The position numbers and the translations under genes were made by a program. A DNA stretch of 35,424 nucleotides, from the IMG/VR virus record IMGVR_UViG_3300024518_002913, positions 1 to 35,424 of that record. One strand, 5' to 3'. Each line of letters begins with the position of its first letter. The stretch's first letter is position 1. The notes below the pieces were generated by a model. That model saw nothing but the letters and a program-made list of their open reading frames with translations. It was not told where the DNA came from and ran no database searches. The stretch is from a virus. This document shows, piece after piece, positions 1-35,424 of this stretch.

Positions 1-111
1 AACTCTAATAGTTCCAGAATTATCTTTAAAATATGAAACTGAATTTATTTCTTTCGTTGAATGCAACTGGGTAGAATTATATCTAGTATAGCCGTTCCTT
101 GTAATTAATAC
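1..111. repeat. Terminal overlap, identical to 35314..35424 (circular or terminally redundant genome)
   Basis: Base-by-base comparison shows nt 1..111 equal nt 35314..35424; an ORF reads through the junction in frame. Confidence 0.95.
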
Positions 112-228
112 ATTTTCATCAGATGCAACATTCAAAGCATCAGCCATTTTACCTTCTTGTAAAACTTTGTAGCTTACTGGCATGTAGGGAATGTCCCACT
201 TGAATGGCTTTCTAAAAAGTTGAGGCAT
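1..228 (-). CDS. 5' (N-terminal) part of the junction-spanning tail structural protein gene (continues at 35424..33586; 651 aa on the circle)
   Basis: ATG at 228..226 sits directly after the stop of the upstream gene (229..231). It reads MPQLFRKPFKWDIPYMPVSYKVLQEGKMADALNVASDENV and continues in frame into LITRNGYTRYNSTQLHSTKEINSVSYF of the 33586..35379 ORF. Confidence 0.7.
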   Translation of the reverse strand, partial: MPQLFRKPFKWDIPYMPVSYKVLQEGKMADALNVASDENVLITRNGYTRYNSTQLHSTKEINSVSYFKDNSGTIRV

Positions 229-540
229 TTATTTCTCACCCTCTCTTTTGACTGACTTCTTGTTTTTCCTTTTAACACGCGGGTTTACTTGTGATTTAGG
301 GTCATACATTTTTGCATAAAGAAAGGCGGCGTAGTTTTTACCCTTCCTTATCTTTTCTTTACTTGCTAAATCATCGCCCTTTTTCTTTTTCTTTCTTTCT
401 TTTTCTCGTTTCTCTATTTCTTTTTTGGCGTCTTGCAAATCTTTATCCTGAGATTGATCCAAGTCTAAATATTCTTTATCTCTGTTTTGCATTTCATTTC
501 TTGGCTTGCCTTTAATTGTAAATTTCTTTTTCTTTGCCAT
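229..540 (-). CDS. Lys-rich small protein (103 aa), hypothetical, in the tail module
   Basis: ORF track 229..585. The likely start is the internal ATG at 540 (MAKKKKFTIKGK), 1 nt after the stop of the upstream gene (542..544). Confidence 0.5.
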   Translation of the reverse strand: MAKKKKFTIKGKPRNEMQNRDKEYLDLDQSQDKDLQDAKKEIEKREKERKKKKKGDDLASKEKIRKGKNYAAFLYAKMYDPKSQVNPRVKRKNKKSVKREGEK

Positions 541-541
541 T

Positions 542-1597
542 TTATACCTCGTACCCTGCATAATCGCCAACAACGTCCCGAACAACTGACGGTCTGCCTC
601 TGTTTCTACCTAATACCTTTTCAAGTTCTTTCTTTTCTTCGTCATAATTTTTTTGTTTGCTTTCTGCCCCTGACCTATCCCTAAACTCGTACATTTTCCA
701 TAGCATCCCTTTCATCCATGCGGCTTCACATTGTATAGGTAAATCCATTTCTCTTTCAATATTATAAAACATTTCATGCGGGCGTCTGTGTACTGAATAA
801 AGCATCGTCCTAGCTTTATCTGTTGCGCCTGATGATACTTGTGGATAAATAGAAATTCCTTCTAATCCGTGCCAGTCAAATGATCGTGGCGTCCCTTCAC
901 TACTTGCAACATCGTATCGTCTTGTTCTGTTATTGTTTCTTCTATCTAAAAATACCGCGCTTTCTGGGAAATACATGTGGTCAGATGAAATTTGATCTAT
1001 TTCTGACGAACTTGGCGGCGTTGGTGCTGTGCTTGCTGGTACTGCCGCAACGCTTGCCGTAGTATCTCCATTATTCGTTATTTGTGAAGAATAATAAGCG
1101 GGACCGTAAACCGTTTCACCCGCTGCTAATTCTGCAACATATACATTTCTATAAATTATTTTTGGCTCGTAAGAATCATCGCCGTCAAATGTGGGAATAT
1201 CTGTTACAAGTAAAGTTAGGTTTCCAGAAGTCATTAGTACGCCTGTTCCCGCTGGGCTTGGCTCTGATTCCATATATTTTTTTGTATCTGGGTCATAGAT
1301 AACAAAAGTTATATAGGGCTTATAAGTATTAGTTTCCGTTAATGCTCCACCGCCGCCCAACGCTGTACTTGGAGCCGCTGGAATATCTATTGCAAGGTCT
1401 ATAAATTCCTGACTTGCTGGTATTAGTTTTTTAAGCTTAAAATTAAAAGCGTCATAAGGTAAACTTTTTACAATATCATTTTGAATTTCATTACCCCAAC
1501 GAATAGCCCGCGCTAACATAGTTGAGTTTGTCGATGAACTCCAGCCTTCATCTAAGGCTCTATCTAGCATTTTTTTACAATTCCAATACCTAGACAT
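542..1597 (-). CDS. Putative virion structural protein (adaptor or tail, 351 aa) with an Ala/Pro/Ser-rich linker
   Basis: ORF track 542..1630. ATG at 1597 is preceded by AAGGGG and overlaps the upstream stop by 8 nt (ATGTCTAG). The call rests on position between capsid and tail genes; no motif recognised. Confidence 0.5.
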   Translation of the reverse strand: MSRYWNCKKMLDRALDEGWSSSTNSTMLARAIRWGNEIQNDIVKSLPYDAFNFKLKKLIPASQEFIDLAIDIPAAPSTALGGGGALTETNTYKPYITFVIYDPDTKKYMESEPSPAGTGVLMTSGNLTLLVTDIPTFDGDDSYEPKIIYRNVYVAELAAGETVYGPAYYSSQITNNGDTTASVAAVPASTAPTPPSSSEIDQISSDHMYFPESAVFLDRRNNNRTRRYDVASSEGTPRSFDWHGLEGISIYPQVSSGATDKARTMLYSVHRRPHEMFYNIEREMDLPIQCEAAWMKGMLWKMYEFRDRSGAESKQKNYDEEKKELEKVLGRNRGRPSVVRDVVGDYAGYEV

Positions 1598-2663
1598 TTT
1601 TAGCCCCTTCTGTTCTGTAGCATAAGGCAAGAATGAAAAGCATTGCCGTGCCTGTTATATGCAAATTAAAATGCGTTAATGATGAAACAAAAGAACCTAG
1701 TAGCATAGCAATTAAAAGCGGGTTAGTTTGTTTATAGAATTTTTTAATATAGATTGTAACAATTCCTAATCCCAATAAACCGTAATGATAGAACAATTCT
1801 ATATATTCATTATGGGCTTGGTTTGCTTTCATCCCGTAGGTTTTCCATAGCAGGGAGTTTTCAATTATGTAGGCTGTTCCGCTTCCTATAAATAGATTAT
1901 TTAGTCCCGTTCTATGAATTATTAAGTTCCATATTTGAATTCTGTGATTTTCTACTAATCCCGACTTAACAAGGGCGATAGTTCCCAAAACCCCCACAAT
2001 AGGAAGAATCCAGTAGAATTTTGCTATATTCTTGAAAAAGTAGGCTCCTAGGATCGCTCCTAAGACGATAAAAGGAGTCGTTGCACTAGTGAAGTACAGG
2101 CAAATTAAAATCACCGGAGTAAAAAAGATCCACTTCTTCCTGAAAAATACAGGTAAGGAAATTGCTAGGTATGACCCTAAACTTCCCTGATTATCAAAAG
2201 TACCAACTGATCCAAACGGCTGGTAGTTAACTTTTACATCCATTGAATAAAAATCAAATAAATATATATTGAAATTCGGTAACACCGAAAAAATACACTG
2301 GATTATACAAGAAATAGCTATCCCATTTAATATTATATATAAGTAATCTTTCTTCACTGACCTAAACTGTAGGCCAAGGGCAAGCGTTGCCGCTATTGAA
2401 AAGAATTGAGATATATAGGTGTATGCTGTAAAATTTACAGTGTTAAAAAAAACTAATGAAAGAAAGGCTCCGAAGATTATTCTTTCTTTTGGGTTTGTTT
2501 CTGAAAAAAAACCAAATAAAAAAACTGATATAAAAACTAAAAATAGAAATCCCATTTCATGGGCGTGACGAGGCAAAGCTATTTGTTTACCAGCCTTAAG
2601 AAAAAGGGGGAGTGCGATAAACGCCCCTCCCCAAAAAAAATGAAACATTTTTTCTTTATTCAT
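1590..2663 (-). CDS. O-antigen ligase/polymerase family (Wzy_C-like) polytopic inner-membrane protein
   Basis: 357 aa and hydrophobic throughout, about 10 or more predicted TM segments. Family-like motifs: GTFDNQGSLGSYLAISLPVFF, TSATTPFIVLGAILG, NHRIQIWN...LFIGSGTAYI, ANQAHNEYIELFYHYGLLGLG (the aHNxyL...G..G signature). Confidence 0.7.
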   Translation of the reverse strand: MNKEKMFHFFWGGAFIALPLFLKAGKQIALPRHAHEMGFLFLVFISVFLFGFFSETNPKERIIFGAFLSLVFFNTVNFTAYTYISQFFSIAATLALGLQFRSVKKDYLYIILNGIAISCIIQCIFSVLPNFNIYLFDFYSMDVKVNYQPFGSVGTFDNQGSLGSYLAISLPVFFRKKWIFFTPVILICLYFTSATTPFIVLGAILGAYFFKNIAKFYWILPIVGVLGTIALVKSGLVENHRIQIWNLIIHRTGLNNLFIGSGTAYIIENSLLWKTYGMKANQAHNEYIELFYHYGLLGLGIVTIYIKKFYKQTNPLLIAMLLGSFVSSLTHFNLHITGTAMLFILALCYRTEGAKNV

Positions 2664-2665
2664 CG

Positions 2666-3187
2666 CTATTTGAGCAAAATCATAAAGTCAACGTCAGCAC
2701 TTGCGCTTTCATCGTCTAAGAAAACACCTACCGGAATGTCAGTAGCGACTACTGAGCCGAAAGCTTCTGATTGAATTTGACCCGCTGTATTTTCTGAAAC
2801 ATAACCTTTATCTCCTGCACTTGCAGCATCATTAGTCACGTCAAAAACTACGCCGGTATTAATCCCGTATGTTTGACATCTACAATTTTCATCATCTGCA
2901 CAGTCAGAGGCGTCTGCCTTTGCAATAATACAAAGTGGTTGCGCCCCTGCACTTGTTGAAGTCGTTGAACTATAGCCGTCATCTTCTGTGGTTTCTTGAA
3001 CCATTAACCAGCCGTCACTAACACCGCCGCCGCTGGTATTCTTGACGTAAATGTACCATTTTTCAATAGAACCGCTAACCGCTGTTCCCTTTGAATCTTG
3101 TTGAAAACTTCTTCCTACTGGTCCAATATCCGCAAAGGAAATTGAAGCAAATAAAGAAAGAAGAATTACTAAAAATAAATTTTTCAT
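2666..3187 (-). CDS. Exported protein (173 aa precursor) with a Sec signal peptide, unknown function
   Basis: ATG at 3187 is preceded by AAGGGG. The N-terminus MKNLFLVILLSLFASISFA|DIG looks like an SPase I site. The mature part is Gly/Ser/Thr/Asp-rich with 4 Cys. It lies 2 nt upstream of the ligase-like gene. Confidence 0.6.
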   Translation of the reverse strand: MKNLFLVILLSLFASISFADIGPVGRSFQQDSKGTAVSGSIEKWYIYVKNTSGGGVSDGWLMVQETTEDDGYSSTTSTSAGAQPLCIIAKADASDCADDENCRCQTYGINTGVVFDVTNDAASAGDKGYVSENTAGQIQSEAFGSVVATDIPVGVFLDDESASADVDFMILLK

Positions 3188-3201
3188 AACTTGTTTACCC
3201 C

Positions 3202-4230
3202 TTATCCTGTTATACCTGTTAAAGTTGAATTGTACTTTAATTCTGAACAAGCAATATTTCCATATAGAAAAATACGTTCCAGAATCGCATCAACTGTCTC
3301 AAGGTCTTTGATTGATTGAACTCTCATATTGTGGTCTTTATGAACGTGCAGCTTAGTATGCCCTTCATCAATATGGTAAAGTTGTTGAGCCGTAATATCT
3401 TGGGAAGTGAAATAATCAATCCCGTTATATACTAATGACTGCCCTTTGTTACCTGCTCCACTTAACGAATTGATTTCGTTTTGTGTTCTTTGATTACCTT
3501 GCAGTAAACCTTTAATAGCAGTAAACACACCAACTGTAGTCGCGCCCATAGTTGCGCCACCTTGGCCAGCATAAAAAGTTGCATCAAAAGATGCGTCTAA
3601 CAATGCCTTAGTCAAAACACCACCAGCCGCTGTAACAGTAGCCGCCCATGTACTTAAGTCAGTAGAACTAATTCCACCGTAAGAACCTGAACTTTGAACA
3701 AAAGAATCAAAACCGTCAAATTGATCGGTATCATTATTTTGTGAAGTTGCGGAACCATCAGAAAGAATACCTTTCAGCATTCTCTGTGCCATTGCACCTT
3801 TAGCAACTTGAACCTTTCCAGCAACTAATTTTAGCTGACCATGTTTACTTGCGTTTTTCGCAATGTCTAGTTTATCAACTACTACTGGCTCTTCAACTTG
3901 TCTCCACGAATGGAAAGAAGCACTTAGATGCTCAACGGTTTGTAATGAAAGTGCTGAACCTTTAGAATAAAATCCCCCTGGAGTCCCCGTTTCATCAATG
4001 ATTGCTAACGGACATTTAATCCTATCGCCGCCATCTTCTAATTCTTGTCTCTCTCTGAATCTCTGTAAAAGATAATCAGAATTAAATACACCCATAGTTA
4101 ATTTGTCTTTAATCAAGTCGTGGGTAATCGCTTGAAGCTCATTAAATGTGTAAACCCCTCTACTATCTTTCAGTAAGTAGGCAACTGAAAAATATAAAAA
4201 GGAAAACAGATTCTTTAAAATTGTTTTCAT
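3202..4230 (-). CDS. Major capsid protein (putative)
   Basis: 342 aa, immediately after the scaffold-like gene, with a strong RBS (AGGAGGG). Size, position and Gly/Ala/Thr-rich core are typical of HK97-fold capsid proteins. Confidence 0.6.
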   Translation of the reverse strand: MKTILKNLFSFLYFSVAYLLKDSRGVYTFNELQAITHDLIKDKLTMGVFNSDYLLQRFRERQELEDGGDRIKCPLAIIDETGTPGGFYSKGSALSLQTVEHLSASFHSWRQVEEPVVVDKLDIAKNASKHGQLKLVAGKVQVAKGAMAQRMLKGILSDGSATSQNNDTDQFDGFDSFVQSSGSYGGISSTDLSTWAATVTAAGGVLTKALLDASFDATFYAGQGGATMGATTVGVFTAIKGLLQGNQRTQNEINSLSGAGNKGQSLVYNGIDYFTSQDITAQQLYHIDEGHTKLHVHKDHNMRVQSIKDLETVDAILERIFLYGNIACSELKYNSTLTGITG

Positions 4231-4242
4231 TTCTTTGCCCTC

Positions 4243-5325
4243 CTAGGCTGCGTTGTCTCTTCCTGCTGCAATCCTCTTGATTGCATCGAACATTGATTCA
4301 TGTTTTTTCGGTTGCCCGTCATCAACTTCATCTTGAACGGCATTTTGTCCGTTTGTTCTAAGGTTAGATTTCGCCTTGGTTTCTATTAGTTTTTTGTGGG
4401 ATTCCATTGCTTTAGTTATAGATTCGCCATTAACAGCTTGGAATGCTTGCTTAACGTCTAGCTTGCCCCCTGCTGCTTTGTACGATTCTAAAACTTTATC
4501 GTAATTTACAGAAACGCCTAAAGTTTTTAATTTAGCTCCCCATTGTTTCTGAATGTTTGAGATACCATCATCGTATTTTTTTTGTTCAAATTGAAATTCT
4601 TTCTCTTCATCTTTTTTAATGATCTGATTAATCTTTTCATCTTGTGCCGCGATGGTTTCTTTCAATCCGTTAATCATTGGGTTATCTTGAGATGCAAAAT
4701 GCGTTTCCATAGCATTGTTATACCTTCCTTCCAGTTCCTCGAAGTATTCGGGGTCTGATTCTTTTAGGTCTGCCATTAGATTTTGCATAACTTGATTACT
4801 TAATATCTCATTCTGGACGCTATCCTTATAAGTATTAAATTCCTCAATTTCTGAATTAAAAGCTTCATCTTTTTTTGTGGATTCAGCTTCCCAATTTTTC
4901 ACAGCTTCTGCGTGTTCCTGTGTTTTAACGGTGTAGTCAGATTCTTTTGAAAGCATTTCTTTAATTTCATCGTCATCTTTAAACTCTACTGGAGTCCCTT
5001 TTCGGGTTATTCCTAGTGAGTTTACTAAATCGGAGAGGGATTTTTCTTTACCTTCTTCATCTTCTAACTTTAACGAATCTAGTTGTTCTTCTAAGGTTTT
5101 ATCCTTATCTTCCCCTTCTTCTTCGTTACTTTCTTTAGCTTCTACGTTTTCAATGTCCGAATCGGTTGCATCGTCTGCGCTTTCACTTTCTTGGTCGCTT
5201 AAAAAATTGTCGTACTTATCCACTAAATCAACTGGTTGACTTTCGGAATCCTCGCCGATCTCTCCGCGATGGTTGTTCAAGGATAAAAGTAAAAAATTTA
5301 AAAAACTGTTTTTCTTCTTGCTCAT
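4243..5325 (-). CDS. Scaffolding protein (putative)
   Basis: 360 aa, very acidic and coiled-coil-like (Glu/Asp/Lys-rich), located between portal and capsid genes. Confidence 0.55.
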   Translation of the reverse strand: MSKKKNSFLNFLLLSLNNHRGEIGEDSESQPVDLVDKYDNFLSDQESESADDATDSDIENVEAKESNEEEGEDKDKTLEEQLDSLKLEDEEGKEKSLSDLVNSLGITRKGTPVEFKDDDEIKEMLSKESDYTVKTQEHAEAVKNWEAESTKKDEAFNSEIEEFNTYKDSVQNEILSNQVMQNLMADLKESDPEYFEELEGRYNNAMETHFASQDNPMINGLKETIAAQDEKINQIIKKDEEKEFQFEQKKYDDGISNIQKQWGAKLKTLGVSVNYDKVLESYKAAGGKLDVKQAFQAVNGESITKAMESHKKLIETKAKSNLRTNGQNAVQDEVDDGQPKKHESMFDAIKRIAAGRDNAA

Positions 5326-5331
5326 TATATA

Positions 5332-7347
5332 TTAACCTTGTGGTTGCTCAGGTTGGTCTTGATCGACTCCTGATTGTTGAACCATTATCTGTTCTGCTTG
5401 TTCTGCTTCCTCCTCTGTCATTGAATCTGGGTCATGCTCATATCGCATCATTAGATTTTGTATTTGAAGCTCTTGCATGATCTGTGCTTTCTGTTGACTA
5501 TCATCAACCATTTTTAATAACTGATTTTTCTTTGGAATATCTGTTACTGTTAGAAATGTAACTAAATCAATTTGCTGATTCGCTAACATGGCATACATTA
5601 AACCAGTAAAGGCTTCCTTGTCGGTCCCTGCCATTGTATCCTCGTCCATTTCAATATTCATTTCTATATCTTGCATATCTAATGGATTATAAAGAATTTG
5701 TTGGCTAAATCCGTCTACTTCTTCAATGCCTATTTTTTTCTCTGTTGTCCAAAATTGCGTGATGTTTCCGTAAGTTAATCGCCCCATTCTTGCTAGTGAA
5801 TAATGCATATTTGTTCTAATTTTTAATCTGTGCCTTCCGATTGCTCTTAATTGTAATCTCTCAACCGTTACCCCAGAAGCATTAGGGCTTGGCATTTTAC
5901 CTTGAGATACTTCGTTATTCCCTGAAATATCTTCAATGTTTCTTGCTCTACCATCTGCAAATTGTGAGAGTTGCGGGCTAATCTGTCCGGGCTCAACGTG
6001 TTTTATTTCCCCATCATCTGGTAAAATAAAGATTAACCCGTCATCGTTCGTTATATCTTCCTTCTTTAATCCTGATGCTACGTTGGCATATACCCAAGGA
6101 TTAGCTACCCTTAGAAGTCCTTTATGTTCTTTAAACGTCATTTCTGAAATCATTCTCTGCGAATCAATGCAGTTTTCGATTTCATTAAAGCCGTAGATTG
6201 TTGCATCCTTGTAACAATAAAATGGGGTCAGTGGGATTTCCCCATGCTCATACTCATTGGCTTCATCTGAAACTACCAATTTTCCTACGGTCTTAATTAC
6301 TCTCCAATTATCTTTGAATTTAAACATTTTAGATTGTGGATTTTCATTGTAATAAACTAAATGCTCCTCCATGTGGTTATCTAAAATTTTAAGAGTTAGC
6401 ATCAATGGTCCAAAATCTGCGTTTGGATCAATTTCACTTAATTGCCCGATATATTCCGCAACATCTTCAAAAGGCGTTTCTGGCGGTAATCCAAAAGGCT
6501 GTAAAATCATCCCTCTTTCTCTAAGGTGTTGAATATTATGCGCCATGTGGTTTTGAGTTTTCTTAATATCTGGAGCGCCACCGCCCATTAATGCTTGCGC
6601 TTCTTTTTCTAATTCCTCGGCTGTGACTTCCTCTGGAATTGTTACCATCGTGTAATCTTTTACATATGTGTGACATAATTGTAACGTATCTTCATCAGAA
6701 TATTTATTCGGACGCCTTCTCTTTCCTCGTCCTCTTATGTCTACCGTTTCCCGCCCTTCGTTGTCTATTGGTCCCTCTTGAACATCTTTCCCTTTCATCT
6801 CTTTTAATTTTTTTGCATACTTTGGAAATGTCATCATTAACCATTGGCGTGACCTCGGAACAATAAACCTAGCTTTCTTAGCTTGTTCAATTAACATGCA
6901 AGCGCCGTCTACCATTACATCTTCCCAATGAACGACTTCACGGCAAATTTCACCATCTCCATTTTTTGCATTTGCATCAAAAAATTCATGTACCCAGCCA
7001 TTTCCACCGATTAAAGATTGCCTAACCAATACAGGCATCATAACGGCTAGATTTTGTTGCTTATTAACATATCCAATAGCTTTCCCCATATTATCGGCTT
7101 GCGCTTTGTAAGCTGGATCATCCGAGGTAGCCGTCATTGACGGTAAGCCATCCGTTAGAATTGGCACTTCCGTTTCGATAGCTTTAAACAAAAGATTTTC
7201 TACTGGCTTGTATTGAGTATCATTTTCCCAAACATCGCCATAGTAAGCTCTTTCATGCTCTCGGTTTTTGGTAAAGAATTGATTAGCGTATTTAGTTAAG
7301 TCAGTTTTTACTTTCTCAACTATCTTGATAGGTTTTTCTTCTTGCAT
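5332..7347 (-). CDS. Portal protein
   Basis: 671 aa, first gene of the late operon, followed by scaffold and capsid genes, with an acidic/Gln-rich C-terminal tail typical of portals. Confidence 0.75.
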   Translation of the reverse strand: MQEEKPIKIVEKVKTDLTKYANQFFTKNREHERAYYGDVWENDTQYKPVENLLFKAIETEVPILTDGLPSMTATSDDPAYKAQADNMGKAIGYVNKQQNLAVMMPVLVRQSLIGGNGWVHEFFDANAKNGDGEICREVVHWEDVMVDGACMLIEQAKKARFIVPRSRQWLMMTFPKYAKKLKEMKGKDVQEGPIDNEGRETVDIRGRGKRRRPNKYSDEDTLQLCHTYVKDYTMVTIPEEVTAEELEKEAQALMGGGAPDIKKTQNHMAHNIQHLRERGMILQPFGLPPETPFEDVAEYIGQLSEIDPNADFGPLMLTLKILDNHMEEHLVYYNENPQSKMFKFKDNWRVIKTVGKLVVSDEANEYEHGEIPLTPFYCYKDATIYGFNEIENCIDSQRMISEMTFKEHKGLLRVANPWVYANVASGLKKEDITNDDGLIFILPDDGEIKHVEPGQISPQLSQFADGRARNIEDISGNNEVSQGKMPSPNASGVTVERLQLRAIGRHRLKIRTNMHYSLARMGRLTYGNITQFWTTEKKIGIEEVDGFSQQILYNPLDMQDIEMNIEMDEDTMAGTDKEAFTGLMYAMLANQQIDLVTFLTVTDIPKKNQLLKMVDDSQQKAQIMQELQIQNLMMRYEHDPDSMTEEEAEQAEQIMVQQSGVDQDQPEQPQG

Positions 7348-7443
7348 TGTTCCAAGATAATCCTTTTTTCCATTTATTCCAGTGTACTTGGGAATGCTCC
7401 AATAATTGTGGTAAAAGAATTGCTTTTCTGTTTAACTGAAAAA

Positions 7444-7869
7444 ATGTCCTATAGATTAAAATGCCAAAACAAAAATTGTAGCCATGAGTTTTTGCGGTAC
7501 TGGCCTAAAGACGAATACGAAACGCTTCAATACAATACGGTTAATGGTGAATATAAAGGTATAGCTTGTTTTGATTGCGGCTTCCCTAAAATGGTCGTGA
7601 TGAAATCAAAGCAAGTGGCAGATGATGGCTTCAAGGCTGGCTTTCAAAGAAATATAATGAAATACTGCAACACTTATGCGGAATATAAGGCACATTTAAA
7701 AAATATGGGATTAATAGAAATTGGCTACGAAAAAACAGAAGATAGGAAGTTTTCTGAGCCTTTCTTCACTCCTGATCTATGCAGACAATTAAACCAAAAA
7801 CATGGAATATCTCTTAGCCCGCTAGAAATGGAAGGGCTTAACAAAGAAATTAACGAGGAATCAGCATGA
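7444..7869 (+). CDS. Zinc-ribbon protein (141 aa), hypothetical
   Basis: ATG at 7444 (MSYRLKCQNKNCSHEF...CFDCGFPK) gives a CxxxxC...CxxC ribbon. The track's start at 7342 adds an unlikely hydrophobic extension overlapping the portal start. Confidence 0.5.
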   Translation: MSYRLKCQNKNCSHEFLRYWPKDEYETLQYNTVNGEYKGIACFDCGFPKMVVMKSKQVADDGFKAGFQRNIMKYCNTYAEYKAHLKNMGLIEIGYEKTEDRKFSEPFFTPDLCRQLNQKHGISLSPLEMEGLNKEINEESA

Positions 7870-8714
7870 AAAAGTTTTTACTATCAGTTATATTATTACT
7901 TTTATCAGTTAATTCTTACGCCATACCGGAAGTTGATGCTGTTAATCAATTATTAAATGGGAGTGGATTAAATATAGCGCGTGGATTATCGCCAAAAACT
8001 TCCTTCGTTCATAAATTCGGTAGTGCAAGTGATTTCGATATAGATGCGGGAATTATAACGGTTTGGGACGGTGCAAACGATGCACTAGGTCTGGCCTTCG
8101 CTTATACTTATTCTGCTACGGCTGACATTACACAAATAACATCAAGTAGCGCATCTGATACTGAAATCATAGAGGTACAGGGTTTAAATTCTGCGTATGA
8201 GCTTGTAATCCAAAATGTAACCTTAACGGGCACTACTGCTGCAATTCTTGAAACTCCGTTAATTAGAGTTTTTAGAATGAAAAATATTGGCTCAGCTGAT
8301 ATGGTAGGAACTGTCTATCTTACTGTTTCCGGTGCTGGCTATGCTGCTGCTGGCGTTCCTGATACTGCCAATGAAATTAGGGCAATGTTAAGTATCGGTG
8401 AAAATCAAACTTTAATGGCGCTCTATACCTGTCCGGCTAATAAAACCTGTTATCTTTGCTCTTTCTATGCATCAACATCAAGCGCAATTAAAACAAGTGC
8501 CCATATCATTAGACTTAAAGTCAGACCGTTTGGTCAAGTTTTTCAGACTAAGCACGTTGCTTCTATTATTGCCAATGGTGTTGGTCACTTTATTCATCCC
8601 TATATGGTTCCTGAAAAAATTAGCGCCAAGTCGGATATTGAAATGAGAGCTAATACAGACTCAAATGTGGCTGGTGTTTCTGCTGGTTTTGACTTGATCG
8701 TTATTGACGATTAA
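7866..8714 (+). CDS. Exported beta-rich protein (282 aa) with a Sec signal peptide, unknown function
   Basis: MKKFLLSVILLLLSVNSYA|IPE signal peptide. ATGA overlap with the upstream gene. Transcribed opposite to all neighbouring genes. Confidence 0.6.
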   Translation: MKKFLLSVILLLLSVNSYAIPEVDAVNQLLNGSGLNIARGLSPKTSFVHKFGSASDFDIDAGIITVWDGANDALGLAFAYTYSATADITQITSSSASDTEIIEVQGLNSAYELVIQNVTLTGTTAAILETPLIRVFRMKNIGSADMVGTVYLTVSGAGYAAAGVPDTANEIRAMLSIGENQTLMALYTCPANKTCYLCSFYASTSSAIKTSAHIIRLKVRPFGQVFQTKHVASIIANGVGHFIHPYMVPEKISAKSDIEMRANTDSNVAGVSAGFDLIVIDD

Positions 8715-9019
8715 AACATGCTTTCGCTTTTGCCTTCCATTATTCTAAGGTTATCTTTTGATGGATTATAAACTTCGGCTTTTTGCACTTTTAGTTTGGT
8801 CCTTCTTGGTGCTTCCGATACTGTGGAAGGTTTCTCAGGTTTTTGACCTTCTGACAGCCTTTTAAACTGCTTGTAATTGTACTGCCCTTGTCTGACTATA
8901 GACTTTTCAAGCCTTGATTCTGCACTATTAACCCATTTAACTAATTGAACCCATTCTAATATCTGGGCAACTATTCCGATTACTACTATGAAAATTATTA
9001 TTGCAAATTCATTTTTCAC
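8711..9019 (-). CDS. Membrane-anchored hypothetical protein (102 aa)
   Basis: GTG at 9019 is preceded by GAGG. An N-terminal TM segment (FAIIIFIVVIGIVAQI) is followed by a charged tail. Confidence 0.45.
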   Translation of the reverse strand: MKNEFAIIIFIVVIGIVAQILEWVQLVKWVNSAESRLEKSIVRQGQYNYKQFKRLSEGQKPEKPSTVSEAPRRTKLKVQKAEVYNPSKDNLRIMEGKSESMF

Positions 9020-9105
9020 TGATACCTCGCTATTAAATAGGCAAAACAAAATGCCATTGCCCCCATTGTTATCATCATTGCGAATCTTTTAAGAAAGTAT
9101 TTCAC
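9016..9105 (-). CDS. Possible 29-aa hydrophobic micro-protein
   Basis: GTG start, VKYFLKRFAMMITMGAMAFCFAYLIARYQ. GTGA overlaps link it to both neighbours. Too short for strong support. Confidence 0.25.
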   Translation of the reverse strand: MKYFLKRFAMMITMGAMAFCFAYLIARYQ

Positions 9106-9200
9106 CTAGCACCCCTAAAAAATCCTATGACTATAAACATGGCAACAAGAAGAATATAGTAATATATTTCCGGCTCTGTTATATCATAAATATCGTTCAT
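9102..9200 (-). CDS. Possible 32-aa hydrophobic micro-protein
   Basis: ATG at 9200 is preceded by AAGGAATTAAA. Reads MNDIYDITEPEIYYYILLVAMFIVIGFFRGAR. Confidence 0.3.
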   Translation of the reverse strand: MNDIYDITEPEIYYYILLVAMFIVIGFFRGAR

Positions 9201-9227
9201 TTTAATTCCTTAATTTTGTTAAAAAGT

Positions 9228-9255
9228 AGTGTATATATGCTATATAGGAGTTCAA
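9228..9255 (-). promoter_or_regulatory. Candidate sigma70-type promoter (TTGAAC-16-TACACT) overlapping a 7+1+7 palindrome
   Basis: On the minus strand, TTGAAC at 9255..9250 and TACACT at 9233..9228. The palindrome AGGAGTTcAACTCCT (9246..9260) covers the -35 element. Confidence 0.3.
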
Positions 9256-9378
9256 CTCCTGATTTACATACTTTTCTAGCCAGTAACTATCATTTTTTAA
9301 CTGTTTTCAGTTAATTTTTATCTGTTATCTCGGTTTATGTCGCCGATATTTCATAACTTAGAGACGATTTAGTTTTTT

Positions 9379-9450
9379 ATTGTCACGATTCACTACCTAT
9401 GGTACTGATCTGTGGCATGATTGTCACAAAAAGCACCCACTAATTGTGAC
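9379..9450. promoter_or_regulatory. Three TTGTSAC(AA) sites, a putative protein-binding motif
   Basis: ATTGTCAC at 9379..9386, ATTGTCACAA at 9420..9429 (TTGTnACAA is palindromic), TTGTGAC at 9444..9450. Confidence 0.35.
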
Positions 9451-9477
9451 TGGCATAGGTATGTTACAACCGGACCG

Positions 9478-9510
9478 CCATAAAACATCCATAAAACAAC
9501 CATAAAATAT
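9478..9510. repeat. Three tandem 11-bp iterons (CCATAAAACAT, CCATAAAACAA, CCATAAAATAT)
   Basis: Read directly from the sequence; the period of 11 bp equals one helical turn. Confidence 0.8.
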
Positions 9511-9570
9511 ACGCTATACCGTATAAATCATAGTTATACGCATTACAGTATATTCGATAGGATATAATAA

Positions 9571-9600
9571 CCATAAATATACCCATAAATACCCATATTG
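9571..9600. repeat. Second cluster of three CCATAWW repeats
   Basis: CCATAAATA at 9571 and 9583, CCATATTG at 9593, spaced 10-12 bp, in the same orientation as the first cluster. Confidence 0.7.
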
Positions 9601-9609
9601 TGTATAATA

Positions 9610-9927
9610 CTACACATTATCATTGCTCGATCCTGCCCGATCTAGGATTGCTTCGACTTTCTCATAATAAAACACATCACAGTCGTTTTGCGATTTATAA
9701 TTCACGGGGTAATCTGCTTCGTAAAATAACCTCGCAAACTCTTTCAGCGTCTGAAATTCAGTAACCCGTTTATCTATATGTGGGATTGTTTCGGTCATTT
9801 CATAGATTCTATTTTCTAGTGTGGCGTTTTCAATTTGCAAATCGGAAATTTGTTTTTCTAATTCCGATACGAAACTTACAACCATTTTACTTTCATGGTT
9901 TTTTAGCCGCTTACTTACTTCACTCAT
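9610..9927 (-). CDS. Coiled-coil hypothetical protein (105 aa)
   Basis: ORF track 9610..9933. ATG at 9927 makes an ATGA overlap with the upstream micro-ORF. Confidence 0.5.
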   Translation of the reverse strand: MSEVSKRLKNHESKMVVSFVSELEKQISDLQIENATLENRIYEMTETIPHIDKRVTEFQTLKEFARLFYEADYPVNYKSQNDCDVFYYEKVEAILDRAGSSNDNV

Positions 9928-10028
9928 TCCCACCCCCTAAGTGCCACTATAAAAAACCAGAATAAATAAGCTATAAAAGAGGCAATAATAGCTAAGGCAA
10001 TCATCCCAATTATTTTAAGAACGATCAT
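9924..10028 (-). CDS. Possible 34-aa single-TM micro-protein
   Basis: MIVLKIIGMIALAIIASFIAYLFWFFIVALRGWE, with ATGA overlaps at both ends. Confidence 0.35.
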   Translation of the reverse strand: MIVLKIIGMIALAIIASFIAYLFWFFIVALRGWE

Positions 10029-10501
10029 AGATACTCCTTCAATTTTTTATATAATTCTAAATTAATTCCGCCCCCTTTTATAAACCCGTTTACTATTCCT
10101 TTGATTAATTCTTTTAGATTCTCGTTTTCTTCTTTACACTTTTCGTAAACGCTATTCAAAGCCTTGTATTCAATCGAATCTTCTGCTGTTGGGTTTTGCT
10201 TTGTCACTCTTGCCTTTCCTTTTGGTAGGTTTCCAGTAGTCGCATAAACTGAAACTCTCTTTCCTGATGATGGGGAAATTGTATCTCTTATTACTGATAT
10301 TACGCCAAGTCTTTCAAGTTCGCTAAATCTTGAGCTATAACTTCCATTGGCTTCTACGTCGAATCTACTTAGAGTTTGTATTGCTTCCCTCTGAGTACAT
10401 GGTCCTTCTTTGACAATATACTCGTAAACTTTCATTCTTAGTTTGCTTAGTGTTCCGTCTTTTTTAATTTGTTCAAATGCTTCTAGGCTAGTCAGTCTCA
10501 T
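10025..10501 (-). CDS. Winged-helix (MarR-like) DNA-binding protein
   Basis: N-terminal segment KLRMKVYEYIVKEGPCTQREAIQTLSRF...SSRFSELERLGVISVIRD resembles a wHTH; the C-terminus looks coiled-coil. Confidence 0.5.
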   Translation of the reverse strand: MRLTSLEAFEQIKKDGTLSKLRMKVYEYIVKEGPCTQREAIQTLSRFDVEANGSYSSRFSELERLGVISVIRDTISPSSGKRVSVYATTGNLPKGKARVTKQNPTAEDSIEYKALNSVYEKCKEENENLKELIKGIVNGFIKGGGINLELYKKLKEYL

Positions 10502-10502
10502 G

Positions 10503-10802
10503 TTAATAGTTCCTTGTTTCTGTTGCTCTGGCTAGTTTTTCTTTTAATTCTTTGTTTTCTGCTCTTAGTTTTTCTATGTCTGGCGTTGTCACTTCCAAAA
10601 AAAGTTTTTGTGCCTCGGTTGAGCAAAAAGAATCAAATATTTGCATAACCTGTCTTGTTAGTTTGAATGGGTCTCTCGGCGTTAGCAATACAGCTTTAAA
10701 GTTTCCGTCTTTTATTTTCTCCATAGCTTCTTTTTGATAAGGGTGCATCTTAAACCCATTATCCGAACATTCCCCCTGATTTTTTGCTGTCGTAAGTGTC
10801 AT
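10503..10802 (-). CDS. Hypothetical protein (99 aa)
   Basis: ORF track 10503..10832. ATG at 10802 is preceded by GAGGGAATATT. It overlaps the terL 3' end by 44 nt. Confidence 0.45.
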   Translation of the reverse strand: MTLTTAKNQGECSDNGFKMHPYQKEAMEKIKDGNFKAVLLTPRDPFKLTRQVMQIFDSFCSTEAQKLFLEVTTPDIEKLRAENKELKEKLARATETRNY

Positions 10803-12411
10803 AATATTCCCTCGATTTTTTGGCGATTGCATGAACTGGTAATTTATATTGTTTCCATGCCATTATTGCTAAACAAGCCGCCACTATCCTGTCTAAGCCA
10901 TTTAATACTACGCCACCATTCGACTCTCTGGCAAGCCCTCCCATTTCGACAAGTAAAGGAATCCAACGCGGTTTCCAGTCTTTGTCACGGAATACTCTTA
11001 TAAGTTCATTTATCATAATTGTTTTTGAAAGCTCAGTAGTACGCCATCCGTACTTTGTCTCCTTTTTCTTTTTAACCTTATCTTCTTTCACTTCTTTATA
11101 GATAGGGTGATAACCAGCATTGCGCACTGTGGTTACTGTTGTGTGCCCCATGTTATTGTTTTCAATACATAATAAGGCTTTGTTGTACATGGTCCCGATT
11201 CCGATTAATAGGTGACCAAACATATCGGGATCAATCTTCCCGCACCATGTGGCAACTTCGTTAAGCTGGTCATCAATCACATAAAATGCGCTGCTGTCAC
11301 CTTGTTCTAAGCCTTCCGCAACGTCTGCCCCTACAAAGTATTGGCGTCCGTCCTGTGGCGGGCTTAAAATCGTTATTTCTGGCATACGATCTTTTAGCAT
11401 ATAGTTTTCTGTTTTGATATTCTGGGCGATATTTGAAGGTCTGCATTTTCTTAACCCGTTCTGTAATTCAGCAATGTAATAAGGATCAAATACTGGTCTG
11501 CCTGAGCTTCTAAATGCTTCCTCTGGAGTTAATGGGAAATCTTGTTTAAATCTTTCTTTGGCTGGTAGGGCATGATCCGTATTGGTCATATCTTTGCGGT
11601 ACTCTGACATTTTTAACCTACGCCACATTAAATTGCCGTTTGTTACCTTTGGTTCTATTTTTAAGATTTCTTTTTCATCTTGATTAGGTCTAAAATCAAC
11701 TGGTACTGGCATTGTATAATCATCTACCTCATACCATGCAACGAAAAATGGCTTATAGATAGACTCCCCTGCTTCTGCCGCTAACCATAGCTCATAAAAT
11801 GGCGCACCTATTCCCTGCTTTCCGTTAGCTGTCGATTCCTTAATTATATAAGAATTATCGAATAACGGTATAGAGTTTTGAATCCCTTCATCAATATCAT
11901 CAGGATAAAGAAAAAAAGCGCATTCTGTCATGTGGGCAAATAATCTTGAGCCAGCCCGCCCGCAGTTTTTATCCCTTGCGGTCCCGTATTTTACCGCCGA
12001 TCCCAACCCAGCTTTTTGCCCAAGCTCGTCACGGCGTGGGTTATCAAGTAGTATTTTTTCAATATTATCTGACTCAACTTGCGGTCTAATTTTGTCATCA
12101 AGTGACACAAGAAAATTCGAGTATACATCACGCATCTCCATGGTACGGGCATACTGGTCCGCTATCGCAATACCTCTAAAATGGTGTGAAGTACACATCT
12201 TCCACATATAAATAGAGGCGCATAACGTAGTGAATCCAGCTTGCCTAGGTTTTAAAACTATGACCCGTTTAGGTCCCTTAATCTGGTCAAGAAATCTATA
12301 AAACTTTTTCTGATAATCCCTAAGATAAAAGGGATCGTTTTCGCCATACTTAGTTTTTATCCTATGAAATAGCTCGGCGTACTCTATATAATTTTCTAAT
12401 AACTCCATCAA
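10759..12411 (-). CDS. terL: Terminase large subunit
   Basis: 550 aa with a Walker-A-like VIVLKPRQAGFTTL near the N-terminus, followed by a nuclease-sized C-terminal half. Size and layout are typical of TerL. Confidence 0.85.
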   Translation of the reverse strand: MMELLENYIEYAELFHRIKTKYGENDPFYLRDYQKKFYRFLDQIKGPKRVIVLKPRQAGFTTLCASIYMWKMCTSHHFRGIAIADQYARTMEMRDVYSNFLVSLDDKIRPQVESDNIEKILLDNPRRDELGQKAGLGSAVKYGTARDKNCGRAGSRLFAHMTECAFFLYPDDIDEGIQNSIPLFDNSYIIKESTANGKQGIGAPFYELWLAAEAGESIYKPFFVAWYEVDDYTMPVPVDFRPNQDEKEILKIEPKVTNGNLMWRRLKMSEYRKDMTNTDHALPAKERFKQDFPLTPEEAFRSSGRPVFDPYYIAELQNGLRKCRPSNIAQNIKTENYMLKDRMPEITILSPPQDGRQYFVGADVAEGLEQGDSSAFYVIDDQLNEVATWCGKIDPDMFGHLLIGIGTMYNKALLCIENNNMGHTTVTTVRNAGYHPIYKEVKEDKVKKKKETKYGWRTTELSKTIMINELIRVFRDKDWKPRWIPLLVEMGGLARESNGGVVLNGLDRIVAACLAIMAWKQYKLPVHAIAKKSREYYDTYDSKKSGGMFG

Positions 12412-12581
12412 GGACAGGCCCAGCCTTCAATATTTGGCTTCCAGTTTTCACCGTTTACTAGAGCCTCTTTGGATAACCACATAATAAACCCTTTATCGTC
12501 CACAAATTCCATCATATCTTCATCGGGAATAATCCTTATAAGTCTCCAAACTTTATTTTTCCTAATTATTGTCCAACTCAT
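12408..12581 (-). CDS. Hypothetical protein (57 aa)
   Basis: ATG at 12581 makes an ATGA overlap with the upstream gene (MSWTIIRKNKVWRL...). Its stop overlaps the terL start. Confidence 0.4.
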   Translation of the reverse strand: MSWTIIRKNKVWRLIRIIPDEDMMEFVDDKGFIMWLSKEALVNGENWKPNIEGWACP

Positions 12582-12787
12582 TCTTCCCACTCCGGTTTTA
12601 CTAGATAAGCAACATCGCAATATTTGCACCTTGCTATCATTTCATTAATCTTCAATATGCCATAAAGAATATCATTCGGATTAGAGCAACAAGGGCAGCA
12701 CCATTGCACGTTACCAGTGCCGCCTACTTCTTTAGGTTGATGCTTTTCTAGTTCTTTAACTATTTTGTCATCAAGATTATTTCTCAT
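12578..12787 (-). CDS. Zinc-ribbon hypothetical protein (69 aa)
   Basis: Cys pairs WCCPCC ... CKYCD. Confidence 0.5.
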   Translation of the reverse strand: MRNNLDDKIVKELEKHQPKEVGGTGNVQWCCPCCSNPNDILYGILKINEMIARCKYCDVAYLVKPEWEE

Positions 12788-12966
12788 ATCGTTACCTCTT
12801 CCCCGTCTGTGCTATCTATAACTTGGATAACATCGTCTCCATATTCTGCAACCTCTGCATCTGCCATAGCAAACGCGCTTTCTTTTGTTGTAGCCGATCC
12901 TATAAAATCATTAAACCCGCCAGAAGGGTAATAAGTTGAAAAGGTAAAAACTAAATACCTATTCAT
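12784..12966 (-). CDS. Hypothetical protein (60 aa)
   Basis: ORF track; translationally coupled to both neighbours. Confidence 0.45.
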   Translation of the reverse strand: MNRYLVFTFSTYYPSGGFNDFIGSATTKESAFAMADAEVAEYGDDVIQVIDSTDGEEVTI

Positions 12967-13244
12967 ATCGCCCTCGCTATATAGGAGAGTATTGTCATAT
13001 TGACTATGAAACTTTCTCCCTCTATGTGAATTTCCACCTTGTCATTGCCAAGAAAATCAACCATAACTCTCCGATTGCCTATTAAATACGGATTGTTAGC
13101 TTTCCGTTTCGGATCTTTTACTTGACTACCCTGGTCGGGTACTTTATCTCCGCATTTTTCGCAGCAATCCCTGAAACGTATTAGGTGCTTGCAAAATCCT
13201 GACTCTATAAATTCGCTAACTGGTACGCTAGTACGCCCTGTCAT
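12963..13244 (-). CDS. Cys-cluster hypothetical protein (93 aa)
   Basis: Contains CKHLIRFRDCCEKCGD; coupled to the downstream gene. Confidence 0.45.
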   Translation of the reverse strand: MTGRTSVPVSEFIESGFCKHLIRFRDCCEKCGDKVPDQGSQVKDPKRKANNPYLIGNRRVMVDFLGNDKVEIHIEGESFIVNMTILSYIARAI

Positions 13245-13505
13245 TTATAGGTCCAAGTAAGCAATGATAGTTTTTTGAATGGCAACGTACTCGGTCCGGC
13301 TTGCTGTCGTTGAGCCTGTCGCGTTTGTGATTGTTAGCGTGTTGCCTGACAGGGTTAGCGTTACCGTAATTCCTCCACTTGTAAAAATCAAGGTCGTAAT
13401 AAAGCTATCTGATTGTAAAATTTTCATAGCTTCTTTTACTGTCGCCTCTGTTAAATCTTCTTCTGCTGTTACTGCGATTGATGGGCTTACTTTTGTAATC
13501 GTCAA
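13245..13505 (-). CDS. Hypothetical protein (86 aa), Thr-rich
   Basis: ORF track; overlaps the HNH gene stop by 4 nt. Confidence 0.45.
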   Translation of the reverse strand: MTITKVSPSIAVTAEEDLTEATVKEAMKILQSDSFITTLIFTSGGITVTLTLSGNTLTITNATGSTTASRTEYVAIQKTIIAYLDL

Positions 13506-13936
13506 GATTGACTCCTTTTTTTAAGTTTATATTTTTTTAAATTTCTTCTTGCACATATTCTACAGGCTCTTGCGCCCGTCTTTTCTATTTTTAAATTTTC
13601 ACCAGAAAAAGGATGCCCCCACTTACAATGCGTTTTCGCTAAGTTTTCGTGCCTTCCTCTTTTCATTTTGTCTTTTACGTTATCTGCCCTTGTTCCTACT
13701 CGGAGATGATAAGGGTTGCAACAAGGCGGGTTATCGCATGAATGAAGTATGCAATCATCTTTCTTTATGTCTTTACCTTTAAAAAAGAAATATGCAAACC
13801 TGTGGGCAAGTTGGGCTTTTCCGTCTATAAATATTCTTCCGTGCCCAAAGTGACCCTTTCCAGCCTTCCACTCCCAGCAATTATTTAAAGGGTCTTTTGG
13901 AATATTAACCTTGTCCCAGAATCTTTTCATAGCCAA
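13502..13936 (-). CDS. HNH endonuclease
   Basis: CWEWKAGK..GHGRI...AHRFAYFF...ILHSCDNPPCCNPYHLRVGTRADNVKDK is a classic phage HNH_3 pattern. Confidence 0.8.
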   Translation of the reverse strand: MAMKRFWDKVNIPKDPLNNCWEWKAGKGHFGHGRIFIDGKAQLAHRFAYFFFKGKDIKKDDCILHSCDNPPCCNPYHLRVGTRADNVKDKMKRGRHENLAKTHCKWGHPFSGENLKIEKTGARACRICARRNLKKYKLKKRSQS

Positions 13937-14301
13937 TCCCTATTAATCATATCGTCATTGTATTCAATTCTATATTCATTTGTTGGAAATAATCTGCAAT
14001 AGAAAGGGTCTTTGCTTTCCTTGGCTTCTTCTTTGTCGCTCCTAACTACTCCCAGCATTCTTTCTTTAAGCCTTTTTTTATATCTTTTCATTTCGTCATA
14101 CTTTTCGACTAATGCGATTACATCATCATTTACCGGATGAAGTGCCGTTAATTGTCTCGCTTCCCTTAAGTAATCGTGTACCGTTTTTCTGCATATCCTT
14201 AATGATTTCGCAGCGAGTTCTTTGTCTCCGTCGTGAAAGTTTAAGACTTTCATGGTCCATTCTAATTTAACTAAATTTAGACATTTTATGCCCTTACTCA
14301 T
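13927..14301 (-). CDS. Small HTH DNA-binding protein (Fis-type-like)
   Basis: GDKELAAKSLRICRKTVHDYLREA resembles a Fis/HTH_8-type helix-turn-helix. Confidence 0.45.
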   Translation of the reverse strand: MSKGIKCLNLVKLEWTMKVLNFHDGDKELAAKSLRICRKTVHDYLREARQLTALHPVNDDVIALVEKYDEMKRYKKRLKERMLGVVRSDKEEAKESKDPFYCRLFPTNEYRIEYNDDMINRDWL

Positions 14302-14470
14302 TTAAAATCCAATCTTGAGCGTTCACCGCTTCTTTTGTCATTATAACAGGAAGATATATCCCTGCGTCTGTTGCTTGTAGAATAGAGCCGTCACTCGATA
14401 CAACCAGAAAGAAGAGATATTTCGATCTTCTAAATGGTTTTCCTGAATTGACGGCTTCTATAAACGTCAT
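14294..14470 (-). CDS. Mini DUF2829-like protein (58 aa)
   Basis: Below the ORF-track size cutoff. Reads MTFIEAVNSGKPFRRSKYLFF...TKEAVNAQDWILNE, with the family-like N-terminal FxEAxxxGKxxRR and C-terminal A(E/Q)DWIL motifs. Confidence 0.45.
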   Translation of the reverse strand: MTFIEAVNSGKPFRRSKYLFFLVVSSDGSILQATDAGIYLPVIMTKEAVNAQDWILNE

Positions 14471-14474
14471 TGGC

Positions 14475-15086
14475 TTATACTGCCAAATTCTCTAGTACGT
14501 CCGTTGGGTCTGCTTTCACTCCTAGGCTATCTAGGTCAACGTCATCAATATGCCTAAAATGTTTTCGCCATTCCGGCTCACTTAAGATTATCCTATCGAC
14601 TCTCTCAAGGTCACCTTTGTAATCTGACTCTGTTGGTGAAATACCCATTTTAATTTTTTCCTGTACCCCGTCCTTAACTCTTTCAACCGATGGAATGGTG
14701 AAGCTATGAAAGACCGTATACATTTCAAAGGGTTTTCCTGCTGCTGGGTCTGTCCTGTACTTAAATTCCATTCCTACTTCCATTTTACGGAATCTTCCAG
14801 CTTTAATTAGATGGTGCATTTCGCAACGTAAATTTGAGCTCTTAACCTCGTAAGCATTGAAATCATACCAATCATCAGTGTGGTCAACCAATCTACCTCT
14901 TGAAAATTCCCAAGCTAGGACAGGACCAACTGCATCTATGCTTTTCTTTCTTAGCTTGCTCTTAATAAGCTCTAACGTGTCGTTAAATAATCTCAGCCTT
15001 CTGCTTCTTGTTGCTTCGTCCTGAATCATTGTAATTTCTGAAAAAGTTCTTTTTAATACTTCAAATTTTGATAATAGTTCTTTCAA
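14475..15086 (-). CDS. Hypothetical protein (203 aa)
   Basis: ORF track; no motif recognised. Flanked by the two DUF2829-like genes. Confidence 0.5.
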   Translation of the reverse strand: MKELLSKFEVLKRTFSEITMIQDEATRSRRLRLFNDTLELIKSKLRKKSIDAVGPVLAWEFSRGRLVDHTDDWYDFNAYEVKSSNLRCEMHHLIKAGRFRKMEVGMEFKYRTDPAAGKPFEMYTVFHSFTIPSVERVKDGVQEKIKMGISPTESDYKGDLERVDRIILSEPEWRKHFRHIDDVDLDSLGVKADPTDVLENLAV

Positions 15087-15096
15087 GTTTAACCCC

Positions 15097-15441
15097 TTAT
15101 AATAAAATCCAATCTTCTGCTAGTATAGAATCATGCCCAAGTCCAAGAGGTAAAACTGTTACCCCGTGTGGTCCCTCTTTTGTTAAGGCAAGCCAAGGCT
15201 CTGTGATTTTGTCGTGTAGATCAACTGGCTTCAATGAAACGTGGATATAGTCAACGTCATCATGCCACGCCTTTCTTGTAACCTTATGTGTAATATGTTC
15301 CTTTAGGTAGTCTATTGCTTTCCCAATTCCTACGCCATCGTTAATTAATTCAACTGGGCAATGTGAATCCCCATTAAGTCCTGCGTTGTTTGCTTTATCT
15401 ACTAGGCTTGTTTTTGCATAGCCTGACCTTGCGTTTTCCAT
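15097..15441 (-). CDS. DUF2829-family protein (Thoeris anti-defence Tad2-type fold)
   Basis: IGKAIDYLKEHITHKVTRKAWHDD ... PWLALT ... DSILAEDWILL matches the DUF2829 layout: an A..lk.G.kv.R..W N-terminal motif and a LAEDW C-terminus. Confidence 0.6.
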   Translation of the reverse strand: MENARSGYAKTSLVDKANNAGLNGDSHCPVELINDGVGIGKAIDYLKEHITHKVTRKAWHDDVDYIHVSLKPVDLHDKITEPWLALTKEGPHGVTVLPLGLGHDSILAEDWILL

Positions 15442-15527
15442 TTTGATTTCCTTTAGCCGCCTATTAAAATGGCTGCTATGAATAAGATTAATATAATTAA
15501 ATAATTTTCCACTCTTTCCTTAAAGAA

Positions 15528-15640
15528 GGCGCAGCCTCCTGTAATCCGTCGATCTTTTGCAAAGAACTGCGCCCCCTGATCCCCGCCCTTTTACCCCTCC
15601 ACCTTGCGGCTTTAATGGGGGTTCATACGGGTTACCCTTT
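15528..15640 (-). other. GC-rich structured island: 7-bp stem (15528..15534 with 15567..15573) plus a G-quadruplex motif (15572..15597, minus strand)
   Basis: The minus strand reads GGGGTAAAAGGGCGGGGATCAGGGGG, four G3+ tracts with loops of 5, 1 and 4 nt. GGCGCAG/CTGCGCC is an inverted repeat enclosing a TCTTT/AAAGA mini-hairpin. The composition contrasts strongly with the AT-rich genome. Confidence 0.5.
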
Positions 15641-15988
15641 AAACACCGTGCTTTCTTTTTTGCTTTCCTTGGCTTTCCCTGCTTTGTTTTCTTTAAAGCA
15701 TTTTTCATAAGCTTTTTTAGTCATGGTCACTTCCCCATATTTGCCATCAATGGAAATCTTATCTCCTTCTACATTGCACCGATAAACTAGCCCCTTGTCA
15801 AATAGACCATTCTGCTCGACGCATAGAGCCTTAACATTCTTTCTTTTCTGGCTCGGCTTCTGCTTCTGATTGCTCCCCTTCGTTACTGAGTTGCTTAGTT
15901 TCGGGGGTGATACAACCCTCTTTAGGGGTGCTTTCCCTAAATCCAACTTCTTCGATACTTTCTTTGTCGCTTTCTTTTTTACGTTCAT
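15632..15988 (-). CDS. Hypothetical protein, N-terminal extent uncertain (overlaps the terS 3' end out of frame)
   Basis: The C-terminal part (ALCVEQNGLFDKGLVYRCNVEGDKISIDGKYGEVTMTKKAYEKCF) looks genuinely coding. The only in-frame starts (ATG 15988, TTG about 15946) lie inside terS. Confidence 0.4.
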   Translation of the reverse strand: MNVKKKATKKVSKKLDLGKAPLKRVVSPPKLSNSVTKGSNQKQKPSQKRKNVKALCVEQNGLFDKGLVYRCNVEGDKISIDGKYGEVTMTKKAYEKCFKENKAGKAKESKKESTVFKG

Positions 15989-16514
15989 CTTTTTTCCTTG
16001 TTAAATAATCCTCTATGGATTCGTTAGTATTTTCACTTCCTTCTGATCTTTTAGAGCTTTCAAGTAATTGCCCCATAACAAGCATTGCCTTAGTCTTTGA
16101 CTCAAATGTTATATCTATGCCATGAGCAGTGCTTTTTATCTTTTGAACGGCAAACATTGCCTCTTTTGGAATATCCTCTAAAGCCTTTATATGCAGTATT
16201 CCGCCATCGTCTATCCGGTCTATTATATCCATTATGTTATATGTACAAAGTGCCTCTAATCTATCCATAAGGTCGTTAGCATCTTCAATTTCTCTTATCT
16301 GATGCCCTTCTGCTGCTTTCTGAAGGTACGGTAATAGTACATTATCCCTTTTTAGCTCTGATGCTATGTTTTTCGCACTGTGTTTACTATACCCAACATC
16401 TATGGCGGCTTGCGTTGCTGTCCCGTGCCCCATGCCTAATTCAATATATCGCTTTGCCCAAGCTCTTTTTCTTGGTGCAACACGTTTAATCTTTTTGGCT
16501 GGGGTTTTAGTCAT
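15831..16514 (-). CDS. terS: Terminase small subunit (Terminase_2-like)
   Basis: KRYIELGMGHGTATQAAIDVGYSKHSAKNIASELKRDNVLLPYL is the typical TerS HTH region. ATG at 16514 is preceded by AAAGGG and overlaps the upstream stop (ATGACTAA). Confidence 0.8.
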   Translation of the reverse strand: MTKTPAKKIKRVAPRKRAWAKRYIELGMGHGTATQAAIDVGYSKHSAKNIASELKRDNVLLPYLQKAAEGHQIREIEDANDLMDRLEALCTYNIMDIIDRIDDGGILHIKALEDIPKEAMFAVQKIKSTAHGIDITFESKTKAMLVMGQLLESSKRSEGSENTNESIEDYLTRKKDERKKESDKESIEEVGFRESTPKEGCITPETKQLSNEGEQSEAEAEPEKKEC

Positions 16515-16731
16515 TATAAACCCTTTCGACGTATGTGATAAATTCTCCACTGTTTCCAATGGATTCTCGCCTTATCACTAATTTATACTTCTCTTTTATT
16601 TCATGCTCATAAAAATCAGCCTTTCTATCATGTGTCTCAACCCATACACCTTCCTTTGTGTAACAAGGAAATGATTCTGCGGTTAAATCAAAGGGTTTAT
16701 TTCCGAATCTATGAAAATCTTCGTCAATCAA
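16507..16731 (-). CDS. Hypothetical protein (74 aa), TTG start
   Basis: ORF track; the TTG start overlaps the upstream stop (TTGA). Confidence 0.45.
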   Translation of the reverse strand: MIDEDFHRFGNKPFDLTAESFPCYTKEGVWVETHDRKADFYEHEIKEKYKLVIRRESIGNSGEFITYVERVYND

Positions 16732-17039
16732 TCTTCTTCCTTTGGTGTAAGCTCTCTTATCGCCTTCGCTGTTGCTATTGCAGCGGCCTCTTGATAATTT
16801 TCAGCTTGTGCGTCAAAAAACCCTTTTTTAACGGCTATTTCATAACTACACTTATTATCGGTTAAATCGTTATTTCTCATTACAACCGTTTTATTGAACC
16901 ATCCTAATTTTCCCCAAACCGGAACAAGGGCGTCGAGGGATTCATAGTAGGCTGTACAATTAGGATATGCGGCTGAGTTATTGTAATCAGATATTCCCAT
17001 ATACTCCGCTATAATTTTATTTGCTTCTTCTGACTTCAA
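16728..17039 (-). CDS. Hypothetical protein (103 aa), phage ABA-sandwich-domain-like, TTG start
   Basis: ANKIIAEYMGIS...YYESLDALVPVWGKLGW resembles that domain family. The C-terminus is TPKEED. Confidence 0.4.
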   Translation of the reverse strand: MKSEEANKIIAEYMGISDYNNSAAYPNCTAYYESLDALVPVWGKLGWFNKTVVMRNNDLTDNKCSYEIAVKKGFFDAQAENYQEAAAIATAKAIRELTPKEED

Positions 17040-17344
17040 TCTTCTTCCTTTGGTGTAAATTCTCTTATTGTTGCCAAATCTCTTTTATAATCTTCTTCAA
17101 CCATTAAAACCGCATAGCCTGAGATATTTTGCTCTGATGGTGGAATATACGCCGATACTGTCATTATTATAGATTTCCCTTTTTTGGTCCTGAAATTTAT
17201 TCTTGAGCCGTAACTTATTAATGCCTCGTTTGTCTGAATGGTCCCTAAAAGGTTATGAGAACTCATTAAACCCCTAACTTCTAAGCCTCTATATGATTTT
17301 CCCACTGATTCACCTATTTTTATTATTTTATTAATCTTTCTCAA
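17036..17344 (-). CDS. Hypothetical protein (102 aa)
   Basis: ORF track. It has the same TPKEED C-terminus as its neighbour. Confidence 0.45.
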   Translation of the reverse strand: MRKINKIIKIGESVGKSYRGLEVRGLMSSHNLLGTIQTNEALISYGSRINFRTKKGKSIIMTVSAYIPPSEQNISGYAVLMVEEDYKRDLATIREFTPKEED

Positions 17345-17607
17345 TATGCTGTCTGCTGCATATTTATTTTTGTTTGTTCTTCCTTGGTGTCAATTTCTTG
17401 ACGCTCTTTAGCTGTTGCCATTCTTGAGTTTATACACTGGCAACTTATCTGCTTGCATACTCCGTGCTTTATTTCCTCGGTGTAACCCTTATCTTGACAT
17501 TTCATGCACTTGAAAGGCTTTAACTTCTTTTTATTCTTAAAAATATTGCTATATTCTTCTCTGTCTTTTAAGGCTCCGCCGCCTACTGTCATTTTGTCAG
17601 TTCCCAT
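17341..17607 (-). CDS. Cys-rich (zinc-finger-like) hypothetical protein
   Basis: CMKCQDKGY...CKQISCQC. The start could be ATG 17607 or ATG 17592. Confidence 0.45.
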   Translation of the reverse strand: MGTDKMTVGGGALKDREEYSNIFKNKKKLKPFKCMKCQDKGYTEEIKHGVCKQISCQCINSRMATAKERQEIDTKEEQTKINMQQTAY

Positions 17608-18073
17608 TAATGATTTCTCCTGTCTTAATAAAATCTTCCGTCATTTTCTTTTGTACTTTAAATAATTCATGGATAAATACTTCCTTAACCGCACTTGATT
17701 TATTAACACCGAATAGTATCCATTCTGGCGATACTTCCTTGACTTGCGCCCCGTGAAACCTCGGAAATGGCGGGGGATTGAATTTTTCTTGCCATTTTAA
17801 ATCATAATAAGTGCCATATAAACCAAATTCATTGTAATTCAGGGTCATAATTCCCCTTTCTCTGTCGGTAATACAATGCTCTGGAATCCCTATAGAGGCT
17901 GAAACTTCGCCTCTAGTGAGTCTTAGAGTCGTTCTAAGCCATTTTAATCTGTCGTGAATGATAATATAACTCCCGTTGTTTAATCTTCTTGGAGCCGCTC
18001 CCCCTTTGCAAGTCTTTTTTTTGATTATCTGCAATAATTTATAAATACTAGGAAGGTAGCCAAAAACTCCCAC
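17597..18073 (-). CDS. XRE-family HTH transcriptional regulator (putative)
   Basis: HDRLKWLRTTLRLTRGEVSASIGIPEHCITDRERG matches the XRE HTH pattern. First gene of the minus-strand block; GTG start assumed. Confidence 0.5.
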   Translation of the reverse strand: MGVFGYLPSIYKLLQIIKKKTCKGGAAPRRLNNGSYIIIHDRLKWLRTTLRLTRGEVSASIGIPEHCITDRERGIMTLNYNEFGLYGTYYDLKWQEKFNPPPFPRFHGAQVKEVSPEWILFGVNKSSAVKEVFIHELFKVQKKMTEDFIKTGEIINGN

Positions 18074-18125
18074 TTATAAGACCTTTTCACGGAAGAAAGG
18101 GTTTTGTTTTTCAAGGAGTAATCCC

Positions 18126-18866
18126 ATAGATATTTATGTAATACCGGATAAACAAATAAATCCAGATATTGATTTTTCATGGATTAAGTCAATCGCATTG
18201 CATATTTGTGCAGTAAAACCAGCTTACGTCATTGATTTAGGGGATCATTTCGACATGCCGTCATTATCTAGCTTCGATAAGGGAAAAAAATCCCACGAAA
18301 ATAAAACTTATCAAGAGGATATAGATTGCGGAAACGCTGCTCTTGATCTATTTTTCGATACCCTAGATAAAAATTGGCGTGGTCACAAAAAAAAATGCAC
18401 TAAAATATTCCTAATGGGAAATCACGAAGTGAGAATCAGGAGAGCTTGGGAATTAGGGGATGCAACTTTAAGAGAAACAATGCGAAGGCTTAAACCTGAC
18501 TTTTCACGTTTTGACCGTGTTATTCCATTTCTAAGACCAATAAAGGCAGGCGGTGTTATGTTTGCCCACTATGCCCCAAATGATAACTCAGGGAAGGCAA
18601 TAGGACGCGCTCACATGATATTAAACAAGCGCCATAGGTCCTTTGTCGTAGGTCATCAGCAAGGTTTTGATTATCACGAACAATTGACAGGAGATGGAAA
18701 AATAATACATGGCATAATAGCTGGAAGTTGCTATCTCCATGAAGAAGCCTATAAAGGACCGTGTAACCACCATTTTAGGGGTACAATAATATTAAGAAAT
18801 GCCCGCGATGGAATGTTTGACCTTGAAAAATGGTCACTTACTCGAATTATCGAGAATTTTAAATGA
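18126..18866 (+). CDS. Calcineurin-like metallophosphoesterase (phage Ser/Thr phosphatase-like), start codon non-canonical or uncertain
   Basis: Motifs VIDLGDHFDMPSLSSFDKGKK and LMGNHE. The frame is open from 18060, and conserved-looking N-terminal residues DIYVIPDKQ lie upstream of the first canonical start (TTG 18198). AGGAG at 18114..18118 precedes ATA at 18126. Confidence 0.6.
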   Translation: MDIYVIPDKQINPDIDFSWIKSIALHICAVKPAYVIDLGDHFDMPSLSSFDKGKKSHENKTYQEDIDCGNAALDLFFDTLDKNWRGHKKKCTKIFLMGNHEVRIRRAWELGDATLRETMRRLKPDFSRFDRVIPFLRPIKAGGVMFAHYAPNDNSGKAIGRAHMILNKRHRSFVVGHQQGFDYHEQLTGDGKIIHGIIAGSCYLHEEAYKGPCNHHFRGTIILRNARDGMFDLEKWSLTRIIENFK

Positions 18867-19162
18867 AAATACCTAAAAAAATAAATGTAAAGGGTCAAAA
18901 TTACAAGATTAAATTCGTCAAAAATTTAAAAAATGAAGAAGGCGAAGAATGCGACGGTTTATGTGATCGTAAAAAACGGCTGATTGAAATAGATTCGGCT
19001 CTTAAAGGAGGTGATCTTAAGTCTACTTTTATCCATGAATGTTTACATGCTGTGGTAATCGAATGTTCGCTACATGAAGTTATTTCTTACGGTGCAGAGG
19101 AAATCATCGTAGGCAATATGGAAAGTTTTTTAATGAAACACTGGAGATTATATCTAAAATGA
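18863..19162 (+). CDS. Small HExxH zinc-metallopeptidase-motif protein
   Basis: FIHECLHAV motif; ATGA coupling to the upstream gene. Confidence 0.45.
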   Translation: MKIPKKINVKGQNYKIKFVKNLKNEEGEECDGLCDRKKRLIEIDSALKGGDLKSTFIHECLHAVVIECSLHEVISYGAEEIIVGNMESFLMKHWRLYLK

Positions 19163-19377
19163 ACAAAATTAGAATAATTATAGAATTAATAGGCTTTTGC
19201 TTTTTCATTTTCCTATTAGGATTCCTACTACCTCCACCCGATGCTGCAAGTCCTGACGTTGTTTCAAAGTACCCCTCTAATGATAGCATTGACGTTTGGA
19301 AGCCATATAGAGGCGAAGAAAATGACTATATGTGTCCGACATGTGATTGTGGGGAAGATTTTATTTTTGATTTATGA
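19159..19377 (+). CDS. Membrane-anchored Cys-motif protein (72 aa)
   Basis: N-terminal TM IIELIGFCFFIFLLGFLL and a C-terminal CPTCDC motif. Confidence 0.45.
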   Translation: MNKIRIIIELIGFCFFIFLLGFLLPPPDAASPDVVSKYPSNDSIDVWKPYRGEENDYMCPTCDCGEDFIFDL

Positions 19378-19462
19378 AATTAATACTAGGAAAAGGCTTT
19401 TAATATTCTTATAATTAAACTCTGGTAAGCATTTGTTGTTTTATTCTCCAAGTTGTTAAATT

Positions 19463-19488
19463 AGCCCTCAGAAATGGGGGCTTTTTTT
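19463..19488 (+). terminator. Rho-independent terminator
   Basis: AGCCC..(loop)..GGGCT stem followed by TTTTTTT, about 85 nt after the stop at 19377. Confidence 0.55.
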
Positions 19489-19830
19489 GTATCTTCTAAT
19501 AATTTATAAAATTCATCGACTATCTCACGGGTAAGAAGTTTTTCTTCTCCGTCTAATACATAAATCCAAGAATTTTCAAATTTAATAGAATTGTTTATTT
19601 CGTTTAATCCTCTAAAGCATTCGTCTTTTTGTGGAATTAAAAAAAGATGAAAAATTTTAACTAAATGCTTATTGGGCCTTTTGGATTGGCCCTAAGCATA
19701 GAGTTGGGTAAAGGGAAGAAAAGAAAAAAAAGAAAGCTTTTGGTTCAGCCTTTCGCCCCGCTCACTCTGGACTGATTATATCCGCTTTTCACTTTTGGTC
19801 AAGATGTCAAAAAGTTGACAGTGGTTATAG

Positions 19831-19866
19831 TGTCCCGACTTGTCCCGCTTTACTGTCCCGACTTGT
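19831..19866. promoter_or_regulatory. Direct repeats TGTCCCGACTTGT x2 (plus a partial third TGTCCCG)
   Basis: Copies at 19831..19843 and 19854..19866, partial copy at 19841..19847. The second copy runs into TTGTGAC, the motif also seen at 9444. Confidence 0.5.
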
Positions 19867-19884
19867 GACTCATTGCTAACCCAG

Positions 19885-19921
19885 GTATCTAATAATTAGC
19901 TTTTATGTATCTAATAATTAG
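19885..19921. promoter_or_regulatory. Two copies of the 15-bp operator-like repeat GTATCTAATAATTAG (core palindrome CTAAT-A-ATTAG)
   Basis: Copies at 19885..19899 and 19907..19921, 22 bp centre to centre, abutting a TTGACG -35 element. Confidence 0.6.
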
Positions 19922-19922
19922 A

Positions 19923-19952
19923 TTGACGAGATATTTTAATTTGAACTAATGT
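19923..19952 (+). promoter_or_regulatory. Candidate early promoter (TTGACG-N18-TAATGT)
   Basis: The -35 element is at 19923..19928. The first early gene starts at 19978 behind an AAAGGGG RBS. Confidence 0.35.
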
Positions 19953-19977
19953 ATATACAACAACAAAGGGGAAACAA

Positions 19978-20133
19978 ATGACAATCAAACAAATCAAAGA
20001 AAAAGCGCTAAAAATGGGAAAGGTTTTTACAACCGAACAGGCCAAGATGATGCAAGAATCATTAAGAGCCGATAGAAAACTTAGAAATAGAGAAATGAGA
20101 CATTATAATAAATTAGATAGAAGGGGTCTATAA
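19978..20133 (+). CDS. Hypothetical protein (51 aa), basic
   Basis: Below the track cutoff. RBS AAAGGGG; reads MTIKQIKEKALKMGKVFTTEQAKMM...; TAATG overlap with the next gene. Confidence 0.45.
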   Translation: MTIKQIKEKALKMGKVFTTEQAKMMQESLRADRKLRNREMRHYNKLDRRGL

Positions 20134-20315
20134 TGAAAATAATACTAGGGACAGAAATGGTAAAGGTTTACGGGGAAGAAAGGGAAGTTTTAGAGCATAC
20201 TGTTACCGTTACTTATGGGAATGGTTATGAAAAGAAAACTTACCACATGAACGAAAAAGGGGCTTTAAATAAAAAGAAGCTTATATTAAGTGAAGCCTAC
20301 GGGAGAATACACTAG
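20133..20315 (+). CDS. Hypothetical protein (60 aa)
   Basis: ORF track; coupled to both neighbours. Confidence 0.45.
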   Translation: MKIILGTEMVKVYGEEREVLEHTVTVTYGNGYEKKTYHMNEKGALNKKKLILSEAYGRIH

Positions 20316-20674
20316 TGAATAATTCAGCTCAAGAAAAAATCAATCATACTGGCGGGAAAAATGGCTATATCGTAAACACTAGGGCAGGAAAACCTTCCTT
20401 TGTGTTGCCTGACGTTGCCCGAAAAATGACAGGGGCACAGAAGGCTACCTTTGAGCCAGTAGAAGAAGTAAAGCCAAAAACAGAGGAAGAATCAAAAGAA
20501 GCTGTCATGGCTGAATTGAAAACTTTACTATCTAAAAAAACTCATGGTTATTCCAAGGAAGCTAAACTAGAATTTCTTTTTAATCATTGTGAAGTTAATG
20601 CCTTTTCTGAAATAGAAGCTCTGAGCGAATGGGGCTTAAAATGTATGATTGAAAAAATAACTGAAATAAATTAA
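20315..20674 (+). CDS. Hypothetical protein (119 aa), GTG start
   Basis: ORF track. Confidence 0.45.
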   Translation: MNNSAQEKINHTGGKNGYIVNTRAGKPSFVLPDVARKMTGAQKATFEPVEEVKPKTEEESKEAVMAELKTLLSKKTHGYSKEAKLEFLFNHCEVNAFSEIEALSEWGLKCMIEKITEIN

Positions 20675-20690
20675 AACAAAGGAGCGTAAA

Positions 20691-20843
20691 ATGTATTTTT
20701 TAGTGCAAACAAAAGACGGGTTAAATTATGAGAGAATGTGGGATTTTCCAAACTTCGATAGTTTCGATGAAGCCCTAGAGTATATGGATAAAAATTCTAT
20801 GAAGTTTGGCAAAATTATACCTAGAACAGAGAGGGACATGTAA
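20691..20843 (+). CDS. Hypothetical protein (50 aa)
   Basis: Below the track cutoff. RBS AAAGGAG; reads MYFLVQTKDGLNYERMWDFPNFDSFDEALEYM... Confidence 0.45.
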   Translation: MYFLVQTKDGLNYERMWDFPNFDSFDEALEYMDKNSMKFGKIIPRTERDM

Positions 20844-20844
20844 T

Positions 20845-21531
20845 ATGGGAAATTTAGGACATAGACTAGGAAGTGATTACAATGGCGAAAAGCCAAATTC
20901 AATAAGAAGCTTAACAAGCTCTTGGATTGACCAAACAAAAAAGGGCTTTAAATATTTTGAGTTCGACCTAGTGGAAACGGCTGACAAGAAATTAATGGTT
21001 ATACACAATAGAGAGTTAGACAATGGGCTAAAGGTAAAAGAGTTTACTTTCTCTGAGTTATTGGCGCATGAACCTTGGCGCTCTTCACTTCAAGGGCTTT
21101 TAAAAGAATTTGTAAAGCTTAACGGTGCTAAGTTTATGGGAATGGAATTAAACAAGCCATTAATGGTAGAGTTAAAAAGAATAGATACGACTATGGGAAG
21201 AAGAAGTCTAATAAATCAAATTGTAAAATTCAGAAAAGATATTAATAATATCGTGCCTATTCAGTGCATTTGTTTTGGCGGTAAGGGATTCTTTGGAATC
21301 AATCACTTCGAGAAATGTTTTCCTAAAAAAGATCGTGAATTTTGGAAAGAGGAATTTGCTAAGTCAAAAATTAATGTGTTAAATATTTATAACAAGAAGA
21401 AGGATTTATTTAAGAATCCAATTTATACAGAAGCAAATGTTAATTATGGATATAAAGGCGTAAAGCCAATAGAAATAAAAAAGCCTTCTTTCTTTAAAAG
21501 AATTATTAACTTTTTCAGGGGGCTCTTTTGA
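20845..21531 (+). CDS. Glycerophosphodiester-phosphodiesterase-like (GDPD fold) protein
   Basis: LGHRLG...EKPNSIRS...FEFDLVETADKKLMVIHNRE follows the GDPD pattern HRG..ENS...E.D....D...v.HD. ATG at 20845 comes right after the upstream stop. Confidence 0.45.
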   Translation: MGNLGHRLGSDYNGEKPNSIRSLTSSWIDQTKKGFKYFEFDLVETADKKLMVIHNRELDNGLKVKEFTFSELLAHEPWRSSLQGLLKEFVKLNGAKFMGMELNKPLMVELKRIDTTMGRRSLINQIVKFRKDINNIVPIQCICFGGKGFFGINHFEKCFPKKDREFWKEEFAKSKINVLNIYNKKKDLFKNPIYTEANVNYGYKGVKPIEIKKPSFFKRIINFFRGLF

Positions 21532-21603
21532 ATTGCGGAAATTGTGGAAGAAGAACAACAACAACAGACGGGCTTTGCCTAGAATGCTTACGGAGGATAC
21601 CAA

Positions 21604-21933
21604 ATGGTTTCAATAGCGAAAATACATTTCCCAAAAACTGGGCGCACTACATGGTGTGGAAGGGATATAGTAAATAATTCAGGAATCAGGGACGTTTCAG
21701 AGAGGCGCGACGATGTGACCTGTAAATCGTGCTTAGAGTCCTTTGATTACGCTTTTAAGCACGGTAAACCTATATACGCTGTATCTTTCATTGAAATAGA
21801 AAGGCTCCCTAAGATAGCCTGTAATAGGTGCGATAGGAGATTTTTTCCTAAAAGCAAATTTAATAAAAATTGCGGCTGTTTAAAAGGATCAATCGTAGAT
21901 AATGGGCTAGATGAATATAAAATAACCCTCTAA
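21604..21933 (+). CDS. Cys-rich hypothetical protein (109 aa)
   Basis: Strong RBS GGAGGATACCAA; CKSC and CNRCD...CGC motifs. Confidence 0.5.
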   Translation: MVSIAKIHFPKTGRTTWCGRDIVNNSGIRDVSERRDDVTCKSCLESFDYAFKHGKPIYAVSFIEIERLPKIACNRCDRRFFPKSKFNKNCGCLKGSIVDNGLDEYKITL

Positions 21934-21986
21934 CCTCCTGTTTTTGTTCAAAATATGAAGTTGAATATATATTATAATAATATAGT

Positions 21987-22015
21987 TTGACGTAATACGA
22001 TCCGTAATACACAAT
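21987..22015 (+). promoter_or_regulatory. Candidate promoter (TTGACG-N17-CACAAT) with a CGTAATAC x2 repeat in the spacer
   Basis: Read from the sequence; the downstream gene starts at 22037. Confidence 0.35.
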
Positions 22016-22036
22016 CTATGTATCAAAGGATTGTAT

Positions 22037-22480
22037 ATGACAAAAAAAGTAGCAAGCATAAGAATTAAGACAGAAGAAAAAGAAATGCTGAAAAAGAAAT
22101 TCGGCGGATTACAGGCGGCTATTGATCTCGGCCTAGAAGAGGTTTTAAAAAAGTATACATTTATCTATCTAATCACCAATTTAAAAAACAAAAAACAATA
22201 TGTCGGAATCTCAAAAAACCCCAAGAAAAGGTTTTACCAACATTGCCATAGTAAAACTATTTTAGGATACGACATTAAGAAGCACGGGAAGGAGTCGTTT
22301 AGCTTTGAGGTTTTAGCTAAATCTGAAAATCCCGTGACATCAAAAGATTTAGAAATATTTTTTATATTTTATTTTAAAACAGGAAAAGAATTTGGAGGAT
22401 ATAACGCTATCCCAGAGGGTAAAATGTATCTTTGGGATAACACAGTTATATCAACCCTTGACAATCTAGGAGGTAAGTAA
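22037..22480 (+). CDS. GIY-YIG nuclease with an N-terminal RHH-like segment
   Basis: YTFIYLITNLKNKKQYVGISKNPKKRFYQH is a GIY-YIG core. N-terminal KKVASIRIKTEEKEMLKKKF is ribbon-helix-helix-like. ATG 22037 follows AAAGGA. Confidence 0.65.
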   Translation: MTKKVASIRIKTEEKEMLKKKFGGLQAAIDLGLEEVLKKYTFIYLITNLKNKKQYVGISKNPKKRFYQHCHSKTILGYDIKKHGKESFSFEVLAKSENPVTSKDLEIFFIFYFKTGKEFGGYNAIPEGKMYLWDNTVISTLDNLGGK

Positions 22481-22686
22481 TGGTTACATCAACAAAAGAA
22501 TTTTTAAAAATATTATCTGAGGTCGATTGGTATTATGAGATGACTGATGATATGTGTGCTTATTGCAAAGGTGAAGAAGGTTACAAAAGAGCTAAAGAAA
22601 TTTCAGAACAAAATGAAGAATTTTTTAGCCTGTTCAATGATTATGCTTATGCAGTTTATAACAACACAGAAAAGCCAGTGGCTTAA
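22480..22686 (+). CDS. Hypothetical protein (68 aa)
   Basis: ORF track; TAATG overlap. Confidence 0.45.
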   Translation: MVTSTKEFLKILSEVDWYYEMTDDMCAYCKGEEGYKRAKEISEQNEEFFSLFNDYAYAVYNNTEKPVA

Positions 22687-22697
22687 GGGAGAATGTA

Positions 22698-22898
22698 ATG
22701 AATAATGAAGAAGCTTTTGATGCTATGCAATCGGCGCATACTCAAACATCTAACGAGATACTAGCCAAGATGAAAGATTGCGAGATTGACACGGATGAAG
22801 GATGGACAAAATATAAAAATTTTCACAGTGAATTGCTTGGAATGCGTCTGCTTTACAAAAACTGGGGGGATATTCTCTTCCCAGAGGCGGCTAAATGA
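22698..22898 (+). CDS. Hypothetical protein (66 aa)
   Basis: ORF track; RBS GGGAGAA. Confidence 0.45.
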   Translation: MNNEEAFDAMQSAHTQTSNEILAKMKDCEIDTDEGWTKYKNFHSELLGMRLLYKNWGDILFPEAAK

Positions 22899-23047
22899 AA
22901 AAAAATAAAACCGCAAGTATAAGAATAAACGAGGAAATTAAGCGGGTAATACTTAATGATTTTAAAACATCTCCACAAAAGATCGTTGATGAATGGATAA
23001 AGGAAAATATAAAAATTGACGTAGTAGTAAAAACTAAGCGAAAATAA
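22895..23047 (+). CDS. Small RHH-like protein (50 aa)
   Basis: Below the track cutoff. MKKNKTASIRINEEIKRVILNDF parallels the N-terminus of the GIY-YIG protein. ATGA overlap. Confidence 0.4.
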   Translation: MKKNKTASIRINEEIKRVILNDFKTSPQKIVDEWIKENIKIDVVVKTKRK

Positions 23048-23050
23048 CTT

Positions 23051-23070
23051 AACAACAACAACAACAACAA
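23051..23070 (+). repeat. (AAC)6 microsatellite in the leader of the RecT-like gene
   Basis: aacaacaacaacaacaac followed by AAGGA and ATG at 23080. Confidence 0.9.
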
Positions 23071-23079
23071 GGAAAAACT

Positions 23080-23901
23080 ATGAACAATGAACTAATGCTT
23101 AACCCAGAAACAAATCAGAATGCCAAGGAAATGGCCACGTCTTTGGCTCAGTCTAAAATGATCCCTTACGGATTAGCAGGAAAGGCTGTTGATATTTACG
23201 CCATTATTTTAATGGGGCATGAGTTAAATATTCCGCCGATGGCTGCCGTCCAGAATATAAGCGTAATTCAGGGTAAGCCTACAGTATCCCCTCAGATGAT
23301 GCTAGGAATGGTTTTTAGAGCTATGCCAAACGCTGTAATTAAGACTGAAATAGACGAGGAAAACAAAGTGGTAAAGGTGACTACTGCTAGGAGCCTTGAG
23401 CTTTACACCGCAGAAATGCACTATACCGCAACTTGGAACGTGGAAAAAGCTACCGCTATGGGGCTTATAGGAAAGGATAACTATAAAAAGCAACTAATTA
23501 ACATGCTGAAATGGCGGGCAACTGCTGAAGCTTGCAGGGTAACATTTCCTGATATTATCTTAGGGCTTTATATCCCTATGGAATTTGAAACAGTAGCAGG
23601 GGAAGAAATCAGGGAAATTAAAACAGTTCAACAAGAACTAGATGAAGATCACCCGATCCCAGAGGAAGAAAAAGAAATAGGCTCAGGGCTTTATAGAATC
23701 CAACACGGAAAACATAGAGGTAAAAAATTAGAAGATTTAGAGCTTGATGAAATAGAAGCTAGAATAGAATACTTTGACAAAAAACTAGCTAAGGACGATC
23801 TTACCGAGAAATACAGAGAACAACATCTATCAATGGTTAATTATCTAACTAATCTGGAAATAAGCCAGCCTTGGGAAGATGAATCAGTGGCGGCGGTTTA
23901 A
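23080..23901 (+). CDS. RecT/Red-beta-superfamily single-strand annealing protein
   Basis: DIYAIILMGHELNIPPMAAVQNISVIQGKPTVS and LINMLKWRATAEACRVTFPDIILGLYIPMEFE parallel the conserved blocks of lambda Bet and RecT. Confidence 0.55.
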   Translation: MNNELMLNPETNQNAKEMATSLAQSKMIPYGLAGKAVDIYAIILMGHELNIPPMAAVQNISVIQGKPTVSPQMMLGMVFRAMPNAVIKTEIDEENKVVKVTTARSLELYTAEMHYTATWNVEKATAMGLIGKDNYKKQLINMLKWRATAEACRVTFPDIILGLYIPMEFETVAGEEIREIKTVQQELDEDHPIPEEEKEIGSGLYRIQHGKHRGKKLEDLELDEIEARIEYFDKKLAKDDLTEKYREQHLSMVNYLTNLEISQPWEDESVAAV

Positions 23902-24075
23902 ATGAAATGGTATTTTACCACTCTTGGGTCCGGCTTTATAGCGGGCCTATTTGTTGGCCTCGGTATTATGTTTATTCTTGACGGTCTAATAATGACAAGT
24001 AATCTAGTAATTGAAAAAGAAGGCACGGTTAAGCTGGGCTCTAATTTATATCAATGTAAGGAGATTAAAAAATGA
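23902..24075 (+). CDS. Single-TM hypothetical protein (57 aa)
   Basis: Below the track cutoff. Reads MKWYFTTLGSGFIAGLFVGLGIMFILDGLIM...; ATGA overlap downstream. Confidence 0.4.
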   Translation: MKWYFTTLGSGFIAGLFVGLGIMFILDGLIMTSNLVIEKEGTVKLGSNLYQCKEIKK

Positions 24076-24296
24076 AAAAATTAGGTAAAGTTTTATTTAG
24101 TGCAATTTTGCTTGGGGCAATTGCCGCTCTAATTACAAGTTGCGGATCAAAAGTTGAAGCTAATCATGGTTATGATATGTCATGTAGCATGGTTGCGGTT
24201 GATGGGTATATTGGAAACGTCTATAGGTGTGTTAATAGTGAAGTAATTTGCTATGACTCAAGAAATAGAAATACTTACTCTTGTGTGAAGAAATGA
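24072..24296 (+). CDS. Small Cys-rich lipoprotein (74-aa precursor), candidate superinfection-exclusion factor
   Basis: Signal peptide with a canonical lipobox LITS|C; 5 further Cys in a mature part of about 50 aa. Confidence 0.55.
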   Translation: MKKLGKVLFSAILLGAIAALITSCGSKVEANHGYDMSCSMVAVDGYIGNVYRCVNSEVICYDSRNRNTYSCVKK

Positions 24297-24400
24297 GCGA
24301 GGTAGTAAAGGCATATTTATTTTTTCAAATATTGGGGCATTTGATTTTTGGTGTTATGAAAATAATGATGTGGCTAATTAAAATCATTGATAAGTATTAA
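24293..24400 (+). CDS. Possible 35-aa TM micro-protein
   Basis: MSEVVKAYLFFQILGHLIFGVMKIMMWLIKIIDKY; ATGA overlap. Confidence 0.3.
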   Translation: MSEVVKAYLFFQILGHLIFGVMKIMMWLIKIIDKY

Positions 24401-24442
24401 AACAGTTTAGCAATACCGCTAAAAATTAGTTATGAAAGAAGG

Positions 24443-24463
24443 GCTAGGCTATAAACCTAGCCT
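24443..24463. terminator. Hairpin between the convergent early (+) and late (-) operons, a candidate bidirectional terminator
   Basis: GGCTAGG (24443..24449) pairs with CCTAGCC (24457..24463), flanked by A-rich and T-rich runs. It overlaps the last codons of the 24449..24769 gene. Confidence 0.5.
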
Positions 24464-24769
24464 TTTCTTGTGAACGCACCTAAAATCTCTTAGACCTATT
24501 CTTGTCTCTTTATTTGCTAGGTCATAGACATCAACTTGAAAGTTTTTCTTTTTGCACTCGTCTTTGTTCCAGAATTTCCCTTTTTTACAATAAGGAAAAA
24601 ATAGGATTCCCGCTCTATCTCTTTCAATAACTAAGATTCTGTTATCTTCCGCATACTGTCTTATTTTAGAGGCGCAAGCCGTTAGGGTAACACCTATAAA
24701 TACTCCAATAAGAACGGCTTTAAAATAACGTAAAAAACTCTTAATTTTATATAGTGTCTCTAATTTCAT
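24449..24769 (-). CDS. Outer-membrane lipoprotein, o-spanin-like
   Basis: Lipobox VTLTA|C after a hydrophobic segment. Last gene of the lysis cassette, with a 4-nt overlap with the upstream gene. Confidence 0.45.
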   Translation of the reverse strand: MKLETLYKIKSFLRYFKAVLIGVFIGVTLTACASKIRQYAEDNRILVIERDRAGILFFPYCKKGKFWNKDECKKKNFQVDVYDLANKETRIGLRDFRCVHKKRLGL

Positions 24770-25038
24770 TTTGCTGTACCCTCAAGTAGTTTTTTATTTG
24801 CGAATGCTTTAAATTTTTCATCAAGCTCTTTTGTCTTTTGTAATAGGTCAATTATTCGCCCTTGGTCCTGTCCTAAGTGAACATCTGGATCATCGGGGTA
24901 TTTTATTTCCTTGTTACTTTCTAACCATAAATCGTGTTTGGTTTTCTCGACTTCATCGGCCCAGCCAGTGCCTAGCTTGTGAATCCAAATCTTGCCCACA
25001 AGCTGCAAAGTTCCGAGTAGTGCTAACGCTAATTCCAT
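24766..25038 (-). CDS. i-spanin-like protein (N-terminal TM plus coiled coil, 90 aa)
   Basis: ATG at 25038 overlaps the holin stop (TAATG). MELALALLGTLQLVGKIWI is followed by a charged helical region. Confidence 0.4.
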   Translation of the reverse strand: MELALALLGTLQLVGKIWIHKLGTGWADEVEKTKHDLWLESNKEIKYPDDPDVHLGQDQGRIIDLLQKTKELDEKFKAFANKKLLEGTAK

Positions 25039-25217
25039 TATTCTATCTTGGCAACAGTATCTTTTCTTAGAAAAATAGCAACTAAAGACCATACAACGCC
25101 GAAAACTGCTTCTGTAAGCACTGGCGCTGATTTAGGCATGACAGCTATAACTACTCCACCAATACCCATAAATAAGTTAAACCAAATTGTCCTAGACTCG
25201 TACCATTTCTTCTCCAT
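25038..25217 (-). CDS. Holin (59 aa, two TM segments)
   Basis: Below the track cutoff. RBS AAGGA. MEKKWYESRTIWFNLFMGIGGVVIAVMPKSAPVLTEAVFGVVWSLVAIFLRKDTVAKIE has two hydrophobic helices and a charged C-terminus. It sits next to the endolysin gene. Confidence 0.5.
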   Translation of the reverse strand: MEKKWYESRTIWFNLFMGIGGVVIAVMPKSAPVLTEAVFGVVWSLVAIFLRKDTVAKIE

Positions 25218-25287
25218 AATTTATCCTTTTGTTTGGGATCTTTTACTTGACCAGGATAGTCCGGTATTGATCCGTTTATGTTTACTT

Positions 25288-25701
25288 TTATTCTAAACCA
25301 AAAATCTTCTTTGTTCCAATGTCATCTAGCGTTATACCTCTTTTAACTTGAACGTGTCCATGGTTGCCCCTGCCAATATTATGAATAATCATAACCGTTT
25401 TAGGCTTATTAATCGGTCCTGTAGCCCATGCTTGAAATACGCTATTCACCTTAAGAGCTAGATCATTTGAACGCTGCTCAGGCCATCCTCGTAAGCTGAA
25501 ATCAAGCATTCTTCCCTCTTCATGCCCCTTTGATACCCTATCCGGTAAATATTCCGTTATTGACGTTATATCTAGCGGCAAGCTGTGAAGCTCTGCGTAA
25601 CCTACTATATAATGTAAAACTATACCTAGTGCAAATTGCATTTCTTGTAATTCCTTCGGTTGAACATCTGGGCTTTTTAGCGTGAATTGTTTTTTAGTCA
25701 T
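25288..25701 (-). CDS. Peptidase M15-family endolysin (zinc D-Ala-D-Ala carboxypeptidase / L-Ala-D-Glu peptidase fold)
   Basis: GHEEGRMLD matches the HxxGxAxD zinc motif, and a later GNHGHVQV supplies the third ligand. Confidence 0.6.
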   Translation of the reverse strand: MTKKQFTLKSPDVQPKELQEMQFALGIVLHYIVGYAELHSLPLDITSITEYLPDRVSKGHEEGRMLDFSLRGWPEQRSNDLALKVNSVFQAWATGPINKPKTVMIIHNIGRGNHGHVQVKRGITLDDIGTKKIFGLE

Positions 25702-25891
25702 TTAACATAGTTTTGGCTTTTTCTATCCCGTCCTTGATTCTATCTTTTTTCAAATCTTTTTTCATTTTCTTGATAACCTGTATTTCATTGTAATTACTCT
25801 CGGCTTTTTCTATTCGATTTTCCCCTATAGAATCTTTCAGCCTTTTGATTCTTTTCTTTAACTCTTTTTCTCTTTTATCTAAATCATCCAT
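25694..25891 (-). CDS. Lys/Glu-rich coiled-coil hypothetical protein (65 aa)
   Basis: ORF track. Confidence 0.4.
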   Translation of the reverse strand: MDDLDKREKELKKRIKRLKDSIGENRIEKAESNYNEIQVIKKMKKDLKKDRIKDGIEKAKTMLND

Positions 25892-25893
25892 AG

Positions 25894-26187
25894 CTACCTT
25901 TTAATTAAAATTAATATGGTCTTAATGTCACGGTCTATTCCGTCAAGCTTACGATATACTCGAACCATACCTTTTTCACTATCCTTTGACTTGCTTTCAA
26001 GAATTGAGATTCTTTTATCGTTGCTTCTTGATAGCGCTCCCTTGGAATCTTTCTTATATCCGCTGAAAATACTGTTAGAATAAGCTCCCAAGCCGCTAAC
26101 TATTGCAAGAATAATACTAGCAGCACCTATTTTTTTCCCAGCTTGGGTAAAGGTTAGCTTAATTTCCTCTTTTCTTTTCTCGGTCAT
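25894..26187 (-). CDS. Single-TM hypothetical protein (97 aa)
   Basis: TM segment IGAASIILAIVSGLGAY; ATGA overlap with the 1119-aa gene. Confidence 0.45.
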   Translation of the reverse strand: MTEKRKEEIKLTFTQAGKKIGAASIILAIVSGLGAYSNSIFSGYKKDSKGALSRSNDKRISILESKSKDSEKGMVRVYRKLDGIDRDIKTILILIKR

Positions 26188-29100
26188 TTTTTCTGCCTTT
26201 TAAAGTCCTTTGGTCCCGATATTTGCCGCCTTTCATCTTGGGTTAATGCTCTTACACCCTGCTTTCTTACTAAATTTGTACTCTTTTCTACTCCACCCAT
26301 TAATTTTAATTGTGACCAATTTATAAAGCCGCCCAGAAATGCTCCCATTTTATCGCCAACTGTCTGATTTACTGCCCTACCTGATCCAGAAGTATTTTGC
26401 TTAAATTTTAAAGTTGAATCAAATTCTAATAGCCTGACAAGTTTTCCAACTTTTTTGGAGCCGAAAACGTGATTATAAACTCCCCTGTTTGTTTGGAAAT
26501 GTGATTTTATACTGCCAGCCGTAACGTATTCCGTAGGCCCTTGGCCTGACATTTTTTTTGATATGAAATTATTGACGTTTTTAACTGCTGCGTTTCTAAC
26601 TTCTTTTTTGCCTACAACTTCTTCAAGCATTTTTGTTTTTTCTAAATTACCAAATATTAAAGGCAAAAACTTATCATCGGCTGCATCTAAGCCTTTTTTA
26701 TCAAGCCCTAAGTCTGCCATCTTTTTAATTGCTCTTTCGCTCCAAGTCCATTTAACCCTTGCTTCTTCAAACTCACTCATTATTTTAGTATATTTTTTAA
26801 CATTCCTTATGGCTTTTGTGTATACCGATGAACCAACTCTAGCACCTTTTAAAATCTCTTTTTGTGTGTGTACTGTTTCCTCTATTGATGCACCCATAGC
26901 TCCAAGCATTTCATCTTGAACCCTTCTAAGTACCCTATAATGTTTATTAACTTTTCCGCCATTTGAATCAAGCACCTTCTGGGCTATTTCCCCCACTTGT
27001 TTATATTGCTTTCTTACGTCTAAAATACTTAACCTAGTTTTTCCTCTAAGCCCTTCCCTTACGTCTGAAATAACATTAAATAGAACCTCTTGAACTTGTT
27101 TATATGCTTCCGGCTCAAGTTCCTTTGTCGTTTTATGTGGAACCCGTCTTAGTTCTTGGATTTTCTTAACAGTCTTTACACCACCGTAAGGAATTTTTTC
27201 CTTAACTTTCTTTGTTAATGTTTCTGGAATATCTAAAATATTATATCTTAGAGCAAGCCCAGCCAATTCGTCGTGATAAATTTCCATATCAACATCAGTT
27301 TGGCGCATAGATTTTTCAACCTTCTCGAATAAATCTCCTGCTTCTTTCCTTACTGTATCAATTAAAACTTTTGCCTTAGTTTTTACTTCCTTTCCTGCTG
27401 TTGCTGGGTCGAATCCCTCACTTGATATTTTCCCAAAATGTCGCTTCAAGTATTTTCTTGTTCCTTTCAATGTCTTTTCTACGTTCTTTCTATATCTATA
27501 TCCCCAACTCCAAGGATTCTGCTCTGCTACGATCTTTTCAAGTTCTAGCATTCCCCTATCGCCTGACTTTTGCCCTCTTGTTGGTTTTGGTAAATCAAAA
27601 TCTCTTGCAGCTTCCTTGAGCATATTTGTTTTTTTCCAAGGATCGTACTCTCTTAACATTCTCAAAGGCTTATAAAAATACTTTTTCCTAAGTGATTTCT
27701 TAATCCCTTTAAAATAATAAGGTGTTGCCCTTTTTGCTGTTGCTCTAACAACTCCCGGCCCATATTTTGAAACTGCTGAACTTCCTAATCCAAGCGCAAC
27801 ATCAAATCCAAGTGATTTTAACTCTTCTTCTTTTGATGCTACTTGTGGATTCCCTGCCATTGTCGATAAAACTTTTCTAAATCTGTTTCCGGCAACTGCC
27901 CCAACTGGATGCCCTATAGGTCCAAGCGTTGAAATTGCCATAGCCTCAAATGGTACATAAGGAAGTACGCCAACTAATTCGGCAAAATCTGCTACTGAAA
28001 TCCCGTCTTTGTTTACTGGGCGCCATTCTCCTTCTTGGAATACATAAAATTCACCTGAGCTTTCATCATAGGTTAATTTTCCATCTGGAATACTTCGCCT
28101 TAAAAGCTCCGCCCTATTTGACTTTTCACCTTCTATCGAATGCCTAAGCCTTAGATTCTCCTGAAAATCTCCTAAATCTGCCTCTGTGTCTGAAATTAAT
28201 ACTTCTGAACCATCTTCTAGTATTAACGATTTTGGAGTATCTACCTTGTCTTTAAATTTTTTATGAAGCCTTCTAAACTCTTTTTCTTCTGCTTCCTCTG
28301 CTTCTGCTTGTCCTGAGTATTTTTCATCTAAGGCTGCATATTCTGCATCTTCTTCTTTACTTGCCGTTTCTCTTCTAGGGTCGTTCCTATAATTTCTTGG
28401 AACGCCTAGGGGGTCTCTTTCATCTTTTTCTATAGGGTCCTGTTCGTCTAGCTCTTGTTCTTTTAAAAATTTCTCTTTCTTGTTTATTTTTTCTTGTTCG
28501 TTTTTATATCTTTCATTTTCCATTTCTTGTAATTCTTTCATCAGCTTTTCATAATTATCATTAATTACTTTTAACGATCTCGCCTTAGAATTGGAATCAT
28601 TCATTATTCTTTCTTTTTCTTCCGCCTGTTCTTCTTTGCTTTGAAAATCACCTTTTCTTATTTTTTCTTTTAATTTGATTAATTGATTTTCGTTATATTC
28701 TTCAATACTCCTTGAGCCTTCTAAAATATCTTTTGTTAATTCTTTTCTGTCTCTTTCATTTTCTATTGCTATCCTTCCAATTTCTTCTTTAACATCTTCA
28801 TCCGTTGGCTCTGATTCATATCTGGGGAGGCTCATTCTCTCATGTGGGTAAAGCTCTCTTTCCCTGCTCATTCCGCCATCTAACCCCTTTTCTCTGCCTC
28901 TTTTAAATACAAAATCCTGATCTTGAAATATTGAATAATCTTGCTCTCTTGCTGGCGTTGATGTGATGCCTTCAGCCGCTGACTGAGGTGACCTATAAGG
29001 CTCCTCATCTTCTCCTGATGGTATTCTTCCTTTGTAATCTGTTTCTGTTGTGACAACATTAACCATACTTTTATGATCGGCTTTTCTTTCTTTTATTAAT

Positions 29101-29543
29101 TGTCTATGGGATTCTTTCGGTGTAAAACCGTTTTTTATGTTATCTTCATGCCTCCATTTTTCATCATGGGTCATTGGTCTTTCAATATATTGATCTAATG
29201 GGATACTATATGCCCTTATTATTTCCCTTATATCTTCTGGCTCACCGATTATAAATTTATCAAAAACCTCTCTATCCATACCTAGGGCCTTATGTTTTTT
29301 CCATAAACTCTCTACTCTGGATTTTTCACCATCTGTTAATTCAAATACAGCAGTTTTTACTGTCTCTGTCTCTGGCTCCTCTGTCCGCATTTCCCTATCA
29401 ACTTTTGGAGCTTCTATAGAATCATTGCTTTTTTCGTAATATTTTTTTACTCTTTTTCTGGATTCTTCGCCGCCGCTGTTACCATAACCAATAGGTACTT
29501 TTTTTGGAAATTCTTTAAGTCTTTCTTGTCTTGTAGTTTTCAA
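26184..29543 (-). CDS. Large internal virion / DNA-ejection protein (putative, T7 gp16-like by size and position)
   Basis: 1119 aa. The N-terminal half is highly charged; a central Gly/Ala-rich hydrophobic stretch reads VGVLPYVPFEAMAISTLGPIGHPVGAVAG...LGLGSSAV. No tube or chaperone genes that would suggest a tape measure. Confidence 0.4.
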   Translation of the reverse strand: MKTTRQERLKEFPKKVPIGYGNSGGEESRKRVKKYYEKSNDSIEAPKVDREMRTEEPETETVKTAVFELTDGEKSRVESLWKKHKALGMDREVFDKFIIGEPEDIREIIRAYSIPLDQYIERPMTHDEKWRHEDNIKNGFTPKESHRQLIKERKADHKSMVNVVTTETDYKGRIPSGEDEEPYRSPQSAAEGITSTPAREQDYSIFQDQDFVFKRGREKGLDGGMSRERELYPHERMSLPRYESEPTDEDVKEEIGRIAIENERDRKELTKDILEGSRSIEEYNENQLIKLKEKIRKGDFQSKEEQAEEKERIMNDSNSKARSLKVINDNYEKLMKELQEMENERYKNEQEKINKKEKFLKEQELDEQDPIEKDERDPLGVPRNYRNDPRRETASKEEDAEYAALDEKYSGQAEAEEAEEKEFRRLHKKFKDKVDTPKSLILEDGSEVLISDTEADLGDFQENLRLRHSIEGEKSNRAELLRRSIPDGKLTYDESSGEFYVFQEGEWRPVNKDGISVADFAELVGVLPYVPFEAMAISTLGPIGHPVGAVAGNRFRKVLSTMAGNPQVASKEEELKSLGFDVALGLGSSAVSKYGPGVVRATAKRATPYYFKGIKKSLRKKYFYKPLRMLREYDPWKKTNMLKEAARDFDLPKPTRGQKSGDRGMLELEKIVAEQNPWSWGYRYRKNVEKTLKGTRKYLKRHFGKISSEGFDPATAGKEVKTKAKVLIDTVRKEAGDLFEKVEKSMRQTDVDMEIYHDELAGLALRYNILDIPETLTKKVKEKIPYGGVKTVKKIQELRRVPHKTTKELEPEAYKQVQEVLFNVISDVREGLRGKTRLSILDVRKQYKQVGEIAQKVLDSNGGKVNKHYRVLRRVQDEMLGAMGASIEETVHTQKEILKGARVGSSVYTKAIRNVKKYTKIMSEFEEARVKWTWSERAIKKMADLGLDKKGLDAADDKFLPLIFGNLEKTKMLEEVVGKKEVRNAAVKNVNNFISKKMSGQGPTEYVTAGSIKSHFQTNRGVYNHVFGSKKVGKLVRLLEFDSTLKFKQNTSGSGRAVNQTVGDKMGAFLGGFINWSQLKLMGGVEKSTNLVRKQGVRALTQDERRQISGPKDFKRQKK

Positions 29544-30695
29544 CTATTTAGCCTTTGGTACTTTAAATCTTCCGTCATTTATTCTTTTTTGTCTCAGCTT
29601 TTTATATCTTAAAAACTCTTTTTCTTCTTTAGTATATTTCTTCTTTCCTTTTTTGTTCCATTGCTGGCCGGGTAGAAGCACTTCCATTAATTTCTGCTTT
29701 ATTGGCTCATTGTATTCTGTAGCAAACGCCTTGCCCTTTCTAATAACATTTTCGCTCATTGTCTCGGCCTCTTGTTCTAGCCCGTAATCTCCACCTTTAT
29801 ATAATTTTTGATTGAAATATTTATCTTCTTTTTCATCTTGAATCATAATTTTACCAAAATGCGACGGCTTATTGATTAGGTTTACATTTCTTTCACCTAG
29901 TATGCTTAATCGTCTATCGTCTAACCCTCTTTCTTTTAACCTTCCGTCATATTTCTCTATCTCTCCAGCAAAGTTTTGAGCCGTTGCAAGTCTTAAGTTT
30001 TCGGCTGCATCAAATAACTGATTCATAACAGGTGCTGAAAATTTCCTACCAGTTTTTCCTTTTACAAAAAATTGTTTAAATTTCCCCATCCAACTATCAA
30101 GATTTTCTATAGCTCTTTCTTCTGCCTCTCTAACGACTCCGGGCTTCTCTTCTGTCATTGGAACCACTTGCCTCATTAATGACCACATATCCGCTGCTGG
30201 GAAATTTTTAGGGGTATTAATCCATTGACGCCTTAATCTTTGTACGCCTAAATGTATTTTTCTTAATCCTCTGTAACCGTTATCTAGTTTGTCTATGTCG
30301 GCTTTCATATCTTTAGAATCTTTGTCTTTGTAAGCTGTGTCTAGCCTAGCAATATAGCCAGTTATTGCGCCCATAGGTATTCTTAAGTCTACAGTATAAG
30401 CTTCCATTTCCTGTATTTCCCTTTGAGAAAATCCAAGATTCATTTTTGCACCATCATCTAGCAAGTCTTTTACTTGCTTTCTTCTTTCTTTTCTCATTAG
30501 TGCTTTTTCTTTTGCGCTTCCTTTATCGTCCCCTTCTGCACCTTTTTTCTTTGCCCTAATTAATTCAAGCGCATATTTTTGCTTAGTTGCTTGATCGAAT
30601 CCTTTAGCAAAGTTCTTAGAAATATTATCTTCTATCCGCCTTGATTCTGCGTCTAACTTCGCTTGCTCTGCTTGTGATGTATCGAAAAAGCTCAT
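29544..30695 (-). CDS. Putative internal virion protein (383 aa)
   Basis: ORF track; charged and helical. The call rests on position only. Confidence 0.35.
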   Translation of the reverse strand: MSFFDTSQAEQAKLDAESRRIEDNISKNFAKGFDQATKQKYALELIRAKKKGAEGDDKGSAKEKALMRKERRKQVKDLLDDGAKMNLGFSQREIQEMEAYTVDLRIPMGAITGYIARLDTAYKDKDSKDMKADIDKLDNGYRGLRKIHLGVQRLRRQWINTPKNFPAADMWSLMRQVVPMTEEKPGVVREAEERAIENLDSWMGKFKQFFVKGKTGRKFSAPVMNQLFDAAENLRLATAQNFAGEIEKYDGRLKERGLDDRRLSILGERNVNLINKPSHFGKIMIQDEKEDKYFNQKLYKGGDYGLEQEAETMSENVIRKGKAFATEYNEPIKQKLMEVLLPGQQWNKKGKKKYTKEEKEFLRYKKLRQKRINDGRFKVPKAK

Positions 30696-30704
30696 ATTAT
30701 TTCC

Positions 30705-31421
30705 TTATCTTCTTTGGAAGCCCTGCTGAATGTGTTGCCTTCCTCTTGTGCCTGAACCTCTAACATAATTATGTCCTGAACTTTGAAAGCCTTGCTGTAT
30801 ATATCCGCGCGCTCTTGATCCATATCCTACCCTTGGCGGCATTGGTGGACCTTGCTGGCCGGGAGCGAGATAGCCTTCTGCATTTCCGCCGCCTCCACTG
30901 GACCAATTTCTTTTACCCATTGCTTGACCATAGCTAGAAGCAAAGCCCCCAACTGCTGCCGTTGCCGATCCTTTAAATAATGACTTAGCAAAGCTGTCTT
31001 GTTTAACGTCATTGAATCTCATTCCAACATTAGTTCCTGAAAGGGTCGATCTTGAAACGGCTCCAAATTCATCCATCATCGCATCTTTTCTTTTGCCAAA
31101 TGAACCCCTATTAAATTCTCTTTTTTCTGCCGTATCTCTACCAAGATTTCTCGATGCGCTTGAGTAAATAGAAGTTGCACCCCCAGCCGATCCACGCTGT
31201 TTTCTTCTATCTGCCATTTTCATGTTAGCGTCTTTCTCGGCTTGCACTAGCGTTTTATCATCGCGCCCTATATCTTCCTTTACTCTATCGTCAACCCTTT
31301 GGTTTCTTCTGGCGAATCTCTGAAAAACTTCGCCTTCACCCTTTGCCGCATCCATCTTGATTTTTTTAAGATCGGCTGCCCCAAGGTCGGCTTTTAATGT
31401 TTTATCTTTAAACCAACCCAT
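30705..31421 (-). CDS. Gly-rich virion-module protein, paralog B (238 aa)
   Basis: Shares blocks with the 219-aa neighbour: LKKIKMDAAKGEGEVF vs LKRIKLAAGRGEGKVL, and FNRGSFGKRKDAMMDEFG vs LNKASFERRKDDIAKEYG. Confidence 0.5.
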   Translation of the reverse strand: MGWFKDKTLKADLGAADLKKIKMDAAKGEGEVFQRFARRNQRVDDRVKEDIGRDDKTLVQAEKDANMKMADRRKQRGSAGGATSIYSSASRNLGRDTAEKREFNRGSFGKRKDAMMDEFGAVSRSTLSGTNVGMRFNDVKQDSFAKSLFKGSATAAVGGFASSYGQAMGKRNWSSGGGGNAEGYLAPGQQGPPMPPRVGYGSRARGYIQQGFQSSGHNYVRGSGTRGRQHIQQGFQRR

Positions 31422-31423
31422 GG

Positions 31424-32083
31424 TTATGACCCTCCCGCTTTTTGTCCTAAGCCTTTAGCTAAGCCGCCCGTAAACGATGTTACTCCGCCCCTAAGTAATG
31501 ATTTCCCGAAGCTGTCTTTAGTGGTTGCGTGAAATTTCGTCCCTATGTCTGTAGTATTTAAAGTTTGCCTTGCCATGTTTCCGTATTCTTTTGCAATATC
31601 GTCTTTTCTTCTTTCAAAAGATGCCTTATTTAATAGTCTAGCCTCTGATGCGCCCTTAGACGTTCCACTCTCCGCAAGTAAACCCTGTGAAGTGTTTTGC
31701 ATCCCTGCGCCCCTAACAGATTGTGTTGCGCCTTCCTCTGCTGACTTCTGTTGCTTGGCTAGGCCTCTATCTTCTCTTTCAATATCGCCTTTTGCAATTT
31801 TGTCAGAGTCTTTACTTCTTCGCTTGTAATGCTCAAGAACTTTCCCTTCGCCTCTGCCAGCCGCCAACTTAATTCTTTTTAATTCTGCCGCCTCTGGGCT
31901 TGCTGGGTCCACAACGTCGCCGAACATATCCTTGATAGCTCCGCCTGATGCAAAATTTCCCCAGCCTTTTGCTGCTCTACTTAAGCTCGGCCCTCGGAAA
32001 ACTGAGCCACCGCCTAAGTTGACGGTTCCAACCGTTGCGGCCTTAACTGCCCCGCTTACTGTTCTTTTTAACGAAAAGCCCAT
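31424..32083 (-). CDS. Gly-rich virion-module protein, paralog A (219 aa)
   Basis: See paralog B; the two genes are separated by 2 nt. Confidence 0.5.
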   Translation of the reverse strand: MGFSLKRTVSGAVKAATVGTVNLGGGSVFRGPSLSRAAKGWGNFASGGAIKDMFGDVVDPASPEAAELKRIKLAAGRGEGKVLEHYKRRSKDSDKIAKGDIEREDRGLAKQQKSAEEGATQSVRGAGMQNTSQGLLAESGTSKGASEARLLNKASFERRKDDIAKEYGNMARQTLNTTDIGTKFHATTKDSFGKSLLRGGVTSFTGGLAKGLGQKAGGS

Positions 32084-32092
32084 ATCTAACCC

Positions 32093-32446
32093 TTATCTAT
32101 TGAAATAATCCGCTACGTTTTCAAGAAATTTTTGTTTCTTTACAGGATCGGAAAGATCGGCTTTGTCGAATTTCCTTAGAAATTTGTAAGACTTTTTCCT
32201 GTCCTTGTTTTTATTTTCCTTTTTTTGCCTTTCTGTGACTTCTTTGCCTTCGAGTTCAATAAGCCTTGCAAGGTTTTTAGCTTGTCTTATTTTTTTTAAA
32301 GACGTGTCAAGAGTATCTGGGTCCCCCTCATCTTCTAAAATCTTTTCAATATTTATGACATTACCGATACGCCGATTAAACTCTACCTGTGTAATAGCGT
32401 TGACTGAAAAAGAAACTAGAAAACTAATTAATAATAATATTTTCAT
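32093..32446 (-). CDS. Exported small charged protein (117 aa) with a Sec signal peptide
   Basis: MKILLLISFLVSFSVNA|ITQ, followed by a Lys/Glu-rich helical region. Confidence 0.5.
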   Translation of the reverse strand: MKILLLISFLVSFSVNAITQVEFNRRIGNVINIEKILEDEGDPDTLDTSLKKIRQAKNLARLIELEGKEVTERQKKENKNKDRKKSYKFLRKFDKADLSDPVKKQKFLENVADYFNR

Positions 32447-32454
32447 TTTATCTC

Positions 32455-33573
32455 CTAATTATAGATATGTGGAAAGTAGTAGCATGATAAATTTTGACCA
32501 CTTTTTCTTCCGCTAACTGTCTGGCTAATATTAGCAGTGCCAGCCGAAACATTTTGCTGCACTTGTATCGTTACGTTTGTTTGATCTGTGGCGTAGGTAA
32601 ATTCACCCGTTAAAATACCTACCCCATTGTCCGCCGCCGAGCCGTCGTATTGTACAACTGCAGAAGCTCCCGTAGTTCCATCGTAAAATCTTATTCCTTG
32701 ATCCCCTGCCGTGCTAACAGAAATCATACCAGTTAAAAAGCACCTTACTGTTCCTGCTGGAATAAAACTCATAACAATTTTTATTTTAGCTCCGTCTGTT
32801 CCTGTTGTCCCGCCATCTGCTGCGCAATCTGTTGCATTAACGCCACCGTAACAAGTGCGCGCAGTATCTCCGCAGTCGTCATCATCTGGAAAATTAGTCC
32901 ATGAAGTCCCTGAGCCTATCCACTGACAATTAGTGGTCTCTGCCCATGTGACACTAGCCAAAAGCCCTGCCCCATAAGGTGCTTTATAAACTCCATTAGC
33001 CCAACTTTTAACAGTATTTTGATTTATATCGCTCGATCCATCATTAAAAAATCTACCTAGGATTTTATTTCCTGAAGAATCATAACCATCTGGATCCGGT
33101 GCTGTAGTAGTAATTAATCCCGTTAGCGTTGTTCCCGTTGATCCCGTTTTTACATAAACATAATAATCTGTACTTGCTGCCTCTGCTGAGCAACCCGTGC
33201 AGCCCCATGTGACAGTGTTTGCAGTAGTGGTTTTAACAAAATTTCCATTAACCGACATTATGCAATCGCCCATAGATATGGTTGCGGCGTCACTCCAAGA
33301 TATAGCGCATCCATCCCTAACGCCATTAAGTAAAGCGGCGTAATCTGTTGTATTTAAAGCCCCATCCTCAAGAGTACCGTCAACTAGACACCCTGCATCA
33401 AGTGAGCCAGCAAGGCGGTCATAGATCGTACTATGATCCCCATTATACTTGGTTGATGTTAGTACCGTATTAGCAGAGTTTGCCGTGTATGTGTCACTGG
33501 TACACGTTCCCGCATAAACCTGACAACCAGCTGAGCAAGCCAACATTAATAAAGCTAAAATTTTCTTTTTCAT
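32455..33573 (-). CDS. Fibre / receptor-binding-like protein with an N-terminal signal peptide, unusually Cys-rich
   Basis: MKKKILALLMLACSAGCQVYA|GT. Mature part is Gly/Thr/Ser/Asp-rich and beta-like (YYVYVKTGSTGTTLTGLITTTAPD, KILGRFFNDGSS) with about 15 or more Cys. Confidence 0.5.
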   Translation of the reverse strand: MKKKILALLMLACSAGCQVYAGTCTSDTYTANSANTVLTSTKYNGDHSTIYDRLAGSLDAGCLVDGTLEDGALNTTDYAALLNGVRDGCAISWSDAATISMGDCIMSVNGNFVKTTTANTVTWGCTGCSAEAASTDYYVYVKTGSTGTTLTGLITTTAPDPDGYDSSGNKILGRFFNDGSSDINQNTVKSWANGVYKAPYGAGLLASVTWAETTNCQWIGSGTSWTNFPDDDDCGDTARTCYGGVNATDCAADGGTTGTDGAKIKIVMSFIPAGTVRCFLTGMISVSTAGDQGIRFYDGTTGASAVVQYDGSAADNGVGILTGEFTYATDQTNVTIQVQQNVSAGTANISQTVSGRKSGQNLSCYYFPHIYN

Positions 33574-33585
33574 ATCCTTTCCTTT

Positions 33586-35424
33586 TTAGTTTGGGTTTCC
33601 GTTTTTACTAATATCAATTTGCCCCCTAATCATGTTCATACTTGCATTTAATACATTCTGATAAAAGCCAACCAATAAAGATTGACCTGTTTTTAAAACT
33701 TCACCTTCGTATTTTACCACGGTTCTGCCATCCCCTAAAACGCCTTCATCTAACTTGGAGAGGTCCAAAACAAAGCCAGAATCATCTGAATCAAAATCAA
33801 ATGTTTGCAGCGTAGGCTCACTTAGTTGGTAGTCTAAAAAATATCTTGCGGTTATTGTGCTGCCTGATTCCAATGCTTTAAATATCACGCATCCAAAATT
33901 AAAAGTTGCATCAAAATCTTCCCCGTAAATCCAAGGTAAATGAAAAAAGGCGTCTATTGCTTGGGTCGTATTATCTTCCAGTGTATCCGCTCTATTTTCT
34001 TTAATCGAATGCTTCATAATATATCCGCCCGCTGTAGCGAATAAAATAATATCTTCCCCTGCTGAATCCTCGGCAAGCGCAGCGTCTATAATGTTTATAG
34101 GAAATTCATAGGGTCTAAAACCGCCTATATCTAACTCATAATTAAACGATCTTACAAAATCAGTGCGTCCTGCTGTAGAAGCAAAGGTCATATATTGGTC
34201 AAGAGTAGGGTAATAAACAGAAAAAGCATTTTTTATATTTGTTTTACTAAGTTGATGCTTGAAGCCCGTTTGTGTAAAAATGGATTTTAAATCACCATCT
34301 GCCAATTGGTAAGCATCAAGATTTTCATCGGTTTGCATTCTACCATTAACTATAACGTGCCAGCCAATTGTTGACATGAAATAAATTGCGCCATTAATTT
34401 CTTGGATCGTATCGTGGGCAACGCATCCAACATCTTTTGATATTGTAGAAACTCCATTTGTAGCATCATAAACCTCAATAGAAGTTCTTTTAAAAATACA
34501 TAAAAAGGGAACCTTTAAGGATTGCTGCCCGCTATAGAATCCAACGCCTAAGCCTGTTACTGGTCCCTGTCCGGCTGATTGAATAGTGAGGCCTGATGAT
34601 GTATCGTCCCAGCCGTCCGGTATGTCTGCCGTGCTTAAAAATACGTCTGACGGAAAGGTGCTATTTCCTGATGCTGCTATTTTATTACCAAAAACCGCAA
34701 GGTACTGCATTCCGCCCGTAGTCTGTGGCTCTGCGTTTTTAGTTGGGGGAGTATTTGAAGAAGTTGGAACCGCTGAAATATCTGTAGGCGTTGCCCCAAG
34801 TGCTATTTCTTCTATAAAAAGATAACTGCCGTTATTCGTGGAATCTTGTAAATAAACCCTAACCTTATCTATATTATTATTATCTGCGTCTGACGCTACT
34901 GCACTGATAGAGCTTAATGTCTTATTAGAGCTTGTCGTAGTTTTCTTTACTGCCGCGCCTATATTTGTTTCAAAGCCGTTTGTTGAATCGTAAAAAGTAT
35001 AAGCTAGATTATAAGCTGTATCAGCTAAAAGACTGCCCCCTGATGAAACTGTAGCCGTCAACGCTGCTGGTATTGATTGACCCAACTTACTCCAAGTCGT
35101 ACCGTCCCAAGAAAATAAACCGTTGCTTCCCATTGCAACTATGTGCCTTCCTCGAATTGTTACGGCTCTATGCTTGTTACTTGCAGTTAATAGACTTCCA
35201 TCCAATAATTCATCTTCGTCTAAAATATCAACATCTAATAAAAAACCACCCTCTATTAAAACATGGGAACCACTTGTAGAAACGGAATAAACATCTTCTT
35301 GAACTTTTGCTAAAACTCTAATAGTTCCAGAATTATCTTTAAAATATGAAACTGAATTTATTTCTTTCGTTGAATGCAACTGGGTAGAATTATATCTAGT
35401 ATAGCCGTTCCTTGTAATTAATAC
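33586..35424 (-). CDS. Tail structural protein (tail tubular / nozzle-like), 3' part of the junction-spanning gene
   Basis: The track ORF 33586..35379 remains open to the window end and continues at 228..112 on the circle, giving 651 aa. It is large, beta-rich and sits in the tail module. Confidence 0.6.
   Translation of the reverse strand, partial: VLITRNGYTRYNSTQLHSTKEINSVSYFKDNSGTIRVLAKVQEDVYSVSTSGSHVLIEGGFLLDVDILDEDELLDGSLLTASNKHRAVTIRGRHIVAMGSNGLFSWDGTTWSKLGQSIPAALTATVSSGGSLLADTAYNLAYTFYDSTNGFETNIGAAVKKTTTSSNKTLSSISAVASDADNNNIDKVRVYLQDSTNNGSYLFIEEIALGATPTDISAVPTSSNTPPTKNAEPQTTGGMQYLAVFGNKIAASGNSTFPSDVFLSTADIPDGWDDTSSGLTIQSAGQGPVTGLGVGFYSGQQSLKVPFLCIFKRTSIEVYDATNGVSTISKDVGCVAHDTIQEINGAIYFMSTIGWHVIVNGRMQTDENLDAYQLADGDLKSIFTQTGFKHQLSKTNIKNAFSVYYPTLDQYMTFASTAGRTDFVRSFNYELDIGGFRPYEFPINIIDAALAEDSAGEDIILFATAGGYIMKHSIKENRADTLEDNTTQAIDAFFHLPWIYGEDFDATFNFGCVIFKALESGSTITARYFLDYQLSEPTLQTFDFDSDDSGFVLDLSKLDEGVLGDGRTVVKYEGEVLKTGQSLLVGFYQNVLNASMNMIRGQIDISKNGNPN
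35314..35424. repeat. Terminal overlap, second copy of 1..111
   Basis: Identical 111-nt string at the other end of the window. Confidence 0.95.

What the first reader, a model, noticed from the sequence alone, without database searches (positions are those of the whole stretch)
1590..3187. O-antigen ligase/polymerase-family membrane protein and a secreted partner wired into the capsid-tail operon
Between the major capsid gene and the tail genes lie a Sec-exported 173-aa protein (2666..3187) and a polytopic Wzy_C-like protein of about 10 TM segments (1590..2663, with the ANQAHNEYIELFYHYGLLGLG signature). Both are translationally coupled to their neighbours, with a 2-nt gap upstream and an 8-nt overlap downstream. 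They should therefore be made at late-gene levels, not as an independently regulated moron. Phage Wzy-type enzymes are known from temperate seroconverting phages such as Pseudomonas D3. A member embedded in the morphogenesis operon of a phage with no visible integrase is a different arrangement. The Wzy_C superfamily also includes protein O-oligosaccharyltransferases (PglL/PilO). This raises the speculative possibility of a phage-directed periplasmic glycosylation or envelope-remodelling module acting on the exported proteins encoded in the same operon.
Basis: partly seen in the sequence, partly recalled or inferred. Interest (0 to 1): 0.85.

Follow-up and report, generated by a model that had tools for sequence, protein, structure and literature searches.

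The report
Phage glycan transferase beside exported decoration-protein
An uncultured phage carries, between its capsid and tail genes, a membrane enzyme of the O-antigen-ligase type. It sits next to a capsid-decoration protein that unexpectedly has an export signal, which suggests that some phages sugar-coat virion surface proteins outside the cytoplasm.

Summary
Genes 2666-3187 and 1590-2663 (minus strand) lie between the major capsid gene and the adaptor and tail genes, with a 2-nt gap and an 8-nt overlap.

The 357-aa protein scores below Pfam's Wzy_C threshold on its own. It belongs to a family of more than 1,300 clusters. Half of the sampled members hit Wzy_C. Its AlphaFold model (pLDDT 94) matches only WaaL. 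The Arg and His that align with the essential WaaL/PglL residues are invariant.

The "secreted partner" has the fold of phage capsid cement (gpD-like) proteins. All its full-length homologues nevertheless carry a Sec-type signal peptide, and four Cys are nearly invariant.

In 24 of 24 related podophage loci with a complete upstream gene, the gene before the transferase encodes a signal-peptide protein. In some relatives a PMT_2 glycosyltransferase fills the same slot. One relative also encodes a polyprenyl-phosphate sugar pathway.

The window is a complete 35.3-kb genome with no integrase.

My best reading (about 45%) is periplasmic O-glycosylation of exported virion-surface proteins that join particles at lysis. 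LPS remodelling is the main rival. I found no published description.

The parts
1590..2663 (-). 357-aa, 12-helix inner-membrane protein of the Wzy_C / WaaL-PglL (GT-C_B) fold; the putative periplasm-facing polyprenyl-PP-glycan transferase
   Evidence: Pfam Wzy_C E=0.0027, below threshold. 50 of 106 homologues hit Wzy_C, best 1.5e-14. AF2 pLDDT 93.7, pTM 0.92. Foldseek top hit WaaL 7tpg_B, prob 1.00, TM 0.58.
1809..1961 (-). Large periplasmic loop (residues 235-285) carrying invariant R241 (1941-1943) and H284 (1812-1814)
   Evidence: Invariant in 106 of 106 sequences. hhalign places R241 on E. coli WaaL R288 and H284 on H338. These residues are essential in WaaL and conserved in PglL (PMC3643930).
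1764..1826 (-). ANQAHNEYIELFYHYGLLGLG motif (residues 280-300); family consensus H-[NS]-E-[WY]-[LV]-x5-[FY]-G-x2-G
   Evidence: Column profile of the 106-sequence alignment.
2130..2204 (-). Family motif G-[TS]-L-G-N-x-N...A-I-S-L-P-F-F-F-R-K-K-W (residues 154-178); G154 invariant, N158 near-invariant
2666..3187 (-). 173-aa protein with a capsid cement/decoration (gpD-like) fold and an N-terminal Sec-type signal peptide
   Evidence: AF2 pLDDT 90.1. Foldseek hits: Pam3 capsid chain G (E 5e-5), HFTV1, TW1 capsid-stabilising protein, phiCD508, Sf11, XM1, phi29 gp8.5 base, T1, lambda gpD/SHP. 36 homologues.
3131..3187 (-). Predicted signal peptide, residues 1-19 (MKNLFLVILLSLFASISFA); predicted cleavage before the conserved DIGPVGRS
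   Evidence: Three-part n/h/c layout in 35 of 36 homologues. The sequence varies while the hydrophobicity is conserved. This is a heuristic; no SignalP was available.
2876..2971 (-). Conserved Ser/Thr-rich loop (res 73-84, S-x-T-T-S-T-x-A-G-A-x-P) and four near-invariant Cys (C86, C96, C102, C104)
   Evidence: Alignment A5. The role as glycosylation site and disulfides is inference only.
3202..4230 (-). Major capsid protein
   Evidence: phrog_9953, 1.1e-23
4243..5325 (-). Scaffold-like acidic protein
   Evidence: Position and composition; conserved synteny
5332..7347 (-). Portal protein (P22-like)
   Evidence: PF16510, 5.4e-23; phrog_156, 7e-33
542..1597 (-). 351-aa conserved protein after the transferase gene; probably the head-tail adaptor
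   Evidence: Conserved in all relatives. The positional counterpart in L008 hits SU10_adaptor weakly (E 0.0019). No direct hit for the window protein.
33586..35313 (-). C-terminal part of the ~651-aa nozzle/tail-like protein. Its first 76 codons are at 228..1, across the circular junction
   Evidence: homologues of 627-658 aa in relatives
32455..33573 (-). 372-aa fibre/receptor-binding-like protein with a signal peptide (MKKKILALLMLACSAGCQVYA|GTCTSD)
   Evidence: weak Mtd_2nd hit, E 1e-4. Homologues in relatives carry a signal peptide, except in L020.
32093..32446 (-). 117-aa protein with a signal peptide, conserved after the fibre-like gene
7866..8714 (+). 282-aa signal-peptide protein. It is homologous to a cyanomyovirus 'virion protein' that lacks a signal peptide
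   Evidence: phrog_8198, 3e-37; tblastn 30-35% identity to S-RSM4, Syn1, S-SCSM1; the S-SCSM1 homologue starts MPFKNFLWDE, with no signal peptide.
24449..26187 (-). Probable lysis cassette: holin-like gene, then a TM protein and a lipobox (LTAC) protein as a spanin-like pair. It suggests a diderm host
   Evidence: weak holin hit, E 0.0023. Tentative.

Best explanation
Gene 1590-2663 encodes a minimal (357 aa, 12-helix) member of the Wzy_C / WaaL-PglL glycosyltransferase superfamily. Its active site faces the periplasm. It uses an Arg (R241) to hold the pyrophosphate of an undecaprenyl-PP-linked glycan and a His (H284) as catalytic base.

It is not a moron. It is a conserved component of the head-tail module of a large clade of uncultured P22-portal-type phages.

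Proposed mechanism (inferred, not shown):
1. The upstream gene product, a gpD-like capsid cement/decoration protein, is exported by Sec.
2. Its signal peptide is cut before DIGPVGRS.
3. It forms disulfides in the periplasm.
4. The transferase O-glycosylates it, probably in the conserved Ser/Thr-rich loop, using host lipid-linked glycans. Some relatives use phage-made ones.
5. Other signal-peptide-bearing virion-type proteins of the same genome (the fibre-like 372-aa protein and the 282-aa protein) may be treated likewise.
6. These proteins meet the cytoplasmically assembled particle only when the envelope is breached at lysis.

Shown: fold, catalytic residues, gene order, signal-peptide architecture, conservation. 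Inferred: enzymatic activity, donor, acceptor, attachment after lysis.
For: Enzyme identity:
- 1,378 homologous clusters.
- 50 of 106 members hit Wzy_C, best 1.5e-14.
- AF2 pLDDT 93.7.
- The only meaningful PDB match is WaaL 7tpg_B.
- R241 and H284 are invariant. They align to WaaL R288 and H338, which are essential and conserved in PglL (PMC3643930; PMC12800693).

Coupling to an exported protein:
- In 24 of 24 non-redundant podophage loci with a complete upstream gene, that gene has a signal peptide. The background rate is 55 of 763 ORFs. Stop and start codons often overlap.
- Two upstream families with no detectable sequence similarity occupy this position: the 173-aa cement-like family and a ~295-aa family.

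Same slot, different enzyme:
- In L047 and L049 a 540-546-aa PMT_2 GT-C protein replaces it (27.7 bits, above the 26.1 cut-off).

Donor supply:
- Relative L007 encodes Bac_transf (1e-35), a DegT aminotransferase (3e-103), an epimerase/dehydratase and a methyltransferase beside its capsid module.

Partner:
- Cement/decoration fold with four near-invariant Cys.

Precedent:
- O-oligosaccharyltransferase genes usually sit next to, and are co-oriented with, their acceptor gene (PMC3643930).
Against: - No biochemical evidence exists. No glycan, acceptor or donor has been identified.
- Both Wzy_C (WaaL) and PMT_2 (ArnT) families also contain lipid A/LPS-modifying enzymes. The slot replacement therefore fits LPS modification equally well.
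- The PglL-specific motif PF15864 is absent from all 106 members.
- Relatives L030-L035 keep the signal-peptide protein but show no membrane transferase in the fetched stretch. The signal peptide therefore does not depend on the phage enzyme.
- A cement protein kept away from capsids until lysis is unprecedented. It would be unavailable during packaging.
- Signal peptides were judged by a heuristic, not by a trained predictor.
- The ~295-aa family has no demonstrated virion role.
Confidence: 0.45

Rival explanations
1. The enzyme is an LPS or envelope-glycan ligase/polymerase (WaaL- or Wzy-like). It remodels the host surface late in infection. This could mask or destroy the receptor so that progeny are not trapped on debris, or exclude superinfecting phages. 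The neighbouring exported protein would be unrelated to its chemistry or act as an accessory factor.
For: The best structural match is WaaL itself. The catalytic Arg and His are shared with ligases. The PMT_2 family that replaces it in L047/L049 includes ArnT-type lipid A modifiers (family knowledge). No PglL-specific motif is present. A cellular relative lies in a polysaccharide locus (L025). In L004 a family member sits away from any signal-peptide gene.
Against: This does not explain the strict, often overlapping adjacency to a signal-peptide gene in 24 of 24 loci across two upstream families with no detectable similarity. It also does not explain placement inside the head-tail module, or why several virion-type proteins of the same genome carry signal peptides. 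Known phage O-antigen modifiers are accessory genes of temperate phages. This genome has no integrase.
Confidence: 0.3
2. The protein keeps the WaaL fold but does not transfer glycans. It might bind or sequester Und-PP-linked intermediates to perturb wall synthesis and time lysis. It might instead act as a membrane dock or chaperone for the exported virion-type proteins.
For: It is very small for the family (357 aa, ~50-residue periplasmic loop). No equivalent of the third conserved Arg (E. coli R215) was identified. In L030/L035 lysis enzymes occupy the same slot.
Against: Invariance of exactly the catalytic Arg and His across 106 diverged sequences (about 20% identity) argues for retained chemistry. 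The replacement is another bona fide glycosyltransferase family. The genome has what looks like its own separate lysis cassette.
Confidence: 0.1
3. It is an ordinary seroconversion-type moron (as with the Wzy of phage D3) that happens to lie in the late operon of this one phage.
For: Phage-borne Wzy-type genes are known from temperate phages (general knowledge; PMC13228068 was listed but not read).
Against: The same position is conserved in every relative examined over MCP identities down to about 33%. This is a complete genome with no integrase. There is no match to any isolated phage.
Confidence: 0.03

Closest known systems
WaaL O-antigen ligase (Cupriavidus metallidurans, PDB 7TPG; E. coli K-12 WaaL)
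   Same: 12-helix GT-C_B fold; best and only confident structural match. The periplasmic-loop Arg and the His of the H-N-E motif align with R288 and H338.
   Different: About 60 residues shorter, with a much smaller periplasmic loop. About 13% identity. Encoded in a phage head-tail module, not an LPS core locus. No evidence that lipid A-core is the acceptor.
PglL / PilO (TfpO) / PglS / TfpM protein O-oligosaccharyltransferases with adjacent acceptor genes
   Same: Wzy_C core with the same Arg/His. The gene lies immediately downstream of, and co-oriented with, a gene for an exported protein, as with pilA-pilO and comP-pglL (PMC3643930). [quoted passage not shown]
   Different: No PglL_A motif (PF15864; 0 of 106). 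No large C-terminal periplasmic domain. The neighbour is not a pilin but a capsid cement-protein homologue. Activity is untested.
gpD-like capsid cement/decoration proteins (cyanophage Pam3, TW1 gp56, HFTV1, T1, lambda gpD, P21 SHP)
   Same: Predicted fold. Size of about 150 aa when mature. The gene lies directly after the major capsid gene. A conserved N-terminal arm follows the predicted cleavage site.
   Different: It carries a conserved cleavable-type signal peptide and four conserved Cys. The homologues therefore appear to be exported. Nothing in the searches suggested that any cement protein in the hit list is exported.
Wzy/O-antigen modification genes of temperate seroconverting phages (e.g. 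Pseudomonas phage D3)
   Same: A phage-encoded member of the same broad superfamily.
   Different: Those are accessory genes of integrating phages and act on host O-antigen. This gene recurs in the morphogenesis module of a phage without an integrase.
PMT_2 / ArnT-type GT-C glycosyltransferases
   Same: They occupy the identical genomic slot in relatives L047 and L049. They are also periplasm-facing and depend on polyprenyl-phosphate sugars.
   Different: Different family and donor type (Und-P-monosaccharide rather than Und-PP-oligosaccharide). Absent from this window.
Virion glycosylation in mycobacteriophages and chloroviruses (from my own knowledge, not checked here)
   Same: Virus-encoded enzymes that put glycans on virion surface proteins.
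   Different: Those use soluble cytoplasmic glycosyltransferases. This would be en bloc transfer in the periplasm onto exported proteins.

Membership tests
Wzy_C superfamily (PF04932; WaaL/PglL/Wzy) | Match to the Pfam Wzy_C model above its gathering score | tested here: inconclusive
   The protein itself scores 17.9 bits against a cut-off of 31.7, E=0.0027. 50 of 106 homologues match at E<=0.01, best 1.5e-14.
Wzy_C superfamily (PF04932; WaaL/PglL/Wzy) | Polytopic GT-C_B fold like WaaL | tested here: met
   AF2 pLDDT 93.7, 12 helices. Foldseek WaaL 7tpg_B prob 1.00, TM 0.58. The next hit is RodA, prob 0.35.
Wzy_C superfamily (PF04932; WaaL/PglL/Wzy) | Conserved Arg and His in the large periplasmic loop (E. 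coli WaaL R288, H338) | tested here: met
   R241 and H284 are invariant in 106 sequences. They align to R288 and H338 (alignment significance is low). The role of these residues is from PMC3643930.
Wzy_C superfamily (PF04932; WaaL/PglL/Wzy) | Third conserved Arg in the preceding periplasmic loop (E. coli R215) | tested here: inconclusive
   No further invariant periplasmic Arg. R175 (93 of 106) is predicted to be cytoplasmic. No residue-level structural superposition was available.
WaaL O-antigen ligase in the strict sense | Ligates Und-PP-O-antigen to lipid A-core; encoded in an LPS core locus | tested here: not met
   The context is a phage head-tail module in every locus. The activity itself cannot be tested with these tools.
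PglL-type O-oligosaccharyltransferase | PglL_A motif (PF15864) | tested here: not met
   0 of 106 members hit it in the Pfam scan. PilO also lacks it (PMC3643930).
PglL/PilO-type O-oligosaccharyltransferase | Gene adjacent to, and co-oriented with, the gene of its exported acceptor | tested here: met
   24 of 24 loci have a signal-peptide gene immediately upstream. In the window the gap is 2 nt.
PglL/PilO-type O-oligosaccharyltransferase | Transfers a glycan to Ser/Thr of a protein | not testable with these tools
   Needs expression and mass spectrometry.
Seroconverting-phage Wzy (D3-like) | Accessory gene of a temperate, integrase-bearing phage | tested here: not met
   Complete genome (111-nt terminal repeat). 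No integrase among ORFs over 170 aa. The position recurs in every relative examined.
gpD-like capsid cement/decoration proteins (the partner, 2666-3187) | Cement-protein fold, with the gene next to the major capsid gene | tested here: met
   Foldseek prob 1.00 to more than 10 independent capsid cement proteins, TM 0.45-0.57. The gene is 14 nt downstream of the MCP gene.
gpD-like capsid cement/decoration proteins (the partner, 2666-3187) | Cytoplasmic protein that binds capsids during or after expansion | tested here: not met
   All full-length homologues carry a Sec-type signal peptide. Capsid binding cannot be tested here.
Sec (SPase I) signal peptides | Positive n-region, 10-18-residue hydrophobic h-region, small residues at -3 and -1 | tested here: met
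   35 of 36 homologues pass the heuristic, and the two with no n-region (P0171, P0183) look N-terminally truncated; P0180 lacks the run and also looks truncated. This is a heuristic only; SignalP was not available.

The most novel reading that the evidence does not exclude
A large clade of tailed phages builds its virion in two compartments. The capsid and tail core assemble in the cytoplasm. Surface proteins (a gpD-like cement protein, fibre/receptor-binding-like and depolymerase-like proteins) are exported by Sec, oxidised and O-glycosylated in the periplasm by a phage-encoded GT-C enzyme (Wzy_C type or PMT_2 type). They attach to particles only when the envelope is breached at lysis. The result is glycan-coated virions.
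Probability: 0.3. Interest if true: 0.95.

Novelty: new variant of a known kind. Interest (0 to 1): 0.8.

Why it matters
Tailed-phage virions are thought to be assembled entirely in the cytoplasm. The known cases of virion glycosylation use cytoplasmic enzymes. Here a widespread uncultured clade pairs a periplasm-facing glycan transferase with export-signal-bearing homologues of virion surface proteins, inside the morphogenesis module.

If the proposed pathway is real, it would be a new route of virion maturation and a new way for phages to display host-like glycans, for camouflage, stability, adhesion or host range.

It would also provide a compact (357 aa) O-oligosaccharyltransferase-like enzyme with a natural, small, well-folded acceptor. 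That could be useful for bioconjugate engineering.

Even under the rival reading, a late-expressed LPS-remodelling enzyme conserved across a clade of phages without integrases would be unusual.

Tried and rejected
- PHROGs and NCBIfam gave nothing for either protein. NCBIfam on 106 family members gave only scattered weak hits.
- megablast and tblastn against 50,697 phage records found no match. Portal tblastn gave only remote hits.
- Sequence searches of the PDB found nothing, with the family profiles for the enzyme and for the partner. The adaptor-like profile gave one weak, probably spurious tail-sheath hit.
- Foldseek of the enzyme against BFVD viral models found nothing.
- The first genome-contig scan found nothing. 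The second found only a cellular Wzy_C gene in a Nitrospinaceae polysaccharide locus. I therefore have no prophage copy and no host clue. There are no tRNAs.
- hhalign between the 173-aa family and the ~295-aa family showed no relationship. BLASTP of the 173-aa protein against the window's 282-aa signal-peptide protein also showed nothing.
- I tested whether the conserved Ser/Thr columns of the ~295-aa family decay in relatives that lack the transferase. The test was uninformative because there are too few independent sequences.
- The promoter/terminator scan was no different from shuffled sequence, so it gives no evidence for or against an internal promoter.
- Five literature searches found no description of a signal-peptide-bearing decoration protein or of a Wzy_C gene in a head module.
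- The moron/seroconversion reading is rejected on the comparative evidence.
Full report
**Observation.** All genes of the region are on the minus strand. In order they are: portal (5332-7347; P22_portal 5e-23), an acidic scaffold-like gene (4243-5325), the major capsid protein (3202-4230; phrog_9953 1e-23), a 173-aa gene (2666-3187), a 357-aa gene (1590-2663) and a 351-aa gene (542-1597).

- A 14-nt spacer containing AAGGGG lies before the ATG at 3187.
- TAG-CG-ATG lies between the 173-aa and 357-aa genes.
- ATGTCTAG is the 8-nt overlap with the next gene.

No Shine-Dalgarno sequence precedes the ATG at 2663. The enzyme is therefore probably made by coupling or re-initiation at a lower level than its neighbour. 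The promoter/terminator scan was no better than shuffles.

The window carries a 111-nt direct repeat at its two ends. It is thus a complete, circularly assembled genome of 35,313 bp. No ORF over 170 aa resembles an integrase.

**What the 357-aa protein is.** On its own it only brushes Pfam Wzy_C (E=0.0027, 17.9 bits, cut-off 31.7). It has no PHROG, NCBIfam or isolated-phage match. A word-based search found a single relative. An exhaustive HMMER search with a two-sequence profile found 1,378 clusters at E<=1e-3 and 91 at E<=1e-30, nearly all of 340-390 aa.

Of 106 aligned members (mean identity about 20%), 50 hit Wzy_C at E<=0.01, best 1.5e-14. None hits the PglL-specific model.

The invariant residues are G154, R241, H284 and G295. 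Near-invariant are P19, Q122, N158, W245, G260, G262 and G298.

AlphaFold2 with this alignment gives a confident model (pLDDT 93.7, pTM 0.92). It has 12 membrane helices and a ~50-residue loop (235-285) between helices 9 and 10. Foldseek against the PDB returns WaaL (7tpg_B; probability 1.00, TM 0.58) as the only confident match, with RodA a distant second. Nothing similar is in BFVD.

A profile-to-sequence alignment with E. coli K-12 WaaL is statistically weak. It does place R241 on R288 and H284 on H338. Those are the residues reported as essential in WaaL and conserved in PglL (R298, H349) (PMC3643930). In PglS/WaaL the arginines are proposed to hold the Und-PP pyrophosphate and the histidine to act as catalytic base (PMC12800693).

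I conclude with high confidence that this is a divergent, minimal, probably active member of the WaaL/PglL superfamily. Which sub-type it is cannot be decided from sequence.

**What the 173-aa protein is.** It has 36 detectable homologues. All full-length ones begin with a short basic n-region and 11-18 hydrophobic residues that vary in sequence. Small residues occupy -3 and -1 (AFA, AMA, ASA). A conserved D-I-G-P-V-G-R-S follows. Four Cys (C86, C96, C102, C104) are near-invariant, as is a Ser/Thr-rich stretch (D-D-G-Y-S-V-T-T-S-T-T-A-G-A-x-P).

The AlphaFold2 model (pLDDT 90.1) matches phage capsid cement/decoration proteins at probability 1.00: cyanophage Pam3, Haloferax virus HFTV1, the TW1 capsid-stabilising protein, phiCD508, Sf11, XM1, the phi29 head-fibre base and T1. 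Lambda gpD and P21 SHP match more weakly, at probability about 0.3-0.7.

The "secreted partner" is therefore a gpD-like decoration protein in the canonical position after the capsid gene, but with an export signal. I found no description of such a protein in the literature I could search.

**Comparative context.** Every relative found through the capsid protein keeps the same order (L002, L003, L013-L022; MCP 42-52% identical). That order is MCP, a signal-peptide cement-like protein of ~165-175 aa, the polytopic protein of ~360-385 aa, a 346-705-aa protein and a ~630-658-aa protein. A fibre-like protein follows in the loci that extend far enough. Stop and start codons between the first pair often overlap.

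More distant family members lie in phages with P22-type portals and Phage_capsid_3 capsids (L007-L010, L037-L097). There the gene immediately upstream is a ~295-aa protein. It has no detectable similarity to the 173-aa family, and it too has a signal peptide.

Across 26 non-redundant loci, 24 have a complete upstream gene of the podophage type, and all 24 pass the signal-peptide heuristic. The background is 55 of 763 ORFs. These represent two upstream gene families rather than 24 independent events.

Three further observations bear on function:
- In L046, L047, L049 and L050 the slot after the ~295-aa gene holds a 540-546-aa, 8-9-TM protein. Two of these (L047, L049) were scanned and match PMT_2 (27.7 bits, above the 26.1 cut-off, for L049). 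PMT_2 is a different family of periplasm-facing, polyprenyl-phosphate-sugar-dependent glycosyltransferases.
- Relative L007 encodes, just upstream of its capsid module, a phosphoglycosyl transferase (Bac_transf, 1e-35), a DegT aminotransferase (3e-103), an epimerase/dehydratase, a methyltransferase and E1-type TPP enzymes. This is a lipid-linked amino-sugar pathway reminiscent of pgl systems.
- L030-L035 keep the signal-peptide protein but carry lysis enzymes rather than a membrane transferase in the slot.

A family member also occurs in a different phage type away from any signal-peptide gene (L004). The nearest cellular relative I found sits in a polysaccharide locus of a Nitrospinaceae MAG.

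**Other exported virion-type proteins.** The window encodes three more signal-peptide proteins:
- A 372-aa fibre-like protein with a weak Mtd second-domain hit.
- A 117-aa protein that follows it.
- A 282-aa protein on the opposite strand (phrog_8198). Its cyanomyovirus homologues are annotated as virion or tail-fibre proteins, and the one I translated, from S-SCSM1, lacks a signal peptide.

In relatives, a depolymerase-like protein (L049) and the >1,000-aa tail-module proteins (L008, L009) also start with signal peptides. A lipobox protein paired with a TM protein, next to a weak holin hit, suggests spanins and hence a diderm host. This is tentative.

**Interpretation.** The data fit best a phage-encoded periplasmic glycosylation step whose substrate is the co-encoded exported protein or proteins. 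It is analogous to pilA-pilO/tfpO or comP-pglL, where the O-oligosaccharyltransferase gene lies next to its acceptor gene (PMC3643930).

Because the acceptor looks like a capsid cement protein, the simplest complete model is this: exported, oxidised and glycosylated surface proteins bind the particle once lysis mixes the compartments. Decoration proteins can generally bind finished capsids (general knowledge). A cement protein that is absent during packaging would still be unusual.

The main rival is that the enzyme modifies LPS or another envelope glycan. WaaL is the best structural match. Both Wzy_C and PMT_2 families include lipid A modifiers, so the slot replacement does not discriminate. 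That rival leaves the invariable signal-peptide neighbour and the several exported virion-type proteins unexplained.

My estimates are about 0.45 for protein glycosylation, 0.30 for envelope-glycan modification, 0.10 for a non-transferase role and 0.03 for a moron, with the rest unknown.

**Novelty.** The enzyme is a new, very divergent sub-family of a known superfamily. The arrangement has three unusual features:
- It recurs in every examined member of this uncultured phage clade without integrases.
- It is paired with a signal-peptide-bearing cement-protein homologue.
- It is interchangeable with a PMT_2 enzyme.

This arrangement is not described in the papers or in the phage records I could search.

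**Limits of this work:**
- Signal peptides were judged heuristically.
- Fold matches have TM 0.45-0.58.
- The loci are metagenomic.
- The host is unknown.
- Nothing has been tested biochemically.

Noticed in passing
window 1-111 and 35314-35424: The two ends are an exact 111-nt direct repeat. The window is therefore a complete, circularly assembled genome of 35,313 bp. The ~651-aa nozzle/tail-like gene runs across the junction (228..1, then 35313..33586).
   Followed up: yes
window 229-540 (-): A 103-aa, extremely Lys/Glu-rich ORF (MAKKKKFTIKGK...) lies between the adaptor-like gene and the nozzle-like gene. It has no family match and is not obvious in relatives L003 and L002.
   Followed up: partly
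window 7866-8714 (+) and 7342-7869 (+): Two genes diverge from the portal gene on the opposite strand. The 282-aa product has a signal peptide and is 30-35% identical to a protein of T4-like cyanomyoviruses annotated as a virion or tail-fibre protein; the one homologue translated (S-SCSM1) has no signal peptide. The 175-aa product has a Cys-rich zinc-finger-like start, conserved in L002 and L003.
   Followed up: partly
L047:12417-14039, L049:13570-15210 (also L046, L050): In these relatives the slot of the Wzy_C-like gene holds a 540-546-aa, 8-9-TM protein that matches PMT_2 in the two scanned (L047, L049). L049 has two tandem paralogues of the ~295-aa signal-peptide protein in front of it.
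   Followed up: partly
L007:1-5749: A 58.9-kb relative carries a sugar pathway directly upstream of its capsid module: epimerase/dehydratase, Bac_transf phosphoglycosyl transferase, E1_dh plus Transket_pyr, DegT aminotransferase and a methyltransferase.
   Followed up: partly
L030:10365-11348, L035:12330-14122: These relatives keep the ~295-aa signal-peptide protein but have no membrane glycosyltransferase in the fetched stretch. The slot holds a Phage_lysozyme, a C92 amidase-like protein and small TM proteins, i.e. a lysis cassette inside the head-tail module.
   Followed up: partly
L020:12672-13532: The fibre-like protein of this relative starts directly at the conserved SNYSANSILTSS segment, without the signal peptide that its homologues in the window, L003, L015, L016 and L022 carry. 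L019 has a signal-peptide protein in the same position but with a divergent N-terminal segment.
   Followed up: no
L049:16099-17274; L008:12068-15820; L009:12069-15284: A depolymerase-like protein (Phage_depo_C) and the >1,000-aa tail-module proteins (Laminin_G_3 in L009) also begin with signal-peptide-like sequences.
   Followed up: no
L004:335-1561: A 408-aa member of the same Wzy_C-like family lies in a different phage type (different portal and protease module), upstream of the terminase genes and not next to a signal-peptide gene.
   Followed up: no
window 13502-13936 (-), 22031-22480 (+): An HNH endonuclease (HNH_3, 2e-7) and a GIY-YIG endonuclease (3e-10); probable homing endonucleases in a 35-kb genome.
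   Followed up: no
window 15831-16559 (-) and 10759-12411 (-): The small terminase (Terminase_2, 1e-13) lies about 3.4 kb upstream of the large terminase. Several small genes, including the HNH gene, lie between them.
   Followed up: no
window 18198-23901 (+): An early or middle block lies on the opposite strand. It contains a metallophosphoesterase (phrog_221, 3e-29), a RecT-like annealing protein (1e-21) and a weak, sub-threshold GDPD hit (20806-21531). GC skew flips sign across this block.
   Followed up: no
L002:12600-14708, L015:9678-11795, L019:8311-10419: In these relatives the adaptor-like protein after the transferase gene is doubled in size (702-705 aa) by an internal insertion that is rich in Ser, Thr, Asn and Gly.
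   Followed up: no

What the first reader, a model, noticed from the sequence alone, without database searches (positions are those of the whole stretch)
13927..15441. Candidate anti-defence island: two DUF2829 (Tad2-type) paralogs flanking an unknown 203-aa gene, closed by an HTH gene
The 114-aa protein (15097..15441) has the DUF2829 layout and ends in LAEDWILL. An unannotated 58-aa ORF (14294..14470) repeats the N-terminal FIEAVNSGKPFRR and C-terminal AQDWIL motifs in miniature. DUF2829 is the family of Tad2, which sequesters the Thoeris signalling molecule gcADPR. The order (sponge-like gene, unknown 203-aa gene, mini paralog, small HTH protein) resembles anti-CRISPR/Aca-style loci in which a terminal HTH autoregulates the operon. 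The island lies between terS and HNH/terL, directly downstream of the GC-rich structured element.
Basis: partly seen in the sequence, partly recalled or inferred. Interest (0 to 1): 0.7.

Follow-up and report, generated by a model that had tools for sequence, protein, structure and literature searches.

The report
One Tad2-like gene, not two
An uncultivated phage carries one divergent member of the Tad2 family (phage proteins that soak up bacterial immune signals) just after its small terminase gene. The proposed second mini-copy is not supported. The neighbouring 203-aa 'unknown' is a conserved companion of the terminase genes with a fold that matched nothing, not island cargo.

Summary
All four ORFs exist at the stated coordinates on the minus strand and look coding.

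- **114-aa protein (15097..15441):** a real but divergent DUF2829/Tad2-like protein. PHROG 1048, which is also SPO1 Tad2's best PHROG, matches at E=1.8e-6. hhalign gives 90% probability. Pfam PF11195 gives E=0.002, below its cut-off. A related phage has a bona fide Tad2-like gene in the same slot after terS. Only one of the known gcADPR-contact residues is kept, so the ligand is unknown.
- **58-aa 'mini paralog' (14294..14470):** an orphan. Every profile, pairwise and fold test was non-significant. Only a C-terminal A-x-D-W-I-L resemblance remains (p≈0.006 before multiple testing).
- **203-aa gene (14475..15086):** not island cargo. Homologues lie just upstream of terL in all seven distinct genomes of this terL clade. 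The structure model is confident (pLDDT 93) and has no PDB or BFVD analogue.
- **124-aa 'HTH' (13927..14301):** only sub-threshold HTH hits. It does not close an operon, because the gene array runs on with overlaps through an HNH gene and five small genes into terL.

Verdict: a variable accessory slot between terS and terL holding one new Tad2-family member, not a two-sponge Acr/Aca-style island.

The parts
15097..15441 (-). 114-aa divergent DUF2829/Tad2-like protein. The domain spans residues ~34-114, after a ~33-residue N-terminal extension.
   Evidence: phrog_1048 E=1.8e-6, which is also SPO1 Tad2's best PHROG. Pfam PF11195 E=0.0019, 19.1 bits, below the cut-off of 25. hhalign 90% probability, E=1.6e-6. 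BLASTP E=1e-5 to the bona fide Tad2-like protein of L010. Smith-Waterman z=7-10 against ModTad2, L007 and L010.
14475..15086 (-). 203-aa protein of an uncharacterised family that lies just upstream of terL across the clade. The predicted fold has no known analogue.
   Evidence: 38 matches at E<=0.001 (the query itself and 37 others) among 1.84 billion representatives. Homologues lie upstream of terL in L008, L010, L011, L014, L016 and L017. AF2 pLDDT 93.1, pTM 0.82. Foldseek best E=0.5 in PDB and 0.06 in BFVD. No Pfam, PHROG, NCBIfam or PADLOC hit.
14294..14470 (-). 58-aa orphan ORF, probably coding. DUF2829 homology is not supported.
   Evidence: Coding-like frame signal and called by gene callers. 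Only itself was found among 5.8 billion proteins. No family hits. hhalign probability 0.4%. AF2 pLDDT 57.9. Foldseek gave no Tad2 match.
13927..14301 (-). 124-aa orphan protein with a possible Fis/PucR-type helix-turn-helix at residues ~16-58.
   Evidence: Pfam HTH_30 E=0.013 and DUF134 E=0.068, both below their cut-offs. No phage or PDB homologue. No homologue in clade relatives.
13502..13936 (-). HNH endonuclease. The likely start is the ATG at 13930, which overlaps the 124-aa stop as ATGA.
   Evidence: Pfam HNH_3 1.8e-7. phrog_826 4.9e-35. No BLASTP match in the relatives at E<=1e-3/1e-4. An ORF carrying HNH-like motifs (by eye) lies directly upstream of terL in L017.
12408..13505 (-). Five small, overlapping or abutting ORFs (86, 93, 60, 69 and 57-73 aa) that continue the array into terL.
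   Evidence: The 86-aa protein has a 48%-identical homologue elsewhere in L008 and L015.
10759..12411 (-). Large terminase subunit.
   Evidence: tblastn to annotated terminase large subunits. About 49% identical to the terL of L008, L010, L011, L014 and L016.
15831..16559 (-). Small terminase subunit.
   Evidence: Pfam Terminase_2 1.4e-13 and phrog_51 2.5e-12.
15442..15830 (-). 389-nt spacer, probably non-coding. It holds two GC-rich hairpins (~15524..15636), then an AT-rich stretch upstream of the 114-aa gene.
   Evidence: Fold z=-2.04 for 15505..15640. No Rfam match. ORFs in the spacer have no coding-frame signal.

Best explanation
The terS-terL interval of this uncultivated phage is a variable accessory-gene slot built around one conserved gene.

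(1) The 203-aa gene belongs to a small uncharacterised family. Within the loci fetched here it was found only alongside this terL clade, always just upstream of terL and usually right after terS. Many members carry an N-terminal HeH/Rho_N-like DNA-binding motif. Inferred: it most likely works with, or is co-expressed with, the packaging machinery and is not anti-defence cargo.

(2) The first gene after terS (114 aa) is a divergent Tad2/DUF2829-family protein. By analogy with tested members, it most likely forms an oligomer that binds and sequesters a small nucleotide-derived immune signal. Family membership is shown. Function and ligand are inferred. The canonical gcADPR pocket is mostly replaced, so the ligand is probably not bound in the SPO1/HgmTad2 manner.

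(3) The 58-aa and 124-aa genes are lineage-specific orphans, the latter possibly DNA-binding. Together with an HNH endonuclease and five more small genes, they fill the rest of the slot. All ten genes, 114-aa gene first, are packed without gaps into terL. They probably form one transcription unit that starts after the hairpins downstream of terS.
For: Tad2 family membership of the 114-aa protein.

Positional support: the same slot directly after terS holds a bona fide Tad2-like gene in relative L010 (Pfam 8.2e-7, 29.9 bits, above the cut-off).

Synteny of the 203-aa family: window, L008 (=L009/L013/L015), L010, L011, L014, L016 and L017, that is 7 of 7 distinct genomes with terL 43-49% identical. 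It was absent from the 46 more distant terL loci.

Accessory nature of the rest: the 58-aa, 124-aa and HNH proteins have no sequence homologue in the relatives.

Gene packing.

Coding signal for all four genes.

Tested Tad2 homologues sequester gcADPR, His-ADPR, cyclic dinucleotides, cCMP/cUMP or N7-cADPR (10.1101/2023.05.01.538930; 10.1101/2023.11.15.567273; 10.1101/2025.08.24.671296).
Against: - The Pfam score is below the gathering cut-off.
- Pocket residues are largely replaced: SPO1 N26, W73 and D79 (HgmTad2 N22, W87, S90, T92, D93) become H60, ~L99, G102, D104 and S105. Only W25/W21 is kept, as W59.
- No structure model was made for the 114-aa protein.
- A packaging role for the 203-aa family rests on synteny alone. 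It has no detectable enzymatic or DNA-binding motif in this phage, whose copy lacks the HeH-like N-terminus.
- The transcription unit is inferred from spacing only. The sigma-70 and terminator scans were no better than shuffled controls.
Confidence: 0.6

Rival explanations
1. The four genes form a dedicated anti-defence operon: two DUF2829 sponges (114 aa and a 58-aa miniature) flank an unknown effector, and a terminal Aca-like HTH protein autoregulates the operon.
For: The 114-aa protein is Tad2-like. The 58-aa ORF is the window's best non-self match to it, with the C-terminal motif in register. The 124-aa protein has weak HTH hits. A hairpin-containing spacer precedes the array.
Against: The 58-aa ORF failed all profile and fold tests. 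The 203-aa gene is clade-core and syntenic with terL, including genomes that have no DUF2829 gene. The HTH gene overlaps HNH and the array continues to terL, so it is not an operon terminus. No convincing operator-like repeat lies upstream.
Confidence: 0.1
2. The 58-aa protein is a real but extremely reduced DUF2829 derivative. It keeps helix alpha1, the core strands and the C-terminal helix but has lost the alpha2 loop. It may act as a partner or modulator of the 114-aa protein, for example as a hetero-oligomer, rather than as a sponge of its own.
For: MAFFT places its N- and C-terminal motifs in register with SPO1, Mod and Hgm Tad2, with R21, A81, D83 and W84 matching. Smith-Waterman z=4.8 against the 114-aa protein. 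The two-block PSSM gives p=0.006 against shuffles and rank 6 of 546 ORFs. A C-terminal [DE]W..[ILVM] motif occurs in only 3 of 516 window ORFs. The low-confidence AF2 secondary-structure order, alpha-beta-beta-beta-beta-alpha, is compatible.
Against: None of this survives correction for about 50 genes and post-hoc selection. hhalign probability is 0.4%. HMM E-values are 3.8-22. z is only 0.8-2.9 against bona fide Tad2 proteins. Two unrelated ORFs outscore it in the PSSM test. It lacks the W25, N26 and W73 equivalents and the alpha2 dimer interface. No homologue exists anywhere.
Confidence: 0.2
3. The 114-aa DUF2829-fold protein has a role unrelated to immune-signal sequestration, for example another small-molecule or protein-binding function tied to late gene expression or packaging.
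For: The canonical gcADPR pocket is mostly not conserved. The gene sits at the head of the packaging gene array, whereas a sponge might be expected to be made early. The same slot is occupied in L010. To my knowledge no member of the 'DSILAEDW' subtype it resembles (L007, P0002-P0020) has been tested.
Against: The tested DUF2829 proteins reported in the papers read here were signal sponges, with very plastic ligand specificity (10.1101/2025.08.24.671296). DUF2829 genes occur in several different genomic modules, as expected for accessory genes. Five of the seven clade genomes lack it, so it is not essential for packaging.
Confidence: 0.2
4. The 203-aa family is itself a counter-defence factor that co-evolves with terL, for example by shielding the terminase from terminase-sensing immune receptors such as Avs.
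For: Strict linkage to one terL clade. Fast divergence: 23-30% identity by BLASTP to the homologues in the related loci, against 49% for terL. No enzymatic motif and a fold without analogues. Terminase is a known Avs target (PMC13601566, title and abstract only).
Against: Pure speculation with no direct evidence. Presence in every clade member is more typical of core functions. No PADLOC or anti-defence family hit.
Confidence: 0.1

Closest known systems
Tad2 (SPO1 gp34.65; HgmTad2 = 'AcrIIA7'; ModTad2; SptTad2), Pfam PF11195 Tad2-like/DUF2829, phrog_1048
   Same: The 114-aa protein aligns over the whole ~75-residue domain. It has an N-terminal helix (GKAIDYLKE), a basic strand ending in Trp (VTRKAW) and the hallmark C-terminal helix LAEDW followed by a short hydrophobic strand at the very C-terminus. 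It is a small phage protein sitting among small accessory genes.
   Different: About 20-28% identity. The Pfam score is below the cut-off. There is a 33-residue N-terminal extension and a short beta2-beta3 loop. The gcADPR-pocket residues of SPO1 and HgmTad2 are replaced, except the first Trp. It resembles an untested 'DSILAEDW' subtype. Oligomeric state and ligand are unknown.
acr-aca operons (anti-CRISPR genes followed by an HTH autorepressor)
   Same: Small accessory genes with a possible HTH gene downstream.
   Different: The HTH call is sub-threshold. The gene is not terminal: it overlaps HNH and the array continues into terL. No match to any known family above its threshold. No operator-like repeat was identified. 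One of the 'cargo' genes (203 aa) is a conserved clade gene.
HNH endonucleases next to terminase genes (packaging-associated HNH of HK97-like phages, from my own knowledge; or free-standing homing endonucleases)
   Same: An HNH_3 / His-Me finger gene lies between terS and terL. L017 has an ORF with HNH-like motifs directly upstream of terL.
   Different: The HNH_3 plus zinc-loop type is typical of homing endonucleases. No sequence homologue was found in four to five clade relatives, so it is more likely a mobile insertion than part of the packaging machinery. This was not tested.
Moron or hypervariable accessory-gene slots in phage late operons
   Same: Gene content between two conserved anchors (terS and terL) varies from 1 gene (L011, L016) to 10 genes (this window), and includes orphans, an endonuclease and a counter-defence-family gene.
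   Different: The slot contains one invariant resident, the 203-aa family, which is unusual for a purely accessory hotspot.

Membership tests
Tad2-like / DUF2829 (PF11195): 114-aa protein | Pfam model match at or above the gathering score (25 bits) | tested here: not met
   19.1 bits, E=0.0019, but the alignment covers model positions 3-72 of 73.
Tad2-like / DUF2829 (PF11195): 114-aa protein | Significant full-domain similarity to bona fide members by independent profile methods | tested here: met
   phrog_1048 E=1.8e-6 over the same profile region that SPO1 Tad2 matches. hhalign 90% probability, E=1.6e-6, 76 columns. My own HMMs give E=5.5e-5 to 1.3e-3, and it is the only window ORF above noise. 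BLASTP 1e-5 to the L010 protein, which passes the Pfam cut-off.
Tad2-like / DUF2829 (PF11195): 114-aa protein | gcADPR-pocket residues: SPO1 W25, N26, W73, D79; HgmTad2 W21, N22, W87, S90, T92, D93 | tested here: not met
   Only W59 (W25/W21) is conserved. N becomes H60, W73/W87 becomes ~L99, S90 becomes G102, T92 becomes D104 and D79/D93 becomes S105 (residues from 10.1101/2023.05.01.538930 and 10.1101/2023.11.15.567273).
Tad2-like / DUF2829 (PF11195): 114-aa protein | Tad2 fold (alpha1 plus a five-stranded antiparallel sheet plus a C-terminal helix) and homotetramer | not tested
Oligomeric state is not testable with these tools.
Tad2-like / DUF2829 (PF11195): 114-aa protein | Binds an immune signalling nucleotide and rescues phage from a signalling defence system | not testable with these tools
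   Requires biochemistry and plaque assays.
Tad2-like / DUF2829 (PF11195): 58-aa ORF | Significant profile or pairwise similarity to the family | tested here: not met
   No Pfam hit at E<=10. hhalign probability 0.4%. HMM E=3.8-22. No BLASTP alignment to the L010 Tad2-like protein. Within-window BLASTP E=0.12-0.34 against the 114-aa protein.
Tad2-like / DUF2829 (PF11195): 58-aa ORF | Tad2 fold | tested here: inconclusive
   Single-sequence AF2 model has pLDDT 57.9, pTM 0.28. Foldseek against PDB gave no Tad2 match, but the model is too poor to count.
acr-aca-type autoregulated operon | HTH regulator gene | tested here: inconclusive
   HTH_30 E=0.013 and DUF134 E=0.068, both below their cut-offs. 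No PDB or phage homologue.
acr-aca-type autoregulated operon | The regulator closes a short, separate operon | tested here: not met
   The 124-aa gene overlaps the HNH start. Six further genes and terL follow with gaps of 0 nt or less, and no terminator-like site follows on the minus strand.
acr-aca-type autoregulated operon | Promoter with inverted-repeat operators upstream of the first gene | tested here: inconclusive
   Only short AT-rich palindromes and a 10-nt repeat around the start codon. The promoter scan was no better than shuffles.
HNH endonuclease (HNH_3): 144-aa protein | Pfam/PHROG model match | tested here: met
   HNH_3 31.1 bits, above the cut-off of 24.8. phrog_826 4.9e-35.
Any described family: 203-aa protein | Sequence or fold match to a described family | tested here: not met
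   No Pfam, PHROG, NCBIfam or PADLOC hit for the protein, and none shared among its 37 aligned family members. The PDB profile search gave only coiled-coil noise. Foldseek against PDB and BFVD gave no hit at E<0.05.

The most novel reading that the evidence does not exclude
The 203-aa family is a previously undescribed third component of the terS/terL DNA-packaging module of this phage clade, which includes a prophage in a Bacteriovoracaceae genome. It has a confidently predicted fold without a known analogue and is often fused to an HeH-type DNA-binding motif. Next to it, the 114-aa protein would be a Tad2-family sponge with a remodelled pocket for a signal not yet known to be sequestered.
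Probability: 0.25. Interest if true: 0.6.

Novelty: new member of a known kind. Interest (0 to 1): 0.38.

Why it matters
Tad2-family sponges are already known to be widespread (over 2,700 homologues) and plastic in what they bind. One more divergent member is a modest addition. It is useful mainly because its pocket differs from the characterised ones, so it could reveal another ligand specificity.

The more interesting by-product is the 203-aa family. It is strictly linked to one terL clade, has a high-confidence predicted structure that matches nothing in PDB or BFVD, and has no annotation anywhere. If it is a packaging factor, it would extend the canonical terS/terL pair in this clade.

The check also guards against over-annotation. 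Motif-level look-alikes such as the 58-aa ORF, and 'terminal HTH' arguments, should not be used to call anti-defence islands.

Tried and rejected
- **Close relatives in GenBank phages.** No DNA match. No tblastn match for the 203-aa or 124-aa proteins.
- **Direct homologue searches.** The 114-aa and 58-aa proteins each returned only themselves.
- **PDB sequence searches.** Nothing for the 114-aa, 58-aa or 124-aa proteins.
- **58-aa as mini-DUF2829.** I tried Pfam at E<=10, hhalign, three custom HMMs (full domain, loop-deleted core, and one including the PDB Tad2 sequences), an anchored two-block PSSM, Smith-Waterman against shuffles, and single-sequence AF2 plus Foldseek. Results were consistently in the right register but never significant.
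- **Polymorphism for a dN/dS test.** The region is 100% identical in four independent assemblies, so no test is possible.
- **124-aa protein as a relative of the terS-like HTH proteins of L008 and L011.** No similarity.
- **118-aa ORF overlapping terS, and the 62-aa ORF in the spacer, as genes.** Neither shows a coding-frame signal, and the 118-aa ORF has no homology to an L014 ORF.
- **Rfam and tRNA scans.** Nothing in the window or the spacer.
- **PADLOC.** No hits.
- **Searching the 203-aa family in bacterial genomes by its own motif.** This failed. It was found only through the terL-anchored scan.
Full report
**Anatomy.** All genes of interest are on the minus strand. In the direction of transcription the order is as follows.

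| Element | Coordinates | Notes |
|---|---|---|
| terS | 15831..16559 | Terminase_2 1.4e-13 |
| spacer | 15442..15830 | 389 nt |
| 114-aa gene | 15097..15441 | good Shine-Dalgarno sequence |
| 203-aa gene | 14475..15086 | TTG start, 10-nt gap |
| 58-aa ORF | 14294..14470 | 4-nt gap |
| 124-aa gene | 13927..14301 | 8-nt overlap |
| HNH endonuclease | 13502..13936 | ATGA overlap if it starts at the ATG at 13930 |
| five small ORFs | 12408..13505 | overlapping or abutting |
| terL | 10759..12411 | |

So the 'island' has no downstream boundary at the HTH gene. Ten genes are packed end to end between the spacer and terL. A codon-frame log-odds test trained on the long genes of the window gives positive in-frame and negative off-frame scores for the 114-, 203-, 58- and 124-aa ORFs. 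The ORFs inside the spacer do not look coding. The same phage was assembled from several samples and gene callers called all four ORFs. The region is 100% identical in four assemblies, so polymorphism gives no further test.

**The 114-aa protein is a divergent Tad2/DUF2829 protein.**
- Pfam PF11195 (named 'Tad2-like'; the finding's PF10991 is the wrong accession) matches at E=0.0019, 19.1 bits. That is below the 25-bit cut-off, but the match runs end to end over model positions 3-72 of 73.
- PHROG 1048 matches at E=1.8e-6. I checked that this PHROG is the best hit of SPO1 Tad2 itself (E=9.7e-28) and of other Pfam-positive DUF2829 proteins, over the same profile region.
- A tblastn-confirmed relative (L007) is Pfam-positive at 3e-15. 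A profile of the two sequences recovered 233 proteins at E<=0.001. All of the 120 best listed, apart from the query itself, are annotated PF11195.
- hhalign of a 14-sequence DUF2829 alignment against the 114-aa protein gives 90% probability, E=1.6e-6, over residues 34-114.
- HMMs I built without the query single it out among the 516 window ORFs, at E=5.5e-5 to 1.3e-3.
- Smith-Waterman z-scores against shuffles are 7-10 for ModTad2, L007 and L010.
- The same alignment retrieves the solved Tad2 structures 9EIB, 8V3E, 8SME, 8KBI, 9KZR and 8WJD.

**The pocket is not conserved.** I mapped the published ligand contacts onto the alignment. These are SPO1 W25, N26, W73, D79 (10.1101/2023.05.01.538930) and HgmTad2 W21, N22, W87, S90, T92, D93 (10.1101/2023.11.15.567273). 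Only the first Trp is kept, as W59. The other positions read H60, ~L99, G102, D104 and S105. The protein resembles the 'DSILAEDW' subtype seen in L007 and many pool members. Tested Tad2 homologues bind very different signals: gcADPR, His-ADPR, cyclic dinucleotides through an insertion domain, cCMP/cUMP and N7-cADPR (10.1101/2025.08.24.671296). A sponge role is therefore the best inference, but the ligand cannot be named and Thoeris specificity should not be assumed.

**The 58-aa 'mini paralog' is not supported.**
- It has no homologue other than itself among 5.8 billion proteins.
- It has no Pfam hit even at E<=10, and no meaningful PHROG or NCBIfam hit.
- hhalign gives 0.4% probability.
- It has no BLASTP alignment to the L010 Tad2-like protein.
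- My full-domain, loop-deleted and PDB-enriched HMMs give E-values of 3.8-22.
- Single-sequence AF2 gave pLDDT 57.9, and Foldseek then found no Tad2 match. That result is uninformative because the model is poor.

What remains is a resemblance in the correct register:
- It is the reciprocal best hit of the 114-aa protein within the window, but at E=0.12-0.34.
- A C-terminal [DE]W..[ILVM] motif occurs in only 3 of 516 ORFs.
- An anchored two-block PSSM gives p=0.006 against shuffles and rank 6 of 546 ORFs, with two unrelated ORFs scoring higher.
- Smith-Waterman z is 4.8 against the 114-aa protein but only 0.8-2.9 against real Tad2 proteins.
- MAFFT aligns it plausibly as a core lacking the alpha2 loop.

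With about 50 genes in the window and post-hoc selection, this is suggestive at most. I put true homology at about 20%.

**The 203-aa gene is a clade-conserved neighbour of the terminase genes.** An exhaustive phmmer search found 38 matches at E<=0.001, the query itself and 37 others, mostly 172-302 aa (one of 128 aa). Many have an N-terminal HeH/Rho_N-like motif that the window protein lacks. That motif rests on the alignment and on one member hitting Rho_N weakly. Neither the protein nor the family as a whole matches Pfam, PHROGs, NCBIfam, PADLOC or PDB by sequence.

Fetching loci showed its context:

| Locus | Gene order |
|---|---|
| L011, L016 | terS-like, family member, terL |
| L008 | terS-like, family member, Dam-like methyltransferase, terL |
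| L014 | terS, HTH-like gene, family member, terL |
| L010 | terS, Tad2-like, 2 genes, family member, 2 genes, terL |
| L017 (prophage in a 298-kb Bacteriovoracaceae MAG contig) | HTH-like, terS-like, family member, 116-aa ORF, ORF with HNH-like motifs (by eye), terL |

These terL proteins are 43-49% identical to the window's. The family was absent from the 46 more distant terL loci, mostly Bacteroidales. So it is present in 7 of 7 distinct clade genomes, always just upstream of terL.

AF2 with the family alignment gave a confident model: pLDDT 93.1, pTM 0.82, with three long N-terminal helices followed by an alpha/beta domain. Foldseek found nothing in PDB (best E=0.5) or BFVD (best E=0.06). 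Synteny argues for a function tied to packaging or at least to this terL lineage. The mechanism is unknown.

**The 124-aa 'HTH' and the Aca analogy.**
- Only sub-threshold hits support an HTH: HTH_30 E=0.013 at residues 16-58, and DUF134 E=0.068. By eye, the segment DKELAAKSLRICRKTVHDYLREAR looks like a Fis-type HTH.
- It has no homologues in phages, PDB or the clade relatives.
- It is unrelated to the terS-like HTH proteins of L008 and L011.
- The gene is internal to the array.
- The upstream spacer shows only AT-rich palindromes and a 10-nt inverted repeat bracketing the 114-aa start codon.
- Promoter and terminator scans are at background.

The Acr/Aca-style reading is therefore not supported, though not excluded.

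**Context of Tad2-like genes elsewhere.** Two pool members sit in different modules. One lies among small genes ~2 kb upstream of a terminase. The other lies between a helicase and a DNA polymerase. This fits a mobile accessory gene. Within the clade only the window and L010 carry one, both as the first gene after terS. That could reflect an ancestral resident lost in the others, or a preferred insertion slot.

**Conclusion.** It over-reads the rest as a two-paralog, HTH-closed anti-defence operon. The best description is a variable accessory slot between terS and terL. It contains a new, divergent Tad2-family member with a remodelled pocket, two orphans, an HNH endonuclease and further small genes. 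These are arranged around a conserved, structurally novel 203-aa gene that belongs with the terminase genes.

Noticed in passing
window 15524..15636 (minus strand), inside the terS-to-114-aa spacer 15442..15830: Two adjacent GC-rich hairpins. The second (GGGGGCGCAG...CUGCGCCUUCU followed by UUUAAGG) looks like a terminator or attenuator. The fold is -43.7 kcal/mol with z=-2.04 against shuffles. There is no Rfam match. ORFs across this stretch show no coding-frame signal.
   Followed up: partly
window 15438..15447 and 15463..15472: A 10-nt inverted repeat (90% complementary, 15-nt loop). On the mRNA it would pair the 114-aa start codon with an upstream segment and leave the Shine-Dalgarno sequence in the loop. 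It may be a translational control element, or it may be chance.
   Followed up: no
L017 3458..7629 (Bacteriovoracaceae MAG, 298-kb contig); L016 (30-kb contig binned as Myxococcales): A prophage-like region in a Bacteriovoracaceae genome carries the same module: a homologue of the window's 158-aa HTH-like protein, a terS-like gene, a 203-aa family member, an ORF with HNH-like motifs, and terL at 43% identity. Its GC content (38.9%) is close to the window's (37.4%). This hints at the host lineage of the window phage.
   Followed up: partly
window 17597..18073 (minus strand): This 158-aa protein sits at the head of the minus-strand block, next to the divergent plus-strand block. It has homologues beside terS in L008, L010, L014 and L017 (E=3e-14 to 4e-7). 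Together with terS, the 203-aa family and terL, it is part of the conserved module. It has no Pfam family.
   Followed up: partly
window 32455..33573 (minus strand) and the GC-elevated stretch ~30500..33500: The 372-aa protein has a weak match to 'Mtd second domain' (E=1.1e-4, just below the cut-off). Mtd is the receptor-binding protein that diversity-generating retroelements target. It lies in a region with GC of 0.43-0.46, against ~0.37 elsewhere. I did not look for a reverse transcriptase or template repeat.
   Followed up: no
window 12784..12966 (minus strand); window ~22031..22480 (plus strand): Precomputed Pfam annotations on the identical contigs list PF26894 (Phage_T4_Y07C) for the 60-aa gene upstream of terL. 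They also list a GIY-YIG endonuclease (147 aa) in the plus-strand block. That would be a second free-standing endonuclease besides the HNH.
   Followed up: no
window 13900..15850 compared with L001, L003 and L004: The whole region is 100% identical at the nucleotide level in assemblies from four different samples or runs. The closest cultured phage by TerL is only 30% identical (Roseobacter phage CRP-7).
   Followed up: yes
window 15632..15988 (minus strand): A 118-aa lysine-rich ORF overlaps the 3' end of terS in another frame. Some gene callers called it, but it has a negative coding-frame score downstream of terS and no homologues. It is probably not a gene.
   Followed up: partly

What the first reader, a model, noticed from the sequence alone, without database searches (positions are those of the whole stretch)
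32093..33573. Fibre-like protein in the tail module carries a signal peptide and many cysteines
The 372-aa protein at the position of a tail fibre or receptor-binding protein starts with a classical signal sequence (MKKKILALLMLACSAGCQVYA) and contains roughly 15 or more Cys. That pattern fits a disulfide-bonded periplasmic or extracellular protein, not a cytoplasmically assembled virion part. The next gene (117 aa) also has a clean SPase I signal. Counting 2666..3187 and 7866..8714, four non-lysis proteins of this phage appear to be Sec-exported. Possible explanations are that virion completion involves the periplasm, that the hydrophobic N-termini are uncleaved membrane tethers, or that these proteins are decoy or exclusion factors rather than virion parts.
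Basis: partly seen in the sequence, partly recalled or inferred. Interest (0 to 1): 0.7.

Follow-up and report, generated by a model that had tools for sequence, protein, structure and literature searches.

The report
Exported, disulfide-rich phage tail fibre
A lineage of small short-tailed phages, probably infecting predatory Bacteriovorax-like bacteria, encodes at its tail-fibre locus a receptor-binding-type protein built to be exported from the cytoplasm and locked by disulfide bonds, which does not fit the usual picture of tailed-phage particles being finished inside the cytoplasm.

Summary
The 372-aa ORF (32455..33573, minus strand) has a Shine-Dalgarno site, a 21-residue n/h/c signal peptide (VYA|GTC) and 14 Cys, of which 12 are in the mature part. 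The 117-aa ORF downstream also has a clean signal peptide. This is a family trait, not chance. About 200 metagenomic homologues all keep a signal peptide whose sequence drifts. Conservation starts exactly at the predicted cleavage site. 199 of 212 mature sequences have an even Cys count, and Cys pairs are lost together.

The protein is modular, with a conserved N-terminal half and swapped C-terminal tips. Its fold matches phage receptor-binding proteins (RBPs), the Mtd second domain weakly, and the tip of a secreted Bdellovibrio fibre adhesin. In every locus that extends past the gene for the nozzle (the distal tail hub), all but one place it directly after that gene. No signal-less paralogue exists in this complete 35.3-kb genome. 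The 117-aa protein occurs only with this tip type, like a chaperone. Most relatives also carry an exported post-capsid protein and an O-antigen-ligase-like membrane protein.

One relative lies on a 298-kb Bacteriovoracaceae contig. Export and disulfide bonding are well supported. Attachment to the virion after lysis is my preferred inference and is untested.

The parts
33511..33573 (-). Signal peptide of the 372-aa protein (residues 1-21, MKKKILALLMLACSAGCQVYA; predicted SPase I cut after A21). Two Cys here (C13, C17) also give weak lipobox-like strings that the family does not share.
   Evidence: The n/h/c layout is present in 33/33 aligned homologues and in 194/204 M-starting sequences.
32989..33510 (-). 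Conserved N-terminal half of the mature protein (residues 22-195), with six conserved Cys (C24, C62, C89, C104, C125, C128). It includes a confidently modelled beta-sandwich at about residues 90-200.
   Evidence: Alignment A1. AF2 pLDDT is about 90 for residues 90-200. Pfam Mtd_2nd hit at E 1e-4, below the cut-off. Foldseek hit to the Bd2734 tip 8okw at E 6e-5 with 29% identity. Cys co-loss and parity.
32455..32988 (-). Variable C-terminal tip domain (residues 196-372 plus stop) with six more Cys. Only a few relatives share this tip type (L016/L017, L041, P0006, P0192).
   Evidence: The C-terminal half is unalignable across the family. The tip is found only in L001-3, L016/17 and L041. There is no paralogue in the genome.
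32093..32446 (-). 117-aa exported, highly charged, helical protein with no Cys (signal peptide MKILLLISFLVSFSVNA). It is a tip-type-specific partner of the fibre and a candidate periplasmic fibre chaperone.
   Evidence: Homologues, all with signal peptides, occur only downstream of fibres with the same tip type. Other tip types carry different small signal-peptide proteins.
33586..35424 (-). Nozzle-like tail hub gene (636 aa in full). Its first 24 codons lie at 112..183 because the window is a circular genome with a 111-nt overlap. It ends 12 nt before the fibre start.
   Evidence: The profile hits PDB 8jov, a 'virion-associated phage protein' with six chains. The flanking adaptor matches Pfam SU10_adaptor in relatives.
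2666..3187 (-). 173-aa exported protein directly after the major capsid gene, with four conserved Cys. Possibly related to capsid cement/decoration proteins.
   Evidence: Signal peptide in 9/9 aligned members and in the matching ORF of every locus where one was found. Pfam Phage_cement matches one member only, at E 0.007. The AF2 model is poor, so the fold is unproven.
1590..2663 (-). 357-aa polytopic membrane protein of the Wzy_C superfamily (O-antigen ligase / O-oligosaccharyltransferase), lying between the exported 173-aa gene and the adaptor gene.
   Evidence: Several hydrophobic segments. Pfam Wzy_C at E 2.7e-3 here, 8.5e-7 in the L004 homologue, and an unmarked precomputed hit in L041. 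Invariant R241 and H284-N-x9-G-x-x-G. Present in most relatives.
7866..8714 (+). 282-aa exported protein (phrog_8198) on the opposite strand. Homologues in marine T4-like cyanophages lack the signal peptide.
   Evidence: Not found in the related loci examined.
542..1597 (-). Adaptor (head-to-tail) protein, 351 aa. This is context that fixes the tail module.
   Evidence: Homologues carry Pfam SU10_adaptor. 27-47% identity to relatives.
3202..4230 (-). Major capsid protein, 342 aa (context).
   Evidence: phrog_9953 at E 1e-23. Relatives match Pfam SU10_MCP.

Best explanation
The 372-aa protein is the phage's receptor-binding tail fibre, and it matures outside the cytoplasm.

Shown from sequence:
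1. It is translated from the late tail operon directly after the nozzle gene.
2. It carries a Sec-type signal peptide with a conserved SPase I site.
3. Its mature part has a conserved N-terminal half and an exchangeable C-terminal tip.
4. Its cysteines behave as obligate pairs.

Inferred:
5. It is exported by Sec, cut after A21, and oxidised and folded in the periplasm, probably as a trimer like the RBPs and adhesin tips it resembles.
6. The exported 117-aa protein encoded just downstream helps this tip type to fold, in the way tail-fibre assembly chaperones do.
7. When the holin breaches the inner membrane and the cell lyses, the conserved N-terminal half docks onto the adaptor/nozzle of cytoplasmic, DNA-filled, fibreless particles. 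This is the last assembly step. From textbook knowledge, P22 tailspikes and T4 fibres can likewise be added to particles in vitro.
8. In most relatives, a second exported Cys-containing protein encoded after the capsid gene may follow the same route. The Wzy_C-type membrane enzyme next to it may modify an exported substrate with a lipid-linked glycan. This step is speculative.

The host is probably a member of the Bacteriovoracaceae, predatory bacteria whose own prey-binding fibres are secreted, phage-fibre-like and tip-swapping.
For: Export and cleavage:
- n/h/c signal peptide with a Shine-Dalgarno site.
- Kept in about 200 homologues although its sequence drifts. Conservation begins at the cut site.
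- Kept even in divergent members whose post-signal segment has been replaced.

Disulfides:
- Even Cys count in 199/212 mature sequences.
- C125/C128 are co-lost in about 30 members and never singly.
- The neighbouring ejection-like proteins (219, 238, 383 and 1119 aa) have no Cys at all.

RBP nature:
- Conserved N-half and swapped tips.
- The top BFVD fold matches that carry a name are 'tail fiber', 'receptor binding protein', 'minor tail protein' and 'Mtd N-terminal domain' proteins, E down to 3e-8.
- The best PDB match is the trimeric adhesin tip Bd2734.
- Pfam Mtd second domain is near threshold here, and precomputed hits exist on four relatives.

Virion link:
- The gene directly follows the nozzle gene in every locus that extends past it, except L038.
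- The gap is 12 nt here, and the start overlaps the nozzle stop in L004, L006 and L039.
- No promoter or terminator enrichment around it.
- This complete genome has no other protein with RBP-like variability and no signal-less paralogue.

Partner gene: p117 homologues occur only with the same tip type and all carry signal peptides.

Host: a full module lies on a 298-kb Bacteriovoracaceae MAG contig.
Against: - No tailed phage is known to me, or was found in the literature searches, to export a virion protein. A cytoplasmic particle cannot meet a periplasmic fibre before membrane breach, and dilution at lysis would make attachment inefficient.
- Nothing here shows the protein is in virions.
- Disulfide-rich virions can exist without export (phage Milano, PMC10811340), so Cys alone does not require a periplasmic route.
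- A divergent member (L042) sits after a different spike-like gene and just before lysis-like genes. L038 also has a signal-less fibre gene. The cassette therefore behaves partly like a mobile accessory.
- Exported proteins encoded inside tail modules are usually exclusion or conversion factors.
- The AF2 model is only moderate (mean pLDDT 67.7) and Foldseek TM-scores are low.
- Host evidence rests on one MAG contig.
Confidence: 0.45

Rival explanations
1. The protein is an exported adhesin or exclusion factor that never joins the virion. After Sec export it stays in the envelope or on the cell surface, anchored by its conserved N-terminal half, like the secreted MAT fibres of Bdellovibrio. 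There it would either mask or occupy the phage receptor (protecting the infected cell, the lysogen or released progeny), or give a lysogenic predator a new prey-binding tip. The 117-aa protein would be its partner or immunity factor.
For: - The signal peptide and paired Cys are typical of envelope proteins.
- The closest solved structure is the tip of a secreted, surface-displayed Bdellovibrio adhesin (PMC10769870). MAT fibres share the layout of signal peptide, invariant N-domain and swapped tips.
- Some relatives are temperate (integrase in L006; prophage-like copy L039).
- The cassette also occurs in a different phage context, next to lysis-like genes.
- From general knowledge, exported proteins encoded within or beside tail genes are known: lambda Lom, phi80/T1 Cor, T5 Llp.
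Against: - The gene is embedded in the late operon with start/stop overlap to the nozzle gene and no promoter or terminator signal of its own.
- It is universal and keeps its position in nearly every genome of the lineage, diverging in step with structural genes. A moron would be sporadic.
- If it is not the RBP, this complete genome has no recognisable RBP and no variable structural protein.
- A decoy would need a matching virion RBP, and none exists.
- Known exclusion proteins of this kind are small lipoproteins or beta-barrels, not modular RBP-like folds.
Confidence: 0.35
2. The hydrophobic N-terminus is not cleaved. It acts as a membrane anchor that holds the fibre at the inner membrane until assembly or lysis.
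For: - Signal-anchor and SAR domains are used by phage lysis proteins (general knowledge).
- No experimental cleavage data exist for this protein.
- The query's own signal peptide contains two Cys and weak lipobox-like strings.
Against: - Small residues at -3 and -1 are conserved in 31 of 33 members at the automatically placed site, and the other two were placed one residue early. Sequence conservation starts exactly after them.
- The hydrophobic cores are short, about 8-14 residues, which is typical of cleaved signal peptides.
- The positively charged N-terminus would translocate the body of the protein anyway, so an anchor does not keep it cytoplasmic.
- The Cys in the signal region are unique to this sequence.
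Confidence: 0.07
3. The signal peptide is an annotation artefact. The real start is downstream and the protein is an ordinary cytoplasmic tail fibre that oxidises after release.
For: - Disulfide-rich virions without export are documented (phage Milano, PMC10811340).
- Ten database homologues appear to lack the hydrophobic core.
Against: - A good Shine-Dalgarno site lies 5 nt before the ATG.
- There is no conserved internal Met. The next Met in the query is residue 101, inside the conserved domain.
- The ten exceptions still end in the c-region and cleavage motif, so they are truncated gene calls.
- The signal peptide is kept in divergent members.
Confidence: 0.02

Closest known systems
Mtd, the major tropism determinant (receptor-binding protein) of Bordetella podophage BPP-1
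   Same: Similar size (381 vs 372 aa). It is the RBP of a short-tailed phage. Its intermediate beta-sandwich (Pfam PF21916) gives a near-threshold hit to residues 102-186, and precomputed hits exist on four family members. A BFVD 'Mtd N-terminal domain' protein is among the fold matches. The variable region is C-terminal in both.
   Different: Mtd has no signal peptide and, from my recollection, is not Cys-rich. No Mtd_N or C-type-lectin domain was detected here. Tip diversity comes from whole-domain swapping, not a diversity-generating retroelement: no reverse transcriptase was found among the ORFs scanned, and there is no template/variable repeat pair.
MAT (mosaic adhesive trimer) fibres of Bdellovibrio bacteriovorus, e.g. 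Bd2734 (PMC10769870)
   Same: Both have a signal peptide, then an invariant N-terminal domain, then swappable adhesive tips. MAT tips contain disulfides and were produced with a pelB leader. The best solved-structure match of the model is the Bd2734 TNF-like tip (8okw; E 6e-5, 29% identity over 86 columns). The likely host belongs to the same phylum.
   Different: MATs are chromosomal, 600-1100+ aa, with long shafts and often S74 chaperone-protease domains. This family is phage-encoded, 250-400 aa and has no shaft. The Bd2734-like fold appears to lie in the conserved half, not the tip. That placement is inferred from the length of the match and the confident part of the model, because the table gives no query coordinates. 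Homology of the two N-terminal domains could not be tested, as no MAT sequences were available.
Exported proteins encoded within or beside phage tail genes: T5 Llp, phi80/T1 Cor, lambda Lom (from general knowledge)
   Same: Signal-peptide proteins located next to receptor-binding genes. They act in the envelope and often block the phage's own receptor.
   Different: Those are small lipoproteins or an outer-membrane beta-barrel. They are expressed independently (early or from the prophage) and always accompany a separate virion RBP. Here the exported protein is itself RBP-like, is coupled to the nozzle gene, and has no signal-less counterpart.
pIII of filamentous phages (Ff/M13) (from general knowledge)
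   Same: A receptor-binding virion protein made with a Sec signal peptide and stabilised by disulfide bonds formed in the periplasm.
   Different: Filamentous phages assemble at and extrude through the envelope. This element is a tailed phage with terminase, portal and HK97-type capsid genes, and its DNA-filled heads form in the cytoplasm.
Tail-fibre assembly chaperones (lambda Tfa, T4 gp38, Mu U') (from general knowledge), as an analogue for the 117-aa protein
   Same: A small gene directly downstream of the fibre gene that co-varies with the fibre's C-terminal tip.
   Different: There is no sequence similarity to any Pfam or PHROG family. It carries a signal peptide, so it would act in the periplasm. 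Function untested.
PglL/TfpO/PilO O-oligosaccharyltransferases and WaaL O-antigen ligases (Wzy_C superfamily; PMC3643930), for the 357-aa membrane protein
   Same: A polytopic membrane protein with a Wzy_C match and invariant Arg and His (R241, H284), spaced much as WaaL R288/H338 and PglL R298/H349. It lies directly next to, and in the same orientation as, a gene for an exported protein, as pglL/pilO genes do with their pilin targets.
   Different: Scores are below Pfam's cut-off in this genome. There are no PglL_A/B or NCBIfam hits. The third catalytic Arg is not invariant. It is encoded inside a phage head-tail operon. Activity and substrate are unknown. One relative (L038) keeps the exported protein without it, and three relatives lack both.

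Membership tests
Sec/SPase I secretory proteins (cleavable signal peptide) | Positively charged n-region followed by a 7-15-residue hydrophobic h-region | tested here: met
   MKKK + ILALLMLA...; net charge +3; 8-residue KD mean 3.15. Present in 194/204 M-starting sequences.
Sec/SPase I secretory proteins (cleavable signal peptide) | Small neutral residues at -3 and -1 of the cleavage site | tested here: met
   V-Y-A|G in the query. A/V/S/L at -3 and A/G/S at -1 in 31 of 33 aligned members at the automatically placed site; the other two (P0077, P0081) were placed one residue early.
Sec/SPase I secretory proteins (cleavable signal peptide) | Signal region evolves freely while the mature protein is conserved from the cleavage site onward | tested here: met
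   Alignment A1: no conserved column before G22 except M1, and the conserved motif GTCTS starts at +1.
Sec/SPase I secretory proteins (cleavable signal peptide) | Demonstrated export and cleavage | not testable with these tools
   Needs PhoA fusions or N-terminal proteomics. No SignalP-type predictor was available.
Disulfide-bonded extracytoplasmic proteins | Cysteines occur in conserved pairs (even number, lost together) | tested here: met
   199/212 mature sequences have an even count. Tips carry 0, 2, 4, 6 or 8 Cys in 196/212. C125/C128 are lost together in about 30 members and never singly.
Mtd-like receptor-binding proteins (BPP-1) | Mtd second (beta-sandwich) domain, Pfam PF21916 | tested here: inconclusive
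   22.8 bits against a cut-off of 24.6, E 1e-4, residues 102-186. Precomputed PF21916 hits on P0009, P0043, P0046 and P0084.
Mtd-like receptor-binding proteins (BPP-1) | N-terminal Mtd_N beta-prism and C-terminal C-type-lectin variable domain | tested here: not met
   No Pfam hit to either. C-terminal tips are unrelated to each other across the family.
Mtd-like receptor-binding proteins (BPP-1) | Diversification by a diversity-generating retroelement (reverse transcriptase plus template/variable repeats) | tested here: not met
   No repeat pair involving the gene. No reverse transcriptase among the ORFs scanned.
Bdellovibrio MAT fibre adhesins | Signal peptide, then invariant N-terminal domain, then variable adhesive tip | tested here: met
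   The same layout is seen in A1. The MAT layout is taken from PMC10769870.
Bdellovibrio MAT fibre adhesins | Homology of the N-terminal ~130-aa MAT domain | not testable with these tools
   No MAT N-terminal sequence or structure was reachable. The PDB holds only C-terminal fragments.
Bdellovibrio MAT fibre adhesins | Long trimeric shaft (beta-helix/coiled regions), 600+ aa, chromosomal gene | tested here: not met
   Family members are 250-400 aa and encoded in phage tail modules. Only the 837-aa signal-peptide protein in L038 looks like a long fibre.
Phage receptor-masking lipoproteins (Llp/Cor type) | Small lipoprotein with a conserved lipobox Cys | tested here: not met
   The protein is 372 aa. 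Cys inside the signal region is unique to this sequence and not conserved in the family.
Wzy_C superfamily (WaaL / PglL / Wzy) - the 357-aa protein | Pfam Wzy_C domain in a polytopic membrane protein | tested here: inconclusive
   Window protein 17.9 bits and L004 homologue 29.3 bits, against a cut-off of 31.7. The L041 homologue has an unmarked precomputed hit. Several hydrophobic segments.
Wzy_C superfamily (WaaL / PglL / Wzy) - the 357-aa protein | Conserved catalytic Arg and His in the periplasmic loop (E. coli WaaL R288/H338) | tested here: met
   R241 and H284 are invariant in five homologues at 20-29% identity. H-N-x9-G-x-x-G is present in four of the five. The residues are as listed in PMC3643930.
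Wzy_C superfamily (WaaL / PglL / Wzy) - the 357-aa protein | PglL-specific flanking motifs (PglL_A/PglL_B) | tested here: not met
   No such Pfam hit at E <= 1. No NCBIfam hit. Ligase, O-OTase and polymerase therefore cannot be told apart.
Capsid cement/decoration proteins - the 173-aa protein | Recognisable cement/decoration fold or family match | tested here: inconclusive
   Pfam Phage_cement matches one of nine members at E 0.007, and phrog_122 'head decoration' at E 0.18. The AF2 model has pLDDT 42 and is unusable. The position after the capsid gene matches SU10 gp10.

The most novel reading that the evidence does not exclude
A lineage of podophages of predatory bacteria finishes its virions outside the cytoplasm. 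The receptor-binding fibre, a tip-specific chaperone and a capsid-surface protein are Sec-exported and oxidised in the periplasm. They may also be glycosylated by a phage-encoded O-antigen-ligase/O-oligosaccharyltransferase-like enzyme. They are added to cytoplasmic DNA-filled particles only once the holin breaches the membrane. These fibres would share ancestry and tip modules with the predator's own secreted prey-binding MAT fibres.
Probability: 0.3. Interest if true: 0.9.

Novelty: new variant of a known kind. Interest (0 to 1): 0.75.

Why it matters
Tailed-phage particles are taken to be assembled entirely in the reducing cytoplasm. Signal peptides in phage genomes are usually read as marking lysis, exclusion or conversion genes. 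Here the only RBP-like, host-range-type protein of a complete phage genome is built for export and obligate disulfide bonding. The same holds for its counterparts in about 30 related phage genomes and roughly 200 database homologues.

If the protein is on the virion, this is a new assembly route in which parts from two compartments meet at lysis. It would also show how phages can use disulfide-stabilised adhesin folds.

If it is not on the virion, these phages have no recognisable RBP and instead decorate their host's envelope with RBP-like adhesins. That would be equally unexpected.

The probable Bacteriovoracaceae host and the structural match to a Bdellovibrio MAT fibre tip link phage RBPs with the predator's prey-recognition fibres. 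This gives a testable lead on where those fibres came from.

Practically, annotation and RBP-prediction pipelines that discard signal-peptide proteins would miss this class.

Tried and rejected
- GenBank phages: no DNA match for 26000..35424 and no protein match for the 372-aa protein. The portal gives only distant hits.
- PHROGs gave nothing for the fibre or p117, and Pfam gave only the sub-threshold Mtd hit.
- PDB sequence search with the family profile found nothing meaningful.
- Genome-contig scan with the N-domain alignment found nothing (the first attempt failed). That scan also missed the member later found in L039, so the negative result is weak.
- Sample accessions were not found in any paper, so the environment is inferred only from marine cyanophage homologues of p282.
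- The 357-aa membrane protein has only one non-self homologue in the large protein search. NCBIfam gave nothing.
- Structure prediction of the 173-aa protein failed (pLDDT 42). Its cement-protein assignment stays tentative, with no PDB or phage hit.
- DGR idea rejected: no repeats.
- Decoy idea rejected for this genome: no paralogue.
- Lipoprotein idea rejected for the family: the signal-region Cys is not conserved.
- tRNA search for an att site or host clue was empty.
- The 1119-aa protein has no PDB, Pfam or PHROG match, so it could not be positively assigned. It is taken as ejection-like from its position and composition only.
- Literature searches found no report of a Sec-exported virion protein in a tailed phage and none of podophages of Bacteriovoracaceae.
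Full report
**1. The observation**

The window holds the two ORFs as described: 372 aa at 32455..33573(-) and 117 aa at 32093..32446(-). Both start codons follow good Shine-Dalgarno sequences.

The 372-aa protein begins MKKKILALLMLACSAGCQVYA|GTCTS. This is a charged n-region, a hydrophobic core, and V and A at positions -3 and -1. It has 14 Cys (3.8%), not 15 or more. Two are in the signal peptide and 12 in the mature part.

The 117-aa protein begins MKILLLISFLVSFSVNA|ITQ. No SignalP-type predictor was available, so I tested the call by comparative analysis.

**2. The window is a complete phage genome**

Positions 1-111 repeat exactly at 35314-35424. The window is therefore a complete, circularly assembled genome of 35,313 bp. 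It encodes:
- the small and large terminase subunits, a P22-type portal and a major capsid protein;
- relatives whose capsid and adaptor proteins match the Pfam families of coliphage SU10;
- a 636-aa nozzle-like hub that runs across the window end.

The late operon reads as follows, with the same order on other contigs: portal, scaffold, capsid, 173-aa signal-peptide protein, 357-aa polytopic membrane protein, adaptor, a 76-aa ORF, nozzle, the 372-aa protein, the 117-aa protein, four Cys-free ejection-like proteins (219, 238, 383 and 1119 aa), then small lysis-like genes.

Nothing in GenBank phages resembles it at the DNA level or matches the 372-aa protein.

**3. The signal peptide and the cysteines are family traits**

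A search of 5.8 billion proteins found 84 homologues. All are metagenomic, and many sit on 33-38-kb contigs. A profile search of 1.84 billion cluster representatives found 159 at E < 1e-30 and 1326 at E < 1e-3.

- In a 33-sequence alignment, every member has an n/h/c signal peptide whose sequence is not conserved. Conservation begins exactly at the predicted cut site (consensus AxA|GTCTSISRTN).
- 194 of 204 M-starting sequences have the hydrophobic core. The ten exceptions still carry the c-region and look like truncated gene calls.
- Divergent members whose first mature segment has been replaced (P0194, P0199, P0201) still begin with a signal peptide.
- Six Cys are conserved in the N-terminal half.
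- 199 of 212 mature sequences have an even number of Cys.
- The variable tips carry 0, 2, 4, 6 or 8 Cys in 196 of 212 sequences.
- C125 and C128 are lost together in about 30 members and never singly.

Such parity is what obligate disulfide pairs produce. By contrast, the four ejection-like proteins downstream (1,959 residues in all) contain no Cys. I regard export and disulfide bonding as well supported, although not demonstrated.

**4. What kind of protein it is**

The first ~195 residues are conserved across the family. The C-terminal ~100-180 residues are replaced wholesale between relatives. This is the classic build of a phage receptor-binding protein (RBP).

- The AF2 model is moderate overall (mean pLDDT 67.7) but confident for residues ~90-200.
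- Against the PDB, the only matches below E 1e-3 are the two chains of 8okw, the C-terminal tip of Bdellovibrio Bd2734 (E 6e-5, 29% identity over 86 columns). This is a TNF-like trimeric adhesin tip. It is followed by carbohydrate-binding jelly rolls.
- Against predicted viral structures, the top matches that carry a name are tail fibre, receptor-binding and minor tail proteins, and one 'Mtd N-terminal domain' protein. E-values go down to 3e-8, with low TM-scores.
- Pfam gives a near-threshold hit to the second domain of the Bordetella phage RBP Mtd. Four relatives have precomputed hits to that family.
- There is no diversity-generating retroelement.

**5. Context across relatives**

I used the nozzle protein to fetch 28 IMG/VR loci and combined them with contigs found through the fibre itself.

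- In every locus that extends past the nozzle gene, a signal-peptide member of this family follows the nozzle gene. It follows directly in all but L038.
- The gap is 12 nt here. In L004, L006 and L039 the start overlaps the nozzle stop.
- There is no promoter or terminator enrichment around the gene.
- The N-domain diverges in step with capsid, adaptor and nozzle.
- The complete genome contains no paralogue of either half of the protein. It contains no other protein with RBP-like features.

The gene is therefore a core, positionally fixed, late-operon gene, not a sporadic moron.

**6. The 117-aa protein**

Homologues of the 117-aa protein occur only in genomes whose fibre has the same tip type as the query: L016/L017 and L041, besides the window's own contigs. 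They are 29-36% identical, close to the 31-37% identity of the tips. All have signal peptides.

Fibres with other tips are followed by other small signal-peptide proteins (L010-L013, L018, L027, L042), by none, or by a small protein without a signal peptide.

A small gene downstream of a fibre gene that co-varies with the fibre tip is the signature of tail-fibre assembly chaperones. Here the candidate chaperone is itself exported, so it would act where the fibre folds. An immunity or partner role cannot be excluded.

**7. Other exported and membrane proteins**

*The 173-aa protein after the capsid gene.* It keeps its signal peptide in all nine aligned members and in the matching ORF of every locus where one was found. 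It has four conserved Cys. One member weakly matches Pfam Phage_cement (E 0.007). SU10 has a putative minor capsid protein at the same position. The structure prediction failed, so this assignment is tentative.

*The 357-aa protein next to it.* It is polytopic and belongs to the Wzy_C superfamily. The match is E 2.7e-3 here and 8.5e-7 in the L004 homologue, with an unmarked precomputed hit in L041. R241 and H284 are invariant in homologues that are 20-29% identical, and the motif H-N-x9-G-x-x-G is present in four of the five. These correspond to the Arg and His that PMC3643930 lists as essential in WaaL and PglL. That paper also notes that pglL/pilO genes usually lie next to the gene for their exported target, in the same orientation. 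I could not tell ligase, O-oligosaccharyltransferase and polymerase apart.

Three relatives lack both genes and one keeps only the exported protein. The fibre's export therefore does not depend on this enzyme.

*The 282-aa protein.* It lies on the opposite strand and belongs to phrog_8198. Its homologues in marine T4-like cyanophages have no signal peptide. In this phage, then, a signal peptide sits where those homologues have a different, non-hydrophobic N-terminus.

**8. Host**

A nozzle-based scan of one genome per species found a full copy of the module on a 298-kb contig of a Bacteriovoracaceae MAG. The module comprises the signal-peptide post-capsid protein, the Wzy_C-like protein, adaptor, nozzle and signal-peptide fibre. 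The stretch has 39.9% GC, and 1-kb windows of this genome range from 33 to 45%. Bacteriovoracaceae belong to the Bdellovibrionota.

A close relative, L006, carries an integrase. A 36.7-kb hit binned as Flavobacteriales is the whole-phage contig of L004 and is probably a binning artefact.

The host assignment rests on this single contig plus the fold match to a Bdellovibrio protein. I rate it likely, not certain. The literature searches found no podophage of this group.

**9. How it most likely works**

Shown: late-operon position, a Sec-type signal with a conserved SPase I site, modular RBP-like build, paired Cys, and a tip-linked exported partner.

Inferred: the protein is exported, cleaved at A21|G22, and oxidised and folded (probably as a trimer) in the periplasm with help from the 117-aa protein. 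After the holin breaches the inner membrane, it docks by its conserved half onto the adaptor/nozzle of DNA-filled, fibreless particles. From textbook knowledge, fibres, spikes and decoration proteins are the virion parts that can be added last, and in vitro, in model phages (P22 tailspike, T4 fibres, lambda gpD). The proteins carrying signal peptides here correspond to those classes. I give this model about 0.45.

The main rival (about 0.35) is an exported adhesin or exclusion factor that never joins the virion, analogous to the secreted MAT fibres of Bdellovibrio. MAT fibres have the same layout of signal peptide, invariant N-domain and swapped tips.
- In favour: some relatives are temperate, the cassette occurs in another phage context (L042), and L038 also has a signal-less fibre gene.
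- Against: coupling to the nozzle gene, universality across the lineage, and the lack of any other RBP candidate.

An uncleaved anchor (0.07) and a mis-called start (0.02) are unlikely, for the reasons given with each rival.

Disulfide-rich virions without export do exist (phage Milano, PMC10811340). Cys content alone would therefore not be decisive. The conserved signal peptide is the decisive feature.

**10. Comparison and novelty**

- It works like an RBP (closest: Mtd) but fails Mtd membership on the N-terminal and lectin domains and on the DGR.
- It is laid out like a MAT adhesin, but it is short and phage-encoded, and the key N-domain homology could not be tested.
- It is unlike Llp/Cor/Lom-type exported proteins in size, fold and gene coupling.
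- It recalls filamentous-phage pIII in being an exported, disulfide-bonded receptor binder, but this is a tailed phage.

I file it as a new variant of known kinds: an RBP-type protein with an obligate secretory route. Neither my memory nor the literature searches gave a precedent for a Sec-exported virion protein in tailed phages. That is absence of evidence within an incomplete library.

**11. Verdict**

- Observation: confirmed, with the Cys count corrected to 14.
- Interest: 0.75. The finding is robust at the sequence level, spans a whole lineage, contradicts a standard assumption whichever explanation is right, and connects to predatory-bacterium fibre adhesins. The key claim, presence in the virion, is untested.

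Noticed in passing
window 1-111 and 35314-35424: Exact 111-nt terminal repeat. The window is a complete, circularly assembled genome of 35,313 bp. The nozzle gene crosses the junction, so the 597-aa ORF listed in the window is really a 636-aa protein.
   Followed up: yes
window 1590-2663 (-): A polytopic Wzy_C-type (O-antigen ligase / O-oligosaccharyltransferase-like) membrane protein is encoded inside the head-tail operon, between an exported protein and the adaptor gene. It is conserved in most relatives and has invariant Arg and His. This is unusual for a virion gene module, and its substrate is unknown.
   Followed up: partly
window 26184-32083 (-): Four consecutive ejection-like proteins (219, 238, 383 and 1119 aa) contain no cysteine at all. 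The 219- and 238-aa Gly-rich proteins are tandem paralogues: both match the same gene in L010.
   Followed up: partly
window 7866-8714 (+); L009 2375-3151: The 282-aa signal-peptide protein (phrog_8198) has homologues in 35 marine T4-like cyanophage records. Some are annotated 'tail fiber protein', and they start without a signal peptide. This points to a marine setting and to a signal peptide sitting on an otherwise cytoplasmic phage protein family.
   Followed up: partly
L038 7314-12103: A relative carries four genes between the nozzle and the ejection genes: a signal-less 312-aa fibre-like protein, an 837-aa long fibre with a signal peptide and repeat motifs whose tip resembles tips of the short family, a 193-aa Cys-rich signal-peptide protein, and a short family member. 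Its nozzle protein is extended to 945 aa.
   Followed up: no
L015, L018, L020, L025, L026, L032, L039 (ORF just downstream of the fibre gene): Several relatives have a conserved ~110-aa protein without a signal peptide after the fibre gene (e.g. MNLYQLYHSERLGMSEIAEDWGFIRYRIDGENCF...). By eye it looks like a small acetyltransferase-type protein. It occupies the place, or sits beside, the small exported proteins seen elsewhere.
   Followed up: no
L032, L034, L035 (between capsid and adaptor genes): Three relatives lack both the exported post-capsid protein and the Wzy_C-like protein but keep the signal-peptide fibre. L038 keeps the exported protein without the membrane protein.
   Followed up: yes
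L042 1-3301: A divergent family member (P0199, 440 aa) sits after a different gene that looks like a beta-helix spike by eye. It is followed by a small signal-peptide protein and an 89-aa protein with a C-terminal hydrophobic stretch that may be a holin. The cassette of fibre plus small exported protein seems to move between phage types.
   Followed up: partly
window 13502-13936 (-): An HNH endonuclease (Pfam HNH_3, E 2e-7) lies between the small and large terminase genes. The 175-aa ORF at 7342-7869(+) has 8 Cys, and its start is uncertain (the gene caller gives 141 aa).
   Followed up: no
window 24449-24769 (-): A 106-aa protein has an N-terminal hydrophobic segment ending in LTAC, a lipobox-like string. 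It lies in the lysis-like gene cluster, looks spanin-like, and is consistent with a diderm host.
   Followed up: no
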